From NCBI GenBank assembly GCA_944372055.1, contig CALVYF010000002.1, positions 43,628 through 107,627 of the forward strand: DNA of 64,000 nt, written 5' to 3'. Below, one piece after another: positions 1 to 64,000 of the stretch. Source of the DNA: an uncultured Bacilli bacterium (lineage in GTDB: Bacteria; Bacillota_I; Bacilli_A; RF39; UBA660). Both the position numbers and the translations under genes were made by a program. The number at the start of each line of letters is the position of its first letter. Positions within the stretch are counted from its first letter, which is position 1. The notes under the pieces are model-generated. The model was not told the DNA's origin and did no database searches. It saw only the letters and a list, made by a program, of their open reading frames with translations.

Positions 1-942
1 TATCGCTTCTTTATTTGTTAATGGGTTTTCAATGTTGTATTTTAAATATCTAGATCCCATGGCAGTTTTATTTTTATCAAGTAACCATAATAAACTATAT
101 TGACGTTCTCTGTTTCTTAGTGTTTCTGTTAATTCTAGATTTCTTTTTGTATTATTGTCAAACTCTAGATATTCACTATTTTTAATAATTTTACATTTCT
201 GTAAGTGATGAAGATCTCCTTTTTTAGTATCTAATATGTAATATAATAAGTGTTTTAAAGTAGATACAAATCTTATATCTTCAATATCTTTATAGATGTA
301 TTCATAATTCTTGTCTTCGGATTCTTCTTTTGTAATTGTTACTAATATATTGTAGCTACTTCGTAATATTTCTATTATTTCTCGATCTGTATTATCATTT
401 ACTATTACTTCTTTAAACCCATGTTTTGCGATTTCTTTGATTACTTTTTCTTTTTCTCCTTCTACTAGCATAGCATAAACTTCTCCAGTAGAAATATCAG
501 CAAAACTAATTCCATAACAATAATCAAAACTATAGATATTGGCAATATAGTTATTACTTTTAGAATCTATATTTTCATCGATTCTAGTTCCTTTAGTAAC
601 TACTTGTATTACATCACGTTTTACCATTCCTTTAGTAAGTTTTGGGTCTTCTAATTGCTCACATATTGCTACCTTATAACCTTTTTCTATCAGTTCATCA
701 ACATATGCTGCATAAGCATGATGTGGGATACCACACATTGGTACACGTTCTTCTAATCCGGCTTGTTTTCCTGTTAATGTTAATTCTAATACACGGGATG
801 CAAGGATGGCATCATCAAAAAACATTTCATAGAAGTCACCAAGGCGAAAAAAGATAATACAATCTTCGTATTTATCTTTTATCTCCATATATTGTTGCAT
901 CATAGGACTTAATTTTTCTCTTTGTACTTCACTACGTTTCAT
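1..942 (-). CDS. mutS: DNA mismatch repair protein MutS, N-terminal ~314 codons (3' end runs off the window)
   Basis: Own translation of the minus strand from ATG at 942-940 gives MKRSEVQREKLSPMMQQYMEIKDKYEDCIIFFRLGDFYEMFFDDA...VPMCGIPHH. This is the canonical MutS domain I N-terminus. The frame stays open to position 1. It is absent from the ORF track because there is no in-window stop. Confidence 0.9.
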   Translation of the reverse strand, partial: MKRSEVQREKLSPMMQQYMEIKDKYEDCIIFFRLGDFYEMFFDDAILASRVLELTLTGKQAGLEERVPMCGIPHHAYAAYVDELIEKGYKVAICEQLEDPKLTKGMVKRDVIQVVTKGTRIDENIDSKSNNYIANIYSFDYCYGISFADISTGEVYAMLVEGEKEKVIKEIAKHGFKEVIVNDNTDREIIEILRSSYNILVTITKEESEDKNYEYIYKDIEDIRFVSTLKHLLYYILDTKKGDLHHLQKCKIIKNSEYLEFDNNTKRNLELTETLRNRERQYSLLWLLDKNKTAMGSRYLKYNIENPLTNKEAI

Positions 943-1004
943 TTTTTTCACCACTAGTACTATTATAGCAAAATTTATTGTTATTTCATAGTAAAACAAT
1001 TATT

Positions 1005-2009
1005 TTATGTATGTAAAAATGTTATTTTTTTACGAATAAGAAAAGATAATTCTTTCTTTTTATTTATTAAGTTTTTAAAAGCTATATTTATATTTTTCTT
1101 TTTTTTAGGAACTAGATAAGAAAATTCATTTCTTTTCGTAATTTCTCCAAAAGATATTGCTAGTTTTTCGATAGGCATAAATAAATTTACTTTGTCACTA
1201 TAAGTTTTTAATACGGAGTTCATTAATGCTATATATGAATCTGTACTATTTTTTAGTTTGATAGTAATTGTTTCTCTTGGAATAATGTTGTTAGCATATT
1301 TAATATATAAATATACGTTTTTTGTATAAAGTCCTTGTTCTTTTAATTTTAAAATATTGAAATCTAAAAGTTCTATTAGTTCTTGGGTGCCTTCTTTTTT
1401 AGTTTTTATAGTTTCAAATTTGGTACATGCTGAAATTGTTTTTGGGAGTTTCTTTTCATTTAATTCTTTTATTGTTGTACTTTCTATTCCTAAAGAATGA
1501 TTGATTAAATATTCTGCGTTGTAGCCAAATTCTTCATATAGTTTTTCATAAGAGTAGTTTCTGATATCTTCCATAGTGTTAATTTTTAATTTTTTTAGTT
1601 TTAACATCATGCTATTACTTATTTGCCAGAAATCATTTAGTGGTTTATGTGTTGAGCAAGTTAAAATGTATTCTTTTTCATCTAGGTATGCAATTTCTAT
1701 TTTTTTAGTTTTGGTAATAATATCGCATGCAGTTTTGGCTAGAAAAAGATTTGTGCCTATTCCTATTTTTACTTCTAGATGATTCTTTTTTATCAATTTC
1801 GTCTTTAAATTTTGAGCTAGTTGATATGGCGTTTGTTCATATAGTTCTTGGTAGTTTGTAATATCTATAAAGTACTCTTCTTTGCTGTAAGCAAAGATAT
1901 CCTCGTAGAAGAATGTATCTGTTAATGTTTCATAAATTTTATATGAGCTTTCTTTTGTGATGTTCTCTATCTCTTTCTTAATTTGTAATACTAAATATTT
2001 CTTTTTCAT
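1005..2009 (-). CDS. Y-family (DinB/UmuC-like) DNA polymerase homologue lacking the usual N-terminal ~60 residues
   Basis: 334-aa ORF with a strong RBS (GGGAGGAAACAT-ATG). VKIGIGTNLFLAKTACD and PLNDFWQISNSMMLKLKKLKINTMEDI resemble the palm/thumb motifs SIGIAxNKxLAKxASD and lwGIGxxxxxkLxxlGIxTxxDL. SKEEYFIDIT aligns with SIDEAYLDVT. The first catalytic segment (DxDxFFA) is missing. Confidence 0.6.
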   Translation of the reverse strand: MKKKYLVLQIKKEIENITKESSYKIYETLTDTFFYEDIFAYSKEEYFIDITNYQELYEQTPYQLAQNLKTKLIKKNHLEVKIGIGTNLFLAKTACDIITKTKKIEIAYLDEKEYILTCSTHKPLNDFWQISNSMMLKLKKLKINTMEDIRNYSYEKLYEEFGYNAEYLINHSLGIESTTIKELNEKKLPKTISACTKFETIKTKKEGTQELIELLDFNILKLKEQGLYTKNVYLYIKYANNIIPRETITIKLKNSTDSYIALMNSVLKTYSDKVNLFMPIEKLAISFGEITKRNEFSYLVPKKKKNINIAFKNLINKKKELSFLIRKKITFLHT

Positions 2010-2043
2010 ATGTTTCCTCCCTTTCCTTATCTGATATTATTAT

Positions 2044-2057
2044 AGTACAATTGTTCG
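2044..2057 (-). promoter_or_regulatory. Candidate LexA (Cheo-box-like) operator inside the promoter of the Y-family polymerase gene
   Basis: The minus strand reads CGAACAATTGTACT, i.e. GAAC-N4-GTAC, one mismatch from the Firmicute GAAC-N4-GTTC SOS box. It is immediately followed by TATAAT and lies about 45 nt upstream of the ATG. Confidence 0.35.
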
Positions 2058-2128
2058 TATAAAAACAATCGAACAAATAAAAAAACTCGAAAAAAATTTC
2101 GAGAAAATAAAAAAGAGGATTTTCCTCT

Positions 2129-3433
2129 TTATTTTATCAAGTTTTTGAAACTGTCAATTAAATTGTCAACATAAGCACAGCTCATAAAACATACAACAGA
2201 ATCTTTTTCCTTTTTTAATTTGTCGATTGTATCCATACTAATCATATCTCCATTTTTTAGATTGTCTACAATTATGTGAGATGTAATACCTGGGTAATCT
2301 TCTTGACGTTCTCTATTACAATCGATTTCTGTTAGATAAGTTTTATCTGCAATATTGAATGCTTCAACAAATTCATTTTTGAAATCTTTTGTTCTTGAAT
2401 ATGTATTTGGTACAAACACAACGACTAAACGTTTCTTTGGATATTTTTGTTTTACTGCTTCTAATGTTACTTTGATTTCTGTAGGATGATGAGCATAGTC
2501 ATCTATAATTACACAGTTTCCTATTTTTGTTTCAGCAAAACGTCTTTTTGCATTATGGAAAGTTTCTAATAGCTCATGAATTTTTTCTACTCTTAATCCT
2601 AGCTCTTTAGCAATTGTGATTGCTGCTGCTGCATTTGCTACCATATGCTTTCCATATAATGGAATATCAAAATGTCCAAATAATTCATTATTAATATATA
2701 AATCAAATACTGATCCTGTTTCTAATAATTCCATATTTTTAATTACTATGTCATTATCGTCATTGAATCCATAAAACATAACTTTTGTTTTATAATTCAT
2801 TTTTCTTACTTCTGCATTGTCACCGTTGGCCACTACTAATTTTTTAGTTTGATTCGCAAAAATTTCAAAGGTGTTTCTTATATCATCAATATCTTTATAG
2901 CATTCTAGATGTTCTGGTTCTATATTAGTAATAATAGAATATGCTGGATGATAATCTGTAAAATGACGATTAAATTCATCACTTTCTACAACGAAGTATT
3001 TATTTTTTTTGTCGGCATAGCCGTCTCCAGCTCCGATAAAGTAGTTGCAACCTACAGTTTCTTCTAAGAGATGTCTAATTAGAGATGAAGTTGTTGTTTT
3101 ACCATGGGTTCCGCTGACTCCGATGGTTTCAAACATATTGATGACATCTCCCATAAGTTCACTATATTTTTTTACGGTTAGCCCTAGTTTTCTTACTCGT
3201 TTCATTTCTTCGTGGTCTTCTTTAAAAGCAACACTGTAAGTTACAATAGTGTCTTTATCTATTTCATGGTCGTGGTCATAATAAATTGGAATCTTTCTTT
3301 TTTCTAGACCGTCTTGAGTAAATTTATGCCCTTTTGCATCATCATACCCACTTACTTCATTTCCTAAGTCGTAAAGTATTTGTGCAAGTGTTGACATTCC
3401 TGTTCCTTTTATTCCTATGCAGTAGTATTTCAT
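2129..3433 (-). CDS. murC: UDP-N-acetylmuramate--L-alanine ligase
   Basis: 434 aa. N-terminus MKYYCIGIKGTGMSTLAQIL, P-loop GVSGTHGKTTTSS and DDYAHHPTEI are typical Mur ligase/MurC motifs. Two hairpins with T-runs follow the stop. Confidence 0.9.
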   Translation of the reverse strand: MKYYCIGIKGTGMSTLAQILYDLGNEVSGYDDAKGHKFTQDGLEKRKIPIYYDHDHEIDKDTIVTYSVAFKEDHEEMKRVRKLGLTVKKYSELMGDVINMFETIGVSGTHGKTTTSSLIRHLLEETVGCNYFIGAGDGYADKKNKYFVVESDEFNRHFTDYHPAYSIITNIEPEHLECYKDIDDIRNTFEIFANQTKKLVVANGDNAEVRKMNYKTKVMFYGFNDDNDIVIKNMELLETGSVFDLYINNELFGHFDIPLYGKHMVANAAAAITIAKELGLRVEKIHELLETFHNAKRRFAETKIGNCVIIDDYAHHPTEIKVTLEAVKQKYPKKRLVVVFVPNTYSRTKDFKNEFVEAFNIADKTYLTEIDCNRERQEDYPGITSHIIVDNLKNGDMISMDTIDKLKKEKDSVVCFMSCAYVDNLIDSFKNLIK

Positions 3434-3496
3434 AATTTCACTCCTATTCTTTTTTTAGTATACGTTACTTTTTATTTCTAGTAAAGGTATAGTATT

Positions 3497-4117
3497 TTAT
3501 GATATGTGTTGTAATTTTGTTAGTTCTCGCTCTTTCTTGGAATAAATACATCCACAGTAATCTTGTCTATATAGATTATATTTTTTTGATAATTCAATGC
3601 TTCGTTTATACCCATTTTTCTTTTTAAAGTCAGCATATAAATAAGTTGGTGTATATTCTTTGTTTAAATTTTCTCCTATTTCGTTTAACCATTTACTGTT
3701 TTTATATGGGCTGATACTTAGAGTGGTTGTGAAATAGTCAAAGTTTAAATCTTCGGCCACTTTAGCAGTTTCTCTTAGTCGTAATTCATAGCATTTGTAG
3801 CATCGTTTTCCTCGCTCTTTTTCTTCTTCTAGACCGGTTGCTATGTCAAAGAATTCTTTTGGATTATATCTTCCTCTTAATACTTTTATATTGTCTACAT
3901 TTAATTTTTTTACAAAGTTTTCAATTTCATTCAGTCTTTTTTCATATTCTTCTTTTTCTGTAATGTTAGGATTGTAGTATAGAATTGTGATATCAAAGTA
4001 TTTAGAAATACGTTCTAATACAGCGGATGAACACGGGGCACAACATGCGTGTAGTAATAGTTTGTTTTTATTAGAAACTTCTTCAATTTGTTTCTCCATT
4101 TCTAAATCGTAGTTCAT
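3497..4117 (-). CDS. queH: Epoxyqueuosine reductase QueH (DUF208)
   Basis: 206 aa with LLLHACCAPCSS near the N-terminus and QDYCGCIYS near the C-terminus, the characteristic QueH Cys motifs. Confidence 0.8.
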   Translation of the reverse strand: MNYDLEMEKQIEEVSNKNKLLLHACCAPCSSAVLERISKYFDITILYYNPNITEKEEYEKRLNEIENFVKKLNVDNIKVLRGRYNPKEFFDIATGLEEEKERGKRCYKCYELRLRETAKVAEDLNFDYFTTTLSISPYKNSKWLNEIGENLNKEYTPTYLYADFKKKNGYKRSIELSKKYNLYRQDYCGCIYSKKERELTKLQHIS

Positions 4118-4185
4118 TCTATCACCTCTATTTCTGTATTATATCATAATTTTTCATTCTGTGTTATACTTTTGGTGGTGATAGT

Positions 4186-5055
4186 ATGAGTACAGTAGAA
4201 TATGTTATTTTAGGGCATCAGAATCCAGATGTAGACAGTATTGTCAGTGGCTATTTATTAGAGAAGTATTTGAATAATCACGGATATTGCTCTAAGTTTA
4301 TTATACCCGATTTAAAAATTGATAATGAAAATTTAATTATTTGTCGTAATTATGGATTGAATCCTAGTGATTATCAAGGCGTATTACCACGAGATGAGGA
4401 TCAGAAATATATTTTGGTTGACCATTTTGAACGTGATGTTCCAGGGGTGGTGTCTGGTGTTATTGATCATCATCCTACTAACCAAGAGTTTTCTTATTCT
4501 TATTATAGAAATGAGAAAGCAAGTTCTACTGCAAGTATGATTGTTAAAGGAAAGGAAGATGAATTTACTAAAGATGAGATTTGTCTTGCGGTACTTGCTA
4601 CTATGGTGGATACTGTGTCCTTTCATTCTAGTAAAACTTTGCCAGAAGATGTTACCTGGGTTAAAGAAATGGTACACAGATATCAACTTCCTTATTCGCA
4701 ACTATATCAGGAGGGACTTTGTTTGACTAATGTTTGTGAACCTAGTGACTTTTTGAATCATGGATTAAAAGTATATCAGTTTGGTGATAAGCAGATTGCT
4801 TCTTCCTCTGTCTTGCTATTACATCCTGATGATTATAAAGAAATGTATCCTTCTGTATTTTCTCTTTTACAAAATTATGTTTCAAATAAAGAATTGGAAA
4901 TGTTTGCTTTGATTATCCATGATATGACTAGTTTTTGTTCTAGCGTTTACTATGTAGATGCTACTGAAGTTAGAAAAAAAGAATTTGATCACTTTATATC
5001 TCGTGGTAGTGAAGTTATACCAGAGTTAGAAAAGAAACTATATATAAAGAAATAA
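4186..5055 (+). CDS. DHH/DHHA2 phosphoesterase related to family II (Mn-dependent) inorganic pyrophosphatase
   Basis: GHQNPDVDSIVSGYLL, LVDHFE, VIDHHP and VDTVSFHSSKT follow the DHH motif I-IV pattern of PpaC-like enzymes. Confidence 0.65.
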   Translation: MSTVEYVILGHQNPDVDSIVSGYLLEKYLNNHGYCSKFIIPDLKIDNENLIICRNYGLNPSDYQGVLPRDEDQKYILVDHFERDVPGVVSGVIDHHPTNQEFSYSYYRNEKASSTASMIVKGKEDEFTKDEICLAVLATMVDTVSFHSSKTLPEDVTWVKEMVHRYQLPYSQLYQEGLCLTNVCEPSDFLNHGLKVYQFGDKQIASSSVLLLHPDDYKEMYPSVFSLLQNYVSNKELEMFALIIHDMTSFCSSVYYVDATEVRKKEFDHFISRGSEVIPELEKKLYIKK

Positions 5056-5058
5056 GAT

Positions 5059-5850
5059 ATGTTTATGCATTGTTTATTTCTTTTTTTCATATTATTTAAT
5101 ATGAATTCTATTATTGTTAGCTTTTTAATTACTACATTTGCTGGATTATCAACGATGATTGGAATCATTCCTATTTTTGTTTCCAATGATAAAGCAGAAA
5201 AAATTATTCCGGGCTCTTTACTTTTTGCTAGTGGTGTGATGCTTACTATTTCTTTTTTATCATTAATACCTGAAGGCTTTGCACTGTTTTGTGAAAGTAA
5301 CTTTATTTTTCCTAGCATCTTATTTACTGCTATTTTTGTTGTCGTTGGCATTATCTTTTCTTCTAAAATATCAAAAAAAATAGAAGAAAAGCTTTCTTCT
5401 AACTACTTATATCGATTAGGTATTGTTACTGTGATTGCTTTAATATTTCATAATATTCCTGAAGGAATTACTACGTTTCTTTCTAGCAATCATGACTTGT
5501 CTTTAGGATTAACTTTATCTTTAGGAATTGCTTTACATAACATCCCTGAGGGAATCAGTGTTGCAGTACCTATTTATTTTGCTACTGGTAATCGAAAAAA
5601 AGCAATCGTATTTACTTTTATTTCTGGGTTTTCTGAGATGATTGGGGCCGTTCTTGCTTATTTATTTTTAGCTCCCTTTATTACAAACTTTGTTTTGGGC
5701 ATTATTCTTTCTATGGCAGCGGGGATTATGATTCATATTTCTATTTATGAGTTGCTACCATCTTCTTTTAAATATCCTTTAAATGCGAAAGTCTTGTTGT
5801 TTTTTTTAATAGGTGTTTTTGTTATGTTTTTATGTCATTTTTTTATTTAA
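5059..5850 (+). CDS. zupT: ZIP family metal (zinc) transporter
   Basis: Polytopic membrane protein with a duplicated HNIPEGI motif (HNIPEGITTF, HNIPEGISVAVP) typical of ZupT/ZIP. Confidence 0.8.
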   Translation: MFMHCLFLFFILFNMNSIIVSFLITTFAGLSTMIGIIPIFVSNDKAEKIIPGSLLFASGVMLTISFLSLIPEGFALFCESNFIFPSILFTAIFVVVGIIFSSKISKKIEEKLSSNYLYRLGIVTVIALIFHNIPEGITTFLSSNHDLSLGLTLSLGIALHNIPEGISVAVPIYFATGNRKKAIVFTFISGFSEMIGAVLAYLFLAPFITNFVLGIILSMAAGIMIHISIYELLPSSFKYPLNAKVLLFFLIGVFVMFLCHFFI

Positions 5851-6226
5851 TTACTGTTGGTGCTAAGAAATCGAAAAAAGGAATGTTTCTTAATATGCCA
5901 TAAATAATAAATATTACAATTATCATTATCCATATTTTAGTTGGTATTTTATTATATAGAGGTTCTTTCTTTGAGATAATACCTTCTATCACAAAAAATA
6001 TAAAAAATGGCAAACATATAAAAAGTAAAGGATTATATCTAAATGCTTGGTAAAAGTCTAATTGTAATATAGAAAGTAACATTCTAGTAATCCCACATCC
6101 TGGACAGTATAGTCCTATTGTTTTTTTGATAGGACAATCTAAATAAATGTGAAATTTATTTCCTAAATAGAGGTAAGTTATTAATAAGATGAGTAAAGAG
6201 ATACAGATTATTATCTTTTTTTTCAT
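5843..6226 (-). CDS. DUF2752-like small membrane protein
   Basis: CPIKKTIGLYCPGCGITRM Cys motif followed by TM helices. Confidence 0.55.
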   Translation of the reverse strand: MKKKIIICISLLILLITYLYLGNKFHIYLDCPIKKTIGLYCPGCGITRMLLSILQLDFYQAFRYNPLLFICLPFFIFFVIEGIISKKEPLYNKIPTKIWIMIIVIFIIYGILRNIPFFDFLAPTVIK

Positions 6227-6250
6227 AGAAAGAAAAAAAGCATTGCGCTC

Positions 6251-6610
6251 TTATCTTACTCCTGCTTCTTTTCCAGCAAGCTGATTTAGTTCATTTTGCA
6301 TTAAAGCATAATTGATAATTCCAAGGCCAAATAATTGAAGTATTAAATATAGCACTGAATTATCTTCTGCATTAAGACCAGCTTTTTGTTTTGCCATAAC
6401 AAGAGTTTTACCCATCTTATATGCCCAGTAAATACCATAAATACCACAGGTAACTAAGGTTAATAAGAAAGCAATTCCTCCTGATGGCGCTTGTTGATCT
6501 CCACTTGCTAATCTTGCATCATCTGTAAGAACGATAAACCAATAGATTCCATAGATTCCACAAGTTACGATTGTTAAGATGATAGCAACTGCAATATTTC
6601 TTTCTCTCAT
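6251..6610 (-). CDS. DUF4234-like membrane protein with internal duplication
   Basis: Two copies of TCGIYGIYW(F/A) inside hydrophobic helices. Confidence 0.5.
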   Translation of the reverse strand: MRERNIAVAIILTIVTCGIYGIYWFIVLTDDARLASGDQQAPSGGIAFLLTLVTCGIYGIYWAYKMGKTLVMAKQKAGLNAEDNSVLYLILQLFGLGIINYALMQNELNQLAGKEAGVR

Positions 6611-6691
6611 TTTCTCACCTCTCTATGATTAAATCATATCATACGTTTTGACATATTTCTATATTTTTTTTAATTTATTTAGATTTAGATG

Positions 6692-7266
6692 TTATTTGTC
6701 ACTTTTGCTGTTCTTTTTTTCTATAAGATATTTTTCTAGATAATTGGCAACTCCTTCTTTGTCATTCGATAGTGTTATATCATCTGCGTTTTCTTTTACT
6801 ATGTTTTCTGCGTTTTTCATAGCTATTCCTAACCCTACTCCTTTAATGATAGGAAGATCATTTTCACCATCACCGAAGAAAATAACTTTATTAGGTATAG
6901 TTTTTAAATCATCACATAGAAGCTCTAGTGTCTTCAATTTGTTTATTCCATTAGGGTTTATGATTAGCCAAAATTTACTGTTTAATTGATCTGTATTACT
7001 CATATTTGTTACGTTGACATTTTTATAGTTCTTTATAATCTCTTTGTCTACATCATATATATCGGAACCGTTACTTAATATTAAATAATCGAACAATTTG
7101 ATGTTTACTGCTTCTTTTACACTTGATAGGTTTCTGGCAGTTACTCCTACGATAAAGTAACCACTTTCTTTTAGTGTGTCTAAATTTTTTTTGTTTTAGG
7201 TGTTATTTTTTTATTGCTAGTTAATAGTGTTCCGTCTAGATTTGTTGCGATTATATTGTATTTTAT
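6692..7266 (-). pseudogene. Cof-type HAD-IIB phosphatase, apparently start-less and with the catalytic Asp changed
   Basis: The track ORF (6692-7096, TTG start) holds only the C-terminal half (FFGDGENDLPIIKGVGLGIAMKNA). My upstream in-frame translation continues open as KIKYNIIATNLDGTLLTSNKKITPKTKKNLDTLKESGYFIVGVTARNL, which is the HAD motif I/II region. The expected ATG is ATA (7266-7264). Motif I reads NLDGT instead of DxDGT. This part overlaps the 3' end of the preceding ORF out of frame. Confidence 0.5.
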
Positions 7267-7750
7267 TTTTTTCTTTTCTCTTTTCTGTATTGTTGTATTT
7301 TTCTAATTCTTTTTTAAATTCCTCTTTTGATAATTTACTTAAATCTTTATCAAATGCTAATGGAGATGTTGTAATTTCTTTTCCCATCCAATTTTCTTTT
7401 TGATATTTGTTTTTTTCTTCTTTTGTTTGGAATGTAACTTCTACACGATATAATCCTTGATGGTCTCCTAAATATTTTTTAATAGATACTCTATCATCTT
7501 TTAAATATAGATAACTATCTCTTATGATTTTAGAGCGTGCTTGTTCTTTTAATGATAGAAATTCCTTTTCAGAAATATCTGCTTTTTCTATGATATCGTT
7601 GTTGTCATCTAATATTTCTTTTTGATAGTCTTTATCTTTCTTTTGGATTCTTAAACTATCATTTATATAATATCTTTCATACCTAATTGGAGGACTTAAT
7701 TCTAAATTGTTAAGTGATGAAACGATATATCTTTTTGTATTTTTTCGCAT
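7217..7750 (-). CDS. CYTH-like domain protein (triphosphate tunnel fold), tentative
   Basis: 177 aa. The beta-strand pattern RYERYYIND.LRIQKK...YRVEVTF resembles CYTH/CyaB-like proteins, but the N-terminal ExExK signature is not evident. Lys/Glu-rich tail. Confidence 0.35.
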   Translation of the reverse strand: MRKNTKRYIVSSLNNLELSPPIRYERYYINDSLRIQKKDKDYQKEILDDNNDIIEKADISEKEFLSLKEQARSKIIRDSYLYLKDDRVSIKKYLGDHQGLYRVEVTFQTKEEKNKYQKENWMGKEITTSPLAFDKDLSKLSKEEFKKELEKYNNTEKRKEKNKIQYNRNKSRRNTIN

Positions 7751-7781
7751 ATTTTCCTCTTCCTTTTTAAAATATGATAAC

Positions 7782-8657
7782 TTATTTTTCTATTATACTT
7801 TTTGCAAGTAAGGCTGCACCAATAATACCAGGTTGTTGCAAGTTTGCTGTTTCTATTATTGTGTTTTTGGCAAGTGGATGTGCTTCTTTTTAGAAATTAT
7901 CAATTACTTCAGATAAAAATCTATCTTTTGACTTCATCACTCCGCCACCTAGAATAATAATATCTGGGTTTATTGTGGATGAGATATTTAATAGTAATGT
8001 TGTTAGATTCTGCTTAAATTCTTTTATAATTTCTTCTGCTACTGAATGATTGTTTTTCTCTAATTCAAACAGTTCGCTTGTGTTTTTTATGTTTTTATCT
8101 ATTTTGTTCTGGGCTTTTTTGTTAGTGCAGTACCACTTATTAGCTGGTGGGCTGTATTTTTTCCGTCTAATATCATTCTGGAAAAATAGGCTCCTAAATT
8201 ATTACTGCCATGATATATTTTCTTGTCGATGATTACTCCGCCACCTAATCCGGTACTTATTGTTATATAACAAACAATGTCTTTTTCTTTTCTATCTCCT
8301 GATATAGCCTCTGCAAATGCCGCAACTCGTGCGTCGTTTTCTAAAATGATTGGTTTATCAAACTCTTTGGTTAGTTTTTCTATGAAAGGATAATTATTTA
8401 ATAGACTTATGTTCTGAGAAGTTTCTATATTTCCTGTTTTTTTTGTTAATAGAACCAGGTGCGCCAATGCCAATCGCTCTACATTCTTTATAATTTGGAA
8501 CTAGTTTTATTAAGCTTTTTATTTTGTTATATAAATCATCTGCGGTAGTTACATTTTCTAGTGTTTTTTCAAGGTGTTCAAAAATTAGTTCTTCTTTTTG
8601 ATTTATCTTTCCTACTCTAATATTTGTTCAACCTATATCCAGTCCTATATATTCCAT
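7782..8657 (-). pseudogene. ROK-family glucokinase pseudogene (at least 4 lesions)
   Basis: My translation from ATG 8657 gives MEYIGLDIG*TNIRVGK (TGA at 8628-8630 replaces the second Gly of DIGGT). There is a frameshift near 8455-8462 after IGIGAPG, another at the A/T run 8115-8120, and an in-frame TAA at 7890-7892. ROK motifs ENDARVAA, STGLGGGVII and ILGGGV are all present across the three frames. Confidence 0.8.
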
Positions 8658-8676
8658 TTTTTCACCTCTTATTCTT

Positions 8677-9807
8677 TCACTTTTTTAGTGATAGTAACGT
8701 ACAGCACTCTACGTGATATGTTCTTGGAAACATATTGTATGGTCTAATATATTCTATGTTGTATTTTTCTTTTAATAAGTTTAAATCTCTAGCTAGAGTT
8801 ACTGGGTCACATGATACATATATTAAAGTTTTTGGTTTTATTTCTAGTAACTTTTTTATCACTTTCTTATCTAATCCACTTCTTGGAGGATCTATAATTG
8901 CAGTGTCATATTCACTTGTTATTTCTTTTGTTAAATTCTCTACTTTTCCTAACTTATAAGTACAGTTTGTAGCGTTATTTAATTCTTTATTATAATTTGC
9001 ATCATCTACTGCATCTTTGCAAGACTCTATTCCTAGAACTTTGTTTACTGATTCGCAAATATAAATACCTATTGTTCCTGTTCCGCAGTATAAATCTAGT
9101 ACGTTTTTAGAGTTTTTTTCTTGTATTATTTCTTTTATTTCATCATATAGTTTTTCTGTAATTATGCTGTTTACTTGGAAGAAAGATTTTTCTGATACTT
9201 TATACTTTTTATTGCCGATATAAGATGTTATGTAGTTCTTTTTAGCAGTTGGAGATAGTATTTCATCTGTTTTGTTCCCTATTTTTAGTATGATGTCTTT
9301 TTTATTGCTTGGTTTGATGCTTTTTAGAATTTCATTTAATTTATCATTTAGTAATAGACACTTTGTTATAGGAATAATAGTATTACTTTCTTTTTCGTAA
9401 AGTCCTATTTTTTTGTCGTCTTTATGAAGAGTAATTTTATTACGATAGTGGTATGGGTTGTCATAGATGATAGGTTTTATTTTATCATTTGATATTTTTG
9501 CGAACTTGGTCATGATTTCTTTTACTTTTTCTTCTTTAAATTCCTGTTCTTTTTCAAATGATATATGGTCTAGATTACATCCCCCACATCTAGCATAATA
9601 TGGACAGTTTGATGTTATTCTATCTTTACTTTTTTCTATTACTTTTTTTGTTGTTGCGAGATAGTATTTTTTCTTTTCTTTTATTACTTCTATTTCTACT
9701 ACTTCATCTTTCAATGCACCTTCTACAAAGCAAATTTTATTTTCAATTTTTGTAATTCCTCGTCCGTAGTGATCTAGTTTTTCAATTTTTACTTGCAAAA
9801 GTATCAC
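8677..9807 (-). CDS. rlmD: 23S rRNA (uracil-5-)-methyltransferase, RlmD/RumA family (TRAM + Fe-S + SAM MTase)
   Basis: N-terminal TRAM-like beta domain, Cys cluster CPYYARCGGCNL, SAM motif LDLYCGTGTIG and the C-terminal catalytic region IIDPPRSG...YVSCDP. The real start may be TTG at 9798, since the track start is a GTG inside the GAGGTGA RBS. Confidence 0.8.
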   Translation of the reverse strand: MILLQVKIEKLDHYGRGITKIENKICFVEGALKDEVVEIEVIKEKKKYYLATTKKVIEKSKDRITSNCPYYARCGGCNLDHISFEKEQEFKEEKVKEIMTKFAKISNDKIKPIIYDNPYHYRNKITLHKDDKKIGLYEKESNTIIPITKCLLLNDKLNEILKSIKPSNKKDIILKIGNKTDEILSPTAKKNYITSYIGNKKYKVSEKSFFQVNSIITEKLYDEIKEIIQEKNSKNVLDLYCGTGTIGIYICESVNKVLGIESCKDAVDDANYNKELNNATNCTYKLGKVENLTKEITSEYDTAIIDPPRSGLDKKVIKKLLEIKPKTLIYVSCDPVTLARDLNLLKEKYNIEYIRPYNMFPRTYHVECCTLLSLKK

Positions 9808-9859
9808 CTCTCATACATTATATCATATTTTTATACTCATACTAATATTAGGTGATTTT

Positions 9860-11257
9860 ATGTTTTTAGTTCAAAGAATTAAAAAAACTATTTCTATATC
9901 CAAGGATTATAAAATTCGAGAATTCATGGTTGATAGAAAAAAAGTATATTTAGTTTTTAATGAGGTTTTATGTAGTACTACTATGATTAATGATTTTATT
10001 TTAGACGATTTAATTCGTCTTTCTAAGCGACAACTTAAAAATGTAGAAAGTCATTTACCAGATGCTAATGTTATAGGGATTGAAGAAAAAGATATTTTTA
10101 GTTTTGTTAATCAAGGGTTTGCAGTTTTAATTACTGATAAACTGTACGCTATTGAAGTGAGAGAAAGACTTGATCGTGGAGTCACTTCTGTTCAAAGTGA
10201 ATTATCGATTACTGGACCTAAAGATAGTTTTACAGAGATGTTTAATACGAACTTGGGACTTATTCGACGAAGAATTAAAACAACAAAATTAGAATCTTTA
10301 GATTTAGAGGTTGGTAGATATACTAAAACAAAAGTTACTATTTTATCCGTGAAGGGAATTGTAAAAGAAGAATTGGTTCAGAAAGTTTATAGACAATTAA
10401 AGAAAATATCTATTGATGGTATTATTGATTCTAGTTATTTAAAATCTTATTTAGAGGGAGATCATACTTTATTTCCTACAGTTATGATGAGTGAGCGACC
10501 AGATAGAGCATCTATGGCATTATTAGAAGGTAAAGTTGTTATACTTACTGATTTAAGTCCTTATGCTTTGATTCTTCCTAGTTTCTTTTTAGATTATTTT
10601 CATACTGTTGATGATTATTATCAAAAGAATAGTAATACTACTTTTATTCGAATTATTCGTGTCATTGCTTTTTTTGTCGCGATATTCTTACCAGCGATTT
10701 ATATTGCTGTTACAACAAGAAACTATGACTTGGTTCCTTACCGACTCCTACTTATTTTAAAAGCGGGTAGAACTTTTGTGCCGTTTGCTGCTTACATTGA
10801 AGCATTATTTATGATTATTGCTTTTGAAATATTAAAAGAGTCTGACATTCGTATGTCAGCAACGACTGGTAGTGCTGTTTCTATTTTAGGAGGGCTTATT
10901 TTAGGGGATGCTGCTGTTAGTGCTGGAATTGTCTCCCCTATTATGATTATTATTATTGCTATTTCTTCAATTGCGGCACTGATTTTCCCATCGAATGAAC
11001 TTGTTAATGCTATTCGTTTTTATAAAATTAGTATTTTGCTTTTATCTGCTTTCTTTGGTATTTATGGAGTGTTTGTCGGAGTTGTTTTCTTGTTTTATAA
11101 ACTCATTTCTATGAAAAGTTTTGGTTTTTCTTATTTGTCTCCTATTATTCCTTTTGATAAATATGAGTGGAAGGATTCTATTTTAAGAAAGGAACAAAAA
11201 ACTAAGTATCGTAACTCTTATATTACTGATAATGTTGTTCGAGGGAGGAATTTATGA
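9860..11257 (+). CDS. gerA: Spore germination protein, GerA (A-subunit) family
   Basis: LFPTVMMSERPDRASMALLEGKVVILTDLSPYALILPSFFLDYFHTVDDYY is the hallmark GerAA/SpoVAF core, followed by about 5 TM helices. The gene ends with TGA, overlapping the next ATG (ATGA). Confidence 0.85.
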   Translation: MFLVQRIKKTISISKDYKIREFMVDRKKVYLVFNEVLCSTTMINDFILDDLIRLSKRQLKNVESHLPDANVIGIEEKDIFSFVNQGFAVLITDKLYAIEVRERLDRGVTSVQSELSITGPKDSFTEMFNTNLGLIRRRIKTTKLESLDLEVGRYTKTKVTILSVKGIVKEELVQKVYRQLKKISIDGIIDSSYLKSYLEGDHTLFPTVMMSERPDRASMALLEGKVVILTDLSPYALILPSFFLDYFHTVDDYYQKNSNTTFIRIIRVIAFFVAIFLPAIYIAVTTRNYDLVPYRLLLILKAGRTFVPFAAYIEALFMIIAFEILKESDIRMSATTGSAVSILGGLILGDAAVSAGIVSPIMIIIIAISSIAALIFPSNELVNAIRFYKISILLLSAFFGIYGVFVGVVFLFYKLISMKSFGFSYLSPIIPFDKYEWKDSILRKEQKTKYRNSYITDNVVRGRNL

Positions 11258-11661
11258 AGCTTATAAAAGCATTGGGAGTTATTTTTGTCTTATTACTTTC
11301 GGTAGTGATTTTTGGAAATCCGAAGTATGTTGAATTGAATGATTTAGCGATTATTCGTGGTGTTGGTATTTCTTGTGGGGAAGAGATCAATTTATATTTT
11401 CAAGAGATTATTCCAGTCAAAAGTGATAATGGGATTAGTTATCAGTATGAGTATTATCAAAGTAGTGGTAAAAATATAAATACTGCTTTTCAAAAAATGA
11501 GGCTAAAAACTAAAAAGAAACTCTACTTATCTAAAGTAGGGTTTCTAGTAACTGATTGTACCAAAAGTAACAAAGCCATTAAACAATTTGAGTTAGAAAA
11601 TATAAAAATATACCATGTACAAGCAGACGTTTTTCATCGATTAAAGAAGATTAAGGAGTAG
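11254..11661 (+). CDS. Short Ger(x)C-N-terminal-domain-like membrane-anchored protein
   Basis: Signal/anchor helix followed by VELNDLAIIRGVGIS, resembling the start of GerxC lipoproteins. It is only 135 aa (GerC is usually ~370) and has no lipobox Cys. Translationally coupled to gerA. Confidence 0.4.
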   Translation: MKLIKALGVIFVLLLSVVIFGNPKYVELNDLAIIRGVGISCGEEINLYFQEIIPVKSDNGISYQYEYYQSSGKNINTAFQKMRLKTKKKLYLSKVGFLVTDCTKSNKAIKQFELENIKIYHVQADVFHRLKKIKE

Positions 11662-12163
11662 ATTCACTACATTCAAAATAACGATTTGTAAAATAGATTT
11701 TTTGATTAATTAGTTTATCATTAAAGTAATTTTCTTTTAAATCTTGATTGTTAGGATTTCTATCAATGATGTCTTGATTAATAGTTATGATTGTTTGATT
11801 TTCTGTCTGCTCTATGATAACACCTTCTAGACTTTGAAAATAGGAAAGTTCCATCGAAGGTAAAAGATCGTTTTCTATGGTATTAATTACTGAGTATTCT
11901 GTTGCTGGAGTTGTTGTATACGTGATTTTTGTTTGATTTGCTTTTGAATTAATATATCTAACTTCTACAACTTCTGTTGTTTGTTCTTCGGCATAGTTTC
12001 TAGTACAAGTTAAGAGAGTTATTTTATCATTGTTTGTGGGTTTTGTTTCTTCTATTTTAGGAAATAATAGTCGAAACAATGGCGGTAATATAATTAATAA
12101 GGATAATATTATGATTATAATAAATGCTCTAATTGGATGAAATTTTTTATTCATTATTATCAC
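11651..12163 (-). CDS. Hypothetical N-terminally membrane-anchored protein
   Basis: ORF track entry. One N-terminal TM helix (AFIIIIILSLLIILPPLF) then a soluble domain. No recognisable motif. Confidence 0.4.
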   Translation of the reverse strand: MIIMNKKFHPIRAFIIIIILSLLIILPPLFRLLFPKIEETKPTNNDKITLLTCTRNYAEEQTTEVVEVRYINSKANQTKITYTTTPATEYSVINTIENDLLPSMELSYFQSLEGVIIEQTENQTIITINQDIIDRNPNNQDLKENYFNDKLINQKIYFTNRYFECSESTP

Positions 12164-12497
12164 CTATTTTCTTTAATATTTTGTATTTACTCCAAAGAAT
12201 ATATGTTACTAAAACAGGACAGGCTGGAAGAATAATCCATAAGAGGATTGGTAATCTACTCTTTTCTAATACATTATATTTTCTTAGTGGTATTAATTCG
12301 TATATAGACCAAAGTAATGTATATCCTGAATAGATAGTAAAGACAATTCCTAAAACTTTTAGTAGTATTGTATCCTTTTGGATAGATGTGATTTTTTTAT
12401 TTTTTAGTATCATTATTATTGTTAGTAGTACTAGTATTAATGTTATTGGTAAAACTATATATAAAAATAAAGTTAAGAAGATATTTTTATTTGTCAT
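12147..12497 (-). CDS. Hypothetical small integral membrane protein
   Basis: 116 aa with three predicted hydrophobic helices. Overlaps the next gene start by 17 nt. Confidence 0.4.
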   Translation of the reverse strand: MTNKNIFLTLFLYIVLPITLILVLLTIIMILKNKKITSIQKDTILLKVLGIVFTIYSGYTLLWSIYELIPLRKYNVLEKSRLPILLWIILPACPVLVTYILWSKYKILKKIGDNNE

Positions 12498-12547
12498 TTG
12501 TACTCTCCTTATTATATAGGTATATCATATTTTTTAGATATTAGCAA

Positions 12548-13114
12548 TTAGCGAATGATAATCTCTAAAAATTTCGCTAAAGCTAAAGCCTGCTCTTCGC
12601 TTACTATTAAACCTTTCATACTGGGAATATCTATTTTAATATGATTGATATTGCAAGTTGTTAAATCAATATCTTTTAGATTGGTTTCAAATACATCTAC
12701 TGAATCTAAGTTACAGTTTGTAAATTGTAATTTTTTTTGTTTCATTTTGTATAATGATGCTTCTTTTAAATTACATTCCGTAAAAATTACTTTATCTAAT
12801 TCTGCTAAAGCAAAAGTTGCATAAGATAAGTTACAGTTTACAAATTCTACTTCTTTTAGAAAAGCATTAGAAAAATTAGTACCAACAAAATTACAATTGG
12901 TAAATACAACTTTGTATATAGATTGGCCACTTAGATTAAGATTGGAAAAGATAGAAGAGTTTATTTTACTATCTGTGATTTCTAAATAATTAAACTTTGA
13001 GTTTTTCCAGTCAATTTTTTCTAAAGTTGCATTTTTAATTTCTAATTCTTCAAAAGTTATATCAATTTCTTTATTTTCTAGTTGAATATCTTTTATTTTA
13101 TCTATTTTTTCCAT
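12548..13114 (-). CDS. Pentapeptide-repeat protein
   Basis: Tandem A(D/N)LxX-type repeats are visible: NLSGQSIYKVVFTNCNFVGTNFSNAFLKEVEFVNCNLSYATFALAELDKVIFTECNLKEASL. Confidence 0.8.
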   Translation of the reverse strand: MEKIDKIKDIQLENKEIDITFEELEIKNATLEKIDWKNSKFNYLEITDSKINSSIFSNLNLSGQSIYKVVFTNCNFVGTNFSNAFLKEVEFVNCNLSYATFALAELDKVIFTECNLKEASLYKMKQKKLQFTNCNLDSVDVFETNLKDIDLTTCNINHIKIDIPSMKGLIVSEEQALALAKFLEIIIR

Positions 13115-13116
13115 GA

Positions 13117-13701
13117 TTACCTGCTTTCTATTTCTATCCCTTTTTCTAATTTTTTAAGTTTTTTATTATTATGATAGGCATTTTTAAAGGTGATAGGAAC
13201 TCCTTTTGAATTATCTGGATCTATTCCTAGCTGAATCTGAAAATGGATATGTGGACCTTGGGTATTTCCGCTATTACCTACTTTTCCTATTAGTTGTCCT
13301 TCTTTTACTAAATCGCCAATTTGAACGTTAAAAGTTCCTTTTTCAAAGTGGCAAATTGTAGAATATTCTCCATGATTATGTTTTATAATGATGTAATTTC
13401 CTTTTGGATTATCACAATCATTAATTATTTTTCTGTCTTTCGTAATATGGGTGTTTTCATATTTATCTACTATTTCTACTACCCATCCATCTGAAGGTGC
13501 ATAAATATTTTCTAGGTATGAATAGTAATTTTCATTTTTTGTAAGATCATCATGATATGGAAGATTTTCATTTCTTATTTCAAAGTCGTAGGCATAACGC
13601 TGACCTATAATATTCCAAGAATGAGAATTTTTCTTTTTTGTTCCGCCATATTCTACATACCAAGTTCCTTTAAATGGTAGAATGTATTTGTTTTTACTCA
13701 T
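13117..13701 (-). CDS. M23 family metallopeptidase (no signal peptide)
   Basis: GQLIGKVGNSGNTQGPHIHFQI is the M23 HxH motif region. No N-terminal hydrophobic segment. Confidence 0.75.
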   Translation of the reverse strand: MSKNKYILPFKGTWYVEYGGTKKKNSHSWNIIGQRYAYDFEIRNENLPYHDDLTKNENYYSYLENIYAPSDGWVVEIVDKYENTHITKDRKIINDCDNPKGNYIIIKHNHGEYSTICHFEKGTFNVQIGDLVKEGQLIGKVGNSGNTQGPHIHFQIQLGIDPDNSKGVPITFKNAYHNNKKLKKLEKGIEIESR

Positions 13702-13912
13702 GGTGTTTTAGCCTTTCCATTTTTTCTCTTAATAATTTTCTGCGGTCCTCTTCTACTTCTTTTTTTTCTATTATCTTTTCATTTTCTATCGAAAAAATCA
13801 ATCCTTCCCTGGGTTCAAATGTAAATTCTTCTTTTTTTAGTTCTATTTTTTCTTTTGTTTGTAGATTTTCAGCAATTACAAGATTGTTTTCTATTCTATC
13901 GATTGCGTACAT
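13694..13912 (-). CDS. DUF3006-like small protein
   Basis: MYAIDRIENNLVIAENLQTKEKIELKKEEF matches the DUF3006 pattern. This family is typically found next to ComEC-type MBL hydrolases, as here. Confidence 0.55.
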   Translation of the reverse strand: MYAIDRIENNLVIAENLQTKEKIELKKEEFTFEPREGLIFSIENEKIIEKKEVEEDRRKLLREKMERLKHHE

Positions 13913-13920
13913 ATTATCAC

Positions 13921-14826
13921 CTACCCGTTTGTATCTGTTTTCAGAGTATTAATTTCTATGTTTGTTCCGTCGGTAATTATTTTTATTGTTCCATCTTGAT
14001 CCGTACGATATGTTGTTATATTATGGGAAGCTAGAGTATTTAACACTGTTGTATGAGGATGTTCATATTGATTATCTACTCCTACAGAAATAACAGCATA
14101 TTGTGGATTTACTGTGTTTAAAAATTCTTCATTTGTTGCGGTAGAAGAACCGTGATGTCCTACTTTTAGTACGGTTGATTGTAAGTCACTTTTATTTAAT
14201 TTCTCTTCTACTTTCGTTGAAGCATCTCCAGTAAACAAAAAGCTTATATTTTGATAAGTTACTTTTAATACGATGGATGTGTTATTTAAGTCCCTTTCTT
14301 CTTCTGTTCCTACATATAGTACTTTAACAGTTGCATCTCCTAATTTAAAGGTAGCGTTTGTTTTAGGAATAGATAAACTCATATTCTTCTCTCCTAATGC
14401 ATCTAATACATCTTCAAATGTTTTGGTTGTTGTAATTACATCTGGCATGTAGAATGTCTCTATATTAAAGTTTTCTATAACATCATCAAGACCGCCTATA
14501 TGATCTTCGTGAGGATGCGTCCCTATTACATAGTCAAAGTTGGAAATGTTTTGTTTTTTGAAATAGTTTACTAACTTAGGGCCATCTTCATTATTTCCAG
14601 CATCTATTAGCATATAATGACCTTCGTTCTCTAAAAGGATTGAATCTGCTTGACCTACATCGATAAAAGTTACTTCTAATCTTTCTTCTGCAGTAACAGG
14701 TGCTTCTTCTATTCTTTTATTTATGTTATCTTGGTTATTTTGTATTGGATAATTTTGAAATAGATAAAATATTCCAATAATAACTAATATTATAAATGAT
14801 GAAATTATTTTTTTCTTTTTTTTCAT
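13921..14826 (-). CDS. Secreted MBL-fold metallo-hydrolase (ComEC C-terminal-domain-like)
   Basis: N-terminal anchor helix, HPHEDHIGG metal motif and LKVGHHGSSTA. Confidence 0.8.
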   Translation of the reverse strand: MKKKKKIISSFIILVIIGIFYLFQNYPIQNNQDNINKRIEEAPVTAEERLEVTFIDVGQADSILLENEGHYMLIDAGNNEDGPKLVNYFKKQNISNFDYVIGTHPHEDHIGGLDDVIENFNIETFYMPDVITTTKTFEDVLDALGEKNMSLSIPKTNATFKLGDATVKVLYVGTEEERDLNNTSIVLKVTYQNISFLFTGDASTKVEEKLNKSDLQSTVLKVGHHGSSTATNEEFLNTVNPQYAVISVGVDNQYEHPHTTVLNTLASHNITTYRTDQDGTIKIITDGTNIEINTLKTDTNG

Positions 14827-14922
14827 ATGCTTACCTCTATTCTATTTTAATCATATCATATTTTTTTATGAATAGTAAGCCTGTTCTTCTTAATAAAAAA
14901 TGAGATTAGTTCTCATATTTAT

Positions 14923-14957
14923 TCTAAAAAAAAGAAAGTGCTTGGACACTTTCTTTT
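14923..14957 (-). terminator. Rho-independent terminator at the left edge of the toxin island
   Basis: AAAGAAAGTG-cttgga-CACTTTCTTT 10-bp stem. On the minus strand it is followed by a T-run of eight (T8). Confidence 0.55.
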
Positions 14958-15037
14958 GCTACGCAAGATAATATTTTAAATAAATCTTTTAAATCAACCA
15001 ATTCTTCTAATTTATTAAAATATATATTTGTTTCTTC

Positions 15038-15229
15038 TCATTTATTTAATGAAAATTCTTTTAGAAGTAAATTAGAGGTAACCTCATTACTTCTTTCTAC
15101 ATATAGATAGACCTTATATGTTGATTTTTCCTTACACATAACACAACCAAAAGTATTATTTTGATTCTCCTGTTGGTATATGTCTAATATATTGTCTTCT
15201 ATAGTCAGTTTTTCTTTATTAATATTCAT
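15038..15229 (-). CDS. Hypothetical 63-aa protein
   Basis: ORF track entry only. No motif. Confidence 0.25.
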   Translation of the reverse strand: MNINKEKLTIEDNILDIYQQENQNNTFGCVMCKEKSTYKVYLYVERSNEVTSNLLLKEFSLNK

Positions 15230-15307
15230 TACTACTTCACCTCGAATATCAATACTAACATTATAACATTAGATTATTATATAAACAATCAAATATTACC
15301 ATTTATA

Positions 15308-15937
15308 CTAAGGCTTTTTACTTGGTGGTTCTACTATTATGTTTCTATTTTTATCTAATAATATAGGCGAAATATCTTCTAATATTTCATCATCATTTTT
15401 AGAATAACTATCATACATTTCAATTTTAAATGACTGACCATCCCTGATTTTGATATGCAAAAATCTTCGCAAATTAAAAAGTAATATACCTGAATCCAGT
15501 TCGTAATACTCTTCAACTTTTATTGACTGAATATCTGAATATGGAACAATATGTACTTTTCTTTTGGAGACTAAGCAAAAAAAGTTAGACGTTAATAAAA
15601 AATTGTTTTTACTCCAGTATATTACATGATTGCATTCGGTGTTATATTTATTTTTTATTAAATTTGTTTTAATTTTTTTTACATAATAATATCTAAAAAT
15701 ATTTCCAATAGAAAATACTATTGCTCCAATTAGTTCAATAAAAATTATAGATATAAAAAAGGAGTCATTAGTACGTCGAAATATAATATATGTTAAGATT
15801 ATAATTATTATTCCTATAATTAAATTTGTAAGTACTATTTGCTTTGATTTTGATATACATTTGTTTATATTTATATAATGTTCATCCATTGCTATAAATT
15901 CCTCCACATTTATTATATATGTAATTATATCATACAT
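15308..15937 (-). CDS. Two-TM membrane protein with a C-terminal beta-rich (PH-like?) domain; candidate RHS immunity protein
   Basis: TM helices LTNLIIGIIIIILTYIIF and FISIIFIELIGAIVFSIGNIF. Lies directly downstream of the RHS gene, on the same strand. Confidence 0.4.
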   Translation of the reverse strand: MYDIITYIINVEEFIAMDEHYININKCISKSKQIVLTNLIIGIIIIILTYIIFRRTNDSFFISIIFIELIGAIVFSIGNIFRYYYVKKIKTNLIKNKYNTECNHVIYWSKNNFLLTSNFFCLVSKRKVHIVPYSDIQSIKVEEYYELDSGILLFNLRRFLHIKIRDGQSFKIEMYDSYSKNDDEILEDISPILLDKNRNIIVEPPSKKP

Positions 15938-16002
15938 TGAAATTATAATGAAATCTATTATTATTTTTTACATGTATTTTACTAATAACTAATTATCTGT
16001 AT

Positions 16003-16037
16003 ATGAAAAAGAATAACACAAGAGTGTGTTATTCTTT
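16003..16037 (-). terminator. Rho-independent terminator immediately after the RHS stop codon
   Basis: GAATAACACA-ctct-TGTGTTATTC 10-bp stem followed by TTTTT on the minus strand. Confidence 0.7.
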
Positions 16038-16039
16038 CG

Positions 16040-19000
16040 TTAAACTGGTATATTAAATCCGATTTTTATGCCACCACCTATTCCAATAAAACCGCTAATA
16101 TCAATTCCAATAAACATTTTATCGTCATCAGGTGTTTTTTCGCCTGTGGCTTTAAAACTTTCATCCCCTATCTCATATCCTAATACTATATCTTTTTCCG
16201 TGTCTGGGTCGTTCCAAATTTCATCTTCCCACGGCATTGCAAAAGGGTTACTATCTCCATTGTCCTTGTGTTTTATATCTGCTCCAAAGCCTACTTTTCC
16301 TAATATATCACTTCCGAATACAATACCACCTGAAGTAGCGGTATAATCATAACTTTTACCTTCTTCAATTCCTTTACCAATTGTTTTAGAAGCTCCAAAT
16401 TCTCCTTTAATCGGTCCTGTACCAATTTTACCACCAAAGCCAAATCCGATTTCTCCTTCGATTACAAAAGAATTATTAATTGCTTGTGACCAATCATATA
16501 ATGTATTTACTACTTTTTTTGCTCCGTTCCAAAGCGCTTGTGCTCCGGATACTATTGCGTTACCAACTTTTTTTAATGCCTTTTTTGCTTTATTTATTGC
16601 TTTTTTTGCCTTCTTCTTGATATTGTTCATTGTTTTCTTTGCCCAGCTTAAGAAACCTTGCCCATTAGGATCTGATTTATTAATTGGATTATTACTAACA
16701 TAAGCATATAAATTGTATCCGATATGATCATTATTCATTCCTATACATACATCTGCACTTATAAATCTTCCCCATTCTGGATTGTAATATCTTGTATTTA
16801 AATAATAAAGGTTTGTCTCATTATCATAATAGTATGATCTATAACGTATTGGATTTATTGTTCCAATGCCTTCTAGACTATTATCAACAATATTAATTAA
16901 TTTTCCCCACGAATCATATTGATATTCAACAATTTTGTTTCCAGTATTATCTAATATTCCTATAATATCATCCTGCAGATTCTTTAAATAGTAATAAATA
17001 TTATCGTTGTATTTAAGACCAATTAAATCTTCATTATCTCTAATAAAGAAAAGTACATTGTTATTTGTTCTCTCAAATATTAATTTTGAACCTTCATAAT
17101 AATAATTAGTAACAATACCATTGCTTTCTTTTGATGTTCTTAATCCATTCATATCATATTTAAAATTCAGATTAATGTTTTTCTTAGAATCAACATAAGA
17201 TTTTAATTCATGACCATTTATCCAGTTTAAAACTATATTATTGCCAATTTTTATTATGTTTCCTACATTGTCATAGCATATATTGGTGTTGTTATAGTTT
17301 GTTAATTGATCTCTCCATGTGTTATTATAATTATAGATATTTACATTAACGATGTTATTCTCTTGATCTTTTATTGTTTTCTTTGTAATGTTTCCGTATA
17401 GGTCATATTCATATTCAATATTTTGACTTTCTCGATAGTTTTCTTCTTTTATTAGTTGACCATACTGATCGTAAGAATATTGATTTATTAAGCTATTGTT
17501 ATGGTATATACGTGATATGTTGTTTAATTTATCATATTCATAATTATATATGTCATTATCGTTGTTAATGTATTTTTTTACTAATCCAGTCAATCTGTTT
17601 CCATAGGATAAATATTCATATCTTCTTTGGTATTTTTTATCTATATTTTGTGATAATAATCTATTTAAGCTATCATAGGTATAGGTGGTTTCTAAATCTC
17701 CTAAACTTGACTTTATTACCACCCCATCTTCATTATTTTCGTTATTAATTGAATTGATAATATTCATTAATTTATATGTTCTATTTATAATGTTATTATT
17801 ATTATCATAGGTATAATTAATTTGAAAATCCCCATTCGTATATTTTGTAATTCTATTAGCAATATCGTAATGAGCGTTAATAATGCCATTATTAGATATT
17901 ATTTTTGCAACTCGGTTATTATTATCATATTTATATTGATAAGTATTTTCACTATCAATGATTTTTTCTAATCTATTAAAGTCATCATATTCATATTTTT
18001 TTGATTGCTGATTACCAAATTTAACTGATATTAATTTACCATTACTATCTGAATATTGATTTTCTAATAAAGTAGTATTATTAACCTTTAGTGATTTTAG
18101 ATTTAAAAAATCATCATAATCAAAATTGTATTCTAAGTTACCCAATTGAATTTTAGATAAATTATTTTGTTGATTGTAAAAATAATTCACTACTTTTTCA
18201 CCTGTAGTAATAGAGGTTAATTGATTTTTGTTATTATACGTATAATTTGTAGAAACATCATTTGCATCTGTAATAGAGGTAACTAGTCCTGTTATATTAT
18301 CAGTACAATAGGTTGTCTTTTTTAAATTCATATCCGTAACACTTTTTACGAAACGATTATCATCGCTATATGTTGCAATAGTTTCTATAAATTCCTCACT
18401 TATTGGTTCAATATAGAATTCATATTTAGATGTATCATCAACCATACTATTCAAAATTAATTTATCGTCAATAGCTGATAAAAATCTAACTACCTCTCCA
18501 CCTTCTTCCATCTTTTTGGATTCCGCTTCTAAATAATAACTACCATTATCGTTTTTTCTTAATCTAAATTTATTATTAATATCGACGTTGCTTAACATAA
18601 TATTATTGTTATTATCATAAGACAAATAATACTCTGGTAAAATTGAATATTTAAATTTATAATATATTTCATCATTTTCTTCTAGCTTTTCTACATCCCA
18701 TACGGTATTACTACATAAATTTTCTTCTAACAAGACTGAAGTTATGTGTGTTTTTATAAATTTTTCTGTTCCTTTAAGTCTTATTTTGTATTTTCCATTT
18801 TCTATGGATGAAGAGCCTCTTTTTTGTATTTTAATTGAGACAGGGTTTCCTGCACTATCATACTTAATTTTATTTGAAATTCCTTCAGAAGAAATTGCAC
18901 TTAATATTTTATTGGGTTTTTCATTATCATATTCATACCTAAAATTTTGCCCTAATGGCGTAGTTGTTTTAATTAATTGATTCTTTTTATCATATGTGAA

Positions 19001-22000
19001 TTTAGTAATATTTTTGGACTGATCCTCTATAGTAACAAGATTTCCGTTGTCATCATAATTATAATCGCCACTTGTAACATTTTTATATAATGCGAGATTA
19101 GTTACATAGAAATCATTTGCTTGACGTCCAAAACCGAAAATAATCTTAATGGCTTCAAAGTCTTCAGGAGCGCGACCCCTATAAGAAAAATATTGCCATC
19201 TATCTTTATTTAAATTGAATTTTCCTTTAGTTAAAATACAATATTCTGCATCCTTTCCAACAGGTTTAAAATAAATCATAACTTCACTAGCAGACATTGG
19301 CTCAGAAGCAAAAATCCCTTCATTTTTATACCAAAATGAAATTGTATATAGATCACCGCCCTTACCAGATACTGGAATTGTTTTGGTCAACTTATTAGAT
19401 TGCAGTATATTGTTATGTATTTTTAATGCAGTATTCTTATTGTTATTAAATTTAACAATTGAAAAAATATTTGATGTATCTATACTACTTCCGTCTTTTA
19501 ATGATATTGCTTCTGGAATCCAGTCAGAAATTCCTTCACTAAAGTCGGCATTTTCGATAATGTTGTAACTGTTTGCTACTTCACCTTCTTCTAATTGAAT
19601 GTCATCTAAATAAGTAATTCCAATTGAAGGAAATGAAATTGTGATTTTTAAATCAGTTTGTGCATCCTGATCATAGCTAATTGTTACATCACTTCTGCTG
19701 AAATTATCTGACACTTCAATAGATGTTTCTGATTTAACTAATGTATTATTTTCTTTTAAATATGATAGTGAAATAGATATAGGTTCACTCGTTTTAAAAT
19801 ATCCGCTAAATGTATATTTCTTATCTTTAAGTAATGAAATTGTTTTTTCTATGCTCTGTCCTGCTTTAAGACATTCTAGTTTTAAAGATTGATTTCCCGT
19901 ATGTTTATATTGGGTAGTAATTTCCTTATTTATGCCTGTTATATCAGATACAATAAAACCATCATTATCCTCTTCGAAGCTACTATTCTTTAAGTAATTT
20001 TTCACAGATTTAATAGGAATGGAATTAGAGAGAATTCTATTTTTTGTTACTTCATCATCTCCATAACTTTGTGCTATAGAATATGCGGTATCTATATTTT
20101 CACTATCAATTAGACTATTTCTAGAAACAACATTCCCATACTCATTATAGATTAATGTCATTGCCTTTTGATTATTATCTATCAATGTTGTTGAATTATA
20201 TGCGTAATCCAAGGTGTAGAATTGTCCTATTTTATTATTCAATCCTATTTCTGTTACTTTTTTGATACGATACGGCTTTTCATTATAGTATTCATATTCC
20301 ATTTTAATGCCTGTAACATCAGTAATAGAAGAAAGAATATTATATTCATTATAATTCATAACTGTCGTACCCTTAATATTTTCTAAAGATGTTAATGCAT
20401 TATTAATATAGTTTAATGTGGTTGTTGTCAAATCGGAACTAGTTATTATAATACTACTTTGATTATATGTAAGATTAACTTCTTGATTATGATTATCACA
20501 AATTTTAATTATATTATTTTCATCATCATAAAAAATTTCATTATAATTTTCATTTGTATCTATAATTTTTTTCAAATAATAATTATCATTTATTAGGTTA
20601 AAAATCATTTTAGTATCATCTTGATCCACTAATGTTAATTCCGAACTATTTAATTCAATTGTTAATCCCAAATTATCTTCATCTACATAGATGTTTTCTG
20701 ATATTTCAACAGTACCATCAAGTGATTGTGTTGTTTTTTTCCTAAAATAATGTAATGTTGCACTTTCATCATTATATTCTAAATAATCAGTATCTTCAAT
20801 TGTGCATTTTTTGATCACTTGATTGTAATTCAATTTATATCCATTACCAAATTTAGTGTGATTATTAAGAGTTACGTCATTCGTATTATAAACTAATGAC
20901 AAATTTACTGGCAATTTTCCTCCGATTGTATGACCTAAATTAAAAATTGTAGTCAAATTGCCATTATATGTATTTACGTACGCTTTACCATTTGAAAAAG
21001 AATGACTTTGATAGTCCAAATATGATTCTAAACCATTATAATTTCGGTAAGCAATAACAAGTGTAGGTCTTGGATTATTATCCTCTGTAAAAGTATTGTT
21101 TTTTGAATAAAAAGCTGGATAATCGTCATCTTCATAAGTTTCTTCGTTTGTTGATTTTAACATTATTCCATAATTAGGGGTATCTTTGTACCACCTTTTT
21201 ACTAAATCTGTAATATTCATATCATATAACGAATAACCCGGTATAATAGCATCGTTAATAACTTCACTTCTATATCCCATATATATGCTTTCTATTCGTT
21301 CATCATATTTATCATGCATATTATCCCATTTTGCTGTTTCTTCATTCCAATCCTTAGTAATCCTATGAATTGTTGCCATCTTTTCTGGAGGGTTTATTGT
21401 GTAAGTTGGATATGCAATTAAACTTAACCCTGCATATATAATTTCACTACCTGTGCCTATTGTAGGCAAATCAAATTTTATTAATGTTCTGTTAATTCTG
21501 TTATTGCCATTTACTTTTTCTACGCCTGCTTTTAGATATGGTTTATTATTATTGCTATCCGTATTATCTCCAGAATAAATATATGTATCATATACTGAGT
21601 TATTATTATTTGTGGTGATTGTAGGGTCAATATAAACAGGATATTTAACTTTTGATGATGTTAACCATTGATTGTCTAATATTAAATCTAAATCATAATG
21701 ATTCTCATGCTTCGTAATATTATAATGTACATTATAATTTCTTTGACCTAGTGAATCCTCCATATATGGAGATTCAATCATAAACACTTTTTTATCACAA
21801 TCTATTGCAAAAATCTGATTTTCTTCTAATTTTAATTCCAAATTTGTTTCAATAATAAAATCTAATTTACTATAATTAGAATTTTTCAATATAATTGTTT
21901 CTTTTAGTTTTGATGGCATTGCTTTATATTCTATATCAACATCTTGCAATACTTCATCATAAGATATTTCTTGAATTAATTTTGAACTTGATTTTCTTTT

Positions 22001-22288
22001 GATGTTAGACTGATTACAATCGTGTAATTTAATATATAAATACTTATTATCTTTGGTGAGTTTCATTAGATATTTAGAAATTTGTTTTTCAAACTCCACT
22101 TTATAATTATTACTCTTGTTTGTTAATGTATTCCCTTGTTCAACTAATGTATTATCAATTTCATGATACATACCATTACTTAAATAATGTATATCGTTAT
22201 CATACATTTTAGCAACAATTATACCATCATCTCTTAAAAAATGCTTTTCACGAGGCTTTCTTTTTTCAATTAATTCTATCTCTTTCAC
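16040..22288 (-). CDS. RHS/YD-repeat polymorphic toxin, 2082 aa, GTG start, no recognisable signal peptide
   Basis: Dozens of YD repeats (YxYDxxGNxxxxxD, e.g. FTYDKKNQLIKTTTPLGQNFRYEYD, YEYDLYGNITKK). RHS core end YYLNTRYYNPEWGRFISADV...YAYVSNNPINKSDPNG, followed by a ~204-aa variable C-terminus. The N-terminus MKEIELIEKRKPREKHFLRDD is hydrophilic. RBS AGGAGGAATAAG-GTG. Confidence 0.9.
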   Translation of the reverse strand: MKEIELIEKRKPREKHFLRDDGIIVAKMYDNDIHYLSNGMYHEIDNTLVEQGNTLTNKSNNYKVEFEKQISKYLMKLTKDNKYLYIKLHDCNQSNIKRKSSSKLIQEISYDEVLQDVDIEYKAMPSKLKETIILKNSNYSKLDFIIETNLELKLEENQIFAIDCDKKVFMIESPYMEDSLGQRNYNVHYNITKHENHYDLDLILDNQWLTSSKVKYPVYIDPTITTNNNNSVYDTYIYSGDNTDSNNNKPYLKAGVEKVNGNNRINRTLIKFDLPTIGTGSEIIYAGLSLIAYPTYTINPPEKMATIHRITKDWNEETAKWDNMHDKYDERIESIYMGYRSEVINDAIIPGYSLYDMNITDLVKRWYKDTPNYGIMLKSTNEETYEDDDYPAFYSKNNTFTEDNNPRPTLVIAYRNYNGLESYLDYQSHSFSNGKAYVNTYNGNLTTIFNLGHTIGGKLPVNLSLVYNTNDVTLNNHTKFGNGYKLNYNQVIKKCTIEDTDYLEYNDESATLHYFRKKTTQSLDGTVEISENIYVDEDNLGLTIELNSSELTLVDQDDTKMIFNLINDNYYLKKIIDTNENYNEIFYDDENNIIKICDNHNQEVNLTYNQSSIIITSSDLTTTTLNYINNALTSLENIKGTTVMNYNEYNILSSITDVTGIKMEYEYYNEKPYRIKKVTEIGLNNKIGQFYTLDYAYNSTTLIDNNQKAMTLIYNEYGNVVSRNSLIDSENIDTAYSIAQSYGDDEVTKNRILSNSIPIKSVKNYLKNSSFEEDNDGFIVSDITGINKEITTQYKHTGNQSLKLECLKAGQSIEKTISLLKDKKYTFSGYFKTSEPISISLSYLKENNTLVKSETSIEVSDNFSRSDVTISYDQDAQTDLKITISFPSIGITYLDDIQLEEGEVANSYNIIENADFSEGISDWIPEAISLKDGSSIDTSNIFSIVKFNNNKNTALKIHNNILQSNKLTKTIPVSGKGGDLYTISFWYKNEGIFASEPMSASEVMIYFKPVGKDAEYCILTKGKFNLNKDRWQYFSYRGRAPEDFEAIKIIFGFGRQANDFYVTNLALYKNVTSGDYNYDDNGNLVTIEDQSKNITKFTYDKKNQLIKTTTPLGQNFRYEYDNEKPNKILSAISSEGISNKIKYDSAGNPVSIKIQKRGSSSIENGKYKIRLKGTEKFIKTHITSVLLEENLCSNTVWDVEKLEENDEIYYKFKYSILPEYYLSYDNNNNIMLSNVDINNKFRLRKNDNGSYYLEAESKKMEEGGEVVRFLSAIDDKLILNSMVDDTSKYEFYIEPISEEFIETIATYSDDNRFVKSVTDMNLKKTTYCTDNITGLVTSITDANDVSTNYTYNNKNQLTSITTGEKVVNYFYNQQNNLSKIQLGNLEYNFDYDDFLNLKSLKVNNTTLLENQYSDSNGKLISVKFGNQQSKKYEYDDFNRLEKIIDSENTYQYKYDNNNRVAKIISNNGIINAHYDIANRITKYTNGDFQINYTYDNNNNIINRTYKLMNIINSINNENNEDGVVIKSSLGDLETTYTYDSLNRLLSQNIDKKYQRRYEYLSYGNRLTGLVKKYINNDNDIYNYEYDKLNNISRIYHNNSLINQYSYDQYGQLIKEENYRESQNIEYEYDLYGNITKKTIKDQENNIVNVNIYNYNNTWRDQLTNYNNTNICYDNVGNIIKIGNNIVLNWINGHELKSYVDSKKNINLNFKYDMNGLRTSKESNGIVTNYYYEGSKLIFERTNNNVLFFIRDNEDLIGLKYNDNIYYYLKNLQDDIIGILDNTGNKIVEYQYDSWGKLINIVDNSLEGIGTINPIRYRSYYYDNETNLYYLNTRYYNPEWGRFISADVCIGMNNDHIGYNLYAYVSNNPINKSDPNGQGFLSWAKKTMNNIKKKAKKAINKAKKALKKVGNAIVSGAQALWNGAKKVVNTLYDWSQAINNSFVIEGEIGFGFGGKIGTGPIKGEFGASKTIGKGIEEGKSYDYTATSGGIVFGSDILGKVGFGADIKHKDNGDSNPFAMPWEDEIWNDPDTEKDIVLGYEIGDESFKATGEKTPDDDKMFIGIDISGFIGIGGGIKIGFNIPV
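16043..16654 (-). other. Variable C-terminal toxin domain of the RHS protein (after the DPNG cleavage-type motif)
   Basis: FLSWAKKTMNNIKKKAKKAINKAKKALKKVGNAI (Lys-rich amphipathic helix) followed by Gly-rich segments GEIGFGFGGKIGTGPIKGEFG and GIDISGFIGIGGGIKIGFNIPV. Confidence 0.6.
19085..20026 (-). other. Two tandem carbohydrate-binding-module-like jelly-roll domains inside the RHS protein (approx. aa 755-1068)
   Basis: Each module starts with an N(S/A)(S/D)FE(E/G)...W/F pattern (LKNSSFEEDNDGF..., IENADFSEGISDWIP...) and ends with ...Y(L/V)D(D)IQLEEG or FYVTNLALYK, as in CBM4/9/22-type modules. Boundaries are approximate. Confidence 0.45.
21029..21616 (-). other. DNRLRE-type beta domain in the RHS N-terminal region (approx. 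aa 225-420)
   Basis: DTYIYSGDNTDSNNNKPYLKAGV...NRINRTLIKFDLP...ATIHRITKDWNEETAKW follows the pattern I recall for the DNRLRE domain seen at the N-terminus of Firmicute wall-associated/RHS proteins. Assigned from memory, not from a search. Confidence 0.4.
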
Positions 22289-22299
22289 CTTATTCCTCC

Positions 22300-22923
22300 T
22301 TAACTAATTCTTTTCCATACATAAACTGCTAAATATGGTGGCATGTTATTATGTGCTTGACTTCCTCCAGTATTATTTATTGTAACAGTATGTGAGTGAG
22401 CTCCGGCAGATGCAAATGATCCATATTCTGCTGCGTCTGCTTGTTGTGTTCTTGCAACACAGGCGTAAGTAGCTGAACCATCACCTTTTGTAGTCCACCA
22501 TCCTTTAAAGGTATGCCTGTGCTCTCCAGTACTATTTGTGCTAGCTGTATGATTATGACTTGGTATTTCATTTGTATTTAAAACATGGCTAGCCTCTCCT
22601 CCAGTAGTACCATTGGCATATTCTGTACCACATGCTAATAAAAATCTATCTTGAATTTGTTCCCATTGTCCACCAAATAATTGACCTGGATTTTCTGAAT
22701 TGATAGACATATAAATTGATCCTACAGGATAAACTACATCAATAATCGGCTGAGAAGAAATAGAATTTGCAGTTAAGCTCTTAACAATTAGATTACCATC
22801 ACTATCTAACCAAAAATTGCTATTTTTTGATGTAATACAATTAGCGTTTAATTGGTGAATGGCTAAATTTGTATTTTCTTCTTCCTTAGTAAATGCGTTA
22901 ATAATATAATCATATTCGTTCAT
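22300..22923 (-). CDS. Phage tail-fibre/baseplate-type receptor-binding-like protein, translationally coupled to the RHS gene
   Basis: YPVGSIYMSINSENPGQLFGGQWEQIQDRFLLACG...GGEASHVLNTNEIPSHNHT, three HxH motifs (HNHT, HRHT, HSHT) and the C-terminal AHNNMPPYLAVYVWKR. This is the pattern of prophage tail-fibre/baseplate tip proteins of Firmicutes. Its TAA stop lies inside the RBS of the RHS gene. Confidence 0.6.
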   Translation of the reverse strand: MNEYDYIINAFTKEEENTNLAIHQLNANCITSKNSNFWLDSDGNLIVKSLTANSISSQPIIDVVYPVGSIYMSINSENPGQLFGGQWEQIQDRFLLACGTEYANGTTGGEASHVLNTNEIPSHNHTASTNSTGEHRHTFKGWWTTKGDGSATYACVARTQQADAAEYGSFASAGAHSHTVTINNTGGSQAHNNMPPYLAVYVWKRIS

Positions 22924-23065
22924 ATTTTTTCCTCACTTTTCTTTTTTTTAATTTCTTTTTTAATTATTAAGTATAAGATATTTTAATATTCATCCTATTT
23001 ATATCTCGTCAACTCATAGCAATCATCTCCTTTTCTGTTTCAATTTTCTCTTAAAATTAAAAAAT

Positions 23066-23094
23066 ATTACAGTACGCGAGACGTACTATTTTTG
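23066..23094 (-). promoter_or_regulatory. Conserved palindromic element, copy 1 (upstream of the tail-fibre-like/RHS operon)
   Basis: ATTACAGTACgcgaGACGTACTATTTTTG. The inverted repeat AGTACG/CGTACT is centred about 155 nt upstream of the start at 22923. 23 of 28 positions are identical to copy 2. Confidence 0.5.
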
Positions 23095-23152
23095 TTGCAT
23101 TTTTTTCTTATAAATTAATTAAATTGTTACCTTTAGAGTAAATAAACAAAAG

Positions 23153-23181
23153 AAAAATGGTACATCACACGTACCATTTTT
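23153..23181 (-). terminator. Rho-independent terminator after the lysin gene
   Basis: ATGGTAC-atcacac-GTACCAT stem flanked by A5/T5 runs, 11 nt downstream of the stop at 23192. Confidence 0.7.
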
Positions 23182-23191
23182 AAATATTTTT

Positions 23192-24127
23192 TTATACTTC
23201 GTATAGAAATGTACTATAAACCCATATATCGTGATTGTTTATTTTTAATTTAGCAGAATTTGTTTTTACATCAATATCAATTATCTCATAAATATTTTTG
23301 TTTATTACATAACTAGAACCACCAGTTAATTTTTGATCTTTAGTTGCTGCACCGTTTTTATCTACTTCTGTAAAATCATAAGTAGGTATCCAATGATAGT
23401 CTTGTACTTTTTCTTTTCTATAACTATCGATTGAGCAACCAGTTAATTCACAACAACCAAACATATTACTGGATACGGGACTTTTAATTATATCTACTTT
23501 AAATATACCATCAAATTTCACCTTACTTCTTATATGTAAAATTTGATCTATAATTTCTTTTCTTGATAATTCTTTTATTGGAGTCTCATTTGTCGTTTTC
23601 CAATTACCTCCCATACCTTTTATAATGTTTGTATTATCAACGAAGTAACAACTATCTAAATCATACTCATTATTAAACATATAATTACCATATTTATTTA
23701 GCTTCCATGTAGTATCAGAAGATTGGCTAACTTCGATATGGCAATGAACTCCAGTCATATTTGAAAATCCTTTATTTCCCATATTTCCAAGTTGTTGTCC
23801 TTGTTTTACTAGTTGCCCTACTTTTGCATTCATAGCATTATCATGAGCTGTCATAAATGTAGCATAATCTATCCTTCCATTAGAAAATCTAACTTTATTA
23901 ATAGATTGCCACATAACTTGTCCAGTTTCTGGATATGTTTTTAAGCACTTACACGTGCATGGCGCATAATAAGGATACTTTACACCGGCTACTTTTCCTC
24001 GAACATCGTTAGCCATAATTCCTCTATGACTATATTTTCCATTTGACCCTTGACTAATGTACATATCAGTAAATGGGCATAAAAAGTCTTCTATATTATT
24101 TCTAATGGATGTTTGACCTTTAATCAT
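23192..24127 (-). CDS. Phage-type peptidoglycan hydrolase: M23-like endopeptidase domain + C-terminal putative wall-binding domain
   Basis: QQLGNMGNKGFSNMTGVHCHIEV (M23 HxH region) and YSHRGIMANDV upstream. No signal peptide. Overlaps the holin gene by 8 nt. Confidence 0.65.
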   Translation of the reverse strand: MIKGQTSIRNNIEDFLCPFTDMYISQGSNGKYSHRGIMANDVRGKVAGVKYPYYAPCTCKCLKTYPETGQVMWQSINKVRFSNGRIDYATFMTAHDNAMNAKVGQLVKQGQQLGNMGNKGFSNMTGVHCHIEVSQSSDTTWKLNKYGNYMFNNEYDLDSCYFVDNTNIIKGMGGNWKTTNETPIKELSRKEIIDQILHIRSKVKFDGIFKVDIIKSPVSSNMFGCCELTGCSIDSYRKEKVQDYHWIPTYDFTEVDKNGAATKDQKLTGGSSYVINKNIYEIIDIDVKTNSAKLKINNHDIWVYSTFLYEV

Positions 24128-24341
24128 AAAGAGTACCTTTTTTCTTAATATTTAGCACTACAGATATTGCACTACCGATAGCACCTGCAATTAAGCCATA
24201 TATTGCGGTTTTATTAGTTATATCCACTGTCATGATATTTACTGCGATATATGATGCAAAAACCTCTATAAAAGTTTTAATAGCTCGTTCTACTTTCGGC
24301 TTTTTTAAAAATTTTTTTAATTTATATATAAATCTATCCAT
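24120..24341 (-). CDS. Holin (LL-H-type, two TM helices)
   Basis: 73 aa. Basic N-terminus, ERAIKTFIEVFASYIAVNIM and AIYGLIAGAIGSAISVVLNI helices, charged C-tail. Immediately precedes the lysin. Confidence 0.6.
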   Translation of the reverse strand: MDRFIYKLKKFLKKPKVERAIKTFIEVFASYIAVNIMTVDITNKTAIYGLIAGAIGSAISVVLNIKKKGTLYD

Positions 24342-24342
24342 A

Positions 24343-24663
24343 TTACCACTCCTTATTAATTTTTTCTTCTAATTTTCCAACTCTTTCACTAACATTTTTT
24401 GTTTGTTCTTCGCATCTTGCAATTCTCTCTGTCATAATATCAAATTTATCATTAATACCTCTTATTTCATCTTTTAGATCATTATTTCCAGAAAGTACCA
24501 TATCTAACTTTGTTGAAATTGTAGTATCTCTTTTGACTCTATCTGTAATAGAATCTTTTGCCCGACTTCCTAAATTTGCTTTATATGTCAAAAAAGCAAT
24601 TAAAGAAGTGATTGCAGTACATATAATTGATATTAGTGATGAATAATTTACATCAATAATCAC
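24343..24663 (-). CDS. N-terminally membrane-anchored coiled-coil protein (lysis-module accessory, function unknown)
   Basis: GTG start with an AAAGGAG RBS. TM helix LISIICTAITSLIAFLTY followed by a heptad-like charged region. 1-nt gap to the holin gene. Confidence 0.35.
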   Translation of the reverse strand: MIIDVNYSSLISIICTAITSLIAFLTYKANLGSRAKDSITDRVKRDTTISTKLDMVLSGNNDLKDEIRGINDKFDIMTERIARCEEQTKNVSERVGKLEEKINKEW

Positions 24664-24768
24664 TTACAGCGCTCCTTTCTTATATTTTTGAAAATATACT
24701 AAAATAATTATGGCAATGGCATATATACACCTCCAATCTATAATTACTTTCTCATTTCTAATATTTTA

Positions 24769-24796
24769 ATTACAGTACATTTGACGTACTATTTTG
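24769..24796 (-). promoter_or_regulatory. Conserved palindromic element, copy 2 (upstream of the lysis operon, downstream of the XRE gene)
   Basis: ATTACAGTACatttGACGTACTATTTTG, centred about 120 nt upstream of the GTG at 24663. Confidence 0.5.
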
Positions 24797-24798
24797 CA

Positions 24799-24830
24799 CA
24801 AAAAAACGTATTTAATTTTAATACGTTTCA
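24799..24830 (-). terminator. Rho-independent terminator after the XRE regulator gene
   Basis: AACGTATT-N7-AATACGTT stem followed by T6 on the minus strand. Confidence 0.6.
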
Positions 24831-24836
24831 ATTAAT

Positions 24837-25307
24837 TTATAATTTGATTTTAGTAAGCTCATTTATTTGGTTTCTTTTTAAGAATTCATTTATATCATCA
24901 ATGGGCATATTATAAAAGTTTCTTAATATAAAGCAATATATGCAGTTTTCTTTCGTTAAATTATTTTCGATATTGTATCCACTCATTTTTATTAATTCAA
25001 AACTAAATTCTGGAGGCAATTTCATACCTATACACAATGCAATTATAGTTTCTACTGAATATCCTCTTTTATCGTTGGTTTCTATTTCTTTTATGGTTTG
25101 TGCACTTATGTATGAACTTTCTTCTAATTGTTCTCTAGTTAATCCAATACTTTCTCTATAATATCTTAATCTCTTTCTAAAATTATAAGGTACAGAATCT
25201 AAAATTTGATAAACCTTATTATAATATTGACTGAACTTTTCTGGAGTGATTTTAATTTCCTCTGATGTTTCAAATCCTTTGATTTTTATATATTGTTTTT
25301 TAGGCAT
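24837..25307 (-). CDS. XRE-family helix-turn-helix transcriptional regulator
   Basis: RLRYYRESIGLTREQLEESSYISAQTIKEIETN is a classic Cro/CI-type HTH, with a ~75-aa C-terminal extension. Confidence 0.7.
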   Translation of the reverse strand: MPKKQYIKIKGFETSEEIKITPEKFSQYYNKVYQILDSVPYNFRKRLRYYRESIGLTREQLEESSYISAQTIKEIETNDKRGYSVETIIALCIGMKLPPEFSFELIKMSGYNIENNLTKENCIYCFILRNFYNMPIDDINEFLKRNQINELTKIKL

Positions 25308-25326
25308 AGGTATTATAATTGGACAT

Positions 25327-25872
25327 TCATAGTAACAAGGTTATTAGAGGATACGATTTTTTCAATTGCTTATTATTTCTTATTATATAGAAGTAATTAT
25401 CTAAAGAATCAGGAACCCATTCGCTAGATTTTAATATTTTTTTTAAAATAGATAAATTTAAAAATTTTCTGTTATTATTATGATTATAATTATTAATAAT
25501 TTTTAGTATATAATTCGTTACTATATTTTCAGTAACAAAATTTTTTAATGCTATTTTGTTTGGTCGATATTTTGTCCAATTCATTTTTTTCTTAGCGAGA
25601 CGTATGAATAATCTATCTAAACTATCTGGTAACAATATTTTAAAAATCTCTGTATTTTTTTCATTTTTGAATGTTTTCAATATATTATTTGAGTTATTTG
25701 CGTATATAGCTAAACATCTATTTATGTATTGTCTTTTATAATTGAATATTATCTTCACTTTTAAAATAGATTTTAAATTGACTTTAAATTCTGGTTGAAT
25801 ATTAAGATGTGATGATATTTTTTCTTTTGATATTTTTAATAAGAATTTTTCTGCATATTCTTTAAGTTTCAT
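25327..25872 (-). CDS. Hypothetical 181-aa Lys/Asn-rich protein
   Basis: ORF track entry with a GGAG RBS. No motif recognised. Confidence 0.3.
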   Translation of the reverse strand: MKLKEYAEKFLLKISKEKISSHLNIQPEFKVNLKSILKVKIIFNYKRQYINRCLAIYANNSNNILKTFKNEKNTEIFKILLPDSLDRLFIRLAKKKMNWTKYRPNKIALKNFVTENIVTNYILKIINNYNHNNNRKFLNLSILKKILKSSEWVPDSLDNYFYIIRNNKQLKKSYPLITLLL

Positions 25873-26182
25873 ACTTCATCGCTCCAACAACAAAAAAAGC
25901 AGTATAATCCTGATAATGGATAATACTGCAACACCATTTATTATTTATAATATATAAATTACCATATTTTTCCTTTTTGCGCAATTGAAAAAGTCTTTTA
26001 TTTGTTTCTTTTTTTGATGCTTCGTTGCTATTATTTTTCTGTTTTTTCTATATATTCTAACTTTAATTATTTGCAAAAAAGTGGATGACTTTATTAATGG
26101 TAATATAGGGGATACACAGTTAAAAGCTGTTAATAAGTCTACTTTCTTAACTATATTATATTACAAATTTATGATATTAAAT

Positions 26183-26213
26183 AAAAAAGGTTAACTGAAA
26201 TTAACCTTTTTTA
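26183..26213 (-). terminator. Terminator of the tRNA-Arg/tRNA-Thr transcription unit (bidirectional hairpin)
   Basis: AAAAAAGGTTAA-ctgaaa-TTAACCTTTTTT, preceded by a second small hairpin AGTCGA-ttagt-TCGACT (26219-26235). Confidence 0.7.
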
Positions 26214-26245
26214 TTTAAAGTCGATTAGTTCGACTACTTTCTTTA

Positions 26246-26319
26246 TGGTGCCGAAAGACAGAATTGAACTGTCCGCTGATCCTTACCAAGGATCTGTTTT
26301 ACCACTAAACTATATCGGC
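26246..26319 (-). tRNA. tRNA-Thr (anticodon GGU)
   Basis: Hand-folded cloverleaf: acceptor GCCGATA/TTTCGGC (one T-T mismatch), D arm GTTT/AAAC, anticodon arm GATCC-TTGGTAA-GGATC, T arm GACAG-TTCAATT-CTGTC. CCA is encoded. Confidence 0.85.
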
Positions 26320-26364
26320 ATGTACTACATTTTATCATATTTTTTTTTCTATTTCAATACAAAA

Positions 26365-26439
26365 TGGTGTTCGAGACGGGAGTCGAACCCATATCATCTC
26401 CGTCGGAGGGAGAGATTCTATCCATTGAACTACTCGAAC
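26365..26439 (-). tRNA. tRNA-Arg (anticodon CCG)
   Basis: Hand-folded cloverleaf: acceptor GTTCGAG/CTCGAAC, anticodon arm TCTCC-CTCCGAC-GGAGA, T arm ATGGG-TTCGACT-CCCGT. CCA is encoded. Upstream promoter TTGCGA-17-TATAAT. Confidence 0.85.
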
Positions 26440-26506
26440 AACTATTTTTATTATATATTGTTTTTCTGTATTTCGCAATATAATAAAAGACAAGTTTTTC
26501 TTGCCT

Positions 26507-27391
26507 TTATTTTTTAAATAGTTTCTTTTGATTATACGCACTTTTTAATTTTTGTTGTTGTATTTCTTTTCTTTCTATTATAGATTGATAATCTTCTTTG
26601 GTTATTTCTCCAGTTATATAGCTTAATTTTGCTTCTTTTTTATCTACTTCTATTCTTTTATCATCAGTATCATAATGAAAACTATCAATTTGTTCTGAAG
26701 AATTTATTGGTTTTTCACCATTGGATTGTAATAATTCATTTTGTAGTATGGCTATATTATATTGTGTCCATGAATTTTGATAGTTTAATTGAGCGCTTAA
26801 ATATTCTCTTCTTGTTTTTTCAACTTTTTTGATTCTTGCTTTTGCTTGCTTTGAAAGAGCTTTATTTTCTTCTAATCCTTTCGAATATATTTGAGATTTT
26901 TCAATTCTATCTAGGATTCTTATTTTTTCTCTTAACCCCTTTAAAAATAATTCTTGTAAAAATAGATTACTTATAAATGGATATGGGCTTGATTTTTTTC
27001 TAGCATAAGTTGTTCTAGCTTCTTTTATTAAGTTTAATTCTTCTTTTATAGCACTTAGTTCTACTTTTCTTACTACTTGTTGTAGAAAGGAGTTGTTTGG
27101 TTCCAGCAATACTAAATCGTTTAATCTAAAAAAGATATCCTGAGATGGTAGTTCTTGAAATTCTACTTTATATTTTATTCTTGATGGTAAGCCACTACTA
27201 CGATAATTACTATTTTCTCTGATATATTCTGTCACTTTTTTATTCAGTTCTTTTGTGATGTTTTCTTGGGGTGCTTTAGGAAGCTCATCTGGTAGATCTC
27301 GTTCTATTTGTTCTAACAGTTCTTCTCTTTTCTCTGGGTTATTGTTATATACTAATCTCATTATGTCTGTAATTAATTTTTCATATTTCAT
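26507..27391 (-). CDS. Hypothetical coiled-coil-rich protein
   Basis: 294-aa ORF, highly charged. No motif recognised. Confidence 0.35.
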   Translation of the reverse strand: MKYEKLITDIMRLVYNNNPEKREELLEQIERDLPDELPKAPQENITKELNKKVTEYIRENSNYRSSGLPSRIKYKVEFQELPSQDIFFRLNDLVLLEPNNSFLQQVVRKVELSAIKEELNLIKEARTTYARKKSSPYPFISNLFLQELFLKGLREKIRILDRIEKSQIYSKGLEENKALSKQAKARIKKVEKTRREYLSAQLNYQNSWTQYNIAILQNELLQSNGEKPINSSEQIDSFHYDTDDKRIEVDKKEAKLSYITGEITKEDYQSIIERKEIQQQKLKSAYNQKKLFKK

Positions 27392-27453
27392 TGTTTTATC
27401 CCTCCAGCTGTATATTTATTATATTTTTTGATAAAAAAACTAGATTTCTAGTT

Positions 27454-28026
27454 TTACTCACATTTTGTACCAAATTGTTCTGCAAATTCTAACCAGTCCT
27501 CTAATTTTACTTTTCCATCTTTGATAATATTATCTTCTTCTCCTTCGATTTCTAGGAGTTTCTCTGTATCTATTTTGTTATAGTTGATTACTGTGTCGTT
27601 TGTGACACTATTTTTTGTTCTTACTACACTTGTATCATAGTATTCGAGATTTTCATAATGTTTATATATATTTATGTATGCTGTTTGATATTCATCTAAT
27701 ATATCTTGATTATCTGTAATTACTTCTTCTTTTGAATGTAGTAATTGAAGATATTCTCCTTGATAATATAAGGTATAACTTAGATTTACTTTGGAATTTT
27801 CTTCTCCAGTTGCTTCTCTTGTACAATTCATTTTTTCCATACCTTTTATTTCTTCATCGTTAATTTCTAAGTATCCTTTATCATATGCTTCTGCATTAGC
27901 TGTTGTGCTGTTTGATTGTGTATTTGAGTTTTGTTGTGATGTGGTTTCACTTTTATTACCACAACCGACCAAGATAATTGATATTGAGATTAAAAGTATT
28001 AGACTAATTATCTTTTTTACTTTCAT
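27454..28026 (-). CDS. Lipoprotein (function unknown)
   Basis: Signal peptide with lipobox ILVGCGN. Ser/Thr/Asn-rich linker followed by a globular domain. Confidence 0.6.
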   Translation of the reverse strand: MKVKKIISLILLISISIILVGCGNKSETTSQQNSNTQSNSTTANAEAYDKGYLEINDEEIKGMEKMNCTREATGEENSKVNLSYTLYYQGEYLQLLHSKEEVITDNQDILDEYQTAYINIYKHYENLEYYDTSVVRTKNSVTNDTVINYNKIDTEKLLEIEGEEDNIIKDGKVKLEDWLEFAEQFGTKCE

Positions 28027-28546
28027 TTTTCTTCTCCTCTTCTTCTTTTATATATTTTAATATTTGTCTTTGATTTTTTAAAATTGAATTCATTTGATCG
28101 TGAAGAGATTCGAGAATAAGTTCACTTTTTAAATCGGTTCTATAGTCATTTTGGTTTCTCAAGCTATCTTTTTCTGCTTGGCGATTTTGACTCATCATAA
28201 TGATTGGTGCCTGTAGTGCGGATATACATGATAATACTAAGTTTAGTAAAATAAATGGATAGGGATCAATCGCTTGTTCACTTGTTAAAAGAATGGTGTT
28301 AAATACTATCCATGCTAATAAAAATAGTACAAATATTAATATAAATGTCCAACTACCAGCTACTTCACTTAGCTTGTCAGCAAAGTGGTCACCTCGTGTC
28401 ATTTTTGCTTCTTCTTGTTTATCTACATCAATTGCGATGGGCTGATCGATTAGTAGATTTAATAGTTCTTCTTCATCTTGTTCTTCTAATTCATTATTTC
28501 TAAGTAGCATTTTTACGATATCTTTTTTTGTTCTTCTTCTTTCCAT
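28004..28546 (-). CDS. DUF1003-family membrane protein
   Basis: FADKLSEVAGSWTFILIFVLFLLAWIVFN...DPYPFILLNLVLSCISALQAPIIMMSQNRQ matches the DUF1003 signature. Confidence 0.6.
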   Translation of the reverse strand: MERRRTKKDIVKMLLRNNELEEQDEEELLNLLIDQPIAIDVDKQEEAKMTRGDHFADKLSEVAGSWTFILIFVLFLLAWIVFNTILLTSEQAIDPYPFILLNLVLSCISALQAPIIMMSQNRQAEKDSLRNQNDYRTDLKSELILESLHDQMNSILKNQRQILKYIKEEEEKKNESKKDN

Positions 28547-28571
28547 TTCTTCACCTTTCTAGTATAACATA

Positions 28572-29438
28572 CTATCTTTCTTTTTTTATGATAAACTTTT
28601 TTATTTCTTTCATACATTCTTCTATGGATTCTTCATCTTTACTATTTAAGAAGCCATGGGTTGCAAACTTTATGTTGATTACTTTTGAATTTTTATTCTC
28701 TTGTTTTAATTTGTTTCCTAATTCTATTCCTTCATCTCTTACCGGATCTAAGTCTCCTGTGATAATTAGTGTTGTTGGCCAGGTTTTATAATTTCCTTTT
28801 TTTAATGGTGACTTATAGTCTTTTTTTATATACGTTTTAGCAAATGTTTTTAAATGCGATAGGGTTAATAAGTCCACTTTATTGTTTTGATTTAATGATG
28901 GATATTTTTCTTGATTTTCAAATGTTAAATTCAAAGCTGGATAAAGTAGTATTAGTTTTGATATCATGTTTTTCTTTTCATTTGCAATATTAGCTATAAT
29001 GCTTCCTCCTGTTGAATCTCCTATAACTGTAATTTTATCTTTTTCTATTCCTACTCTATTTAATCCACCTATTAAGTATTGTAGTGTTTTATCACAGGTA
29101 TCTATTGTTTTATTATAGCCGTATTCTGAAGTTAATTCATAATCTAAGGCAATGATAATTGTATCTAGTTCTTTTACTAAGTCTTGACAAACATCACTAT
29201 AATTTTTAATTCCATTTACTATCCATGATTTTCCTGGAATATAAATAATTGCTTTTTCTAGTTTAGATATTTTTTTAGGATAAAATATTCTTAATGGTAC
29301 TAGATTTTCTTCTATTATTATTTTATAGTTTGAAATATTTCTTTTTGATATTGTTGGATGAATGATTTCATATACAGTCCTATATAATTTATACGTATCT
29401 TCTGTACCAAAATCATCTAATATATTCTTTCTGTCCAT
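28572..29438 (-). CDS. Alpha/beta hydrolase (hormone-sensitive-lipase-like esterase)
   Basis: Nucleophile elbow GDSTGGS, with a preceding oxyanion region (YIPGKSW). Confidence 0.65.
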   Translation of the reverse strand: MDRKNILDDFGTEDTYKLYRTVYEIIHPTISKRNISNYKIIIEENLVPLRIFYPKKISKLEKAIIYIPGKSWIVNGIKNYSDVCQDLVKELDTIIIALDYELTSEYGYNKTIDTCDKTLQYLIGGLNRVGIEKDKITVIGDSTGGSIIANIANEKKNMISKLILLYPALNLTFENQEKYPSLNQNNKVDLLTLSHLKTFAKTYIKKDYKSPLKKGNYKTWPTTLIITGDLDPVRDEGIELGNKLKQENKNSKVINIKFATHGFLNSKDEESIEECMKEIKKFIIKKER

Positions 29439-29504
29439 ACTATCACCAGTTTCATGATAACATAAAAAGAAAGTTCTAATCTTGTGAACTTTCTTTATTT
29501 GACA

Positions 29505-30107
29505 CTATTTACCACTGTTTTTTAAATTTTCTTTCATCAAGTTGCCAACAATCTCTTCTAATTTTTTGTTTTCTTGTTCTAGCTCTTTTGTTACTTTGTA
29601 TGGTTTTCCAAAGCGAATTGTTAGATTTTTGCTTCGAAATTTATAGTCTCCTGTGATTCCAAATGGAACAATCGTTGCGTTGGTTTTTTTTGCCATGGAG
29701 ACTGCTCCAAATTTGAATGGAAGTAAAAATTCTTTTGTTTTGTTTCTAGTTCCTTCTGGAAATAAGCCTAGAGCAAAACCTTGGTTTAGAACTTCTAAAG
29801 CTTTTGATGTTGCGTTATCATCTTTTTTGCTTCTATCTACAGGAATACATCCTACCATTTTGAAAAACCAGGCCATTTTTCCATCAAAGTATTCTTTTTT
29901 TGCCATATAATGGATAGGCCTTTTGGTAGAAATGATTGCCAAACATTGATCATATAAATGTTTATGGTTGCCTACAATTAAGATTGGACCTTCTTTTGGT
30001 ATATTTTCTTTTCCAATTACTTTAGGATTATAATATAGTTTAAAAATAGGTGCTAGAATTGGTTTTAATATTTTGTAGGGAAGCATTTTTTCTCTATTTT
30101 TTTTCAT
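29505..30107 (-). CDS. plsC: Lysophospholipid (1-acyl-sn-glycerol-3-phosphate-type) acyltransferase
   Basis: NHKHLYD (HX4D) and FPEGTRN motifs. The track start (30146) is a TTG. I prefer ATG at 30107, but the start is uncertain. Confidence 0.7.
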   Translation of the reverse strand: MKKNREKMLPYKILKPILAPIFKLYYNPKVIGKENIPKEGPILIVGNHKHLYDQCLAIISTKRPIHYMAKKEYFDGKMAWFFKMVGCIPVDRSKKDDNATSKALEVLNQGFALGLFPEGTRNKTKEFLLPFKFGAVSMAKKTNATIVPFGITGDYKFRSKNLTIRFGKPYKVTKELEQENKKLEEIVGNLMKENLKNSGK

Positions 30108-31824
30108 TTTGTTCTCTACTTTCTTCTTGAAGCTTTTTAAAGTCAACTTTTCCGATTAGTGTTTTTGGTAGGCTTTTTCTATATTCAAAATCTGCTGGTA
30201 TGGCATATTTTGCTAGATTCTTTTTACAGTGGTCTTTGATGCTTTTTCTTACGGTTAATGGATTATATCCGTTTTTTAATACAATATAGGCTTTTGGGAC
30301 CTCAATTTTATAGGGATGTGGGATTCCTATGACTGTACATTTTAATACAGCTGGATGTTCTTCTATTACTTGTTCTACATAGGCTGGATAGACATTATAA
30401 CCACTGGAAATGATCATTCTCTTTAGTCGTTGTTTATAGTAGATTACACCATCTTCATCCATCATACCAATATCACCTGTATGTAACCAAATCATACCAT
30501 CTTTATGAATTTGTAACATTTCGTTTGTTTCTTTTTCATTATCTAGGTAACCTGTCATCACTGTTGGTCCACTGATACAGATTTCACCATCTTCTCCATA
30601 TGGAACTTCTTCTTGCGTACCGGGTTTTACAATCTTAATATAGTTACTTGGAAATGGAATACCAATACTTCCAGGTTTGTTGGCCTCTCCAAAGGATAAA
30701 GCAACAGCAGCAAGAGATTCTGTCATACCGTACCCTTGAGATATTGTAATATTTGCCCCATGATTTGATAAATATACGTTAATTCTTCTTTCTAAGGATG
30801 GTGATAGACTATCTCCTCCACTGATAATATATTTTAGCATTCTTAGATTTAGTTTATCATTTTTTGTATTGATTAAAGCTTCATATAATGTTGGAACACC
30901 AAATAATATATTTGGTTTATATTTTTCTATTAATTTATCAAACTTTTTCGCATTAAATTGCGGTATTAATATTACTTCACATCCTAGGTCTAGTGGCGCA
31001 TTAATTGAGACTCCTAAACCAAATCCGTGAAAGATAGGCATAATTGCTAAAACTTTTTCTCCAATATCTATATGCTTAAAGACAATTTTTGCCTGCTCTG
31101 TTAGAGCATTAAAATTACCGTTTGTTAAAATGATTCCTTTTGGACTTCCTGTTGTTCCACCACTATGTAGAATTACCGCAGGGGTATCTTTTGTTGTATG
31201 GTAATCTTCTTTTGCATGATAGTTTAGACCTTTTCTTATAAAGTCTTTCCAGTAGACATATTCTTCACTTCTTTTAGGCTTTTTTACTTTATATCCTTGT
31301 GTTACTTGATATCCAAAAGCTAATAAAAAATTCATAGAGTCACTGGCAGATGTAACAATTGTTTTATATACATCTGTTTCTTTTATAATATTTTTTACTT
31401 TTTCATAGCAGATGTCAATCATGATTAACATGACACTATGTGTTGAAGTTAAATATTCTTTAATTTCTTTTTCTCCTGATAAGGGATGAATCATATTGGC
31501 AATAGCTCCAATTTTATTTACTGCGTAGAAAGCAACTAGCGCTTCTGGAGTATTTGGCATACATATAGTCACCACGTCTCCTCGCCTTATTCCTTGACTA
31601 CGAAAAGCTTTTGCTGCCTGATTTATTTTATGTAGCAGTTCTTTGTAGGTAATTTGTTTCCCGTAGTAGTTTATCGCAATGTTTTTGTCTCTATCTGTAC
31701 TACATTTTTCTAACATTTCATAGATGGAAATATCTTCTACTTTTATTTTTCTTTCTTCTTTTTTATAATATTTTGACCATGGTGTTTTAATCATCTTTTG
31801 TTTTATTAGATTGATTACATTCAT
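30094..31824 (-). CDS. AMP-dependent long-chain acyl-CoA synthetase/ligase
   Basis: AMP-binding motif LHSGGTTGSPKGI, YGMTE and GDIG..DEDG motifs. GGAGGA RBS. Confidence 0.8.
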   Translation of the reverse strand: MNVINLIKQKMIKTPWSKYYKKEERKIKVEDISIYEMLEKCSTDRDKNIAINYYGKQITYKELLHKINQAAKAFRSQGIRRGDVVTICMPNTPEALVAFYAVNKIGAIANMIHPLSGEKEIKEYLTSTHSVMLIMIDICYEKVKNIIKETDVYKTIVTSASDSMNFLLAFGYQVTQGYKVKKPKRSEEYVYWKDFIRKGLNYHAKEDYHTTKDTPAVILHSGGTTGSPKGIILTNGNFNALTEQAKIVFKHIDIGEKVLAIMPIFHGFGLGVSINAPLDLGCEVILIPQFNAKKFDKLIEKYKPNILFGVPTLYEALINTKNDKLNLRMLKYIISGGDSLSPSLERRINVYLSNHGANITISQGYGMTESLAAVALSFGEANKPGSIGIPFPSNYIKIVKPGTQEEVPYGEDGEICISGPTVMTGYLDNEKETNEMLQIHKDGMIWLHTGDIGMMDEDGVIYYKQRLKRMIISSGYNVYPAYVEQVIEEHPAVLKCTVIGIPHPYKIEVPKAYIVLKNGYNPLTVRKSIKDHCKKNLAKYAIPADFEYRKSLPKTLIGKVDFKKLQEESREQNEKK

Positions 31825-32398
31825 AATAGTCCTCCAATTTTTTATCTATTTCTTCTCTTAACATTTGATTTTCTTTTTCTAAGTTGTCAGATATTTTTCT
31901 TGGTTTTAGAAATTCTATTGTTATTTTTGAAGAAAATAATTTATATTTTCCTGTAATAACAAAAGGAACTATTGATGTATTGGTAACATTCGCCATTTTT
32001 ACTGCTCCAATTTTAAATGGTAAAGTTGGAGTTTTCTTTTCTCTATTTATTGTTCCTTCTGGGAAAATACCAATAATATCTTTCTCATTCAATGCTTTTA
32101 TTGCACTTTCTAGAGCTTGGTGATCATGAATTTTACGATTTACTGGGATTGCCCCTACTCCTTTTAAGAAAGGTTTCGTAATTCCTTTAAATAGGGAGTT
32201 TTTTGCTAAAAAGTGAACTTGTTTTGGAATAATAGCAATCAACATAATGGGATCTAGCCACTTTGTGTGATTTCCTGCTAAAACATAGTTTGTATCTATT
32301 GGTAAATTGTTTATTCCTTTGATTTTAGGGCGAAATAAGACTTTAAATAAGACTTTTAAAATTGGTCTTATTATTTTATAGAATATAGTATTATTCAT
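31787..32398 (-). CDS. plsC: Second lysophospholipid acyltransferase paralogue
   Basis: GNHTKWLDP (HX4D) and FPEGTIN motifs. Confidence 0.7.
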   Translation of the reverse strand: MNNTIFYKIIRPILKVLFKVLFRPKIKGINNLPIDTNYVLAGNHTKWLDPIMLIAIIPKQVHFLAKNSLFKGITKPFLKGVGAIPVNRKIHDHQALESAIKALNEKDIIGIFPEGTINREKKTPTLPFKIGAVKMANVTNTSIVPFVITGKYKLFSSKITIEFLKPRKISDNLEKENQMLREEIDKKLEDYYECNQSNKTKDD

Positions 32399-32447
32399 AG
32401 TATCACCTTAATTCATTATATTACAAAAAATGAAAAGAGTAAAATTT

Positions 32448-33164
32448 TTAGTTATCTTTTGAATAAATAAATTCTATTTTACCAGTACCCTTTGTATTTA
32501 AAAGATTATGGTTTTCTAGTTGCCTTTTTACCTCTTTTGCAACTCCTATAGAACCATCTAATAAAGGTACATCTTTAAAGAATTTATGGATCTCATCTTT
32601 AATTAATGGATAATGTGTACAACCTAATACAATAGAATCTATTGGTGTATTTTTGGTTTTTTCTTTTACCTTTTCTAAAATGTCATTTATCTTTTCTTTA
32701 TTTTTTGTCTCTATTGCATTTGCAAGGCCATCACAAGATATTAATATGATTTCTTGATTCCCTTTTCTATTTTCTTCTATTAGCTCTTTTGTTCTTTCAG
32801 AGTCAATCGTAGATGGTGTTGCTAGTACTAGAGTGTGTTTATAGTTATTATCGCAAGCTACTTTGATTGCTGGAACGGTACCTACAAATGGAATATCTTT
32901 GTATTTTTCTTTTAGTTTTTTCATGCAACGTGTTGTTGCAGTATTACAAGCAATTACTATCATTTTACAGTCTTTTTCTTTTAGTAGGAACTCTACGATA
33001 TTTTCTACAATTTTATATATTTCTTCAGGAGACTTTTCTCCGTAGGGATTATTTTTACTATCTGCATAATAGACATAATCTTCTTTTGGAAGAAGTTTTA
33101 TTATTTCGTTTAGTACTGTTGTTCCACCTATTCCTGAGTCTAGGATGCCTATTTTTTTATTCAT
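32448..33164 (-). CDS. murI: Glutamate racemase
   Basis: GILDSGIGG, IACNTA and LGCTHYP motifs. Confidence 0.9.
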   Translation of the reverse strand: MNKKIGILDSGIGGTTVLNEIIKLLPKEDYVYYADSKNNPYGEKSPEEIYKIVENIVEFLLKEKDCKMIVIACNTATTRCMKKLKEKYKDIPFVGTVPAIKVACDNNYKHTLVLATPSTIDSERTKELIEENRKGNQEIILISCDGLANAIETKNKEKINDILEKVKEKTKNTPIDSIVLGCTHYPLIKDEIHKFFKDVPLLDGSIGVAKEVKRQLENHNLLNTKGTGKIEFIYSKDN

Positions 33165-33186
33165 ATGATACTTCCTTTCTAGGCTA

Positions 33187-34119
33187 TTATATCATAAAAG
33201 AAGTTTCGTCTAGAAATTTTATATTCGTTTGATATTTTAATTCTCTGACAAGACGAAATAGCGCTTCGTCTTTTTTCTTGGCTTCTAACATAATATCTAT
33301 ATCTTTATTTTCTTTTTTTAATATGTTTATAAACTTTATAAACTCTTTCACATCAATATAGTCATTATGACTTCGGTATTCTTTTTTTAATTTACTTTTG
33401 GGAGAAGAAAAATGCATTTTAGGAGTTATTTTCCATGTTTTTATAATACTTGGTAATAGTTCTTCTAAGCTTTTGTTGCTAGGATTGCATTGATGATGGT
33501 GATAATCTAAGATTACAGGAATGTTAGTCTTTTCTGATAAAGTTAGACAGTCTTCTACATTAAATGATTTATCATCGTTTTCTATAGCAATAGTTTTTTG
33601 TATAGACTTAGGTAGCTTTTTAAAGTTATTGATAAATCTTGTGATTGCTTTTTCTTTCCCAAATTCCTTACTTCCAATATGAAGGACTAATAGTGGCTCT
33701 TTTATGTCTAAAAACATTAATAAATTATAGTGATATTTTAATATATCTATACTTTGGTTTACTACTTCTTTTTTTGTGCTGTTTAGGACACAATATTCAC
33801 TTGGATGAAAATCGACTCGCATATTATTTTTCTTTATTTCTTTTTTTAGGGTGTGATAGATTTTCTTATAGTTATTGTAGTAATTCATATTTACTTCCTT
33901 TTTTGTTGCTAGTGGGATTAAATTGGAAGATATTCTAAAGAAATGAATATTATTTTTGTTGTTATAGATTAATAGTTCTTGTAAATGAAAAAGATTAGAG
34001 GTAATTATCTCCTCTAACTTCTTTTTATTTTGTTCTTTTATATAGTTACTATAGGTATATGTTTTATAATTAGTATTTAGTGTTTCACTAATACATGCGT
34101 ATCCTAATCTAATTTTCAT
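33187..34119 (-). CDS. uvsE: UV DNA damage endonuclease (UvsE/UVDE)
   Basis: MKIRLGYACIS start and a TIM-barrel UVDE pattern (HPSEY, LHIGS, IENDD, LDYHHH). The track ORF extends to 34209, but that overlaps the upstream gene. Confidence 0.75.
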   Translation of the reverse strand: MKIRLGYACISETLNTNYKTYTYSNYIKEQNKKKLEEIITSNLFHLQELLIYNNKNNIHFFRISSNLIPLATKKEVNMNYYNNYKKIYHTLKKEIKKNNMRVDFHPSEYCVLNSTKKEVVNQSIDILKYHYNLLMFLDIKEPLLVLHIGSKEFGKEKAITRFINNFKKLPKSIQKTIAIENDDKSFNVEDCLTLSEKTNIPVILDYHHHQCNPSNKSLEELLPSIIKTWKITPKMHFSSPKSKLKKEYRSHNDYIDVKEFIKFINILKKENKDIDIMLEAKKKDEALFRLVRELKYQTNIKFLDETSFMI

Positions 34120-34156
34120 AGTATCACCAGTATTAGTATTTCTCTTTTTGAAACTA

Positions 34157-34667
34157 TTATTTAGGTTTTTTGACATTATAATATTCGTTGTAGGCTTCGT
34201 GATTTCCATTTTGATAATAATCTATTGCTAGAGAAAGCACTGGACTATGTTTAAACTCTTTGATTATTTTGTCAATTTCTTGTTTCGTTAATTTATATCC
34301 TTGTACAAAACGGAGAAGAGAAAAATCTCCTTGGCTTAACATATGATTTAGTATTTCTTCTCTAGTCATGATATGATTTATTGTTAATTCTCTTGCCGCA
34401 CTGATATCATAGTATCCATTATATTCGTCATCAAAAGTAATGATTTCTTTTCCGGCTGTTACTCTAGCAATTTTTATTTCTTCTAACATTCCATTTACAT
34501 AGCGCAATGTATCTTCTAAATATGGTGTATAGTGAAATCCGGTACCCTTTGTTCTTTTTGTTAATATCATGTTATCTGGAATGCTATATGTTTTACCTTC
34601 TTCAAATTGTAACCCATATTTGATTAGTCATGTTTTTATTGAATGCTTTAAATCCTTGTTTTTGCAT
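34157..34667 (-). pseudogene. Conserved hypothetical gene, apparently frameshifted near its 5' end
   Basis: ATG at 34667 (RBS AAGGGA) gives MQKQGFKAFNKNMTNQIWVTI*. The adjacent frame continues as KYGLQFEEGKTYSIPDNMILTKRTKGTGFHYTP..., joining the 137-aa track ORF. Together they reproduce a GFKAF-x-MT...Y..G(K)TY...GFH pattern I recall from a family of uncharacterised proteins. Confidence 0.35.
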
Positions 34668-34675
34668 GTTATCCC

Positions 34676-35467
34676 TTATTTCAAAAATTTGTTGTTGATT
34701 TTATTTATAAAGTTGTATTCTTTTTTTCTAAAAACTTTGATTGTTCTTCCTTCTATTTTAACACTTACTTCTTCTACGTTTTTGTATTCATTATTGTCTC
34801 CATCAATTGTAATTAATAAATCTTTTGTTCTATTTTCTGGAGTTGCACTAATTTCTTTATTACTTGGAATAATAACTGAATTTAATAGATTACGATATGA
34901 TTTATTATTTAATGGTGCAATTGGTGTAATTTGAAGTGTATGAAAAGTATTATAGACGATACTTCCACCAAAGCTTAAGTTGTATGCAGTAGAACCAAAG
35001 GATGTTGATATTAAAATACCATCTCCTACATAATTTTCTAAAAGTTCTTTTTCTACCATTAATTTTAAATTTACTGTGTTTAAATCTATGTCTCGAATTA
35101 CAATTTCATTTAATGCTAATTGTTTTGATATACTATCTGGTGTTTTTATTTCAATTTCTGCAATGCCAATTTCTTCTATTTTGTAGTTTCCTTGTTCTAA
35201 ACTTTTAATAAATTCATTAATTTCATCTAGATTTATCTCTTGTGCAAATCCTAATGTTCCAGCGTTAATTCCTACATAAATGCATTCCTCATTGAAAGCT
35301 GTCTCTTTTACCATTCTTAGAAAAGAACCATCTCCTCCAATGGCGATGGCTATTTCATAATCTTCTTCGACGATTTTAAAGTTTTTCTTTTCTAATTTTT
35401 CTTTTATTGTTTTTGCAACTTCTAATGACTTTTCATTGTTATTTACAAATAATTTTACTTTTTTCAT
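34676..35467 (-). CDS. nadK: NAD kinase
   Basis: AIGGDGSFLR and the downstream STSFGSTAYNLSFGG motif. Confidence 0.9.
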   Translation of the reverse strand: MKKVKLFVNNNEKSLEVAKTIKEKLEKKNFKIVEEDYEIAIAIGGDGSFLRMVKETAFNEECIYVGINAGTLGFAQEINLDEINEFIKSLEQGNYKIEEIGIAEIEIKTPDSISKQLALNEIVIRDIDLNTVNLKLMVEKELLENYVGDGILISTSFGSTAYNLSFGGSIVYNTFHTLQITPIAPLNNKSYRNLLNSVIIPSNKEISATPENRTKDLLITIDGDNNEYKNVEEVSVKIEGRTIKVFRKKEYNFINKINNKFLK

Positions 35468-36297
35468 TTCTTTCCTTTATATTTAAATAATGCAGAAGGT
35501 CTGTGTCCTTCTCCTGTTTTCATTTTGTTTGTTTTTTCTACTTTGCTGGCAATGATTCTTCTAAATGCAGGATCTAATAATTTTTTATTTAGTATTACTT
35601 CATATACTTGTTGTAATTCACCTAGAGTAAAGTATTCTGGCATCATGTTAAAGACAATGTCTGTATAGTTAAGTTTATTCTTTAATCTTTCAAGACCGGC
35701 TAAGATAACAAGAGCATGGTCAAATGCTAATGCATCATTTTTTACTTCAATAAATTTATAGCGATCTGTTGTTTTTTCACGAAGTTCTTTCTTGATAGCT
35801 AGATGGATGGTATCTTTTCCATTATCTAGTGTAATATCTACAATATTATTTTTCTCTTCTAAAAGTACTACATCAAACCATGAGGTATTAGGATTAATCA
35901 TTTCTGTTAATCTATTTTTATCAACTAATGCTATATATGAAGTGGATACGACTCTTGTTCTTGGGTCTCTATCAAGTGCATCATAAGTATATAGTTGTTC
36001 TAAATAGATGTTTGATAAGTTTGTTTCATTCTTTAAAACTCTTTTTGCACATTCTTCTAGTGTCTCTGTTTTAGGATTTAAAAATCCTCCTGGTAAACAC
36101 CATTTTCCTTTGTAAGGAAAATCATCTCTTTTTACAAGTAAAATACTCATCATTTTTTTACTAGTTTTACGATAGTTATTACTTTCTTCATCTGATACAC
36201 TAATTAATAATATATCTGCAGTCATGGATAATTGATCAAATTCGCTTGGATCATAATCTTTTAAAAATTCTTCTTCAGTTTTATATTCTTTTTCCAC
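35464..36297 (-). CDS. nrtR: Nudix-related transcriptional regulator of NAD metabolism (NrtR-like: Nudix domain + C-terminal winged helix)
   Basis: Nudix fold with a degenerate box (GGFLNPKTETLEECAKRVLKNETN). C-terminal FTLGELQQVYEVILNKKLLDPAFRRII is typical of the NrtR wHTH. GTG start with an AAGAGGTGA RBS. Sits in an NAD gene cluster. Confidence 0.7.
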   Translation of the reverse strand: MEKEYKTEEEFLKDYDPSEFDQLSMTADILLISVSDEESNNYRKTSKKMMSILLVKRDDFPYKGKWCLPGGFLNPKTETLEECAKRVLKNETNLSNIYLEQLYTYDALDRDPRTRVVSTSYIALVDKNRLTEMINPNTSWFDVVLLEEKNNIVDITLDNGKDTIHLAIKKELREKTTDRYKFIEVKNDALAFDHALVILAGLERLKNKLNYTDIVFNMMPEYFTLGELQQVYEVILNKKLLDPAFRRIIASKVEKTNKMKTGEGHRPSALFKYKGKK

Positions 36298-36350
36298 GTT
36301 ATCACCTCTTATTTATAGATTGATTATAACATATTTTAGAAAAAATGTCG

Positions 36351-36824
36351 CTATTTTAATATTTTTAGCAACATTTCAATAATTCTTTCTATTACATGGT
36401 CTTTATTTAGTTTTCTACTTTCTTTATGTACTTCTATAGTCTCTCTATAATATTTATCATTTGTACTATCATAGATACTAATATATACAACATTATCTTT
36501 GCCAACGGGGTTAGCAGGATCTTGCCTGTTTAATTGGCCTGTGATTCCTACACCATAGTTACTGTTTGCAAATTTAGTAATATTTTTACTCATTTCATCA
36601 GCAGTTTCCATACTATATACGGTATATTTATCAATCACTTCACTTGATACACCCATTTTAATTTTATATTCATTAGAGTAAGTAACGGCACTGAATTTTA
36701 ATATTTCACTAGCTCCTTCACAGTTTGTAATAGCATTGGCAACTCCTCCACCAGTACATGACTCCATAGTAGCTATTGTTTCTCTTCTTTCTTGTAAAAT
36801 ATGTATTATCTCTTTAAAATCCAT
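36351..36824 (-). CDS. pncC: Nicotinamide-nucleotide amidohydrolase (CinA C-terminal domain, PncC)
   Basis: TMESCTGGGVA motif. 157-aa stand-alone CinA-C domain. Confidence 0.75.
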   Translation of the reverse strand: MDFKEIIHILQERRETIATMESCTGGGVANAITNCEGASEILKFSAVTYSNEYKIKMGVSSEVIDKYTVYSMETADEMSKNITKFANSNYGVGITGQLNRQDPANPVGKDNVVYISIYDSTNDKYYRETIEVHKESRKLNKDHVIERIIEMLLKILK

Positions 36825-37695
36825 TTTTATTCTCCTTACCTTTCGTTTTTATTTTGTGCGTTTTCTGATTAAAATATTTATTTTTCAATAAATTATATTT
36901 ATCTTCGTCTAACTCTTTTTTTATTTCTTCTTTTATTGTTTCTGGTACTCCATAATAACTTTCTGCTAGAGCACCTGCAATACTTGCGATAGTGTCCGTA
37001 TCGCCACCAATTGATATTGCTGTTCTTATAGTGCTTTCAAAGTCTTTTGATTGAAAAAAACAAAATAGTGCTTGTGGTACTGTGTCTTTGGCTTTAGATT
37101 TAAAAGTATTAGTGTGTCTTAATTCTTCTAAGTTGTAGTTCATAGGGTAATAATTTTTCTTTACATATTCTTTTACTTCTTCTTTTGGCATGCCAATTCT
37201 TAACAAATAGATTGTAATTGCAACTGCTTCCGCGCTTTTTATTGCATCTATATGATTGTGTGATGGTATGGTTGCTAGATACGATTGTTCTTTTATTTGT
37301 TCAAATGAATTAAAAATAAATCCAATAGGACTAATTCTCATAGCTGCCCCATTACCATAACTTGTTCCTTCATAGTTTCCTGTTATCCATTTTATAGAAC
37401 CTGGACTAAATCTTCCTCTTCCATATTTATCAAGGCCTTTTGCCAATTCTTTCTTTCCATATTCTTTTAAATAACTTTCATAGTCACAATCACCATTTAT
37501 AATAGCATCATAAATGGCACATGTCCAAACTGTATCATCTGTAAAGATGGAGTTCTCTGCAAATAATGGTGTTTTAGGATCCATGATTTTTATTCTTTCT
37601 TCGTATGGTCTAGGTTTTTTATATTCTTTCCAATAATTGATTTCTTCCATTTCATAATTAGAACCGGCTTTATCTCCTATGATTGCACCTAACAT
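36814..37695 (-). CDS. ADP-ribosylglycohydrolase family protein
   Basis: MLGAIIGDKAGSNYE N-terminus and SIGGDTDTIASIAGALAE metal-binding motif. Confidence 0.8.
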   Translation of the reverse strand: MLGAIIGDKAGSNYEMEEINYWKEYKKPRPYEERIKIMDPKTPLFAENSIFTDDTVWTCAIYDAIINGDCDYESYLKEYGKKELAKGLDKYGRGRFSPGSIKWITGNYEGTSYGNGAAMRISPIGFIFNSFEQIKEQSYLATIPSHNHIDAIKSAEAVAITIYLLRIGMPKEEVKEYVKKNYYPMNYNLEELRHTNTFKSKAKDTVPQALFCFFQSKDFESTIRTAISIGGDTDTIASIAGALAESYYGVPETIKEEIKKELDEDKYNLLKNKYFNQKTHKIKTKGKENKNGF

Positions 37696-37728
37696 GTTAC
37701 CACCTCTTTTTTACTTTATCATAGTTTC

Positions 37729-38634
37729 TTATTTCCACAAAACTTTTTTACCAAATCCGGCAGTTAATTTATTATCAGAGGTATAAACTAATTGAGTTGT
37801 ATAAGGACAATCACAGTCTTTTACCATTCTGGCATAATACTCTACTAATTTATTATGCTCAGTTAAATAGATTCCGTCTATGCATTCACAGTATTCTTTA
37901 CTATAAAAGTGGTGCCCTGGAAAGAAGTTTTCATCTAAGTTTTCAAAAATAGAATTAAAATTAATAAATTCTCTTTCAGCGTAAGGGTTACATTTCATTA
38001 ATGATACGAATCCAGTTTTATATACTCCTAAGTCTCCCACATATGTTAGCATCTTCTTTATTTCATCTAAAGAATTAATTCCACTTTGCATAATTATTGT
38101 ATTAATGTTAATGATTTTTTTGTCTTTTAGATGGTGTTCTAAATCTATTATATCTTCTGTTGTAGCAATCTTTTTAGAATGAAAAATACTTTCGTTTTTT
38201 CTATCATCATAGTGATGTCTAGAGATATGAATGCTTTCTAATTTATTTACTTTATCATAGTTTTTAAATTCTCTACAGTTATATCCGTTTGTTGATATCG
38301 CCACTTCCATATCTTCATCTATTTTATAAATTAAATCTAATACTTGAAATAGTTTCGTAGGATTTGTCATAGGTTCCCCACCGGTAATACTAATACCATG
38401 AAGCATATCTTTTTCTTTTAGATAACTGATGACAAAAGCTAGTTTTTCTAGATCTATCGTTCCAAAATCCTTACTTTGGCGATTAGCACAAAACTGGCAG
38501 TTTGCAAAACATTGATCTGTTAGTTTTATATATAGTCTTAAAGATGGTTTTGTTTTTCTTAGCTTGGTTGGACTATCTGAACAATAATAATCTTTTACTG
38601 GTAATTCTTCATCAAAGATTTTTATTCTTTCCAT
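37729..38634 (-). CDS. Radical SAM enzyme of unknown specificity
   Basis: CFANCQFCAN (CxxxCxxC), GGEP, ISTNGY, and C-terminal Cys pairs CECIDG and CDCPY. ATG at 38634 lies 2 nt after the stop of the preceding ORF (the track start at 38643 is TTG). Confidence 0.75.
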   Translation of the reverse strand: MERIKIFDEELPVKDYYCSDSPTKLRKTKPSLRLYIKLTDQCFANCQFCANRQSKDFGTIDLEKLAFVISYLKEKDMLHGISITGGEPMTNPTKLFQVLDLIYKIDEDMEVAISTNGYNCREFKNYDKVNKLESIHISRHHYDDRKNESIFHSKKIATTEDIIDLEHHLKDKKIININTIIMQSGINSLDEIKKMLTYVGDLGVYKTGFVSLMKCNPYAEREFINFNSIFENLDENFFPGHHFYSKEYCECIDGIYLTEHNKLVEYYARMVKDCDCPYTTQLVYTSDNKLTAGFGKKVLWK

Positions 38635-38636
38635 AT

Positions 38637-39023
38637 TTAACAACCACCTCTATACGTACTCCTTTGTCCACTACAGCCAGTAGACCAATAAGATGGTTCA
38701 TATGATGATCTGCAAGGATCACTGTGGTATTGATGATAGTGAATGGTTTCTTGTTCTCTTTTTACCTTTTTCTTAGGTTTATCTGATGCAGTATTTTCTA
38801 ATAAAGCACTGATATCACAACTTCCTAGTTTTTCTTTTATGGTTAATAGTTCATCCGTGCAGTTAATTACTTGGTCTAGGTCACTTAATGTATTATCATC
38901 TGCCATTTTTGTTAAATCTAAATAACTTCTAAATTGTAATAAATTTCTTTTTGTTTCTTCTTTCTGGGTACTTTGATTTATGATTTTTCCTACAAAATCA
39001 ATTAAATCTTGTCTTTCAAACAT
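38637..39023 (-). CDS. 128-aa protein with a His/Tyr/Ser/Cys-rich C-terminal tail; candidate radical-SAM substrate or partner
   Basis: The C-terminus is HYHQYHSDPCRSSYEPSYWSTGCSGQRSTYRGGC. The ATG lies 2 nt after the nadR stop, with AAAGGAGAA as RBS. The RBS of the radical SAM gene is encoded within its last codons. Confidence 0.55.
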   Translation of the reverse strand: MFERQDLIDFVGKIINQSTQKEETKRNLLQFRSYLDLTKMADDNTLSDLDQVINCTDELLTIKEKLGSCDISALLENTASDKPKKKVKREQETIHYHQYHSDPCRSSYEPSYWSTGCSGQRSTYRGGC

Positions 39024-39025
39024 AA

Positions 39026-40033
39026 TTATTCTCCTTTTAATAATTTATTTACATATTCTTTTGCTTTTTCATAACGTTCTTCGTAATTTCCTGTAATTGT
39101 TTCGTATTTAATGTGATTTTCTTTTAATATTTGTTTTAATATCTTATTATTTTCTTTTCTTACTTCGTCTTTTCCATAAGTTCTTGTGCCATCTTGTACC
39201 CAGGCGACATCTGGTTCTAGAAATAGATATAAATCATAATTATTTAAATTAGAAATACTCGTGGCAATAGTTTCAAAATCTTTTTCACTTTGTTCTTTAA
39301 AACCTAGTTTGTAATAATATAGTGTAATTAATGAATCGGTGTCGATAAATAGAACTTTATTGGCATGTTCTAAAGCAATCTTTTCATCTTGTTTATGCTG
39401 AAAAAGTATTTCAAAGTAGTGATACTTTTGCATATTATCAATTCCACCTGCTTCATCACAGATATATCTTCCTGCTTCTTCTACATGCGTAGTGTTATAT
39501 GCTTTGGCTAGATTTCTAACTAGTGTTGTTTTACCACAACTTTCTGTACCAATGATGCATACTTTTTTTGTATAATATTTCCTTACACATGCTGGAAGAT
39601 AATCAAAATATTTATATGGATTTTGTCTAATTTCTGTTGAAGATATATTAATTTCTTTTCTATCAAAATAGATAACTTTACTTTCTTTATAAAGATTTTC
39701 CCATAGGTTTTCTCCTTTATAATCACTTCCTGCAAATACTACGTCTATTTTTCTTCCTATATAGTTTTTTACATCTTGTACTCCTTGTTCCCAGTCATAT
39801 GTTTCTTTATTTAAGTTCTTTGAATAGATTGGGAATACTTCTACATTTTCCATATCTTGAGTAACATTTTTTAGCCACGTGATTCTGGTTTTTTCGTCTA
39901 TTTCTTTTGGATCATCACTGATACTTATTGGAATATATAATTTTTTGCATTGATTCTTTGCCATGATAATATCGTTTACATGTCCTAGGTGTAGAGGGTT
40001 AAATGTTCCTCCATACATTCCTATTTCATACAT
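39026..40033 (-). CDS. nadR: Bifunctional NMN adenylyltransferase / ribosylnicotinamide kinase (NadR type, no HTH domain)
   Basis: GMYGGTFNPLHLGHVN (HxGH nucleotidyltransferase) and the IIGTESCGKTTL P-loop of the RNK domain. Confidence 0.8.
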   Translation of the reverse strand: MYEIGMYGGTFNPLHLGHVNDIIMAKNQCKKLYIPISISDDPKEIDEKTRITWLKNVTQDMENVEVFPIYSKNLNKETYDWEQGVQDVKNYIGRKIDVVFAGSDYKGENLWENLYKESKVIYFDRKEINISSTEIRQNPYKYFDYLPACVRKYYTKKVCIIGTESCGKTTLVRNLAKAYNTTHVEEAGRYICDEAGGIDNMQKYHYFEILFQHKQDEKIALEHANKVLFIDTDSLITLYYYKLGFKEQSEKDFETIATSISNLNNYDLYLFLEPDVAWVQDGTRTYGKDEVRKENNKILKQILKENHIKYETITGNYEERYEKAKEYVNKLLKGE

Positions 40034-40737
40034 TTTACATCCTCCTTTGCAATCTTTGACCAGTTATAATAACCATAGAAAGCATTTACTAAATATACTG
40101 CCCACATGGTTACCATAATGTAGTCTTTTACGTGCCACCACATAATTACTGTAATAATATCTATTACTATCCATAGTAGCCATTGTTCTCTATATCTTAA
40201 TACCATCAATAGATTAGCAACAACTGAGATTACTGTAGAGGCGCTGTCTAGTAAAGGATTTGTACCGCCTAAGTGATCTAATAAATATTGGTATAGAAAA
40301 ATACCTATTCCTGTAATTATTAATAAGATAATAGAATGTTTTATATTTAGTTTTTTTCCTTGTACTTCACCATCTTCTTTCTTGGTATTTTTACTCCATA
40401 AATAGTAACCAATGAATTGTAATGGTAGATAATAGATAGCATTTAACATCACTTCTCCATAGTATTTATGGATCCAAGCTACAACGATATATCCTAATAT
40501 GTTGAAGAATCCCCAGAAGTATTGACTACGTTTTCCTTTGGCACATAGTACTACACAAAATATTCCAGATATCGCAGCAATCGCATCAATTACTATATAA
40601 ATTAAACTATCTTCTTTATTTATGATGGCAAAATAGGTAGTGAAGAGTGTGACTGCTAGAATCATACTCCATTCAAAGACTGAAAACTTTTTAATAGCTT
40701 TTAATAACATGATAGACACTTCCTTTCTTTTCTTCAT
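40021..40737 (-). CDS. pnuC: Nicotinamide riboside transporter PnuC
   Basis: 7-TM protein with WxxxW-rich helices (QWLLWIVIDIITVIMWW) typical of PnuC. Adjacent to nadR. Confidence 0.75.
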   Translation of the reverse strand: MKKRKEVSIMLLKAIKKFSVFEWSMILAVTLFTTYFAIINKEDSLIYIVIDAIAAISGIFCVVLCAKGKRSQYFWGFFNILGYIVVAWIHKYYGEVMLNAIYYLPLQFIGYYLWSKNTKKEDGEVQGKKLNIKHSIILLIITGIGIFLYQYLLDHLGGTNPLLDSASTVISVVANLLMVLRYREQWLLWIVIDIITVIMWWHVKDYIMVTMWAVYLVNAFYGYYNWSKIAKEDVKCMK

Positions 40738-41317
40738 ATAAATGGTTTTCTTTGATATAGTTATAAATTTTTCTATCTATATATACTCTTGCTTTTAGGC
40801 TATTGTTTTGTTTTAAATATGTTCTGATTTTTGTAGATGAAATTGTTTTTTCTTTTACTTTTGTTACAATGATGTTTTGTCTATATTGCCTATATTTTTT
40901 TAATAGTGACTCAACTTCATCTGTTTTTCTTTTGATAACTAATATTTTGTAGTTTTTTAAAATCTCTTGTCCGTTTTTCCATTTGTCGATGTAACTTAAG
41001 TTATCTGTTCCGCAAATGAAATAAATTTCATCGTCTTTATATTTTTTCTTAAAATGTTTTAGAGTTTCGTAAGTATAGATTGGTTTTTGTTGCAATTCAT
41101 ATTTACTAATTGCCATGTTTTTTTCTTTTTCTATCATTAGTGATAGCATATCTACTCTTTTTTCGTTTGATATTAGATTTGTTTTATATTCATATTTCAT
41201 ACCTGTTGGTACAAAGATTACTTTATCTACATATCCTTTTTTTATTAACACTTTGGCTATTTTTTTATGCATTTTATGAGGTGGATTAAAACTTCCTCCA
41301 AATATTCCTATTTTCAT
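40691..41317 (-). CDS. nadD: Nicotinate-nucleotide adenylyltransferase
   Basis: MKIGIFGGSFNPPHKMH (HxGH-type) and ISSTKIR motifs. Confidence 0.85.
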   Translation of the reverse strand: MKIGIFGGSFNPPHKMHKKIAKVLIKKGYVDKVIFVPTGMKYEYKTNLISNEKRVDMLSLMIEKEKNMAISKYELQQKPIYTYETLKHFKKKYKDDEIYFICGTDNLSYIDKWKNGQEILKNYKILVIKRKTDEVESLLKKYRQYRQNIIVTKVKEKTISSTKIRTYLKQNNSLKARVYIDRKIYNYIKENHLYEEKKGSVYHVIKSY

Positions 41318-42387
41318 AAGTTTTTCTCCTTTCTTAAGGTTAATATTTTTTCTTTTCCATTGAATAATGGTTTTAATGATTCTTTTTCATGTAAGGCATT
41401 GATGATTTTTGCGATGCTTTCTGAACAGTTTACTGTATATAGCCAATCTTTTTCTTTATATTCTTCTGGTATATAAGATAAGTTTGTTGTATATAGCTTG
41501 TCGAAGTAATTATTTTGATAAGCTTTATCAAATTCTTCTATTCCTTCTGTAAATAGTGAGAAAGTTGCGATAAAGTATACTTTTCTTGCTCCTTCTTTTT
41601 TTAATCTTTCTCCTACTTCTAACATAGAAGTACCACTAGCTATCATGTCATCTACAATTAAAATATCTTTTCCTTCTACACTTGGTCCCATGTAAGTGTG
41701 TTCTATGATAGGATTTTTACCATTTACTACTTTTGTTAAATCACGTCTTTTATAGAAAACTCCTACATTAGTATCTAACATTTCGGCAAAGTATCTAGCA
41801 CGTTCTGTTGCTCCCATATCAGGGCTGATTACTAAAATATCTTCTAAATCTTCCTTGGTTAATAAATCTTCTAGGATTGTATTCGTTGGATAGAAGTTTT
41901 CAAATGGAAGATTTGGTATCGCGTTTGAAATTGTTGGGTCATGGGCGTCAAATGTAATGATATGATCTACTCCCAGATTTTGTAATTCTTGTAAAGCAAT
42001 CGCACAATCAGCTGACTCTCTACCTTTTCTTTTATGCTGTCTTGATTGATATAGTAGTGGCATAATTAATGTTATTTTTTCTTTATATCCAGAGATTGCT
42101 GATATTGTTCTTTTAATGTCTTGAAAGTGTTCATCTGGTGCCATATGGTGAGTAAATCCATGCATATTATAAGTAATTCCATAATTTCCTACATCTGCTA
42201 AAAGATAGATATCTTTTTCTCTTACGGAATCTTCTATTTTTACTTTTCCTTCTCCATTAGAAAATCTAGAAGATGTGATGTTTAACATATAATTTTTATT
42301 TGTGTTTCTTAATTTATTTAACTTAGCATTTACTTCTTTTCCTATTTCTTTGATATTATCTAAAGCAATGATTTTCATATTATTCAT
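41314..42387 (-). CDS. prs: Ribose-phosphate pyrophosphokinase (long Firmicute type)
   Basis: DAHD, ILIVDDMIASGTS (PRPP loop). The start is preferred at MNNMKII (42387) with RBS AAGAGGTGA. The track start at 42408 lies inside the operator. Confidence 0.75.
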   Translation of the reverse strand: MNNMKIIALDNIKEIGKEVNAKLNKLRNTNKNYMLNITSSRFSNGEGKVKIEDSVREKDIYLLADVGNYGITYNMHGFTHHMAPDEHFQDIKRTISAISGYKEKITLIMPLLYQSRQHKRKGRESADCAIALQELQNLGVDHIITFDAHDPTISNAIPNLPFENFYPTNTILEDLLTKEDLEDILVISPDMGATERARYFAEMLDTNVGVFYKRRDLTKVVNGKNPIIEHTYMGPSVEGKDILIVDDMIASGTSMLEVGERLKKEGARKVYFIATFSLFTEGIEEFDKAYQNNYFDKLYTTNLSYIPEEYKEKDWLYTVNCSESIAKIINALHEKESLKPLFNGKEKILTLRKEKNL

Positions 42388-42398
42388 AATTTCACCTC

Positions 42399-42418
42399 TT
42401 ATTAACATTTTATTAATA
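42399..42418 (-). promoter_or_regulatory. Candidate NAD-regulon (NrtR?) operator directly upstream of the prs RBS
   Basis: TTATTAACATTTTATTAATA, i.e. TTATTAA-N7-TTAATA, the same palindrome as at 42912, 48624 and 48680. Confidence 0.5.
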
Positions 42419-42438
42419 TCTTATTTTAAAAAAATATA

Positions 42439-42842
42439 CTATCTTCTAAATTCCTTTACTTGTCTTTTGGCTTCTATTTTTATTCCATTACAATAAGGTT
42501 TTTCTTCTTGATGCTCCATTTGTCCATAACCTGTCCATTCTGTATCTATGCCATTATCAATCCATAGTTTATTTACTTCATATCCTTGTTCTTCTAATAG
42601 GTTTTTAAAAATTCCTTCATACTCTTCAAACGGAATTACTCTTTTTACTGGTATTTCTGTATCTAACAATGTTGTAGTTCCAGAAAGTTCTATTGTTGTA
42701 ACTGCTGCGGCATGTTCAGTTGTATAGTAATCAACTTGTTCTTTTTTGTTTTCATTTTTACAATTCCTTTAATATCTTCTTTTGATCTATAATAGTCTGT
42801 CAAAATTCTTTCCACTTTATCTTTACTAATTGTCATTTCCAT
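42439..42842 (-). pseudogene. Small conserved hypothetical gene interrupted by a frameshift in an A5 run
   Basis: ATG 42842 gives MEMTISKDKVERILTDYYRSKEDIKGIVK.... The adjacent frame continues as NENKKEQVDYYTTEHAAAVTTIELSGTTTLLDTEIPVKRV..., joining the 76-aa track ORF. The shift lies at the homopolymer 42756-42760. Confidence 0.45.
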
Positions 42843-42911
42843 AGTATCTCTTCTTTCTTTTTATTATTTTGTTAATAACATATATTAAAAGTTTTACAGA
42901 TTTTTCATCTG

Positions 42912-42948
42912 TTATTAACATTATATTAATATCTGATTAATTTGTCAA
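42912..42948 (-). promoter_or_regulatory. Consensus sigma-A promoter with an overlapping operator, driving the prs-nadD-pnuC-nadR-...-nadK operon
   Basis: The minus strand reads TTGACA(42948-42943)-17 nt-TATAAT(42925-42920). The palindrome TATTAATATAATGTTAATAA spans the -10 box. Confidence 0.6.
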
Positions 42949-42998
42949 CTACTTTTTTATTTTTTTATAAAAAAGAATCTCAAGTTCGAGATTCCTAA

Positions 42999-43862
42999 TT
43001 ATTTTTTTGTTACTTTATCATAGTCTTCTTTTGATATACCTACTACAGGGGTAGCTATATTTTCTTCGTTTTTAACTACTATTGGTAGCCCGTTCTCAAA
43101 TGTATTTGCCCATTCTTCTCTTGGTATATTACATGGTATTTCTAATAGACCTGTTGCAAAGCCTAAAACCATCAATCTATCCATAGTACGATGTAAGTCC
43201 GTCCATTGGCTTCCATCTTTTTTTATGCATAAATTTGTAAAAGTCGTTCCTGTTTCTATTCCATAAAGTTCATTTATCATGTTATTAATTTCACTTTTAT
43301 GTTCATTTAATCTCTCTGTATTAAATACAACCGCAGTAGCAACTCCGATTGCAAAGGAAAAATCTTTAGTTGGCTTTCCGTCTTGTAGCTCTTCTTCCTT
43401 GAATAAACACTCGTTAAAGATTTGATTTACGTTTTTAGCAGTTAAATATCCTTTGCTTTTAGTTAGTTCTTGCAATTGTCTTAATAGCTCTCCTTCAGAT
43501 AAAGGAATGTCTGGACTTCTATGGTTGTAGGTTCCTACTACTTCCTTTATAAAGGCTTTAACCATTCCTTCGTATTCATCTGGATATTTACTTTTTATTT
43601 CTTTACTTTTTTGATGAAACTGTTCTAGTATTTCTTCTGTTCTATTTTTTCTTATTGTTTTTAATAAAAATGATGGGTCTTCTCTATTTATATAACTTAT
43701 TATAGCCATTTCAAATATTTTAGTATTATTCTTTTCTATTAATTTTTGAAATTTTTCTAATTCTTCCAAGGTATATATCGATTTTCCGTAATAATGAAAC
43801 CAATGGTTTAATAGTTGAAATTTTTCCTCTTGTGTATATTCGTTCCATTCTTTTATTTCCAT
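42999..43862 (-). CDS. Hypothetical 287-aa protein
   Basis: ORF track entry with a GAAGGAATACT-ATG RBS. No motif recognised. Confidence 0.4.
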   Translation of the reverse strand: MEIKEWNEYTQEEKFQLLNHWFHYYGKSIYTLEELEKFQKLIEKNNTKIFEMAIISYINREDPSFLLKTIRKNRTEEILEQFHQKSKEIKSKYPDEYEGMVKAFIKEVVGTYNHRSPDIPLSEGELLRQLQELTKSKGYLTAKNVNQIFNECLFKEEELQDGKPTKDFSFAIGVATAVVFNTERLNEHKSEINNMINELYGIETGTTFTNLCIKKDGSQWTDLHRTMDRLMVLGFATGLLEIPCNIPREEWANTFENGLPIVVKNEENIATPVVGISKEDYDKVTKK

Positions 43863-43891
43863 AGTATTCCTTCTTTCTTTTTTTATTATAC

Positions 43892-43916
43892 AGAAAAAGC
43901 TTGAATTTTCAAGCTT
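43892..43916 (-). terminator. Rho-independent terminator overlapping the nadE stop codon
   Basis: AAGCTTGAA/TTCAAGCTT perfect palindrome followed by TTTTT on the minus strand. Confidence 0.6.
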
Positions 43917-45852
43917 AATTATCTATTTGATCTAGTTCTTTTAACCATGCTTCCATTGAAGCATCGCTTGGCATGCGTAAGTCTCCTCTAGGTGATAAGC
44001 TGATGCTTCCTACTTTTACTCCATCTGGGATACAATTTCTTTTAAACTGTTGAGTAAAGAAACGTCTGATGAAAACTTTTAACCATTTTTTAATTTCTTC
44101 CTTGGAAAAACTATTTTTAAAAGTATGTTTCGCTAATGTATAGATTTTCTTTGGAGTTGCTCCATATCTTAAGAAGTGATATAGATAGAAGTCATGTAGA
44201 ACGTATGGTCCAATACTTGATTCTGTTTTTTGTAAGATATTCCCAGCTTCATCTGGTGGTAATAATTCTGGGGAGATTGGAGTATCTAAGATATCTTGTA
44301 ATACTTCTTTCTTTTTACCATCTGTAGTATCTTTTACCCAGGCTACTAAGTAACGTACTAATGTCTTGGGAATAGATGTATTTACAGCATACATACTCAT
44401 GTGGTCACCATTGTAAGTACACCAACCTAAAGCAAGCTCAGATAAATCTCCTGTACCAATGACTAATCCATTTTCCATATTCGCAACATCCATCAATATT
44501 TGCGTACGTTCTCTTGCTTGAATATTTTCATACGTAACACTTCGATCCGCCTCAGGTAGCCCAATATCTTTCATATGAAGAAGGGATGCATCCTTGATAC
44601 TAATTTCTTTTAAGGTTGCTCCATATTCTTTTACTAAATCCATGCTATTTTGATAAGTTCTATCTGTTGTTCCAAATCCTGGCATCGTAATTCCAATAAT
44701 ATCTTTAGGATTTCTTTTTAGTTTTTCATAGGCTTTTACAATTACTAAGAAAGCAAGTGTTGAATCTAGGCCTCCAGACATTCCAATTACACATTTAGGA
44801 TTTCCTACTTGGATTAGACGTCTTGCTAGAGCTGTTGACTGAATTTCTATAATTTCTTCACATCTTTTATTTCTTTCTAATTCATTTGATGGTACAAATG
44901 GATATTCTTTGTATTCACGATTTAATTCTTTTATATTGTCTTTGATATCTAGTTTTATGATTTTATATTCTTCTAAGTTTGAATTTTTCATAAAACTTCT
45001 ATTTTTGATACGATCATTTGCTAATTTTAATACATCGATATCTGCAGTAATTATATTACTTTCTAGCTCAAAACGTTTATTCTCTGCTAGAATTGATCCA
45101 TTTTCATAAATCATACTAGCTCCACCAAATAAGATATCTGAAGTCGATTCCATAACTCCGCTTGATGCATAAATATAAGCTGATATTGTTCTTGCTGATT
45201 GACTAGATACTAAACTCTTTCGATATTCTTGCTTACCAATTAGTTCATTACTACTTGATAAGTTAAAAATCATTGTTGCACCAGCTAAAGCATGACTGTT
45301 ACTTGGAGGATTTACTGTCCATAAATCTTCGCATATTTCGATTCCAAAGGTTGCTTCTTTTAATGTCTTATCTTGGAATAATATATTTGTAGTGATTGGA
45401 ACTAGTTGACCTAATATTTCTATTTCTTCTGTTATTAATTCTTTACTAGAAGAAAACCATCTTGCTTCATAGAATTCTTGATAGTTTGGAATATAAGTTT
45501 TTGGTATTACTCCTAGAATTTTTCCTTTTGTAATTACTACTGCACAATTAAACAGCTGATTATCATGTCTTAGTGGCATTCCTAGAATAGAAATGATATC
45601 TATATCTTTGGTTTCGTTTAATACTTTTTCTAATGCTTTTATACTGTCACCTAGTAATTGTTCTTGTAAAAATAAGTCTCCACATGTGTATCCGGTTAGA
45701 GATAATTCTGGTGTTGTTACAATAGAGACACCAAGTGTTTCTGCTTTTTTTATTTCGTTTATTATAACTTCTGCATTTTTTAATGGATTAGCTAAAGCTA
45801 ATTTATTTACAATAGCGCCTACTCTTATAAATCCTAATTCTTTCATATTCAT
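43915..45852 (-). CDS. nadE: Glutamine-dependent NAD+ synthetase (CN-hydrolase + NAD synthase domains)
   Basis: 645 aa. N-terminal nitrilase-like domain (PELSLTGY, EICEDLW) and the PP-loop GMSGGLDSTLA. Confidence 0.9.
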   Translation of the reverse strand: MNMKELGFIRVGAIVNKLALANPLKNAEVIINEIKKAETLGVSIVTTPELSLTGYTCGDLFLQEQLLGDSIKALEKVLNETKDIDIISILGMPLRHDNQLFNCAVVITKGKILGVIPKTYIPNYQEFYEARWFSSSKELITEEIEILGQLVPITTNILFQDKTLKEATFGIEICEDLWTVNPPSNSHALAGATMIFNLSSSNELIGKQEYRKSLVSSQSARTISAYIYASSGVMESTSDILFGGASMIYENGSILAENKRFELESNIITADIDVLKLANDRIKNRSFMKNSNLEEYKIIKLDIKDNIKELNREYKEYPFVPSNELERNKRCEEIIEIQSTALARRLIQVGNPKCVIGMSGGLDSTLAFLVIVKAYEKLKRNPKDIIGITMPGFGTTDRTYQNSMDLVKEYGATLKEISIKDASLLHMKDIGLPEADRSVTYENIQARERTQILMDVANMENGLVIGTGDLSELALGWCTYNGDHMSMYAVNTSIPKTLVRYLVAWVKDTTDGKKKEVLQDILDTPISPELLPPDEAGNILQKTESSIGPYVLHDFYLYHFLRYGATPKKIYTLAKHTFKNSFSKEEIKKWLKVFIRRFFTQQFKRNCIPDGVKVGSISLSPRGDLRMPSDASMEAWLKELDQIDN

Positions 45853-45880
45853 TCTCCTTTTTTATAGTGTATCAAATATT

Positions 45881-46504
45881 TTATTTTTTTACTAAACTTT
45901 TTGCCTTTTCTATAGTAAATTGAGATTGGAGATCTGTAATATATCCACGTTCTACTAATTCTATTGTTTCATCAAAGCTACATTCAAAATAACGGATAAT
46001 TTCATCTTTATCTAAGTTCTGTTCTTTTGTTTTTTTACAACCTAGTGCTAGCATACTATAGTTATATGCTGCACTGCATCCTTGATCTTGATAGAAACTA
46101 GCTAATAGTTTCATTTCTTCTGGCACGTACCCTGTTTCTTCTTCTAATTCTCTTTTTCCTGCGGTTAATGGATCTTCTTCTTTTTCTAAATATCCAGCAG
46201 GTAATTCTACACATACTGTTTCTTTTGTAAATACCCTTGGTTGTACTACTAATAAAGTATTTCCTTCTTTTGTGATTGGTAAGATAATTGCAGCATTACC
46301 ATCACTTCCCCCTTTTACTATTTTTTCTCTTGGTATTATTATTCCATTTTGCAGTTTACAATTATAACTTTCTACATTAATGAATCCTTTTCTTTGGATA
46401 GGCTCTGTTCCTTGATATATAAATTCCTCTTTTTTTCTTTCTTTTGTGATTGTTTGTAATTCTTTTATATAATCTCTTAATTCTTCTAGTTTTTCTTTGC
46501 GCAC
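45881..46504 (-). CDS. Nudix hydrolase, ADP-ribose pyrophosphatase-like
   Basis: Nudix box GYLEKEEDPLTAGKRELEEETGY. Located between pncB and nadE. Confidence 0.7.
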   Translation of the reverse strand: MRKEKLEELRDYIKELQTITKERKKEEFIYQGTEPIQRKGFINVESYNCKLQNGIIIPREKIVKGGSDGNAAIILPITKEGNTLLVVQPRVFTKETVCVELPAGYLEKEEDPLTAGKRELEEETGYVPEEMKLLASFYQDQGCSAAYNYSMLALGCKKTKEQNLDKDEIIRYFECSFDETIELVERGYITDLQSQFTIEKAKSLVKK

Positions 46505-47957
46505 TTTACATATTCCTTTCCTTTTTTTGCTATTTCATTTTGATGAAATTCAATTAGTTCTTGTTTTAATGCTCTTAATTTATCTGATAAGTCTACGTAA
46601 TATTCATGCGGTTTATCAATTCTTGTAACTTCTGGGTATAGTGTTTCAAATTCTTTTTCGCAATATTCTTGTTTTTCTTGTAAACTTGGATCTTGATATA
46701 CTAATTCTCCGTTTTTAAAAATTGGCACCAATAGACTTCTAACATTATAATTTTTTAATTCTGTTTTTTTCCATGTTTCTACTGGGTGAACTAGTGTATA
46801 GTGATCTTTACTAATTTCTTCTTCGTTTAATGTAATGACATCTCCTAGAGCATATCCAGTATCTTTGTCATAGAAACGATATACTTTTTTGCTACCTGGA
46901 TTTATTGTTTTAATACTATCGTTACTTACTTTAATTCTTGGTTTGGCTTCCTTATTTTCTTCTACTGCTACTAGTTTATAAACTCCTCCTACTCTTTCTT
47001 TAGGGGCGGCGATATTATCTCCTGCACCAATAGAATTAATCTTTGCTCCTTGAGTAATTAAATCACGAATCGTATATTCGTCTAATCCGTTTGATAAACA
47101 AATTCCTGCATCTTTATATCCAGCTTCGTCTAACATTTTTCTAGCTTCTTTTGATAAATATGCTAAGTCCCCACTATCAATCCGTATTCCTTTCAATGGA
47201 TATCCATTTGGTGTTAGGTATTCGTTTGCTACTCTGATAGCGTTAGGAATTCCACTATGTAAGGTATCGTATGTATCTACTAGGAAGATACAGTTGTCAG
47301 GATTACTTTTTGCATATTTTAAAAATGCATCATATTCATCTTCACTTTCTGTTACTAATGAATGAGCCATAGTTCCCATGACAGGAATATCATATTTCAT
47401 ACCTGCATAAGTGTTAGATGTTCCTACACATCCACCGATATATGCACACTTACTTGCTTCTACTGCAGAATCAATTCCTCTAGCACGTCTTGCCCAAACT
47501 CCATTACTGGAATTCCTTTTGCTTCATTAGTAATTCTTTTTGCTGCTGTTGTTACTAATGACCCATGATTGAAGTTAGTAAGTAATGCTGTTTCTAATAT
47601 TTGAGCTGTTACTGCATCTGCTTTTACTGTTAATACTGGTTCGTTTGGAAATACTACGGTTCCATCTGGTACAGCATAAATATCTCCTTCAAATTTCAAG
47701 GTGCTTAAATACTCTAAGAATTCCTCACTAAATTTTCCTAATCTTCTTAAATATTCTATTTCTTCTTCTCCAAAATGGAAGTTTTTAATATAGTCTATTG
47801 TCTCATCTAATCCTCCACTAATTGTGTATCCTCCTTCAAAGGGATTTTTACGGAAGAAAATATCAAAATATACTTGTTCATCTTTCTTTCCTTCATTGAA
47901 ATACGTCTCGGCCATTGTTAACTCATAAAAATCTGTCATTAATGTTTTATTATTCAT
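46486..47957 (-). pseudogene. pncB: Nicotinate phosphoribosyltransferase, split by a 1-nt frameshift
   Basis: The N-terminal ORF (47460-47957) ends ...GIPVMEFGQDVLEELILQ*. Shifting one base at about 47490 gives EFG-RRARGIDSAVEASKCAYIGGCVGTSNTYAGMKYDIPVMGTMAHS, which is the conserved PncB core and joins the 46486-47400 ORF. Confidence 0.8.
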
Positions 47958-48013
47958 ACTTATTCTCCTTTTCTTTTTAGCTTTTTATTAATATCAACAT
48001 TTTAAAAAAATAA

Positions 48014-48610
48014 TTATCTTTTCTTACTTACTAAATTTATTCCTTGTAACTTCATTAAACGTTTAGCTGCTGCAACATATTCTCCTCTATTTTCTTCGTC
48101 GAATGTTGCGATTGCATCTTCGTGTACAATAATATCAACTTTACGATTCCACTGATCATAGTAATTAGCAAGTCCCATAATTCCATTAAAAACACAAATA
48201 TCTGTACAGCAACCAACTTCTTCCACCCTCTTAATATTATTAGCCTTGGCAATCAATTCTCTAAAATCAGGCGCTTCCATAAAACTTGTAGAATTCTTTT
48301 CAATTGATATTGTATCATCTTCATCTTCATATGGTTTTAATTCGTCTACTACTTCGGCTTCTTTTGTACCTCTAACACTATGCTTTTCGTCGTTAAAACG
48401 TCTAAACTCAACAGCATCTTTATCATGAGTATCTTTAACAAAGACAATAAGATATCCTTTAGCACGTGCTTCCTTAATTAGCTCTATTTGTCTTGGTATA
48501 ATTCTTGCGATTGCTTCATCATGTAAAGCTCCTTCTTTTGCAAAACCATTTATCATGTCAACAACAATTAACATTCCTTCATAAACTTCTAAATTTTTAA
48601 TTTTTTTCAT
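48014..48610 (-). CDS. pncA: Nicotinamidase / isochorismatase-family cysteine hydrolase
   Basis: LIVVDMINGF, FVKDTH and the VGCCTDICV catalytic Cys motif. First gene behind the promoter/operator at 48680-48716. Confidence 0.65.
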   Translation of the reverse strand: MKKIKNLEVYEGMLIVVDMINGFAKEGALHDEAIARIIPRQIELIKEARAKGYLIVFVKDTHDKDAVEFRRFNDEKHSVRGTKEAEVVDELKPYEDEDDTISIEKNSTSFMEAPDFRELIAKANNIKRVEEVGCCTDICVFNGIMGLANYYDQWNRKVDIIVHEDAIATFDEENRGEYVAAAKRLMKLQGINLVSKKR

Positions 48611-48623
48611 TTTTCACTTCTCC

Positions 48624-48644
48624 TTATTAACATTTTATTAATAA
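48624..48644 (-). promoter_or_regulatory. Candidate NAD-regulon operator adjacent to the pncA RBS
   Basis: TTATTAACATTTTATTAATAA, a perfect TTATTAA-N7-TTAATAA palindrome 13 nt upstream of the pncA ATG. Confidence 0.5.
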
Positions 48645-48679
48645 CATATGTTTCAAAAAATACAAGTCAGCTGTACTTG

Positions 48680-48716
48680 TTATTAACATTATATTAATAT
48701 CTAAAATATTTGTCAA
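48680..48716 (-). promoter_or_regulatory. Consensus sigma-A promoter with an overlapping operator, driving pncA-pncB-nudix-nadE
   Basis: The minus strand reads TTGACA(48716-48711)-17 nt-TATAAT(48693-48688), with the palindrome TTATTAACATTATATTAATA across the -10 box. The 20-nt operator/-10 core (48680-48699) is identical to 42912-42931; within the spacers only the 5 nt flanking the operator and the 3 nt next to the -35 box match, and the 9 nt between them differ. Confidence 0.6.
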
Positions 48717-48776
48717 CCCTCTTTTTAATATTTTTTTTAAACATGGAACAAAAATAAAAAAGACATCAATGATGTC

Positions 48777-49193
48777 TTAATTATTAGCATGTTTTTTTAT
48801 ATAAGTAATTCCTGCAGTGATTGTTACTAAACCAATTACTGTAAATACTATATTTTCTTTCGTACCAGTATTTGGAACTGTTATATTATCTGTTTCGGAT
48901 GTTGTGGTAGATGTTGAAGGCGCAGTATCTGTAGAATCTGGTGTTACCGTTTCTGATGAAGTTGTAGTATTATCGCTGGATTCGCTTGTTGTATCTTTTT
49001 CATCTGTTGTTTCTACATCTAAAGTTATATTTGAATCATTATCTTTTGTTGTAGTATCCTTTTCTTCAGTTTTTGCGTTATTATTTACTTTAGAGACATC
49101 TGGCTCTGTAAATTTATTAATTACAGAAATCAGTAGTAATCCACCGGCAATAATTAATACTAATACTACAATGTAACGAATGTAATTTCTCAT
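48777..49193 (-). CDS. Small Thr/Ser/Asp-rich surface protein with an LPXTG-like sorting signal
   Basis: N-terminal anchor/signal helix, a T/S/D-rich low-complexity region, then VPNTG + hydrophobic helix + KKHANN tail. Confidence 0.6.
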   Translation of the reverse strand: MRNYIRYIVVLVLIIAGGLLLISVINKFTEPDVSKVNNNAKTEEKDTTTKDNDSNITLDVETTDEKDTTSESSDNTTTSSETVTPDSTDTAPSTSTTTSETDNITVPNTGTKENIVFTVIGLVTITAGITYIKKHANN

Positions 49194-49249
49194 ACTTCCA
49201 CCTCTTTTTCGTAATCTATTATACTTATTTTTGTAGAAATTGCAAGCAT

Positions 49250-49799
49250 TTAAAGTTCTTTTATTACTTTACAAGGATTTCCTGCCGCTACTACATTGGA
49301 AGGAATATCTTTTGTTACTACACTGCCAGCACCTATCGTTGTATTATCTCCAATAGTTATACCTGGTAAAATGGTAGTGTTTCCCCCTATCCATACATTA
49401 TTACCGATGGTAACAGGTACTCCCTTTTCTAGATTTTTATTTCTTCTTTCTATATCTAATGGATGAGTTGCGGCATAAATATTTACATTTGGTCCAATAA
49501 ACACATTGTCTCCAATCTTTACTTCTGCAGTATCTAAAATCGTTAGATTATAGTTGGCATAAAAGTTTTTTTCCTATAGTTATGAAATATCCATAATCAC
49601 AGTGAAATGGTTGCTCGATGGTGAAATTTTCTCCTATGCTATTTACTATTGTTTTAATTAATTTCTTTCTTTTTTCAATTTTAATTGGATCTAAGGCACT
49701 AAATTTGTGACATAACCTTTGAGTATAGAGATGTTTTATTTGCATTTTTCTATCATTGACGATATTGTAATATTTTTCTTTTTCCATTTTATCTCTCAT
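49250..49799 (-). pseudogene. maa: Maltose/galactoside O-acetyltransferase (hexapeptide family), frameshifted in an A7 run
   Basis: The N-terminal Mac domain ORF ends GYFITIGKKLLCQL*. Removing one A from the run at 49566-49572 gives IGKNFYANYNLTILDTAEVKIGDNVFIGPNV, continuing into the left-handed beta-helix ORF (49250-49504). Confidence 0.75.
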
Positions 49800-49835
49800 A
49801 TCATATTTATTATAGCAGAAATATTTTTGATTATC

Positions 49836-50882
49836 TTATTGTTGTTCTAATATAATTTTTCTATATATCTCTTGGCACTTATTAAAACTTTCTTTTTGTA
49901 TTCTTTCATCTTTTTGATGAGCTGTTATTGGACCTGGGCCTAAGATAATAATATTTTTATCTGGCAGAAAAGAAGCTTCTGTTACATAGTTTAGGCCAAT
50001 TGCTTTTTTAGTTGTTATCGTTTCTATTTTTTCTATTACTTCTTTTTTATTTGTTACTGCTGCGTTTAAGTTATTTAATATACTTGCTTTTCCTTGATAT
50101 TTTTTTGTTAATTCTTCTATTTTTCCAATAATTTTTTTATTATGTTCTTTTGTGATTGTACGAAAGTCAAAAGTAATCTCACAAGTATCTGGTACTTTAT
50201 TTATTTCGCCTCCTCCATTTATCTTTGATAAGTTAAATGTAGTATATGGTACTTCGTATAATGGAAGCTTTTCTTTTCTTAGCTCAGTTGCGAAGTCTTT
50301 TACTTCTTTTATAAAATCTAATGCTTTATATAGAGCATTTTCTCCTAATTCCGGGGTAGAAGAATGAGCACTTTTTCCATGAAAAGTTATACTAAATTCA
50401 ATACACCCTTTATTAGCAATAGCTGGTACTAGGTCTGTTGGTTCTGGAAAAATTACTGTATCTGGTAAGTTAATGTTATTTTTAATAAGCTCAGTGATTC
50501 CTTTAAAACTGATTTCTTCGTCATAAGTAAAACAAAGCATGCAAGGAATATCTATTGGTAGCGTTGTAACTACTTCTAGTAAAGCAGCGGTTCCCCCTTT
50601 CATGTCTGATACACCTAATCCATAATAGTTATCTTTATCTTCTGTTAATTTAAGTGCTTCTTTTGTCCAGTAAACTGATTTATCTACGGTATCTGTATGA
50701 CAACAGAATGCTACTGTTGGATTACCTCTTTTAGCAACTAAAACTTTTTCTTTTTCTTCTCCAATTTCTTGGAAATCAAAGCTTTTATTCTTTAATAGAC
50801 TTTTGATATAAGCTCTGATTTTTTCGTTTTCTTCATCATTGATTGTATTTATTTCAATTAGATTTTTTAGTATATCACTCAT
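49836..50882 (-). CDS. M20 family metallopeptidase/deacylase (ArgE/DapE-like)
   Basis: CHTDTV and GVSDMKGG metal/catalytic motifs. Confidence 0.7.
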   Translation of the reverse strand: MSDILKNLIEINTINDEENEKIRAYIKSLLKNKSFDFQEIGEEKEKVLVAKRGNPTVAFCCHTDTVDKSVYWTKEALKLTEDKDNYYGLGVSDMKGGTAALLEVVTTLPIDIPCMLCFTYDEEISFKGITELIKNNINLPDTVIFPEPTDLVPAIANKGCIEFSITFHGKSAHSSTPELGENALYKALDFIKEVKDFATELRKEKLPLYEVPYTTFNLSKINGGGEINKVPDTCEITFDFRTITKEHNKKIIGKIEELTKKYQGKASILNNLNAAVTNKKEVIEKIETITTKKAIGLNYVTEASFLPDKNIIILGPGPITAHQKDERIQKESFNKCQEIYRKIILEQQ

Positions 50883-51685
50883 TATTTTTGCCCCGCTTTA
50901 TTATAGTATGTTTTGGTATAACCTGATTTTTGTAAGTCAATTACTGGGAAGATACGATCATTCATAGCTCCAGTAGGATCTTCTTGCCAAGTATAGTTTC
51001 CATTATTATTACTATAGTCTAATTTTAATCCAATTCCTCTAAATAATTTAGAAGAATCTGAAGAATCTAAATCTGGTCTTGTTTCTAGTAAAGAGATATA
51101 TTGGTTCATAAAATCTTGTTTTTCTTCTGTTGTTAGTTGTGGTATTACGATACTTTTCCCATTCTTTCTCTTTTCTCTATCTTCTTTTTGAACTCTTTCT
51201 ACTGCACTTTCAAAAGATTCTTTTCTATCTTTTTTGAAGTATCTCATAGCATTGGTACGGTAACCTAAAAGTTTCTTATCGCTTTGTAAAGAATTGATTA
51301 TTTCTTTTCTTACTAACTCACTAGCGATATTTTGACCACGATATTCTTTTAATACACCTATTTCTTCAATATAACGCATTCTGTCTTGATCTTCTGTGAT
51401 GTATTTTTTCTGATCTTCTGGAATCGTATCTGTTGCGATTAAAAATCCTACTACTTCCTCTTTTATTTCTGGTGTCCAGATTGTTGTATCTGTTTTTACA
51501 TAATCATCTATTACTCCTCTTGCTGCCTCTTCTGTCCAAGTTTCATAAAATGGTTCCCCATTAAAAATATCACAGTAACATCTAGCTAGAGAACCTAGTT
51601 GTTTATCTTCCACTAATTTAATTTTACAATTGTTTCTTACTTGGTCTTTTAACCAAGTATAATATAAGTTTTTAAAATTTATCAT
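50882..51685 (-). CDS. GNAT-family N-acetyltransferase with a C-terminal extension
   Basis: IEEIGVLKEYRGQNIASELV acetyl-CoA-binding motif. The start is preferred at MINFKN (RBS TGGAGAAAG). The stop overlaps the M20 start. Confidence 0.55.
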   Translation of the reverse strand: MINFKNLYYTWLKDQVRNNCKIKLVEDKQLGSLARCYCDIFNGEPFYETWTEEAARGVIDDYVKTDTTIWTPEIKEEVVGFLIATDTIPEDQKKYITEDQDRMRYIEEIGVLKEYRGQNIASELVRKEIINSLQSDKKLLGYRTNAMRYFKKDRKESFESAVERVQKEDREKRKNGKSIVIPQLTTEEKQDFMNQYISLLETRPDLDSSDSSKLFRGIGLKLDYSNNNGNYTWQEDPTGAMNDRIFPVIDLQKSGYTKTYYNKAGQK

Positions 51686-51715
51686 ATTCTTTCTCCATTC
51701 ATTCAAATTTTTGTA

Positions 51716-51748
51716 ATAAAAAAGTTATAGACCTTGTGCCTATAACCT
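51716..51748 (-). terminator. Leader terminator upstream of the GNAT/M20 operon
   Basis: GTTATAG-gcacaaggt-CTATAAC followed by TTTTTT on the minus strand, about 30 nt before the RBS. Confidence 0.55.
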
Positions 51749-51942
51749 CATTTATAATATAAATTATTTAGAATAGGTATCGACACAAGCATCACAAAAT
51801 AGCCCTTGTCGATACCACGTTTTAATGTCGTATTAACAAGCGCATAATTTTATGATGATGATGTCCAAAAATTCTATTCATCATAAGATTCGTCCCTTTC
51901 TTTTGTTGCAACTAATGTACATCAAAAATTTGTTCATGTCAA
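51749..51942 (-). promoter_or_regulatory. Promoter plus structured 5' leader (attenuator or riboswitch-like) of the GNAT/M20 operon
   Basis: TTGACA(51942-51937)-17 nt-TACATT(51919-51914), followed by mutually exclusive complementary segments (GCGCTTGT / GGTATCGACAAGGGC / GCTTGTGTCGATACC / ATAGGCACAAGG). Confidence 0.5.
51822..51884 (-). other. Candidate 20-codon leader peptide with four consecutive His codons
   Basis: ATG ATG AAT AGA ATT TTT GGA CAT CAT CAT CAT AAA ATT ATG CGC TTG TTA ATA CGA CAT TAA translates to MMNRIFGHHHHKIMRLLIRH*. The RBS-like GGGA lies 8 nt upstream. Confidence 0.35.
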
Positions 51943-51994
51943 GTTTTTTATAACTTTTTTATAGTTTTGCTTATACTATATTAAAGGTGATGTT

Positions 51995-52705
51995 ATGGAG
52001 TTAAATAACCTAAAAGTTGCTCATCGTGGCCTATTTGATAATAAAAAAATTCCTGAAAATTCATTGTTAGCGTTTCGCAGAGCAATCTCTTTTCATATTC
52101 CTTTTGAACTTGATGTTCAGCTTACTAAGGATAATGTTATTATTGTCTTTCATGATATGAATTTAAAGAGAATGTGCGGTGTTGATAAATATATCTCGGA
52201 TATGACTTATGATGAAATAAGAAGGCTTTCATTGTTATCTACTAAAGAAAAAATCCCTACATTTCGAGAAGTATTAGAATTAACCAATGGTTCTGTACTT
52301 TTAGATATTGAAATAAAAAAGACAAATCGTGTAGAATTTGTCTGCAATAAAATTTTAGAGGAATTAAAAAATTATCAGGGAGATGTTTTATTAAAATCTT
52401 TTCATCCGAGTATCGTTCGTTATTTAAAGAAAAAGTCAACTTATCCAGTTGGTCTTTTGGTTACAGAATATCCTCCTTCTAAATTATATAGCTATCTCAT
52501 TAGTTCTTCTTTTTTAGTAAAGTATTGTCATCCTGATTTTTTAGCTATTAATAAAAATATTATTAAAAAGAAAAGACTCCAATATTACAGAAAAAAGATG
52601 CCTTTGTTTGTGTGGACTATTCTTAGCCAACGCGAGTTAGATACATTTTCTGATTATGCTGATTCCTTTTTATGTAATGATTTACCTTATTTAAATAGTA
52701 ATTGA
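51995..52705 (+). CDS. Glycerophosphodiester phosphodiesterase
   Basis: AHRG...PENSLLAFRRA...ELDVQLTKDNVIIVFHD GDPD signature. Confidence 0.8.
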   Translation: MELNNLKVAHRGLFDNKKIPENSLLAFRRAISFHIPFELDVQLTKDNVIIVFHDMNLKRMCGVDKYISDMTYDEIRRLSLLSTKEKIPTFREVLELTNGSVLLDIEIKKTNRVEFVCNKILEELKNYQGDVLLKSFHPSIVRYLKKKSTYPVGLLVTEYPPSKLYSYLISSSFLVKYCHPDFLAINKNIIKKKRLQYYRKKMPLFVWTILSQRELDTFSDYADSFLCNDLPYLNSN

Positions 52706-52755
52706 CAATTATTTGTATTTTTTTTAAAATAAGTGTTGATTTACGAGGTGAAATT

Positions 52756-53592
52756 ATGCAAGAAATAGTAATTCATGTTCGCCAATTTCCTATTTTTCAT
52801 AGTGAATATATTCAAAATGTTTTTGATTATTATACATTAACTGATAAAGAGAAAAAATTGTATCAGAAAGTTCAAGATGCTTTATATCGATTAACGACTG
52901 TAGATGTTCCAGATGACTTGCTAGAGTTTTTTATTGATCAAAAGAAATTCTCTCCTTCTTTGATTCATTCTATTTCTTTTCAACAGTTATTAAAAAATAT
53001 TGAATCTAATCAAGTCCGTACACAGATTTCTTCTCAAATTCCTGATTTCTTAGATGATTCTATCGCGGTTTGTGTACCTGCAAAAGAAGAAGTTATTACT
53101 CGCTTGCAAAGAGTTTCTCAATTAGCAAATAATGGTCCATATCCAGAATTTTATTATTACCAAATACCAATATCAGAAGAAGAATTATTTACTACAAAAC
53201 AAGGATATAAAAAAATAAAAGAAGAGTATCTTCCTTTTTTACCATATTTAGATTTAAGTAAAATTGAATTTACAAACACAGACCTTAGAAATATAGATTT
53301 TTCTGATACAAACATAGAACATATTGATTTTCCCACAGCATATCAACATAGTATCACTGGTGCTAATTTTCAAAATGTTAATCTTTTTGGAAAACAATTA
53401 GAAAATATTGATGCTAGAGGTGCTAATCTATGTGGAACATATCTAGCGGTTAATAGTGATAGTGTCATGTTGGATGGAGCAAAGATGGATTCTAGTATAC
53501 TATTATTAGCTAATGATAGAGTTATTGCTAATCCTGAACGTCAAGGGTTTTCTTTTATAAAAACGAAAAAAAGTGTTAAAATTCATTTTTAG
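52756..53592 (+). CDS. Protein with a C-terminal pentapeptide-repeat domain
   Basis: The start is preferred at MQEIVIH (RBS GAGGTGA). The C-terminal repeats are LDLSKIEFTNTDLRNIDFSDTNIEHIDF...ANFQNVNLFGKQLENIDARGANLCGTYL. Confidence 0.65.
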   Translation: MQEIVIHVRQFPIFHSEYIQNVFDYYTLTDKEKKLYQKVQDALYRLTTVDVPDDLLEFFIDQKKFSPSLIHSISFQQLLKNIESNQVRTQISSQIPDFLDDSIAVCVPAKEEVITRLQRVSQLANNGPYPEFYYYQIPISEEELFTTKQGYKKIKEEYLPFLPYLDLSKIEFTNTDLRNIDFSDTNIEHIDFPTAYQHSITGANFQNVNLFGKQLENIDARGANLCGTYLAVNSDSVMLDGAKMDSSILLLANDRVIANPERQGFSFIKTKKSVKIHF

Positions 53593-54230
53593 CACTTTTT
53601 TATTTTTAAAATAGTTAATAATTCATGGATATTATCAATTTTATTCTTATACTCTTTTACAGTTCCAAAACCATAAGTTGCATAAACAAATGGAATCTTT
53701 GCATATTCTGCTGCTTCTTTATCTTTGTCTGTATCCCCAACATAAATAGGATTGGATAGATGATTTCTTTTTATCAGTAGTTTTATATTTTCTCCTTTTG
53801 TTAAACCGGTTCTACCGTTATTTTCAAAGTCTGAAAAATACTCTTTTAAATTACTTGTTGTTAAAAAAGATTCAATATATCCTTCTATACAATTACTTAC
53901 AATATATAGTTTGTAATTTTTAGATAATAGTTTTATGACTTCTTCTACTCCATTGTATAAAGTACCACCATGTTTCATTAAGTATTTTGTGTTTTCTTGG
54001 ATTGCTTCTTTTGTATACTTTTCTCTTGTTTCTTTATCTAAATATCCATAATATTTTTTTGCAGTTTCTTCAAAGGTACATCCCATAGCAGATTTAATAA
54101 CTTCAACAGATACATCTTCTACTATATCATTATGTTGTTTTTTTATTTCTTTTAATACTTCAACTGTGCTATTTAGAGCACTCCAAAGGGTACCATCTAA
54201 ATCAAAAATGATGCTGTCTATATTATTCAT
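53589..54230 (-). CDS. HAD-superfamily hydrolase (phosphoglycolate-phosphatase-like, subfamily IA)
   Basis: IIFDLDGTL motif I, SN motif II and VGDTDKD motif IV. Confidence 0.75.
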   Translation of the reverse strand: MNNIDSIIFDLDGTLWSALNSTVEVLKEIKKQHNDIVEDVSVEVIKSAMGCTFEETAKKYYGYLDKETREKYTKEAIQENTKYLMKHGGTLYNGVEEVIKLLSKNYKLYIVSNCIEGYIESFLTTSNLKEYFSDFENNGRTGLTKGENIKLLIKRNHLSNPIYVGDTDKDKEAAEYAKIPFVYATYGFGTVKEYKNKIDNIHELLTILKIKKC

Positions 54231-54238
54231 TGTTCCTC

Positions 54239-54967
54239 CTATACTATGATTTCTTGATTTTCTTTTGGTATTATTAAGTTTTCAATAGGATTATCTATTG
54301 CTACTTGTCTAGTGCTATTATGCATGTGTGTAGCGATGATTGTTTTATCTTTATATTTATTACAGATATCTTTGATATCTAAATATCCCATGTGCGAATG
54401 GTTTCCTTCTGCTTTTAGACTCATATCTAAAATGGAAACATCTGAATCTTCTACTATTTTATCTTTTGCAGGACAATGCATAGAGTCACCAGAGAAGCCT
54501 ACCTTTTTATTTACTTTATGAACTATATATCCGAATGCAGGTTTTATTTTTCCATGTTTTACATTTCTAGTTTCAATTAAATACTCTCCTAGACGGATGT
54601 TACTTCTTCCTTTATATTCGATAAACTCTATATTAATACTATTCATTACTTTACGAAAATCATATGGAAAACCTATTCGAAATAGAAGCTTTAATTTCTT
54701 TATTGTTCCATAAGGACAGATTACTTTAATTGAAGTTTTGTCTTTATTAAAGTATTTACCTAGCATTAAAAATGGTAAGTCGAAAAAGTGATCACCATGT
54801 AAATGGGTAATTAAAATAGTATCGATATGTAAAATATCATAATTTAAATGTTTTAAATATTTAATAACACCATTGGGAACATCCACTAAAATATGGTCAT
54901 CAATTAGATAAGAGGCACTCATAACACCAGAACCAATAGATCCACTACCAATAATATTTATTTTCAT
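54239..54967 (-). CDS. MBL-fold metallo-hydrolase
   Basis: ITHLHGDHF motif and downstream His/Asp ligands. Confidence 0.75.
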   Translation of the reverse strand: MKINIIGSGSIGSGVMSASYLIDDHILVDVPNGVIKYLKHLNYDILHIDTILITHLHGDHFFDLPFLMLGKYFNKDKTSIKVICPYGTIKKLKLLFRIGFPYDFRKVMNSINIEFIEYKGRSNIRLGEYLIETRNVKHGKIKPAFGYIVHKVNKKVGFSGDSMHCPAKDKIVEDSDVSILDMSLKAEGNHSHMGYLDIKDICNKYKDKTIIATHMHNSTRQVAIDNPIENLIIPKENQEIIV

Positions 54968-54971
54968 TTTA

Positions 54972-55489
54972 TCACCTATTTTCTTTTTTCTTCTTTATAT
55001 CAAATTTATAAACAGTGATGATTGCTCCAACAAGTTCTATTATTGTAGCAATCAAACCGGTAATTGCTAAAACCTTGATATTATATAAAATATAGAGACT
55101 ACAAGATATAATTTCTGTTGTTCGAATTACTGTTAAATTTCCATGCCATAAAGCAATACTATATAAAATCACTGCAATCATTGGTAAAAAACTAATAACA
55201 CCAGTATATGATAATGAGGAAAAGAAAATCATAAGGACAATTGTTATTATTAACCAATAAACTGGAGGTCTTTTCTTAGGATATCGATTAAATATCTATT
55301 TCGAATCATACAAATTAAGTTTATAAAACATCCTGTATAAGCATTTAAAAACAAATATTGTAAAGCATATAGTAAACTCGAAATACTTTGGTAAAGTAAT
55401 AATTTCGTTTTGCTGTTTTTTTGCAAGCTAATTATTAATATTGTTAATGCGAGTGCTCCAAATATTTGAGCAACTATAAAATAAAACAT
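54972..55489 (-). pseudogene. YgjV-family inner membrane protein, frameshifted
   Basis: The 79-aa and 86-aa track ORFs join if one base is added in the T/A run at 55290-55292, giving ...MIRNRYFNRYPKKRPPVYWLIIITIVLMIFFSSLSYTG.... Confidence 0.6.
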
Positions 55490-55545
55490 AATCTACCTCT
55501 ATCTAATAAATTCTTCACAAACTTTTTTAATTTTTTCTTCCTGTT

Positions 55546-56280
55546 TTAATAACCACCATCTAATTTAATAATTTCTCCATTTAGGTAGCTACAAGCATCA
55601 CTCACCATAAAAGATACGAAAGATGCAATTTCTTCTACTTCAGCAAATCTTTTTAAATAAATTTTGTCCGTTTCTTCTTTGATTAGGTCTTTTGGTAATT
55701 GTTTGTTCATCTCTGTATTTATCCATCCTGGAGCGATGGAATTCACGAATACATAAGGAGCGTATTCTAAAGCAAAATTGTGTGTTAAAGATATTACTGC
55801 TGCTTTGGATGCATCGTAATCAATACTTGTCGGAAAAAAAGCATTTATTCCATTGGTTGAGGAAATGTTAATGATTTTTCCATGCTTCTTTTCAAACATT
55901 TCTCTACCAATATATTTACTCATTAAATAAGTAGAAGTAACATTATTTCTAATCGTTTCATTAAATAGTTCTGTAGAACGTTCTTTTATTTCCATATCTT
56001 CTACTATTGCCGCATTGTTAATTAAAACATCTATATGGTTAAAACGATTTTTAACAATTTCAAGTAACTTTAGTACTTCCTCTTCTTTTGAAACGTCTGC
56101 CATAACTCCAATGGCATTGGTAGAATAATTCTCTTCAATATGTTTTACAACTTTATCTACTTGTTCTTTTTCAACCATATCATTTACAACAATATCGTAA
56201 CCATCTTTTGCCAATTGGTAACAAATAGCTTCCCCAAGACCACGTCTAGCACCGGTAACGATTGCCACTTTATTTTTCAT
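55546..56280 (-). CDS. SDR-family oxidoreductase (FabG-like)
   Basis: VAIVTGARRGLG cofactor motif, NNAA and the YxxxK region (YDASKAAV). Confidence 0.8.
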   Translation of the reverse strand: MKNKVAIVTGARRGLGEAICYQLAKDGYDIVVNDMVEKEQVDKVVKHIEENYSTNAIGVMADVSKEEEVLKLLEIVKNRFNHIDVLINNAAIVEDMEIKERSTELFNETIRNNVTSTYLMSKYIGREMFEKKHGKIINISSTNGINAFFPTSIDYDASKAAVISLTHNFALEYAPYVFVNSIAPGWINTEMNKQLPKDLIKEETDKIYLKRFAEVEEIASFVSFMVSDACSYLNGEIIKLDGGY

Positions 56281-56346
56281 ATTATCACCTAATATTCATT
56301 ATATCATAAAAGAAAAAGTACTGAAATAACAATTCCGTACTTTCCA

Positions 56347-56818
56347 TTAATCATAATAATATTTCATTTCTACATATTCACTACTAGTGTATTGGAAACC
56401 ATTTTTTTCATAGATACTCTTTCCATCTTCCGATGCTCCTAATTGAATAAATGTAATTTCTTTATTACTCATTTCATGAATCATTTGTTTTACAAGTTCT
56501 GATGCAATACCGCGTTTACAATATTCCACTCTTGTATAAACTCCATACATTTCACCATATTTACCATTCATAAATCTAGGGCTTGGAACTTTTTCAAATA
56601 TATTTACTATGAAAGAAGAGGCGATTTTTTCTTTATCATAGGCAACATAAATAAAACAATCTTGATTCAAATGTTTTATTAAGTACTCTTTCATGTTTTT
56701 TTCTAAGAACGGAAATCACATCATCTTCTAAAAAAGTGTTATATTCTATTAAATATATAATTCTTAAGTCAATAATGTCATCAATATTTTCTTCTGTTGC
56801 TTTTTTATATTCTATCAT
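56347..56818 (-). pseudogene. GNAT acetyltransferase, frameshifted in an A7 run
   Basis: The 60-aa N-terminal ORF and the 115-aa C-terminal ORF (RGIASELV motif) overlap in different frames. The junction is at the homopolymer 56696-56702. Confidence 0.65.
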
Positions 56819-56822
56819 TATC

Positions 56823-57263
56823 TCACTTCTTTTCTATAAATTTTACATATCCAGCCGCTTTATCATAATGCAGACTTTCATAAAACTTCTGGGCTATTAC
56901 ATTATCACTTTCAGCAATTAAAGTAATAAAGGCACAATTATTTTCTTTCGCAAAAAAATCAATATAGCGAAACATTTCTGTTCCTATTTTCCTTCTTCTA
57001 TATTCTTTTTTTACTCCAAAATTCCATACAGTAAGAAAAGGTCTTAATTCTTCTACGATATCATAATGAATCATTACTGTAGCGAAGCCTACAATTTTCT
57101 CATCTACTTTCGCAACAATATTATGATATAGTGGGTTCTCATCAATTTTATCATAGATAGAAAATAGTTTATTCATATTTGTTTTTAATTGATGATTTTC
57201 ATCATATACTTCAATAGCTTCTTTTAAATCTTTTCTTTGTAATTTTTCTACACGAACTTTCAT
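56823..57263 (-). CDS. GNAT-family N-acetyltransferase
   Basis: VKKEYRRRKIGTEMF acetyl-CoA motif. Confidence 0.75.
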   Translation of the reverse strand: MKVRVEKLQRKDLKEAIEVYDENHQLKTNMNKLFSIYDKIDENPLYHNIVAKVDEKIVGFATVMIHYDIVEELRPFLTVWNFGVKKEYRRRKIGTEMFRYIDFFAKENNCAFITLIAESDNVIAQKFYESLHYDKAAGYVKFIEKK

Positions 57264-57274
57264 ATATACTCCTA

Positions 57275-57853
57275 TTATTTTCCTTTAATTGATGAATTGC
57301 TTCTTTCGTTAATATGTATTACTGGATTATTCTCTCCTTGAATAATATTTCCATTTCTTGCATCTAAGATAAAACTAAAACTATTGATATCTTCTACTCT
57401 GATGGTGGAAATTCCTTCTTCTTGTAGTTTTTTAGATAATTCTTTTAAATCTTTTTCTAGAATCATTCTACTTGGGTAGTCTTCTTCTTTTGGAGTTACT
57501 CCTAAAACTAATCCAATATAAATCGTTTTTTTTATATTTTCTTTCTGTTTTAGAATTTCTTCTTGTAATCTATCTATTTTCTTACACTTAATTGGAATAT
57601 CATTATCTGTAGTTTCAAAATCATAAATACTATTTCCTCCAACGATATTCATATGTGCTAAATAAGCAAAGTTTTCTTCCCAGGCATATAAGGCAATACA
57701 TGATTGTAATCCAACTGTTAATAGCATAGGCTTTTCTTTTGTTGCTACTTTGTATTCCCACATATTTACAAATTGAACTAAATTGGCATTAATGTTTTCT
57801 TCTTCAAATTCCATAATTTTTAATGCATTTTTTACAAATTCTTTTTCTTCCAT
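57275..57853 (-). CDS. Hypothetical protein with weak CheD-like (deamidase fold) pattern
   Basis: TVGLQSCIALYAWEENFAYLAHMNIVGG and IYIGLVLG...ISTIRVEDINSFSFILDARNGNI loosely parallel CheD motifs. No chemotaxis genes are nearby. Confidence 0.3.
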   Translation of the reverse strand: MEEKEFVKNALKIMEFEEENINANLVQFVNMWEYKVATKEKPMLLTVGLQSCIALYAWEENFAYLAHMNIVGGNSIYDFETTDNDIPIKCKKIDRLQEEILKQKENIKKTIYIGLVLGVTPKEEDYPSRMILEKDLKELSKKLQEEGISTIRVEDINSFSFILDARNGNIIQGENNPVIHINERSNSSIKGK

Positions 57854-57887
57854 TTTATTTCTCCAGATCTATTTTTATTATTCAATA

Positions 57888-58367
57888 CTATATAATCCTA
57901 TTTTCTCCAAAATTTCTTTCCATAATTTCTAATGCGCTCTTGTGACGTGATTTCCCGAACATACAAGCACAATAATCTTTTAAAATATAGAAATCATAAC
58001 CATTTTCAAATAAATCAAAAGCCGTTTTTAAAACACAACATTCTGTATCAATACCACATAGATAGATTTTATCAATATTATTTTCTTTTATATATTTTTC
58101 TAATTCCTCATTTAATGCACTATATATATTTTTATTAAAAATTGGATGATTTTTTGTTGGAATTAAAAGTTTTTTATCTTCTCCTATACATCCATCGAAG
58201 TTTAATTCTTTGACATATCTACTATTTTTGGTATTTATAAATCTAGTAAAGGCAATTTTCCTATACTCATTACTGTTTACTAGATTGGTTATTTTTTCTA
58301 CTACATGTTCTGTACTTTCATTAATAAATGCTTCCTGCATATCAATTACTAATAATAATGAATTCAT
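57888..58367 (-). CDS. Isochorismatase-family cysteine hydrolase
   Basis: LLVIDMQEAF and LCGIDTECCV motifs. Confidence 0.75.
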   Translation of the reverse strand: MNSLLLVIDMQEAFINESTEHVVEKITNLVNSNEYRKIAFTRFINTKNSRYVKELNFDGCIGEDKKLLIPTKNHPIFNKNIYSALNEELEKYIKENNIDKIYLCGIDTECCVLKTAFDLFENGYDFYILKDYCACMFGKSRHKSALEIMERNFGENRII

Positions 58368-58443
58368 ACTTCCTCCATCTATATTTATATTATCTTCTAT
58401 TTCGATTTTCTTTTGACCTGAAATCTAGCAATAGTCGCAACCC

Positions 58444-59091
58444 TTATTTGTAAATATCTTGTATTTTATCACACAAAGATTCTGCCAAATTTCGATGACT
58501 TTCTTCTGTTAAATGAACCCCGTCTATCCCAACTTCCAGGCCATCATTACTTAAGAAATAACAATTATTTCTTTTTGCAATTTCCTCATATATAGAGTTT
58601 AATTCCCTAGATTTTTCGGTTGCCCCTAAATATTTATTATCTTTCTTACAATAATCTGTAAATTCATTTATTACCGGTGGCGCTACTAATAGCAATTTGG
58701 GATAACTGTCCTTGCATTGAGATTTTCTATGAATAATTGTTTTCACAAAATATTTTTCTAAAATCTCGCCAATTTCTAATGCTGTTTTATGATAAGTATT
58801 TTTCAATTCATTGGTCCCGAGCATTAATACTACTAAATCTATAGGATCATGTGTATCTAGGCAAGGAATTAAATACTCATAGCCGTTTTTCCCTTCCTTT
58901 CCAGGTCTTAAGTCAGCAGATACTAGGGTTCTACTATTTAATCCTTCTTCAATTATTTCAAAGTCATCCCCTAAAATGCTCGCCAATAATTTAGTCCATC
59001 GTTTTTCATCACTATACCTTTCATGATTACTACCAGAAATATAGCCCCAGGTATTAGAATCACCATAACACAAAATTCTTACTTTTTTCAT
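58444..59091 (-). CDS. SGNH/GDSL hydrolase (arylesterase-like)
   Basis: ILCYGDSNTWGY block I, GTNE block III and DGVHLT block V. The start is preferred at MKKVRIL. Confidence 0.8.
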   Translation of the reverse strand: MKKVRILCYGDSNTWGYISGSNHERYSDEKRWTKLLASILGDDFEIIEEGLNSRTLVSADLRPGKEGKNGYEYLIPCLDTHDPIDLVVLMLGTNELKNTYHKTALEIGEILEKYFVKTIIHRKSQCKDSYPKLLLVAPPVINEFTDYCKKDNKYLGATEKSRELNSIYEEIAKRNNCYFLSNDGLEVGIDGVHLTEESHRNLAESLCDKIQDIYK

Positions 59092-59361
59092 TATTATCAC
59101 CAATTTTATTATACCACGTTTTTTGACAATTTCTTTTTTTAACTCCTACAACGCAATTGTATAGTAAAGAAAAGCGACTGTCAGCACTTTTTCAAACACT
59201 TGTTTTGTATGTTTCCTTTAAGATTAAAGCTTTGTAGTTATTTTTATAGTCTCTAAAAAATGCCTACTCCATCCTATATTGGAACTGTCAACAATGGTAT
59301 CTTTATCAGATGAATCATAGTCTTTTAGAAAATTTTTCAATATAGGCTAGATTGCATACTA

Positions 59362-59829
59362 TTATTTATGCTCTCTCGTTAACTGTTCTTCTAATTTATC
59401 AATAAAGAAACGTTGTGTCGGGTGAATATATTCTTTGGCCTCTTCCAAAGGGAACCATTTAATTTTATCCATCTCTGGAAATTCCATTAATTGTTTAGAT
59501 TTTTTAGGCCACTCCATTTGAAAGGTATTACTTTTAAAAGAGGAAATATCACCATCAAAATAAGAATAAAACATGATAGCTAGTTTGTTTTTAGCTACTT
59601 TTCTCGCTGCTAGGAAAGAAATATTATTTGTAATTTCTAAATTAGTTTCTTCTGCTACTTCTCTTTTAGCAGCATCTAATACTTTCTCTTCTTTTTCAAC
59701 TATTCCTTTTTGAACAGACCATGCGCCTTTGTCTTGCTTGTCCCAGTATGGTCCACCAAAGTGGGCAAGGAGAACTAAAAATCTATTGTTTTCTTTTTTA
59801 TATAATAAAATTCCTGCACTTCTTTTCAT
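59362..59829 (-). CDS. Nudix hydrolase
   Basis: SAGILLY N-terminus and Nudix box GIVEKEEKVLDAAKREVAEETN. Confidence 0.75.
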   Translation of the reverse strand: MKRSAGILLYKKENNRFLVLLAHFGGPYWDKQDKGAWSVQKGIVEKEEKVLDAAKREVAEETNLEITNNISFLAARKVAKNKLAIMFYSYFDGDISSFKSNTFQMEWPKKSKQLMEFPEMDKIKWFPLEEAKEYIHPTQRFFIDKLEEQLTREHK

Positions 59830-59832
59830 AGA

Positions 59833-60183
59833 TTACTCCCCTTCTTCATAAACTTCTTTTGCCATTCTAAACACTGCCCAAGCATTTGGCCATCCTGCAT
59901 AAAAAGCAGCATGAGTAATAATCTCAGCCATCTCTTTTTTGCTGATTCCATTATTTTTAGCATTAATTAAATGGCTTTTTAAACTAGAATCTAAAATTCC
60001 CTTGCTCATTAATGCAACAACTGTAATTATAGAACGATCTCTTAATGATAATTCATCTTCTCTAGACCATACCTCTCCAAATAACACATCATCATTTAGT
60101 TCTGCAAACTTAGGGGCAAATTCTCCTAATTGTTCTCTTCCTGCAGTTTGTTTTATCATATTCATCTTCCTTTCTTTTACCAT
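59833..60183 (-). CDS. Carboxymuconolactone decarboxylase (AhpD-like) family protein
   Basis: ITHAAFYAGWPNAWAVF motif. Confidence 0.7.
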   Translation of the reverse strand: MVKERKMNMIKQTAGREQLGEFAPKFAELNDDVLFGEVWSREDELSLRDRSIITVVALMSKGILDSSLKSHLINAKNNGISKKEMAEIITHAAFYAGWPNAWAVFRMAKEVYEEGE

Positions 60184-60260
60184 TTACATTATACTTCTTA
60201 TATCTTACTTTAAGTCAATCTTTTTTTAAATAAATTTATTTTTACTGATATTAGCTCATT

Positions 60261-60286
60261 ACCTTTTTTTACTTCTTCATATGATA
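60261..60286 (+). promoter_or_regulatory. Possible sigma-K-type (late mother-cell) promoter for the collagen-like gene
   Basis: AC (60261-60262) - 15 nt - CATATGATA (60278-60286) matches the CATA-N3-TA -10 element. The spacer is 1-2 nt shorter than I recall for the consensus. Confidence 0.25.
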
Positions 60287-60309
60287 TATTGAAAGGAGGG
60301 AAAAAATAA

Positions 60310-61023
60310 GTGAATCAAGACAATTTAGAAAATATTATGCGAGATTGTTGCAATGAGAAAAAAGACGACTGCCTATGTAGAGTGTTAGATTGTGTTTGTA
60401 AAAAAGGAGTAACTGGTCCTACTGGTCCTACAGGACCTACTGGCGCAACAGGAAGACAAGGAGTAACTGGACCTACGGGGCCTACTGGTGCTAGTGGAGC
60501 TACTGGAATTCAAGGACCTACCGGTCCTACAGGACCTCAAGGCATCACTGGCCCTACTGGTCCTGCAGGGGAAGATGCTACAACATTTAATAGCTATGCC
60601 ATGGTACACGATGAAACAAACTCTACTATATCTCACAACCAACCTGTCTTATTCCAAACTACTAATATTTCTAATAAAATTTCATACAATCCAGCTACTG
60701 GAGACTTTACTATCCCTGAAGAAGGAATTTATATTATTCACTGGTGGATTAACGTAAGGCATGCTGATAGTGATCATTCTACTTGTGAACCTAGAACTTT
60801 AGGTGTTGAATTGCATCAATTCTGGCCTTCGGATGTTTTAATTGCCCATTCTTCTACACATAATAAACTTACTTGTTGTGATACTGGTACTATTAGTGGT
60901 AATGCAATTTTTGCGGCACTTCCTGGAGCAAGCTATCGTCTAATTAATACATCTGGAATCGATATCAGTCTAGTACCAAATGATTTATATTCAGCTGCAG
61001 TTTCTATTACTAGAATAGTGTAA
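60310..61023 (+). CDS. Collagen-like (GXT repeat) spore-surface protein, BclA-like, with a Cys-rich N-terminus and a C-terminal globular domain
   Basis: GTG start 10 nt after the AAAGGAGGG RBS. 19 uninterrupted G-X-Y triplets (mostly GPT; nt 60406-60576). Six Cys within residues 13-30. The ~148-aa beta-rich C-terminal domain is consistent with a BclA/C1q-like fold. Confidence 0.75.
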
Positions 61024-61028
61024 TCTTT

Positions 61029-61056
61029 AAAAGGAGTCATCGAGACTCCTTTTTTA
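61029..61056. terminator. Bidirectional terminator shared by the collagen-like gene and the MerR gene
   Basis: AAGGAGTC-atcga-GACTCCTT flanked by A-runs and T-runs. Confidence 0.7.
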
Positions 61057-61058
61057 TA

Positions 61059-61421
61059 TTAATTACTTTTTTCTTTTATTTTATTCTTATACAAATCAAT
61101 TTTATAATTTAGGAAACTTAGAGTTTCTTCTTTTTCTTTCATCTCTTGTAATAGTATTTCTTTTTGATTTAATAGCATCTCTAATCTTTTTTCTTCCCCT
61201 GTTTTTTTATCATGTATCAATTCTAAAAATTTTATTATATCTTCTAATTTAAAACCGGCTTTTTTCATACATATGATAAAGTTTAATCTTTCAATATCTT
61301 CCTCCTGATACTCTCTAATGCCGTGTTCTTTCTTTATATCTTCTAAAAGCCCTATTTGTTCATAATACCGTAAAGTTGCACTAGGTATACCTAGTTCTTT
61401 GCTTACTTCTCCTATTTTCAT
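61059..61421 (-). CDS. MerR-family transcriptional regulator
   Basis: MKIGEVSKELGIPSATLRYYEQIGLL HTH, followed by a coiled-coil. Confidence 0.85.
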   Translation of the reverse strand: MKIGEVSKELGIPSATLRYYEQIGLLEDIKKEHGIREYQEEDIERLNFIICMKKAGFKLEDIIKFLELIHDKKTGEEKRLEMLLNQKEILLQEMKEKEETLSFLNYKIDLYKNKIKEKSN

Positions 61422-61456
61422 TGTCTCCTCCTAATAGCTCGCTTATTGTTTTATTC

Positions 61457-61849
61457 TTATCTTGACCAATCTATTTTAAATATTCCTACTCCATCTTCTA
61501 TAAAGCCATTTTTTAAATAAAACTCTTTATCTTTGGTATCAGAAATTAATTCTATTCTATTAAATTGTTTTATCGTGGTAATTTGGCTAAGTAAGGTCGT
61601 ACCTATTTTTTGATTCTGATATTCAGGGGCTACTACTAAATAGCTAATGAATAAGTTTATGCATTGGTCCGATAAAGCGGTAACTAACCCAATTAATTTA
61701 TTGTCGTCATAGGCAAAAATTTTGTAAGTACTATTTTTTATTGATGTATATAACTTTTCTGGGTATTTTCCAGAGTTCCAATTTACGCTTAAAAATAATT
61801 GGGCAATTTCTTCTTTTGTACAGGTCATTTCTGTTTTGTAGTTAATCAT
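61457..61849 (-). CDS. GNAT-family N-acetyltransferase
   Basis: VVAPEYQNQKIGTTLL motif. Confidence 0.7.
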   Translation of the reverse strand: MINYKTEMTCTKEEIAQLFLSVNWNSGKYPEKLYTSIKNSTYKIFAYDDNKLIGLVTALSDQCINLFISYLVVAPEYQNQKIGTTLLSQITTIKQFNRIELISDTKDKEFYLKNGFIEDGVGIFKIDWSR

Positions 61850-61851
61850 AC

Positions 61852-62328
61852 CTATATTTTCTTCTTTTTATTATTACTTTCATAGATTACTGCTTCATAT
61901 AATAAATCTACTAGATGATTACTAGGTTCTAAGTTATATTTTTTTATAATTTTATTAAATACATCATAAGAATGTTCCATATTTAGATATGGATAAATAA
62001 GCTCTTTTTTATTTTTTAAATCCTTTAGGTAATCTAATGTATAAGTGTCTTCTATAATTAATAAAGGTAGATTCTTGGCCCAGGATTTAAATTTTTCTGG
62101 TATAAAATGAGGATTATCTACATAGGTAAATGCTTCTTTATCATACTGAATTACTTCTTTTAAATCTTTATTTTCTATTAGTTCGTCTTTGATGCGATAG
62201 TCAAATCTATCTAGAAGCTTTAGCCCTTCTAATTTTAAAGCTGATATTTGGGCGATTATACCTTTTTCTGCTTTAGAATGAGTAGGTATTACTTCTACAA
62301 TAATATATTTATCTTTTTCTAAATTCAT
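61852..62328 (-). CDS. Hypothetical 158-aa protein
   Basis: ORF track entry, tightly packed between pepF and the GNAT gene. No clear motif. Confidence 0.35.
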   Translation of the reverse strand: MNLEKDKYIIVEVIPTHSKAEKGIIAQISALKLEGLKLLDRFDYRIKDELIENKDLKEVIQYDKEAFTYVDNPHFIPEKFKSWAKNLPLLIIEDTYTLDYLKDLKNKKELIYPYLNMEHSYDVFNKIIKKYNLEPSNHLVDLLYEAVIYESNNKKKKI

Positions 62329-62331
62329 ACT

Positions 62332-64000
62332 TTATACCTCCTTATTTTCTAATATTAATTCTTCATATTGATTTAGTAACTGAGAAAAATATTGAAATCC
62401 ATCTTCAAACACTTCTTTTTTAGAAAAATCAATTCCTATAATTTTTAAACTATCTAGTGTTGGCATACTACCACCTATCGTTAAAAATTTTAAATATTTT
62501 TCTAACATATTATGTCTGCGATTTATAATATCTGTTGCTATTTTCAAGGCAATAAGTAGACCTGTTGCATATTGAAAATTATAATATCGATACTGTTCAT
62601 AAAATAAATGTAATCTAGTTTGCCACTTATACTTTTCATTTTTACTTATCTCTACCTCAGGAAAATATTTTTTCTGTAAATCATAAAATAATTTGTTAAT
62701 ATCATCCGTACTAAGTGTCTCCTTATTTTCAATTTTTTGATATAGATCTTCATTAAATTCAAAATACATAACCTGCTCGAAGACAGATTGAATAAAAGTA
62801 GACACTTGTTCTTCTAATAAATATAACTTTTCATTCTTAGATTTGGCATGAGTAATTAAATAATGTCCCAAAATAAGTTCATTTGTCTTTGACGCTATCT
62901 CTGATAAGAAAACAGAAAAATGAAAATCCTGAAACGGATGATTTTTTTTAATCATATACCCATTAACGGCATGACCAAGTTCATGAGCAACCACAAAAAC
63001 ATTACGAAAAGTATCTGTATAATTCATCAAAATCATAGGTTTCGTATAATTTCTCCAGTGATAACTTCCTGTAAATTTACCTTTTTTTGGATAAACATCG
63101 ATAACTCCATCTTGTAATACTTGATCTAATACATAAAGATAGTCTTTTCCTAAAATAGATAAAGCTTCCTTTACAATAGTAAGACTTTCACTAAATGATA
63201 AATTTCTCTGATATTGATGACTACTAACCAGATCATAAGAATAAAGCTTATCTTTATTAATTTCCTTCTTTTTTAGGGAATAATACCGTTTAAGAACTGG
63301 TAGATAAAAATTAGTAGACTGTTTCAGATTAGTAATAATATCAACACTTAAATCATCCTCATTAAGTACTTGTTCTAAAACAGAAGTATACCCTTTTTCC
63401 CTCGCAATACTATAACATAATTGAAGACGAAGTTCTAATAAATTAGAAATACTTTTATTTACAGTACCAAAACTTTCCATATAAGCATCTAACATCTTAT
63501 GTCTAGTACTAGTAGATACAACCGAAAAAAACTTTCCATAGTTGCTGGAATTCATAGGTACCATGTTTCCATGAATATTAACACACTGATATTCTAACTC
63601 AGAATTTTGAATAATAGAATATAAATTATTAATTTTAGGAATTAACAAAGTATTTTGTTCAATCAAACTATTAGTAATATTATGCTTTTTTAATCTTAAA
63701 ACTTCATATAAATGCATTTTATAGTTAACTAATCTACTATCCTGTTTTAAAAAATCATCAACAACATCACCATTAGACAAAATGATTCGATTAATAGATT
63801 GTAAAAAATTATCTAACAATCCTTGAACCATATTAATATCATTTCTATAAGCAATATAAGTTTGATTAGAAATATCTAAATCACTTTTTAAAGTAACATA
63901 AGTAAAAAGTTTTTCAACTCGATATGACAAATCATAATATGTTTTTAAACAATCATATAAAGAATCTTTTTCATTATTATTACTTACTAAAGAAAGTTCA
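62332..64000 (-). CDS. pepF: Oligoendopeptidase F (M3B), 5' end beyond the window
   Basis: HELGHAV zinc motif. The frame remains open upstream of the track start (a TTG at 63930) up to position 64000 (ELSLVSNNNEKDSLYDCLKTYYDLSYRVEK). Confidence 0.8.
   Translation of the reverse strand, partial: ELSLVSNNNEKDSLYDCLKTYYDLSYRVEKLFTYVTLKSDLDISNQTYIAYRNDINMVQGLLDNFLQSINRIILSNGDVVDDFLKQDSRLVNYKMHLYEVLRLKKHNITNSLIEQNTLLIPKINNLYSIIQNSELEYQCVNIHGNMVPMNSSNYGKFFSVVSTSTRHKMLDAYMESFGTVNKSISNLLELRLQLCYSIAREKGYTSVLEQVLNEDDLSVDIITNLKQSTNFYLPVLKRYYSLKKKEINKDKLYSYDLVSSHQYQRNLSFSESLTIVKEALSILGKDYLYVLDQVLQDGVIDVYPKKGKFTGSYHWRNYTKPMILMNYTDTFRNVFVVAHELGHAVNGYMIKKNHPFQDFHFSVFLSEIASKTNELILGHYLITHAKSKNEKLYLLEEQVSTFIQSVFEQVMYFEFNEDLYQKIENKETLSTDDINKLFYDLQKKYFPEVEISKNEKYKWQTRLHLFYEQYRYYNFQYATGLLIALKIATDIINRRHNMLEKYLKFLTIGGSMPTLDSLKIIGIDFSKKEVFEDGFQYFSQLLNQYEELILENKEV

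Follow-up and report, generated by a model that had tools for sequence, protein, structure and literature searches.

A candidate phage-derived lysis-release locus for a leaderless RHS toxin in uncultured gut Bacilli

Introduction

The Tc (ABC) toxins of Yersinia entomophaga and Serratia are reported to be associated with a T10SS lysis cassette and released by lysis of a specialized subpopulation of cells (PMC10847048, PMC10847046). Release of colicins also depends on lysis (PMC3482391). WapA-type RHS toxins of Bacillus and Streptococcus combine an RHS shell with a DNRLRE/CBM96 domain on the N-terminal side and a polymorphic C-terminal toxin that comes with an immunity gene (PMC12704120). Polymorphic toxins of the MuF type are described as being carried by prophages of Gram-positive bacteria, i.e., temperate phages of Firmicutes (PMC5576092). 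Leaderless large toxins of Gram-positive bacteria are also found in the clostridial PaLoc, which includes the TcdR sigma factor, the TcdE holin, the TcdL lysin remnant, and glucosylating toxins, and in the UviA/UviB-BCN5 bacteriocin locus.

Here, we describe an island in the genome of an uncultured Bacilli bacterium (RF39; UBA660) that resembles the T10SS-mediated release of the Tc toxins in combining a large signal-less toxin with an RHS-type cocoon and a dedicated holin and endolysin cassette adjoining the toxin genes. It differs in that the host is Gram-positive, so that no spanin is present or needed; in that the toxin is a single-chain, presumably antibacterial polymorphic RHS protein with an immunity gene, as opposed to the tripartite insecticidal TcA/TcB/TcC; and in that the partner protein is a phage fiber-tip protein instead of TcA. 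Further, the lysis release seen in the Tc systems is here predicted from the genes. The likeness to colicin operons is one of function only: an induced receptor-targeted toxin, a cognate immunity protein, a lysis function, and the sacrifice of a subset of producers. There is no homology; a full phage holin/endolysin cassette is found here and a lipoprotein there, the toxin is an RHS cocoon, and receptor binding would be partly left to a separate protein. The RHS protein shares with WapA the RHS shell, the DNRLRE/CBM96 domain near the N terminus, and the polymorphic C terminus with an immunity gene. However, WapA has a Sec leader and is wall-anchored, whereas the protein described here is leaderless and starts exactly at the conserved module, and, in contrast to RHS relatives with signal peptides, it is accompanied by the fiber-tip protein (FIB) and lysis genes.

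We consider it reasonably likely that the island is a self-contained, phage-derived, colicin- and T10SS-like system that releases an antibacterial RHS toxin (a bacteriocin) by lysis of a Gram-positive cell. No earlier description of such an arrangement of an RHS toxin with a holin and lysin was found in the literature; if this reading is correct, the island would represent an apparently undescribed route of antibacterial toxin release through self-lysis.

Organization of the locus

The window is the whole 64,000-nt stretch that was analyzed, positions 43,628 to 107,627 of the forward strand of contig CALVYF010000002.1 (assembly GCA_944372055.1), and all island coordinates are window positions. 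The minus-strand gene order is XRE regulator, XhlA-like protein, holin, M23 lysin, FIB, RHS toxin, and immunity candidate (Table 1). The original prediction had proposed this order, three terminators, a boundary at tRNA-Thr (26246), the absence of phage structural and integrase genes, and the absence of a Sec signal, LXG, or WXG in the RHS protein, and all of these have stood up. Every ORF was found on the minus strand at its predicted coordinates, all three terminators lie where they had been placed, and tRNA-Thr occupies positions 26246-26319. Searches of all island ORFs against Pfam, PHROG, and NCBIfam gave no matches to capsid, portal, terminase, tape-measure, or integrase families.

Table 1. 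Features of the island and their window coordinates
Feature	Coordinates	Strand	Basis or remark
181-aa ORF, tRNA-proximal island edge	25327..25872	-	Island membership uncertain
XRE-family regulator (HTH_3)	24837..25307	-	PF01381, E=4.9e-7; phrog_4031, E=1.6e-23
Terminator-like hairpin + T-run 3' of XRE gene	24800..24828	-	aaacgtat-N9-atacgttt-tttt, read from sequence; under the G+C criterion of the terminator scan
Palindrome TAGTACG-N6-GTACTGTAAT, copy 1, 5' of lysis operon (candidate operator)	24769..24791	-	Repeat search (family D4)
XhlA-like 106-aa protein, first lysis-operon gene	24343..24663	-	phrog_1863, E=8e-12; weak XhlA match (Pfam)
73-aa holin	24120..24341	-	phrog_443 "holin," E=1.8e-4; hydrophobic segments (hydropathy)
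311-aa lysin, M23 endopeptidase	23192..24127	-	PF01551 (Peptidase_M23), 29.9 bits (cutoff, 28.7); phrog_9066 endolysin, E=9e-19
Intrinsic terminator 3' of lysin gene	23153..23181	-	Terminator scan: 13-bp stem, then T-run
Palindrome TAGTACG-N6-GTACTGTAAT, copy 2, 5' of FIB-RHS operon	23066..23088	-	Repeat search (family D4)
FIB, 207-aa Gp10_C (baseplate/fiber-tip) protein, candidate receptor-binding partner	22300..22923	-	PF21939, E=5e-24; tail and tail-fiber PHROGs
Leaderless 2082-aa RHS polymorphic toxin	16040..22288	-	YD repeats, RHS core, DNRLRE/CBM96
Terminator-like hairpin + T-run 3' of RHS	16006..16034	-	gaataacaca-ctct-tgtgttattc-ttttt, read from sequence
209-aa 2-TM protein, candidate immunity	15308..15937	-	TM segments aa 34-52, 60-78 (hydropathy); directly 3' of toxin
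63-aa ORF, conserved distal flank of variable cassette	15038..15229	-	89% identical to start of sister-strain 95-aa ORF

The RHS protein consists of a beta-sandwich (aa 1-230), a CBM96/DNRLRE domain (aa 233-412), a YD-repeat shell, an RHS core (aa 1791-1877), and a Gly/Lys-rich C-terminal domain (aa 1878-2082) for which a search for family and PDB matches found none. Hydropathy analysis detected no signal peptide or TM segment, and the AF2 model of the N terminus (pLDDT 88.8) consists of the beta-sandwich plus CBM96, with no helical LXG/WXG domain. The 209-aa protein is a candidate immunity protein for this toxin and, because it has two TM segments, the C-terminal toxin is probably membrane-active. 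FIB, whose stop codon is separated from the RHS start by 11 nt, has T4 gp10 as its top PDB matches, albeit from a poor model (pLDDT 58); neither a signal peptide nor a TM segment was detected in it by hydropathy.

In the lysis operon, the XhlA-like protein combines an N-terminal TM segment (aa 11-29, by hydropathy) with a coiled coil, and the last 8 nt of the holin gene are shared with the start of the lysin gene. The C-terminal domain of the lysin resembles that of ScrM (NF052572 C-terminal match, E=4.6e-8), and this protein, too, was negative for signal peptides and TM segments in the hydropathy analysis. The genes for the XRE regulator, XhlA-like protein, holin, and lysin are under strong purifying selection and are not decaying, with dN/dS values of 0.07 (against one sister strain), 0.08, 0.02-0.04, and 0.12-0.13, respectively (0.02-0.13 overall).

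Conservation and variation among related loci

A survey of species-representative genomes of uncultured gut Bacilli (MAG lineages) yielded 80 loci, many of which end at contig ends, so that the locus counts are approximate. The original prediction had called for a check of the co-occurrence of this RHS N terminus with the fiber-like and lysis genes. FIB accompanies the leaderless RHS protein in 79 of the 80 species-level loci and is encoded immediately 5' of it in 63 of 67. Among the 35 loci with enough flanking DNA, to which the lysis-cassette count was restricted, 21 to 23 have a holin and lysin cassette within a few kilobases of the toxin, either 5' of FIB or 3' of the immunity gene. About one third of these 35 loci have no recognizable lysis cassette in cis, and lysis genes are thus not obligatory in cis; the predicted linkage is frequent but not universal. 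A profile search identified a sister clade of paralogues in which a Sec signal peptide precedes this N-terminal module, and none of the 8 loci of these paralogues has FIB or a lysis cassette (0/8 for each). This control, together with the lack of a delivery signal in the RHS N terminus, the linkage, the dN/dS values, and the shared motifs described below, supports the original suggestion of a domesticated lysis module that would serve RHS release.

The lysins of these loci include M23, GH25 (with or without LysM), Amidase_2, and CHAP+SH3 types, and the holins include Phage_holin_4_1 (TIGR01593, "toxin secretion/phage lysis holin"), 5_2-like, 6_1, and other types; both components are replaced non-orthologously in the same slot. 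Across many species, and at different chromosomal sites, the minimal gene set is found again without structural genes, and some related loci contain arrays of orphan C-terminal toxin fragments.

In sister strains of one species, the lysis genes are 92 to 97% identical but FIB is only 72% identical, the RHS proteins are 46 to 56% identical over their full length, and the immunity proteins share one 28%-identical stretch; one sister strain has at the immunity position a barely related 226-aa protein, paired with a different RHS C terminus. These comparisons show the exchange of FIB-RHS-immunity between strains as a single unit.

Shared candidate regulatory motifs

The 23-nt palindrome is found in exactly two copies in the window, against 0 expected by chance. 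L015-L022 and L028 have this pair at the two corresponding sites, and a related motif is common to both operons in L024. The terminator at 23153..23181 contains a palindrome related to this operator-like motif, so one related palindrome also acts in a terminator. The XRE gene is kept immediately 5' of the lysis genes in L009/L011, L026, L032, L039, L102, and L015-22.

Many relatives have instead a small alternative sigma factor and a Phage_holin_4_1/TIGR01593 holin, a combination reminiscent of PaLoc and UviA/UviB. We take TcdE to be a member of this holin family. In these relatives, as in the clostridial systems, a candidate sigma promoter motif lies 5' of both toxin and holin genes: GTCTAGTGAAAnTCCAGTA is found 13 to 86 nt 5' of FIB in 16 loci (plus 2 loci with the FIB start missed by the ORF call) and 5' of the holin in 4 sigma-type loci, with 25 matches in 1.68 Mb, in every case on the coding strand. 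The sigma factors themselves match generic ECF/sigma-70 region 4, and they hit the BotR model only faintly (E=0.005, under the cutoff). The window departs from PaLoc in its XRE regulator and its holin family; further, its toxin is an RHS protein and not a glucosyltransferase, and the target is probably bacterial. That the toxin and lysis operons have cis-motifs in common, as candidate sites, is supported by two independent cases, the palindrome in the window and the sigma-type promoter motif in the relatives.

Relationship to prophages

In L089-L093 and the IMG/VR contigs L104/L105, genes for a tape measure, Dit, Tal, a 650-aa fiber, an XhlA-like protein, a holin, and an M23 lysin are followed by FIB-RHS-immunity. 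The lysin of this siphophage module is homologous to the one in the window, and the C-terminal domain of FIB closely resembles the tip of the 650-aa tail fiber (two sequences compared by eye). The arrangement in this clade shows a prophage-cargo origin of FIB-RHS-immunity, and linkage to lysis genes could in part reflect common descent from such cargo. The original prediction had considered that the lysis genes might belong to a prophage and the RHS gene be an unrelated insertion; the lysis genes are indeed prophage-borne in one clade, but the RHS gene is not an unrelated insertion, since FIB ends in a domain resembling the phage tail-fiber tip. It had also remarked on the non-canonical order, with lysis genes before the fiber gene, which is explained by the small FIB being cargo 3' of the phage lysis module and not the phage's own fiber.

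Toxins of the MuF type travel in the capsid as fusions to a phage head-morphogenesis (MuF) protein. The RHS family described here likewise has one clade that is prophage cargo, but here the toxin is an RHS protein with a fiber-tip partner, and most loci lack virion genes.

Given the tail-plus-lysis module directly 5' of FIB-RHS-immunity in the L089-L093 and L104/L105 loci, the tRNA gene adjoining the island, and serine recombinases close to some relatives, the island could be the decaying end of a prophage with its cargo. The cassette would then be a late-operon remnant and its linkage purely historical, with the RHS protein exiting otherwise or only upon phage induction. We regard this explanation as unlikely, in view of the purifying selection on the lysis genes, the recurrence of the minimal set at different chromosomal sites of many species, and the non-orthologous replacement of holins and lysins. 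In addition, in the second architecture the lysis genes lie 3' of the immunity gene and share their sigma-type promoter motif with the toxin, and the window has neither an integrase nor, as far as a repeat search of it showed, an att repeat.

The loci without a cis lysin (about one third), including L036, L038, and L080, which have a holin without a recognizable lysin, would fit an unrecognized export route, i.e., non-lytic translocation through the holin alone or an unknown secretion system, with the lysin serving local wall remodeling or being unrelated. However, complete holin and lysin pairs predominate, and the neighborhood of the related loci contains no other conserved secretion genes. 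To our knowledge, known non-lytic holin channels are too small for a folded RHS cocoon of ~240 kDa. Two papers present the TcdE-mediated release of C. difficile toxins as debated between non-lytic and lytic modes (PMC11344133, PMC12485765), and we consider a non-lytic or other export route quite improbable for the present toxin.

It is highly improbable that RHS and FIB are parts of a virion or tailocin, forming a toxin-tipped side fiber on a particle encoded elsewhere whose escape the local cassette merely aids: FIB has a baseplate/fiber-tip fold, and the first ~230-450 aa of the RHS protein are similar to the N terminus of a protein encoded right after the tape measure in Bacillus phage PBC1 and relatives, as well as to a 1379-aa Siphoviridae protein (TMq 0.72), but the N-terminal module is also present in Sec-secreted WapA-like RHS proteins and is therefore not specific to virion attachment, most loci lack tube, sheath, baseplate, and capsid genes within 10 kb, the small FIB N terminus is (by eye) unlike that of the co-resident phage fiber in L091, and the immunity genes and orphan C-terminal fragment arrays are typical of free polymorphic toxins.

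Proposed mechanism

Under the favored reading, release by lysis, a regulator would turn on both operons jointly: in the window the XRE protein, probably via the palindrome 5' of each operon, and in many relatives a small ECF-like sigma factor. The toxin operon would yield the leaderless RHS protein and FIB, followed by the immunity gene, and the lysis operon would yield the XhlA-like protein, holin, and M23 lysin. RHS and FIB, for both of which the Sec route appears closed, would fold in the cytoplasm, possibly as a complex. In a fraction of the cells, the holin would permeabilize the membrane and the lysin would open the wall, letting the toxin out. Once outside, FIB and the CBM96 module of the RHS N terminus may bind surface receptors of related bacteria, and the RHS shell would then deliver the C-terminal toxin, which in the window is probably membrane-active. 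Sibling cells would be spared by virtue of their own immunity protein.

Edges of the island

The 181-aa ORF at the tRNA-proximal edge has no family matches in Pfam, PHROG, or NCBIfam, and hhalign found no similarity between it and the sigma-like regulators of related loci; sister strains have a 122- to 135-aa version. At the distal flank, DNA identity to the sister strains is back up to 92% at the 63-aa ORF.

Layout of the island

The order of the genes on the minus strand was confirmed from ORFs and family matches and is the one given in the original prediction. The terminators that it placed after the genes for the XRE regulator, the M23 lysin, and the RHS protein are present at all three sites as terminator-like hairpins. 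Its statement that the island contains no phage structural or integrase genes was also borne out: in family searches, no island ORF matched capsid, portal, terminase, tape-measure, or integrase families. The genes for the RHS protein (a leaderless putative toxin, i.e., one without a Sec signal peptide) and for the fibre-like protein FIB directly upstream of it are separated by 11 nt. The G+C content of the window is ~28%, and the holin, the XhlA-like protein, and the XRE regulator have near-identical counterparts named “Candidatus Faecimonas intestinavium” (uncultured gut Bacilli).

Features of the island, its borders, and the palindrome shared by its operons
Feature	Position in window	Strand	Size	Remark
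tRNA-Thr	26246-26319			one border of the island
181-aa ORF		minus	181 aa	no family match
XRE regulator		minus		
XhlA-like protein		minus	106 aa	N-terminal TM segment and coiled coil
Holin		minus	73 aa	
M23 lysin		minus	311 aa	
FIB (Gp10_C protein)		minus	207 aa	
RHS protein		minus	2082 aa	
Immunity candidate	15308-15937	minus	209 aa	two TM segments
63-aa ORF		minus	63 aa	last of the island genes listed
ComEC-like MBL-fold gene	13921-14826		301 aa	other border of the island
Palindrome, copy 1	24769-24791			upstream of the lysis operon
Palindrome, copy 2	23066-23088			upstream of FIB-RHS

The island sits at different sites in related genomes. The core genes that flank the island at window positions 8677-13701 are syntenic with positions 1-5268 of the related contig L009 (M23 protein of 194 aa, GerAC, GerA, and TRAM methyltransferase), where the homologous island is found downstream of the methyltransferase, beside a ParA-like gene. 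At the tRNA side (window ~25900-26240), sister strains (L015-L022, positions 6303-8042) have an extra protein of 579 to 582 aa with no family match between the tRNA genes and the island, and in L020 (positions 1-5760) Mob_Pre, DUF1016, an FtsX/ABC pair, and SieB stand in place of the upstream flank; this edge is therefore an insertion hotspot. Another relative (L010) has a serine recombinase beyond the RHS gene.

The RHS protein

The RHS protein contains YD/RHS shell repeats (PF05593, E = 1.2e-30; TIGR01643, E = 2e-25) and an RHS-associated core (TIGR03696, E = 1.6e-19, aa 1791-1877), whose DPxG-type end (...NLYAYVSNNPINKSDPNGQ) directly precedes the putative toxin domain. This C-terminal domain of 205 aa is Gly/Lys-rich and has no match in Pfam, NCBIfam, or PDB; its composition and the two TM segments of the immunity candidate suggest that the window version of the toxin is probably membrane-active. 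Further features of RHS polymorphic toxins are found as well: a variable C-terminal domain, a candidate cognate immunity gene, and orphan cassettes, with orphan C-terminal fragments lying downstream in 13 related loci. The protein is a bona fide member of this class, related to WapA but leaderless, with its toxicity predicted from sequence.

In an AlphaFold (AF2) model, aa 1-450 (pLDDT 88.8) are nearly all β-strand: a β-sandwich region comes first, then a CBM96/DNRLRE carbohydrate-binding module (PDB 8wab and 7vbo). This N-terminal module also occurs in phages: in the viral structure library it matched only uncharacterised phage proteins, the best being a 1379-aa Siphoviridae protein (TMq 0.72), and the first ~230 aa resemble in sequence the product of the gene that directly follows that for the tape measure in Bacillus phage PBC1. 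The β-strand model and the phage matches therefore identify the N-terminus as a phage-related adhesin-like module and not an LXG/WXG or PAAR domain. The same model, together with the absence of a Pfam match to an LXG/WXG100 helical domain, upholds the claim that no such domain is present; the claim that the protein has no Sec/Tat signal agrees with hydropathy, which shows neither RHS nor FIB nor the lysin to have a signal peptide, and with the conservation of the leaderless N-terminus. A Dit/Tal baseplate domain was considered for this region and rejected, as the PDB fold search returned only CBM96 and generic β-sandwich matches.

Several relatives have an RHS gene broken in two, with an N-terminal part of 278 to 581 aa separated from the rest (L010:2500-2650, L013:11720-11850, L012:11440-11460, and L014:6790-6840), either by a homopolymer frameshift (T5A4 in L010 and A7 in L013) or by an in-frame TAA (L012). 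A 517-aa N-terminal piece (P0001) was found on six contigs. The splits could reflect phase variation, programmed frameshifting, pseudogenisation, or assembly error.

Related loci and their lysis genes

Neighbourhoods were first compared on contigs of homologues of the RHS N-terminal 450 aa, where the same neighbours recur. When the RHS N-terminus was used as a single query against the genome collection, nothing matched; a one-genome-per-species tblastn scan with an alignment of close homologues as the query found 130 relatives, and 80 loci were retrieved. Nearly all hosts are uncultured gut Bacilli or “Tenericutes”-labelled MAGs. ORFs were called and clustered in 99 loci; species-level counts use 80 of them. 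Lysis cassettes were counted in the 35 loci whose flanks extend for 3 kb or more on each side. Many loci are cut off by the end of their contig, which makes the counts approximate.

The association of this RHS N-terminal architecture with a fibre gene and a holin/lysin pair, which the original prediction had proposed as a check, was recovered. FIB is present in 79 of 80 species-level loci and lies directly upstream of RHS in 63 of the 67 with a long RHS ORF called. A strict cassette of holin and lysin is found within a few kb in 21 of the 35 well-flanked loci, and 2 more have a lysin beside an XhlA-like or TM protein (21 to 23 in total). In some loci it precedes FIB, as it does in the window; in others it follows the immunity gene. 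The lysins belong to the M23, M23+PG_binding_1, GH25 (with or without LysM), Amidase_2, and CHAP+SH3 types, and the holins to Phage_holin_4_1 (TIGR01593, “toxin secretion/phage lysis holin,” the family that includes TcdE), 5_2-like, 6_1, and other types. We argue that such non-orthologous replacement within a fixed neighbourhood points to selection on function. Holins of relatives such as L041, L044, L045, and L062 reach E = 1e-39 with PF05105 and 1e-28 with TIGR01593; the holin of the window has no match to Phage_holin_4_1 or TIGR01593.

The fibre-like partner

Modelled as a monomer, FIB gives a poor AF2 structure (pLDDT 58), which is in line with a trimeric fibre, and its fold matches to T4 gp10 add nothing beyond the Pfam result. 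In 20 of the 63 FIB-RHS pairs (including L041, L045, and L053), a coiled-coil protein of ~120 aa with no family match is encoded between the two genes; it typically accompanies a long FIB (250 to 400 aa), is missing from the window, and may be a fibre assembly factor or adaptor. Invariant residues are found near the N-terminus of both FIB (C29, S32, D40, and G43-L45) and RHS (R10, K15, and H16).

Divergence between the window and contigs of the same species (L015-22) differs from gene to gene. The flanks share 96.5% DNA identity and the lysis proteins are 92 to 97% identical, whereas FIB is 72% identical, RHS 46 to 56% across its whole length (32% in the C-terminal domain), and the immunity proteins are barely related, with one stretch at 28% identity. 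FIB, RHS, and the immunity gene are therefore swapped as one unit, which fits cooperation of FIB and RHS in target recognition.

Regulators and shared cis elements

A 23-nt palindrome, TAGTACG-N6-GTACTGTAAT, occurs exactly twice in the window, against 0 copies expected by chance, once ahead of each operon. The pair is conserved in L015-22 and L028, and a related shared motif, an TGGTACGT...ACGTAC version of the palindrome, is found in L024. The terminator 3' of the lysin gene (window 23153-23181, ATGGTACGTGTGATGTACCAT) is a diverged copy of the palindrome, and this hairpin may be both a terminator and a protein-binding site.

A different motif, GTCTAGTGAAAnTCCAGTA, marks the sigma-type loci. 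It is found 13 to 86 nt upstream of FIB in 16 loci, upstream of FIB in 2 more where the ORF call had missed the FIB start, and also upstream of the Phage_holin_4_1 holin in L041, L044, L045, and L062; all of its 25 matches in 1.68 Mb are on the coding strand. Thus, two independent architectures place toxin and lysis operons under a common cis element. The palindrome and the sigma-type motif are candidate sites for the regulators of these loci, which vary: a ~160-aa sigma-70 region 4/ECF-like protein occurs in 22 loci, an XRE regulator in 5, and a putative membrane HTH protein accompanied by a secreted 250-aa protein in 5. The sigma factors of the relatives match generic sigma-70 region 4/ECF models, and the BotR model scores E = 0.005, below the cutoff. 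No sigma factor is encoded in the window, and the 181-aa ORF was rejected as a TcdR-like candidate, because it matches no family and hhalign detects no likeness between it and the sigma factors of the relatives.

The HTH pair was noted upstream of FIB in L030, L035, L040, L049, L057, L058, L075, and L121. It consists of a ~260-aa HTH_3 protein with a hydrophobic stretch at around residues 80 to 100 by eye (putatively membrane-spanning) and, after it, a ~250-aa signal-peptide protein without a family match, with the sigma factor sometimes coming next, and looks like a signal-sensing cascade controlling the toxin locus.

Proposed release mechanism and alternatives

The reading that best accommodates these data, and one that we consider reasonably probable from gene content and sequence, is that the regulator would co-induce the toxin and lysis operons; RHS and FIB would fold in the cytoplasm and be freed from a fraction of the cells by holin and lysin; FIB and the CBM96 module would attach to the target surface; RHS would deliver its C-terminal toxin, probably a membrane-active one in the window; and siblings carrying the immunity gene would survive.

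The strongest alternative, that the island is an inert prophage remnant, draws on one clade. In L089-L093 and two IMG/VR contigs (L104/L105), genes for tape measure, Dit (DUF6711), Tal, a 650-aa fibre ending in Gp10_C, an XhlA-like protein, a holin, and an M23 lysin are followed, 3' of the latter, by a small FIB, RHS, the immunity gene, and orphan cassettes. The homologous module thus belongs to a tail-plus-lysis region in this clade and is therefore prophage cargo there, which shows the origin of the system and accounts for the position of the lysis genes ahead of the “fibre” gene. A by-eye comparison of two sequences found close similarity between the C-terminal domain of the small FIB and the tip of the clade phage's 650-aa fibre. 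However, mere decay is disfavoured elsewhere: the XRE, XhlA-like, holin, and lysin genes of the window, compared with those of a sister strain or species, have dN/dS values of 0.02 to 0.13 (dS 0.12 to 0.43); the same minimal gene set without structural genes occurs in many species and, in the syntenic relative (L009/L011), at another place in the chromosome; and neither an integrase nor an att-type repeat of the tRNA-Thr 3' end was found in the window. The case named at the outset as speaking against dedicated release, lysis genes of a prophage with RHS as an unrelated insertion, holds in part: homologous lysis genes belong to a prophage in one clade, but the likeness between the tips of FIB and the phage fibre speaks against an unrelated insertion. 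We judge the remnant explanation improbable. In L090 (2450-2851) and L091 (2683-3054), a reverse-oriented small lipoprotein gene between tape measure and Dit looks like a second cargo gene. Matches in phage records include unannotated, unverified faecal contigs (H1 and H2), which were uninformative, and a Streptococcus suis “phage” that is an element with resistance genes and a 3148-aa protein.

Export of RHS by another route is a distinctly unlikely alternative. The cassette is missing in cis from about one third of the well-flanked loci, a point that weakens the self-lysis reading.

Paralogues serve as a natural control for the self-lysis reading. Searching with a profile built on the N-terminal module recovered 2,199 clusters (50% identity) at E <= 1e-30, in which leaderless members read MKEIE..KR..EKHFL from residue 1 onward; in a sister set with one member annotated as WapA, the same motif is preceded by a Sec signal peptide and linker of ~50 to 70 aa. 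Neither FIB nor an adjacent holin-lysin pair is encoded by any of the 8 signal-peptide-type loci whose ORFs are intact; the sole leaderless locus in that scan (L121) encodes HTH and secreted proteins, holin, lysin, FIB, and RHS. Some genomes harbour both RHS types (L042 with L115).

Least probable of the alternatives, and hardly to be expected, is that RHS and FIB form a fibre carried by a virion or tailocin whose genes lie elsewhere, given a FIB with a fibre-tip (Gp10_C) domain on one side and, on the other, ORF clusters of the related loci in which tube, sheath, tape-measure, and baseplate families do not recur outside the L089-93 clade.

Relation to known systems

Release of RHS and FIB by self-lysis would resemble the type 10 secretion system (T10SS) of Gram-negative bacteria, known from Tc toxins, in that a holin and a peptidoglycan hydrolase are encoded with a cargo lacking a Sec/Tat signal. 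However, the release role here is predicted from the genes, and no spanin-like ORF was found, nor is one expected in a monoderm; we therefore draw an analogy only and do not claim strict T10SS membership. The clostridial PaLoc and UviAB loci would work alike, but the window has neither a group-5 (TcdR/UviA/BotR) sigma factor nor a TcdE-family holin, Phage_holin_4_1/TIGR01593 holins being found in relatives such as L041, L044, L045, and L062. Colicin operons are also alike in working, without homology to colicin lysis proteins. The window RHS differs from Sec-dependent WapA-type proteins in having no N-terminal signal peptide, which its own sister clade with the same module does have, and from LXG/WXG toxins of the T7SS, whose N-terminal helical domain it lacks. 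Unlike tailocins and extracellular contractile injection systems (eCIS), the island has no tube, sheath, tape-measure, or baseplate genes, and it differs from intact or defective prophages in having no integrase, capsid, portal, terminase, or tail genes.

In the literature covered, which leaves out most subscription journals, we found no description of a Gram-positive locus that joins a leaderless RHS protein to a Gp10_C partner and a lysis cassette, in line with the earlier remark that none was known. We are evenly divided on whether these loci (at least 130 in species-representative genomes, ~2,200 clusters, mostly in uncultured gut Bacilli) form an undescribed Gram-positive class of “RHS bacteriocin.” Its members would combine a leaderless RHS and a hypervariable phage receptor-binding protein as a particle, release it by their own co-regulated holin/endolysin under a dedicated regulator (sigma, XRE, or membrane HTH with a secreted protein), and exchange fibre, toxin, and immunity as a unit; arising repeatedly from prophage cargo, they would be a monoderm T10SS counterpart for interbacterial warfare.

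According to one paper, the delivery of such shell toxins is still to be elucidated (PMC13018210). For the question of how large signal-less RHS/teneurin-like toxins leave Gram-positive cells and find their targets, this family offers a testable answer, dedicated self-lysis for release and a phage receptor-binding partner for targeting. If true, it would extend holin/endolysin release from the host-directed toxins of a few pathogens to interbacterial toxins of abundant uncultured gut Bacilli. That otherwise near-identical strains swap fibre, toxin, and immunity genes as one unit suggests a role of the system in how strains compete in the gut, and the modular build of receptor-binding protein and toxin cocoon might lend itself to the engineering of targeted antibacterials. 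Experiments might begin with a cultured isolate, Blautia sp. HCP3S3_G3 (L134, ~10001-18000), which has no FIB and encodes a 2194-aa RHS protein with no obvious signal peptide; downstream lie a 220-aa ORF, a Phage_holin_4_1 holin gene, and an orphan RHS fragment.

Follow-up and report, generated by a model that had tools for sequence, protein, structure and literature searches.

A conserved pair of a radical SAM enzyme and a cysteine-terminated partner protein, often encoded beside pnuC-nadR in gut Firmicutes and some giant phages

The nucleotide enzymes MoaA and viperin are the closest described relatives, in fold, of the radical SAM enzyme reported here (hereafter rSAM). MoaA is of similar size and draws a second Fe-S site from its C-terminal beta-rich part, using three C-terminal Cys residues; its key GTP-binding arginines are R17, R266 and R268 (named after PDB entry 2fb2). 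Viperin and pVip, like rSAM, have about 300 residues and no SPASM domain, and both groups have members in phage-host conflict settings, but viperins lack the auxiliary Cys triad and the partner protein that characterize the system described below. In the peptide maturase systems CteB/SCIFF, YydG/EpeE, SkfB, SuiB and MftC, as in this locus, the radical SAM gene adjoins that for its probable target protein, which has a leader-like N-terminal part and a reactive C-terminal part. CteB, the maturase of the six-Cys ranthipeptide SCIFF, has a three-Cys auxiliary site whose open iron binds a substrate Cys, and the chemistry of MftC falls on the last residue of its substrate.

Two further groups of systems bear on this locus. 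In LarE, THI4, DsrC and the C-terminal tail of ribonucleotide reductase, sulfur or reducing equivalents come from a Cys, either on a flexible C-terminal arm or in a protein that turns over once, and none of these partners a radical SAM enzyme, unlike the small protein described here. LarE, which forms the nickel-pincer cofactor from NaAD, and THI4, which forms thiazole from NAD, both use NAD-derived substrates. With respect to NAD salvage, nadR-pnuC-nrtR clusters have already been described, and the usual NrtR operator has the core GT-N7-AC (Rodionov 2008). Phage PnuC and NadR form an NAD-restoring pathway, NARP3, that works without a radical SAM enzyme and partner of the kind described here (PMC13464706). 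The published PnuC-NadR pathways are complete with two genes and leave radical SAM enzymes unmentioned, such that the pair reported here is an unexplained addition to them.

We analysed a window of 64,000 nt from an uncultured Bacilli bacterium, which contains an operon with the gene order prs-nadD-pnuC-nadR-ORF128-rSAM-ARH-pncC-nrtR-nadK, preceded by a single consensus promoter. The elements of the operon that are needed here are the following.
42920-42948, minus strand: operon promoter, TTGACA-17-TATAAT, matching the consensus at 12/12 positions.
42912-42933, minus strand: operator-like motif GATATTAATATAATGTTAATAA, overlapping the -10 box.
40021-40737, minus strand: pnuC, nicotinamide riboside transporter family; homologues in related loci match Pfam NMN_transporter.
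39026-40033, minus strand: nadR, NMN adenylyltransferase and ribosylnicotinamide kinase (NCBIfam NF005988, 212.5 bits, cut-off 201; Pfam CTP_transf_like and AAA_28).
38637-39023, minus strand: ORF128, partner protein of 128 aa plus stop, with a helical N-domain and a disordered Cys-ended tail.
37729-38634, minus strand: rSAM, radical SAM enzyme of 301 aa with its ATG at 38634; Pfam Radical_SAM and Fer4_12 only.
36814-37695, minus strand: ADP-ribosylglycohydrolase gene (ARH; Pfam ADP_ribosyl_GH), a neighbour and not a conserved member of the unit.
35464-36297, minus strand: nrtR, Nudix-related regulator (Pfam NrtR_WHD and NUDIX).

The preliminary description of this DNA, made from the letters alone, had reported two tightly coupled ORFs between nadR and ARH, in an operon with overlaps or gaps of 53 nt or less. 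The translations and coordinates agree with that account, including the tail and linker of the first ORF and the CFANCQFC, CEC and CDC motifs of the second. Intergenic distances are -4 nt (prs-nadD), -47 nt (nadD-pnuC), -13 nt (pnuC-nadR), 2 nt (nadR-ORF128), 2 nt (ORF128-rSAM), 33 nt (rSAM-ARH), -11 nt (ARH-pncC), 53 nt (pncC-nrtR, the largest) and -4 nt (nrtR-nadK). The nadR stop codon thus lies 2 nt ahead of ORF128, and the rSAM ATG (MERIK...) lies 2 nt past the ORF128 stop; an alternative TTG start for rSAM lies at 38643. The ribosome-binding site of rSAM, AGAGGTGG, can be read within the YRGGC codons of ORF128, and that of ORF128, AAAGGAG, within the final nadR codons, both as previously noted. 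The ORF128 and rSAM genes are translationally coupled.

In a scan of positions 33000-49000, the minus strand showed perfect sigma-70-type promoters at two places only, 42948 and 48716, and a terminator-like hairpin (42973-42996) lies directly upstream of the former. A second copy of the operator-like motif is located at 42399-42420, ahead of prs. In the window as a whole, the 22-bp motif has five matches with ≤3 mismatches (four of them with 0-1), against 0.09 expected, and the matches fall ahead of the window's two NAD operons. Its core is kept upstream of the operon in 24 related loci. The earlier proposal of one operator-controlled promoter for the whole operon agrees with the single consensus promoter and the recurring operator-like motif, which does not follow the GT-N7-AC core (Rodionov 2008). 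NrtR is likely to be the regulator of the operon, and the presence of nrtR together with the shared operator-like motif places the ORF128-rSAM pair in a putative NrtR-controlled NAD regulon. An Rfam scan of the window for riboswitches returned two tRNAs only.

To define the family, we collected rSAM homologues at E≤1e-30 and took one from each 50%-identity cluster, which gave 137 representatives; the motif SRHHY was the search pattern that recovered the family from genomes and viral contigs. The family alignment comprises 128 sequences, namely the window protein and 127 representatives, and a broader alignment (A4) was too divergent to serve as a locus query. We propose this as a new family, marked by C18, CX3CX2C, S-R-H and C249xC251 in an enzyme of ~300 aa that is encoded next to a small Cys-ended ORF. 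All of these motifs occur in the window protein, and each occurs in ≥98% of the 128 sequences, with the exception of R139 (85%).

We then surveyed 71 distinct family loci for a neighbouring ORF of 60-215 aa that is on the same strand and has Cys as its last residue. Such a partner was present in 63/71, consistent with the earlier suggestion that the two ORFs are a functional pair. Among gut Bacilli, ORF128 lies directly upstream of rSAM in 26 of 27 loci (L001-L027), and the contig of the remaining one, L020, begins at rSAM; the pair is retained in the middle of the core NAD operon in the sampled loci, with rSAM identities of 55 to 98%. Both pnuC and nadR were found in the fetched flanks of 39/71 loci, in at least five gene orders, and these loci come from uncultured gut Bacilli, Clostridia and two giant-phage contigs. 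The link to NAD that had been noticed in the window is thus real and broader than the window, extending to distant Clostridia and to phages, although about 45% of family loci have no NAD gene within the fetched flank. Clostridia with the unit include cultured Butyrivibrio and Eubacterium ruminantium, from rumen and gut, and the source records of the unit are gut and rumen anaerobes and metagenomic phage contigs. The vibriophage genes of KVP40 type annotated 'MoaA/NifB/PqqE' near pnuC/nadR were considered as relatives and set aside, since a tblastn search of phage records returned no vibriophages among the family members.

Additional genes accompany the pair in other clades. These encode a HemN-like radical SAM protein, in one case fused to the family enzyme (P0164), and an RlmN-like radical SAM protein; the HemN-like partner is nearest to the STM4012 family (166 bits, cut-off 380). 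Clostridial cassettes, and these only, encode an HExxH metallopeptidase-VWA protein, which is accompanied by a MoxR ATPase and an LRR protein. A universal third component was not found: neither the Bacilli nor the phage loci encode a homologue of the C-terminal domain seen in the Clostridial LRR protein, and the gene that opens the Bacilli operon, of 136 aa, is limited in distribution to these Bacilli. The HxsA-D and STM4012-type systems are likewise uncharacterised cassettes with several radical SAM enzymes, and HxsC is the third-best NCBIfam match of rSAM, at 47.8 bits against a cut-off of 267.9. HYSHYS in one relative had raised the idea of a His-Xaa-Ser system, which was rejected since the motif is HYxHY, not a His-Xaa-Ser repeat, and is restricted to the gut-Bacilli clade. 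Taken together, the sequences indicate that ORF128-rSAM is a conserved two-gene unit. We found no description of the module in the literature, and it appears to be an undescribed conserved unit, often beside pnuC-nadR, in gut Firmicutes and some giant phages. Its genomic linkage points to an unknown step linked to NAD metabolism.

The rSAM protein belongs to the radical SAM superfamily (Pfam PF04055, E 3.6e-15, above cut-off), and its AF2 model (pLDDT 86) matches radical SAM structures. Its features are as follows.
38581-38583, minus strand: Cys18, N-terminal member of a second Cys triad; 127/128 sequences, invariant in alignments A1 and A4.
38488-38511, minus strand: CFANCQFC, residues 42-49, the CX3CX2C motif for the SAM-binding [4Fe-4S] cluster (C42, C46 and C49, each in 127/128 sequences).
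38209-38223, minus strand: SRHHY family signature, residues 138-142 (S138 in 100%, R139 in 85% and H140 in 98% of 128 sequences).
37990-37992, minus strand: Cys215, clade-specific, occurring where the family-wide Cys179 is lost (T179 here).
37882-37890, minus strand: C249-E-C251, C-terminal CxC of the second Cys triad; 126/128 sequences.

Position 179 is Cys in 120/128 sequences and Thr in all 18 close-clade sequences, 17 of which have C215. It had been proposed that two C-terminal Cys pairs could hold an auxiliary cluster. The CEC pair is indeed near-invariant, but CDC (residues 274-276) is not family-wide, with C276 conserved only in the close clade and C274 not conserved; C18 joins the CEC pair instead. 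We infer that the triad of C18 and C249-x-C251 binds an auxiliary [4Fe-4S] cluster with one open iron. Such a cluster would parallel the second Fe-S site of MoaA in being held by the C-terminal beta-rich part, although rSAM would use one N-terminal Cys and a CxC in place of three C-terminal Cys residues.

The closest PDB folds are MoaA (TM 0.66 over about 290 columns) and then viperin, with peptide maturases lower; these relatives (MoaA, viperin, YydG, SuiB) are generic only, and a viral structure library added nothing specific. MoaA is also the best sequence-model match, yet rSAM reaches only 60.2 bits against the TIGR02666 equivalog cut-off of 284. In the profile alignment, MoaA R17 pairs with Tyr35 of rSAM and R71 with Ser82, and the only widely conserved basic residues among the 128 aligned sequences are R139, H140 and R269. 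Together, the scarcity of conserved basic residues and the alignment of R17 to Y35 argue against a nucleoside-triphosphate substrate. No moaB/C/D/E molybdenum-cofactor genes are among the listed ORFs of window positions 30000-50500 or in related loci, and rSAM, unlike MoaA, has a dedicated Cys-terminated partner protein. The viperin model NF038283 gives 38 bits against a cut-off of 180, and the PADLOC pVip match has an E of only about 1e-12, over the core. Glycyl-radical activase models likewise score low (PflA, 31.7 bits, cut-off 231.75; NrdG2, 36.9 bits, cut-off 131), and the glycyl-radical motif RVxG is absent from the partner tail. Hence, rSAM does not fall into the viperin, MoaA or activase families, which had been raised as small-molecule alternatives. 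It lies below every family cut-off in NCBIfam, and neither it nor ORF128 has a family-level match in the curated libraries (Pfam, NCBIfam, PADLOC).

The partner protein consists of two parts, with the features listed here.
38796-39023, minus strand: residues 1-76, N-domain of four to five helices (AF2 helices 4-76, pLDDT about 75-86).
38640-38795, minus strand: residues 77-128, basic linker, HYxHY and Ser/Cys-rich tail (pLDDT <60).
38727-38741, minus strand: HYxHY motif, clade-specific.
38673-38675, minus strand: C117 codon, nearly invariant, in the gut-Bacilli clade only.
38640-38642, minus strand: codon of Cys128, the last residue and the sole tail feature kept family-wide.

The translated tail, HYHQYHSDPCRSSYEPSYWSTGCSGQRSTYRGGC, is preceded by the linker KPKKKVKREQE. 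The N-domain is homologous to that of the Clostridial partners (hhalign probability 70%, E 3.9e-5); comparison of the ORF128 model with PDB folds gave no significant match, and no ferredoxin/flavodoxin-like or other recognisable fold. We propose that it is a docking or recognition domain. Conservation of ORF128, on which the earlier reading depended, is confirmed by homologues that fill 36 protein clusters, and these homologues, the adjacency to rSAM and the predicted helical N-domain indicate that ORF128 is a real gene and exclude a chance ORF. The Cys/His/Tyr-rich tail that had been taken as a hallmark is present here but is lineage-specific: in the gut-Bacilli clade alone, H95, Y96, Y99 and C128 never vary and H98 and C117 are nearly invariant (≥90%), and the features general to the family are the helical N-domain and the final Cys. 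Partners are about 87-202 aa long, the number of (S/D)SCG repeats varies from 1 to 5, and many partners have a single Cys (e.g. ...RRRREEELATRGRC) and a charged helical tail.

We tentatively favour, at somewhat less than an even chance, a reading in which rSAM modifies the C-terminal Cys tail of its partner, and in which the product stays inside the cell and serves nicotinamide-riboside salvage. ORF128 and rSAM would then form a two-component system with ORF128 as the protein substrate. The helical N-domain would dock on the enzyme as a built-in leader, and the disordered tail would bring the C-terminal Cys into the active site of an enzyme with the MoaA/viperin fold, an auxiliary [4Fe-4S] cluster on the second triad, and one more conserved Cys, the seventh, at position 215 here and at 179 in most relatives. 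The Cys thiolate, and perhaps also the free carboxylate, would bind the open iron, and the 5'-deoxyadenosyl radical would take a hydrogen at or beside the terminal Cys. The covalent change in the tail would be formation of a thioether, or else oxidation, decarboxylation or desulfurisation of the Cys. The modified protein, kept in the cell, would act with the PnuC-NadR route, with which the unit would be co-transcribed in the window from an operator common to the NAD regulon.

Several observations are consistent with tail modification. Tail length and repeat number vary freely while the terminal Cys stays, which suggests a partner of leader-plus-core type, and we count the tailoring-type accessory genes of other clades in its favour. 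The gene pairing, the N-domain homology between Bacilli and Clostridia, the near-invariant Cys triad with its counterpart in CteB, the scarcity of conserved basic residues and the NAD linkage also speak for it. Conversely, the nearest folds, MoaA and viperin, act on nucleotides rather than peptides; no RRE, SPASM/twitch domain, protease or exporter is encoded in the window; a precursor would normally be shorter than this partner; and the setting is a housekeeping NAD operon, with phage PnuC-NadR working without the unit (NARP3, PMC13464706), so that a modified protein has no obvious contribution to make. Each of these argues against tail modification.

The main rival, which is possible but which we consider rather doubtful, is that the substrate is a pyridine nucleoside or nucleotide (NR, NMN, NaMN, NAD, NaAD or ADP-ribose) and that the terminal Cys of ORF128 is a consumable donor of sulfur, or of a hydrogen atom or electron, on the model of the Cys of LarE/THI4 or the C-terminal Cys arm of class I ribonucleotide reductase. 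The extra SCG Cys residues of some clades would donate too, and a modified pyridine nucleotide or cofactor would form in small amounts. This would suit the nucleotide-enzyme folds, the co-regulation with the NAD regulon, the variation of tail Cys copies from 1 to at least 5, and the repeated linkage with pnuC-nadR, prs, Nudix, nucleoside deoxyribosyltransferase-like and SLOG-domain genes in bacteria and phages. SLOG is a predicted nucleotide-binding fold. We also count for it the MoxR-VWA pair of the Clostridial cassettes, which we take to resemble metal-insertion chaperones. On the other hand, the triphosphate-binding R17 of MoaA is not conserved and conserved basic residues are few; stoichiometric consumption fits a trace product only, and no consumer enzyme is evident in the operon; and NAD genes are missing from the fetched flanks of about 45% of loci. 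No sequence or fold similarity of ORF128 to LarE, THI4, DsrC or ribonucleotide reductase was found, and no Lar or Thi genes occur here. We know of no precedent for a free-standing protein as sulfur or hydrogen donor to a radical SAM enzyme, which counts against this rival. A more specific form of it, which we regard as unlikely, is that the unit is a new pyridine-nucleotide branch of anaerobes and giant phages, in which the Cys arm is the sacrificial donor for converting NR, NMN, NAD or NaAD to a modified nucleotide. One possibility for this nucleotide is a sulfur-bearing, metal-binding cofactor of the nickel-pincer type, with MoxR-VWA inserting the metal in the Clostridial cassettes; another is an NAD analogue that resists NAD-degrading immune enzymes.

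Alternatively, ORF128 could be a structural or redox subunit that remains unaltered, its terminal Cys serving as fourth ligand of the auxiliary cluster or in delivery of iron/sulfur or electrons, with the substrate elsewhere. The invariant three-Cys triad and the terminal Cys would make a complete four-Cys site, and gene coupling suggests 1:1 expression, but a long, disordered tail of variable length and repeat number is unusual for a fixed ligand or electron-transfer module, and the N-domain has no recognisable fold of the ferredoxin/flavodoxin or any other kind. We consider this improbable. It is also improbable, in our view, that the unit is a mobile conflict module that merely travels with NAD genes, either as a viperin-like enzyme that makes an antiviral or anti-defence nucleotide or as a toxin/effector controlled by MoxR-VWA-LRR. 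Family members do occur on giant-phage genomes, phage PnuC-NadR is itself an anti-defence pathway, there are weak PADLOC pVip matches, and the Clostridial cassettes encode MoxR, VWA-metallopeptidase and LRR proteins, and the small protein weakly matches EAD10 (E 0.0046, below cut-off). However, the pVip score reflects generic core similarity (38 bits, cut-off 180), and a position in the middle of a core NAD operon, behind a shared operator, in gut Bacilli is the pattern of a housekeeping gene and not of an island. Kaur et al. (2020) describe a MoxR-VWA-FtsH conflict system whose effector is a radical SAM protein; it differs in architecture and taxa, and we do not equate it with the present unit.

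It is very improbable that ORF128 is a classical RiPP precursor, with leader and core, of a secreted sactipeptide- or ranthipeptide-like product. A Cys-rich C-terminal region does adjoin a radical SAM gene, and there are low-ranking matches to YydG, PapB, SCIFF and CcpM maturase models, but every maturase score is far under its cut-off (PqqE, 19 bits against 381 for rSAM; SCIFF maturase, 23 bits against 425 for the phage member L084). The likeness to RiPP and cofactor maturation that had been drawn does not extend to its typical equipment: the operon has no PqqD-like ORF or RRE, the partner N-domain being an all-helical bundle without a match, and no leader peptidase or ABC exporter, all window neighbours of the unit being NAD genes. 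As the preliminary description had noted, rSAM lacks an RRE and a full SPASM domain; there is no SPASM match at E≤0.01, only C249-x-C251 is conserved in the C-terminal part, and a beta-hairpin of about 30 residues is all that precedes the core. Unlike the precursors of peptide maturases, the partner (about 87-202 aa) has a folded domain, many partners carry just one Cys and have a tail that is charged and helical, and the operon is a regulated one of primary metabolism. The earlier view that the enzyme is atypical for RiPP maturases stands; no known RiPP or cofactor system was found to match the unit, and no published description of it was found. The suggestion that ORF128 is an ADP-ribosylation target with the directly downstream ARH as its eraser is hardly credible, since ARH was detected in only 3/71 loci (L007, L022, L025) and so is not a conserved member of the unit, no ADP-ribosyltransferase is encoded in the operon, and ARH has its own place in the regulon by supplying ADP-ribose, the effector of NrtR (Rodionov 2008).

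NAD salvage is considered to be completely charted, and PnuC-NadR was lately shown to be a two-gene phage counter-defence (NARP3). The unit lies inside or beside the PnuC-NadR route in uncultured gut Bacilli with reduced genomes, in rumen and gut Clostridia, and in giant phages, and its recurrence in three such different settings implies an undescribed step or accessory function. For enzymology, it offers a small system that is open to experiment, with just two genes and about 430 residues, in which the Cys residues are unusually arranged and the partner can be told by its final residue. Microbiome and phage biologists can use it to trace a variant NAD module among organisms known from samples of gut, rumen and faeces. 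If the product were a new pyridine-derived cofactor or a protected NAD analogue, it would matter both for cofactor biochemistry and for NAD-centred conflict between phages and their hosts.

The preliminary description of two adjacent ORFs was reproduced in its coordinates, tail, 2-nt spacing, Cys motifs and both ribosome-binding site (RBS) positions. ORF128, the small partner protein, and rSAM, the radical SAM enzyme, are encoded as follows:

38637-39023, minus strand: ORF128, 128 aa, ending in KPKKKVKREQETIHYHQYHSDPCRSSYEPSYWSTGCSGQRSTYRGGC followed by the stop codon
37729-38634, minus strand: rSAM gene (ATG at 38634, end at 37729), 301 aa, starting 2 nt past the ORF128 stop

The rSAM motifs CFANCQFC, CEC and CDC occupy residues 42-49, 249-251 and 274-276. 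The RBS of rSAM (AGAGGTGG) lies within the YRGGC codons of ORF128, and that of ORF128 (AAAGGAG) within the final nadR codons. The gene order is prs-nadD-pnuC-nadR-ORF128-rSAM-ARH-pncC-nrtR-nadK (ARH, ADP-ribosylglycohydrolase), with successive gaps of -4, -47, -13, 2, 2, 33, -11, 53 and -4 nt, the largest being 53 nt, as had been claimed. The NadR protein scores above its NCBIfam cut-off, and ARH, CinA/PncC and NrtR (NUDIX plus NrtR_WHD) give clear Pfam matches. Two genes near the pair, but not the pair itself, carry likely sequencing frameshifts. The first gene of the operon (42439-42842, minus strand) encodes an ~136-aa protein without a Pfam family; compared with two close relatives (L007 and L008), it has lost 1 nt from an A-rich stretch near 42745, which shifts its frame. 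This protein family occurs only in NAD operons of these gut Bacilli, always immediately after the operator.

Perfect TTGACA-17-TATAAT promoters occur only twice on the minus strand between 33000 and 49000, at 42948 and 48716, and a terminator-like hairpin (42973-42996) lies between the two transcription units. A 22-bp motif, GATATTAATAnAATGTTAATAA, has five matches at ≤3 mismatches versus 0.09 expected:

42399-42420, minus strand: motif copy, 0-1 mismatch
42912-42933, minus strand: motif copy, 0-1 mismatch
48624-48645, minus strand: motif copy, 0-1 mismatch
48680-48701, minus strand: motif copy, 0-1 mismatch
47974-47995, minus strand: weaker motif copy

The four copies with 0-1 mismatch form two pairs, one before each NAD unit; within each pair, one copy overlaps the -10 box and the other lies near the first RBS, and a different short palindrome separates them. 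Twenty-four related loci keep the motif core, on their coding strand, and, where positions were compared (L001, L005, L016 and L022), the motif lies just upstream of the operon, including at the minimal locus L005, which holds only a 134-aa protein, NMNAT, pnuC, the small ORF and rSAM. Given the presence of the motif at both NAD units and its conservation in related loci, we conclude that the pair is part of a co-regulated NAD regulon. The earlier proposal of one operator-controlled promoter stands as regards a single promoter (42948) with a repeated motif; NrtR is a putative binder. The motif, an imperfect palindrome (ATTAAyAT.ATrTTAAT), does not fit the usual NrtR site core of GT-N7-AC (Rodionov 2008), and hence may represent a new class of NrtR site or the site of another regulator.

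The upstream unit starts with pncA (isochorismatase-family protein), followed by pncB, a Nudix gene and nadE. Its pncB (NAPRTase) appears split into ORFs of 304 aa and 165 aa (46486-47400 and 47460-47957, minus strand), where relatives have one ~490-aa protein; either an assembly error has introduced a second frameshift or a stop, or the gene is a pseudogene. At the end of the unit, 42999-43862 (minus strand) encodes a 287-aa protein that lacks Pfam matches, a further uncharacterised regulon member; the closest relative, L007, has a 290-aa counterpart (53% identical) at the same position, and L001-L004 have ORFs of 241-259 aa there with no Pfam hit. Rfam matches in the window comprise only two tRNA genes (Thr-GGT and Arg-CCG, 26246-26439, minus strand), and no NAD riboswitch was found before pnuC or the NAD operons.

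An rSAM 98% identical to that of the window belongs to a MAG of Candidatus Faecimonas intestinavium (Bacilli incertae sedis); other relatives come from uncultured gut Bacilli, mostly recorded as 'uncultured Bacilli', 'uncultured Tenericutes' or Ca. Coprovivens. The enzyme is strongly conserved in this group: 18 homologues, each with 63-83% identity to the window protein, give an alignment with a mean column identity of 76%. The small ORF is likewise conserved: it lies directly upstream of rSAM in 26 of the 27 loci L001-L027 (rSAM identity 55-98%), the exception (L020) being a contig that begins at rSAM. The pair comes after nadR in these loci (after pnuC if nadR is reduced) and is surrounded by NAD genes.

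An exhaustive HMMER search recovered 137 representative rSAM-family proteins at E≤1e-30 (one per 50%-identity cluster), nearly all of 285-330 aa and aligned over their full length. A scan of species-representative genomes for the SRHHY pattern detected the family chiefly among Clostridia, under record names such as Lachnospiraceae, Butyrivibrio isolates, Eubacterium ruminantium, Christensenella, Ruminococcaceae and Mageeibacillus, and in one Paludibacteraceae MAG. Cultured carriers include Butyrivibrio sp. VCB2006, B. proteoclasticus P6B7 and Eubacterium ruminantium FB3002. About 15 Clostridial loci (L044, L047, L057-L059, L061-L064, L067, L068, L071, L078, L080) carry a long cassette, in the order small protein, BspA-type LRR protein, rSAM, DUF2201_N protein (HExxH metallopeptidase-like plus VWA), MoxR-like AAA, pnuC, nadR and sometimes nrtR. 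The small protein of this cassette is helical, has 92-123 aa and ends in RGRC; L068 deviates in having a 141-aa small ORF, ending in SWC, after rSAM. A compact version (L065, L070, L073, L074, L077) runs small protein, LRR, rSAM, pnuC, nadR and sometimes nrtR, and a third context, with no NAD genes in the flank, runs rSAM, small protein (mostly ending in RC), LRR, DUF2201, MoxR. In a fourth, a small protein with an SSCG-type tail precedes rSAM and a HemN-like rSAM, or the HemN-like protein precedes rSAM; one locus of this group, L034 from Bacilli, has nadD, pncC and nadK nearby. The Paludibacteraceae rSAM is preceded by a 97-aa helical protein ending in YIYRC. The HemN-like partner, found at L028-L039 in some Clostridia and Bacilli, is nearest the uncharacterised STM4012 family, and in one family protein (P0164) it is naturally fused to rSAM; L034 and phage contigs further have a truncated RlmN/Cfr-like radical SAM protein. 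The system thus exists in versions that rely on two or three radical SAM enzymes. In the Clostridial loci L044, L047, L057-L064, L067-L068, L071, L078 and L080, the LRR, DUF2201 HExxH-VWA and MoxR genes are tightly linked to the rSAM pair and pnuC-nadR; the BspA-type LRR protein is intracellular, and its C-terminal domain (...FWQS...YRRxYLS...AKYKLLSIL) has no annotated family.

Searching phage records with tblastn revealed full-length family members in uncultured phages of 630-735 kb. In LR756502 the pair, whose small ORF ends in SSSCGDSKPSSDCGMGGGYSTSRC, adjoins a convergent block of nadR, pnuC, a TonB-dependent receptor and a Nudix gene. The receptor, an outer-membrane protein (10810-12861 of locus L084, minus strand), lies directly beside pnuC-nadR and the Nudix gene, which suggests a phage-borne complete nicotinamide riboside (NR) uptake route for an outer-membrane host. 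A 182-kb IMG/VR contig carries pnuC, a SLOG-domain gene (a predicted nucleotide-binding fold) and then nadR, a small ORF ending in SDPCGHSVSYRGC and rSAM; nadR and the small ORF overlap, and the order of these last three genes is that of the window. Other viral contigs combine the pair with genes for Prs-like, RlmN-like radical SAM and nucleoside-deoxyribosyltransferase-like proteins. On phage contig L087, the rSAM ORF as listed lies ~660 nt (7277-7938) away from the small ORF, or ~720 nt if counted from its likely MELINLF start, and no convincing ORF was found on that strand in the interval; at the other closely inspected loci, the two adjoin each other, are split only by a HemN-like or LRR gene, or are ≤~140 nt apart (L085). 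Phage PnuC and NadR form NARP3, a two-gene NAD-restoring counter-defence pathway published in 2026 (PMC13464706), and that paper mentions no radical SAM enzyme.

Of 71 distinct family loci, which are phylogenetically non-independent, 63 have a neighbouring ORF of 60-215 aa on the same strand whose last residue is Cys. Most misses come from truncated loci or minor variants; examples are L034, where the partner is further upstream, and L090, whose ORF ends in CS. The proposed pairing thus holds across the family, and the NAD context holds in part: pnuC and nadR are both present in 39 of the 71 loci and not both in the others, counts that are limited to 6-8 kb flanks and may understate or misstate linkage in some loci. 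Chance or recent transfer can hardly explain the association with pnuC-nadR, which is seen in at least five gene orders, in both Bacilli and Clostridia and on two phage contigs, at rSAM identities of 25-35% between groups.

Profile and structure searches placed rSAM in no well-characterised family. Pfam matches only Radical_SAM and Fer4_12, and the best NCBIfam models, MoaA (60 bits; cut-off 284), the tungsten-cofactor radical SAM maturase (52; 380), HxsC (48; 268) and the viperin family (38; 180), all score far below their cut-offs. Membership tests reject rSAM as a MoaA, viperin, activase, Hxs, PQQ, mycofactocin or SPASM maturase. Its AF2 model (pLDDT 86) matches the folds of MoaA (TM 0.66, E 4e-12) and viperin best, with SuiB, EpeE/YydG and SkfB ranked lower; in the profile alignment, the GTP-binding R17 of MoaA (key arginine named in PDB entry 2fb2) falls at Tyr35, and R71 of MoaA at Ser82. 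An alignment of 128 sequences (the window protein and 127 of the 137 representatives) shows conservation of C18, C42, C46, C49, GGEP, TNG, S138-R139-H140, C249, C251, Y267 and R269. Position 179 (38098-38100) is Cys in 120 of the 128; the 18 aligned sequences of the window's clade all have Thr there, and 17 of them have Cys at 215 (37990-37992), where other members have V/I/L. From the alignment, a functional cysteine, a putative catalytic or fourth-ligand residue, seems to have been relocated, and C18, C249 and C251 form a putative three-Cys auxiliary-cluster site.

Partner alignments divide the small protein into a conserved N-domain of ~76 residues, a linker rich in basic residues, the motif KHY(G)HY and one to five (S/D)SCG repeats, the very last residue being Cys. 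H95, Y96, Y99 and C128 are invariant among the gut-Bacilli partners and H98 and C117 nearly so; C104, of the DPC sequence, is missing even in close relatives. AlphaFold predicts helices at residues 4-76 (pLDDT about 75-86) and disorder at 77-128. Foldseek found no significant match for the ORF128 model, and the N-domain is therefore not an RRE (RiPP recognition element), ferredoxin or DsrC-like fold. By hhalign (probability 70%, E 3.9e-5), the N-domain is homologous between the small proteins of Bacilli and those of Clostridia.

We tentatively suggest that the small protein could be the substrate of rSAM, with its terminal Cys altered and the product serving the NR-to-NAD route inside the cell. 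The helical domain would dock on the enzyme, the disordered tail would bring its terminal Cys to the open cluster iron at C18/C249/C251, the end of the tail would be changed by radical chemistry, and the modified protein would stay intracellular. This reading draws on the architecture, namely a leader-like domain and a variable tail with one invariant residue, the three-Cys site and few conserved basic residues, and on the extra tailoring enzymes and peptidase of other clades. The main alternative, somewhat less likely, is that the terminal Cys, again the reactive group, is sacrificed to supply sulfur or hydrogen while the enzyme acts on a pyridine nucleoside or nucleotide; this would better account for the MoaA/viperin fold and the NAD linkage, but we know of no enzymological precedent for such a donor to a radical SAM enzyme. 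Lesser candidates are a cluster-ligand or redox subunit that is not consumed, an effector of a conflict system and an exported RiPP formed by the tail. A standard RiPP cluster, the maturation type first considered, is rejected, since SPASM domain, RRE, protease and exporter are absent (the first two as the preliminary description had noted) and the locus is a regulated housekeeping operon. ADP-ribosylation of the small protein, with ARH as eraser, is also a lesser reading and fails on conservation, ARH being detected in only 3 of the 71 loci (L007, L022 and L025).

The NrtR regulons of Rodionov 2008 include nadR-pnuC-nrtR and list no gene of this kind, and the MoxR-vWA-FtsH system with a radical SAM effector (Kaur et al. 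2020) was rejected as an equivalent because its architecture differs from that of the rSAM-small-protein module. The suggestion of a previously undescribed system linked to NAD is thus upheld, the chemistry of the pair being putative: we found no description of the pair or module in the literature, and what the family presents is a radical SAM enzyme with its own dedicated protein partner.
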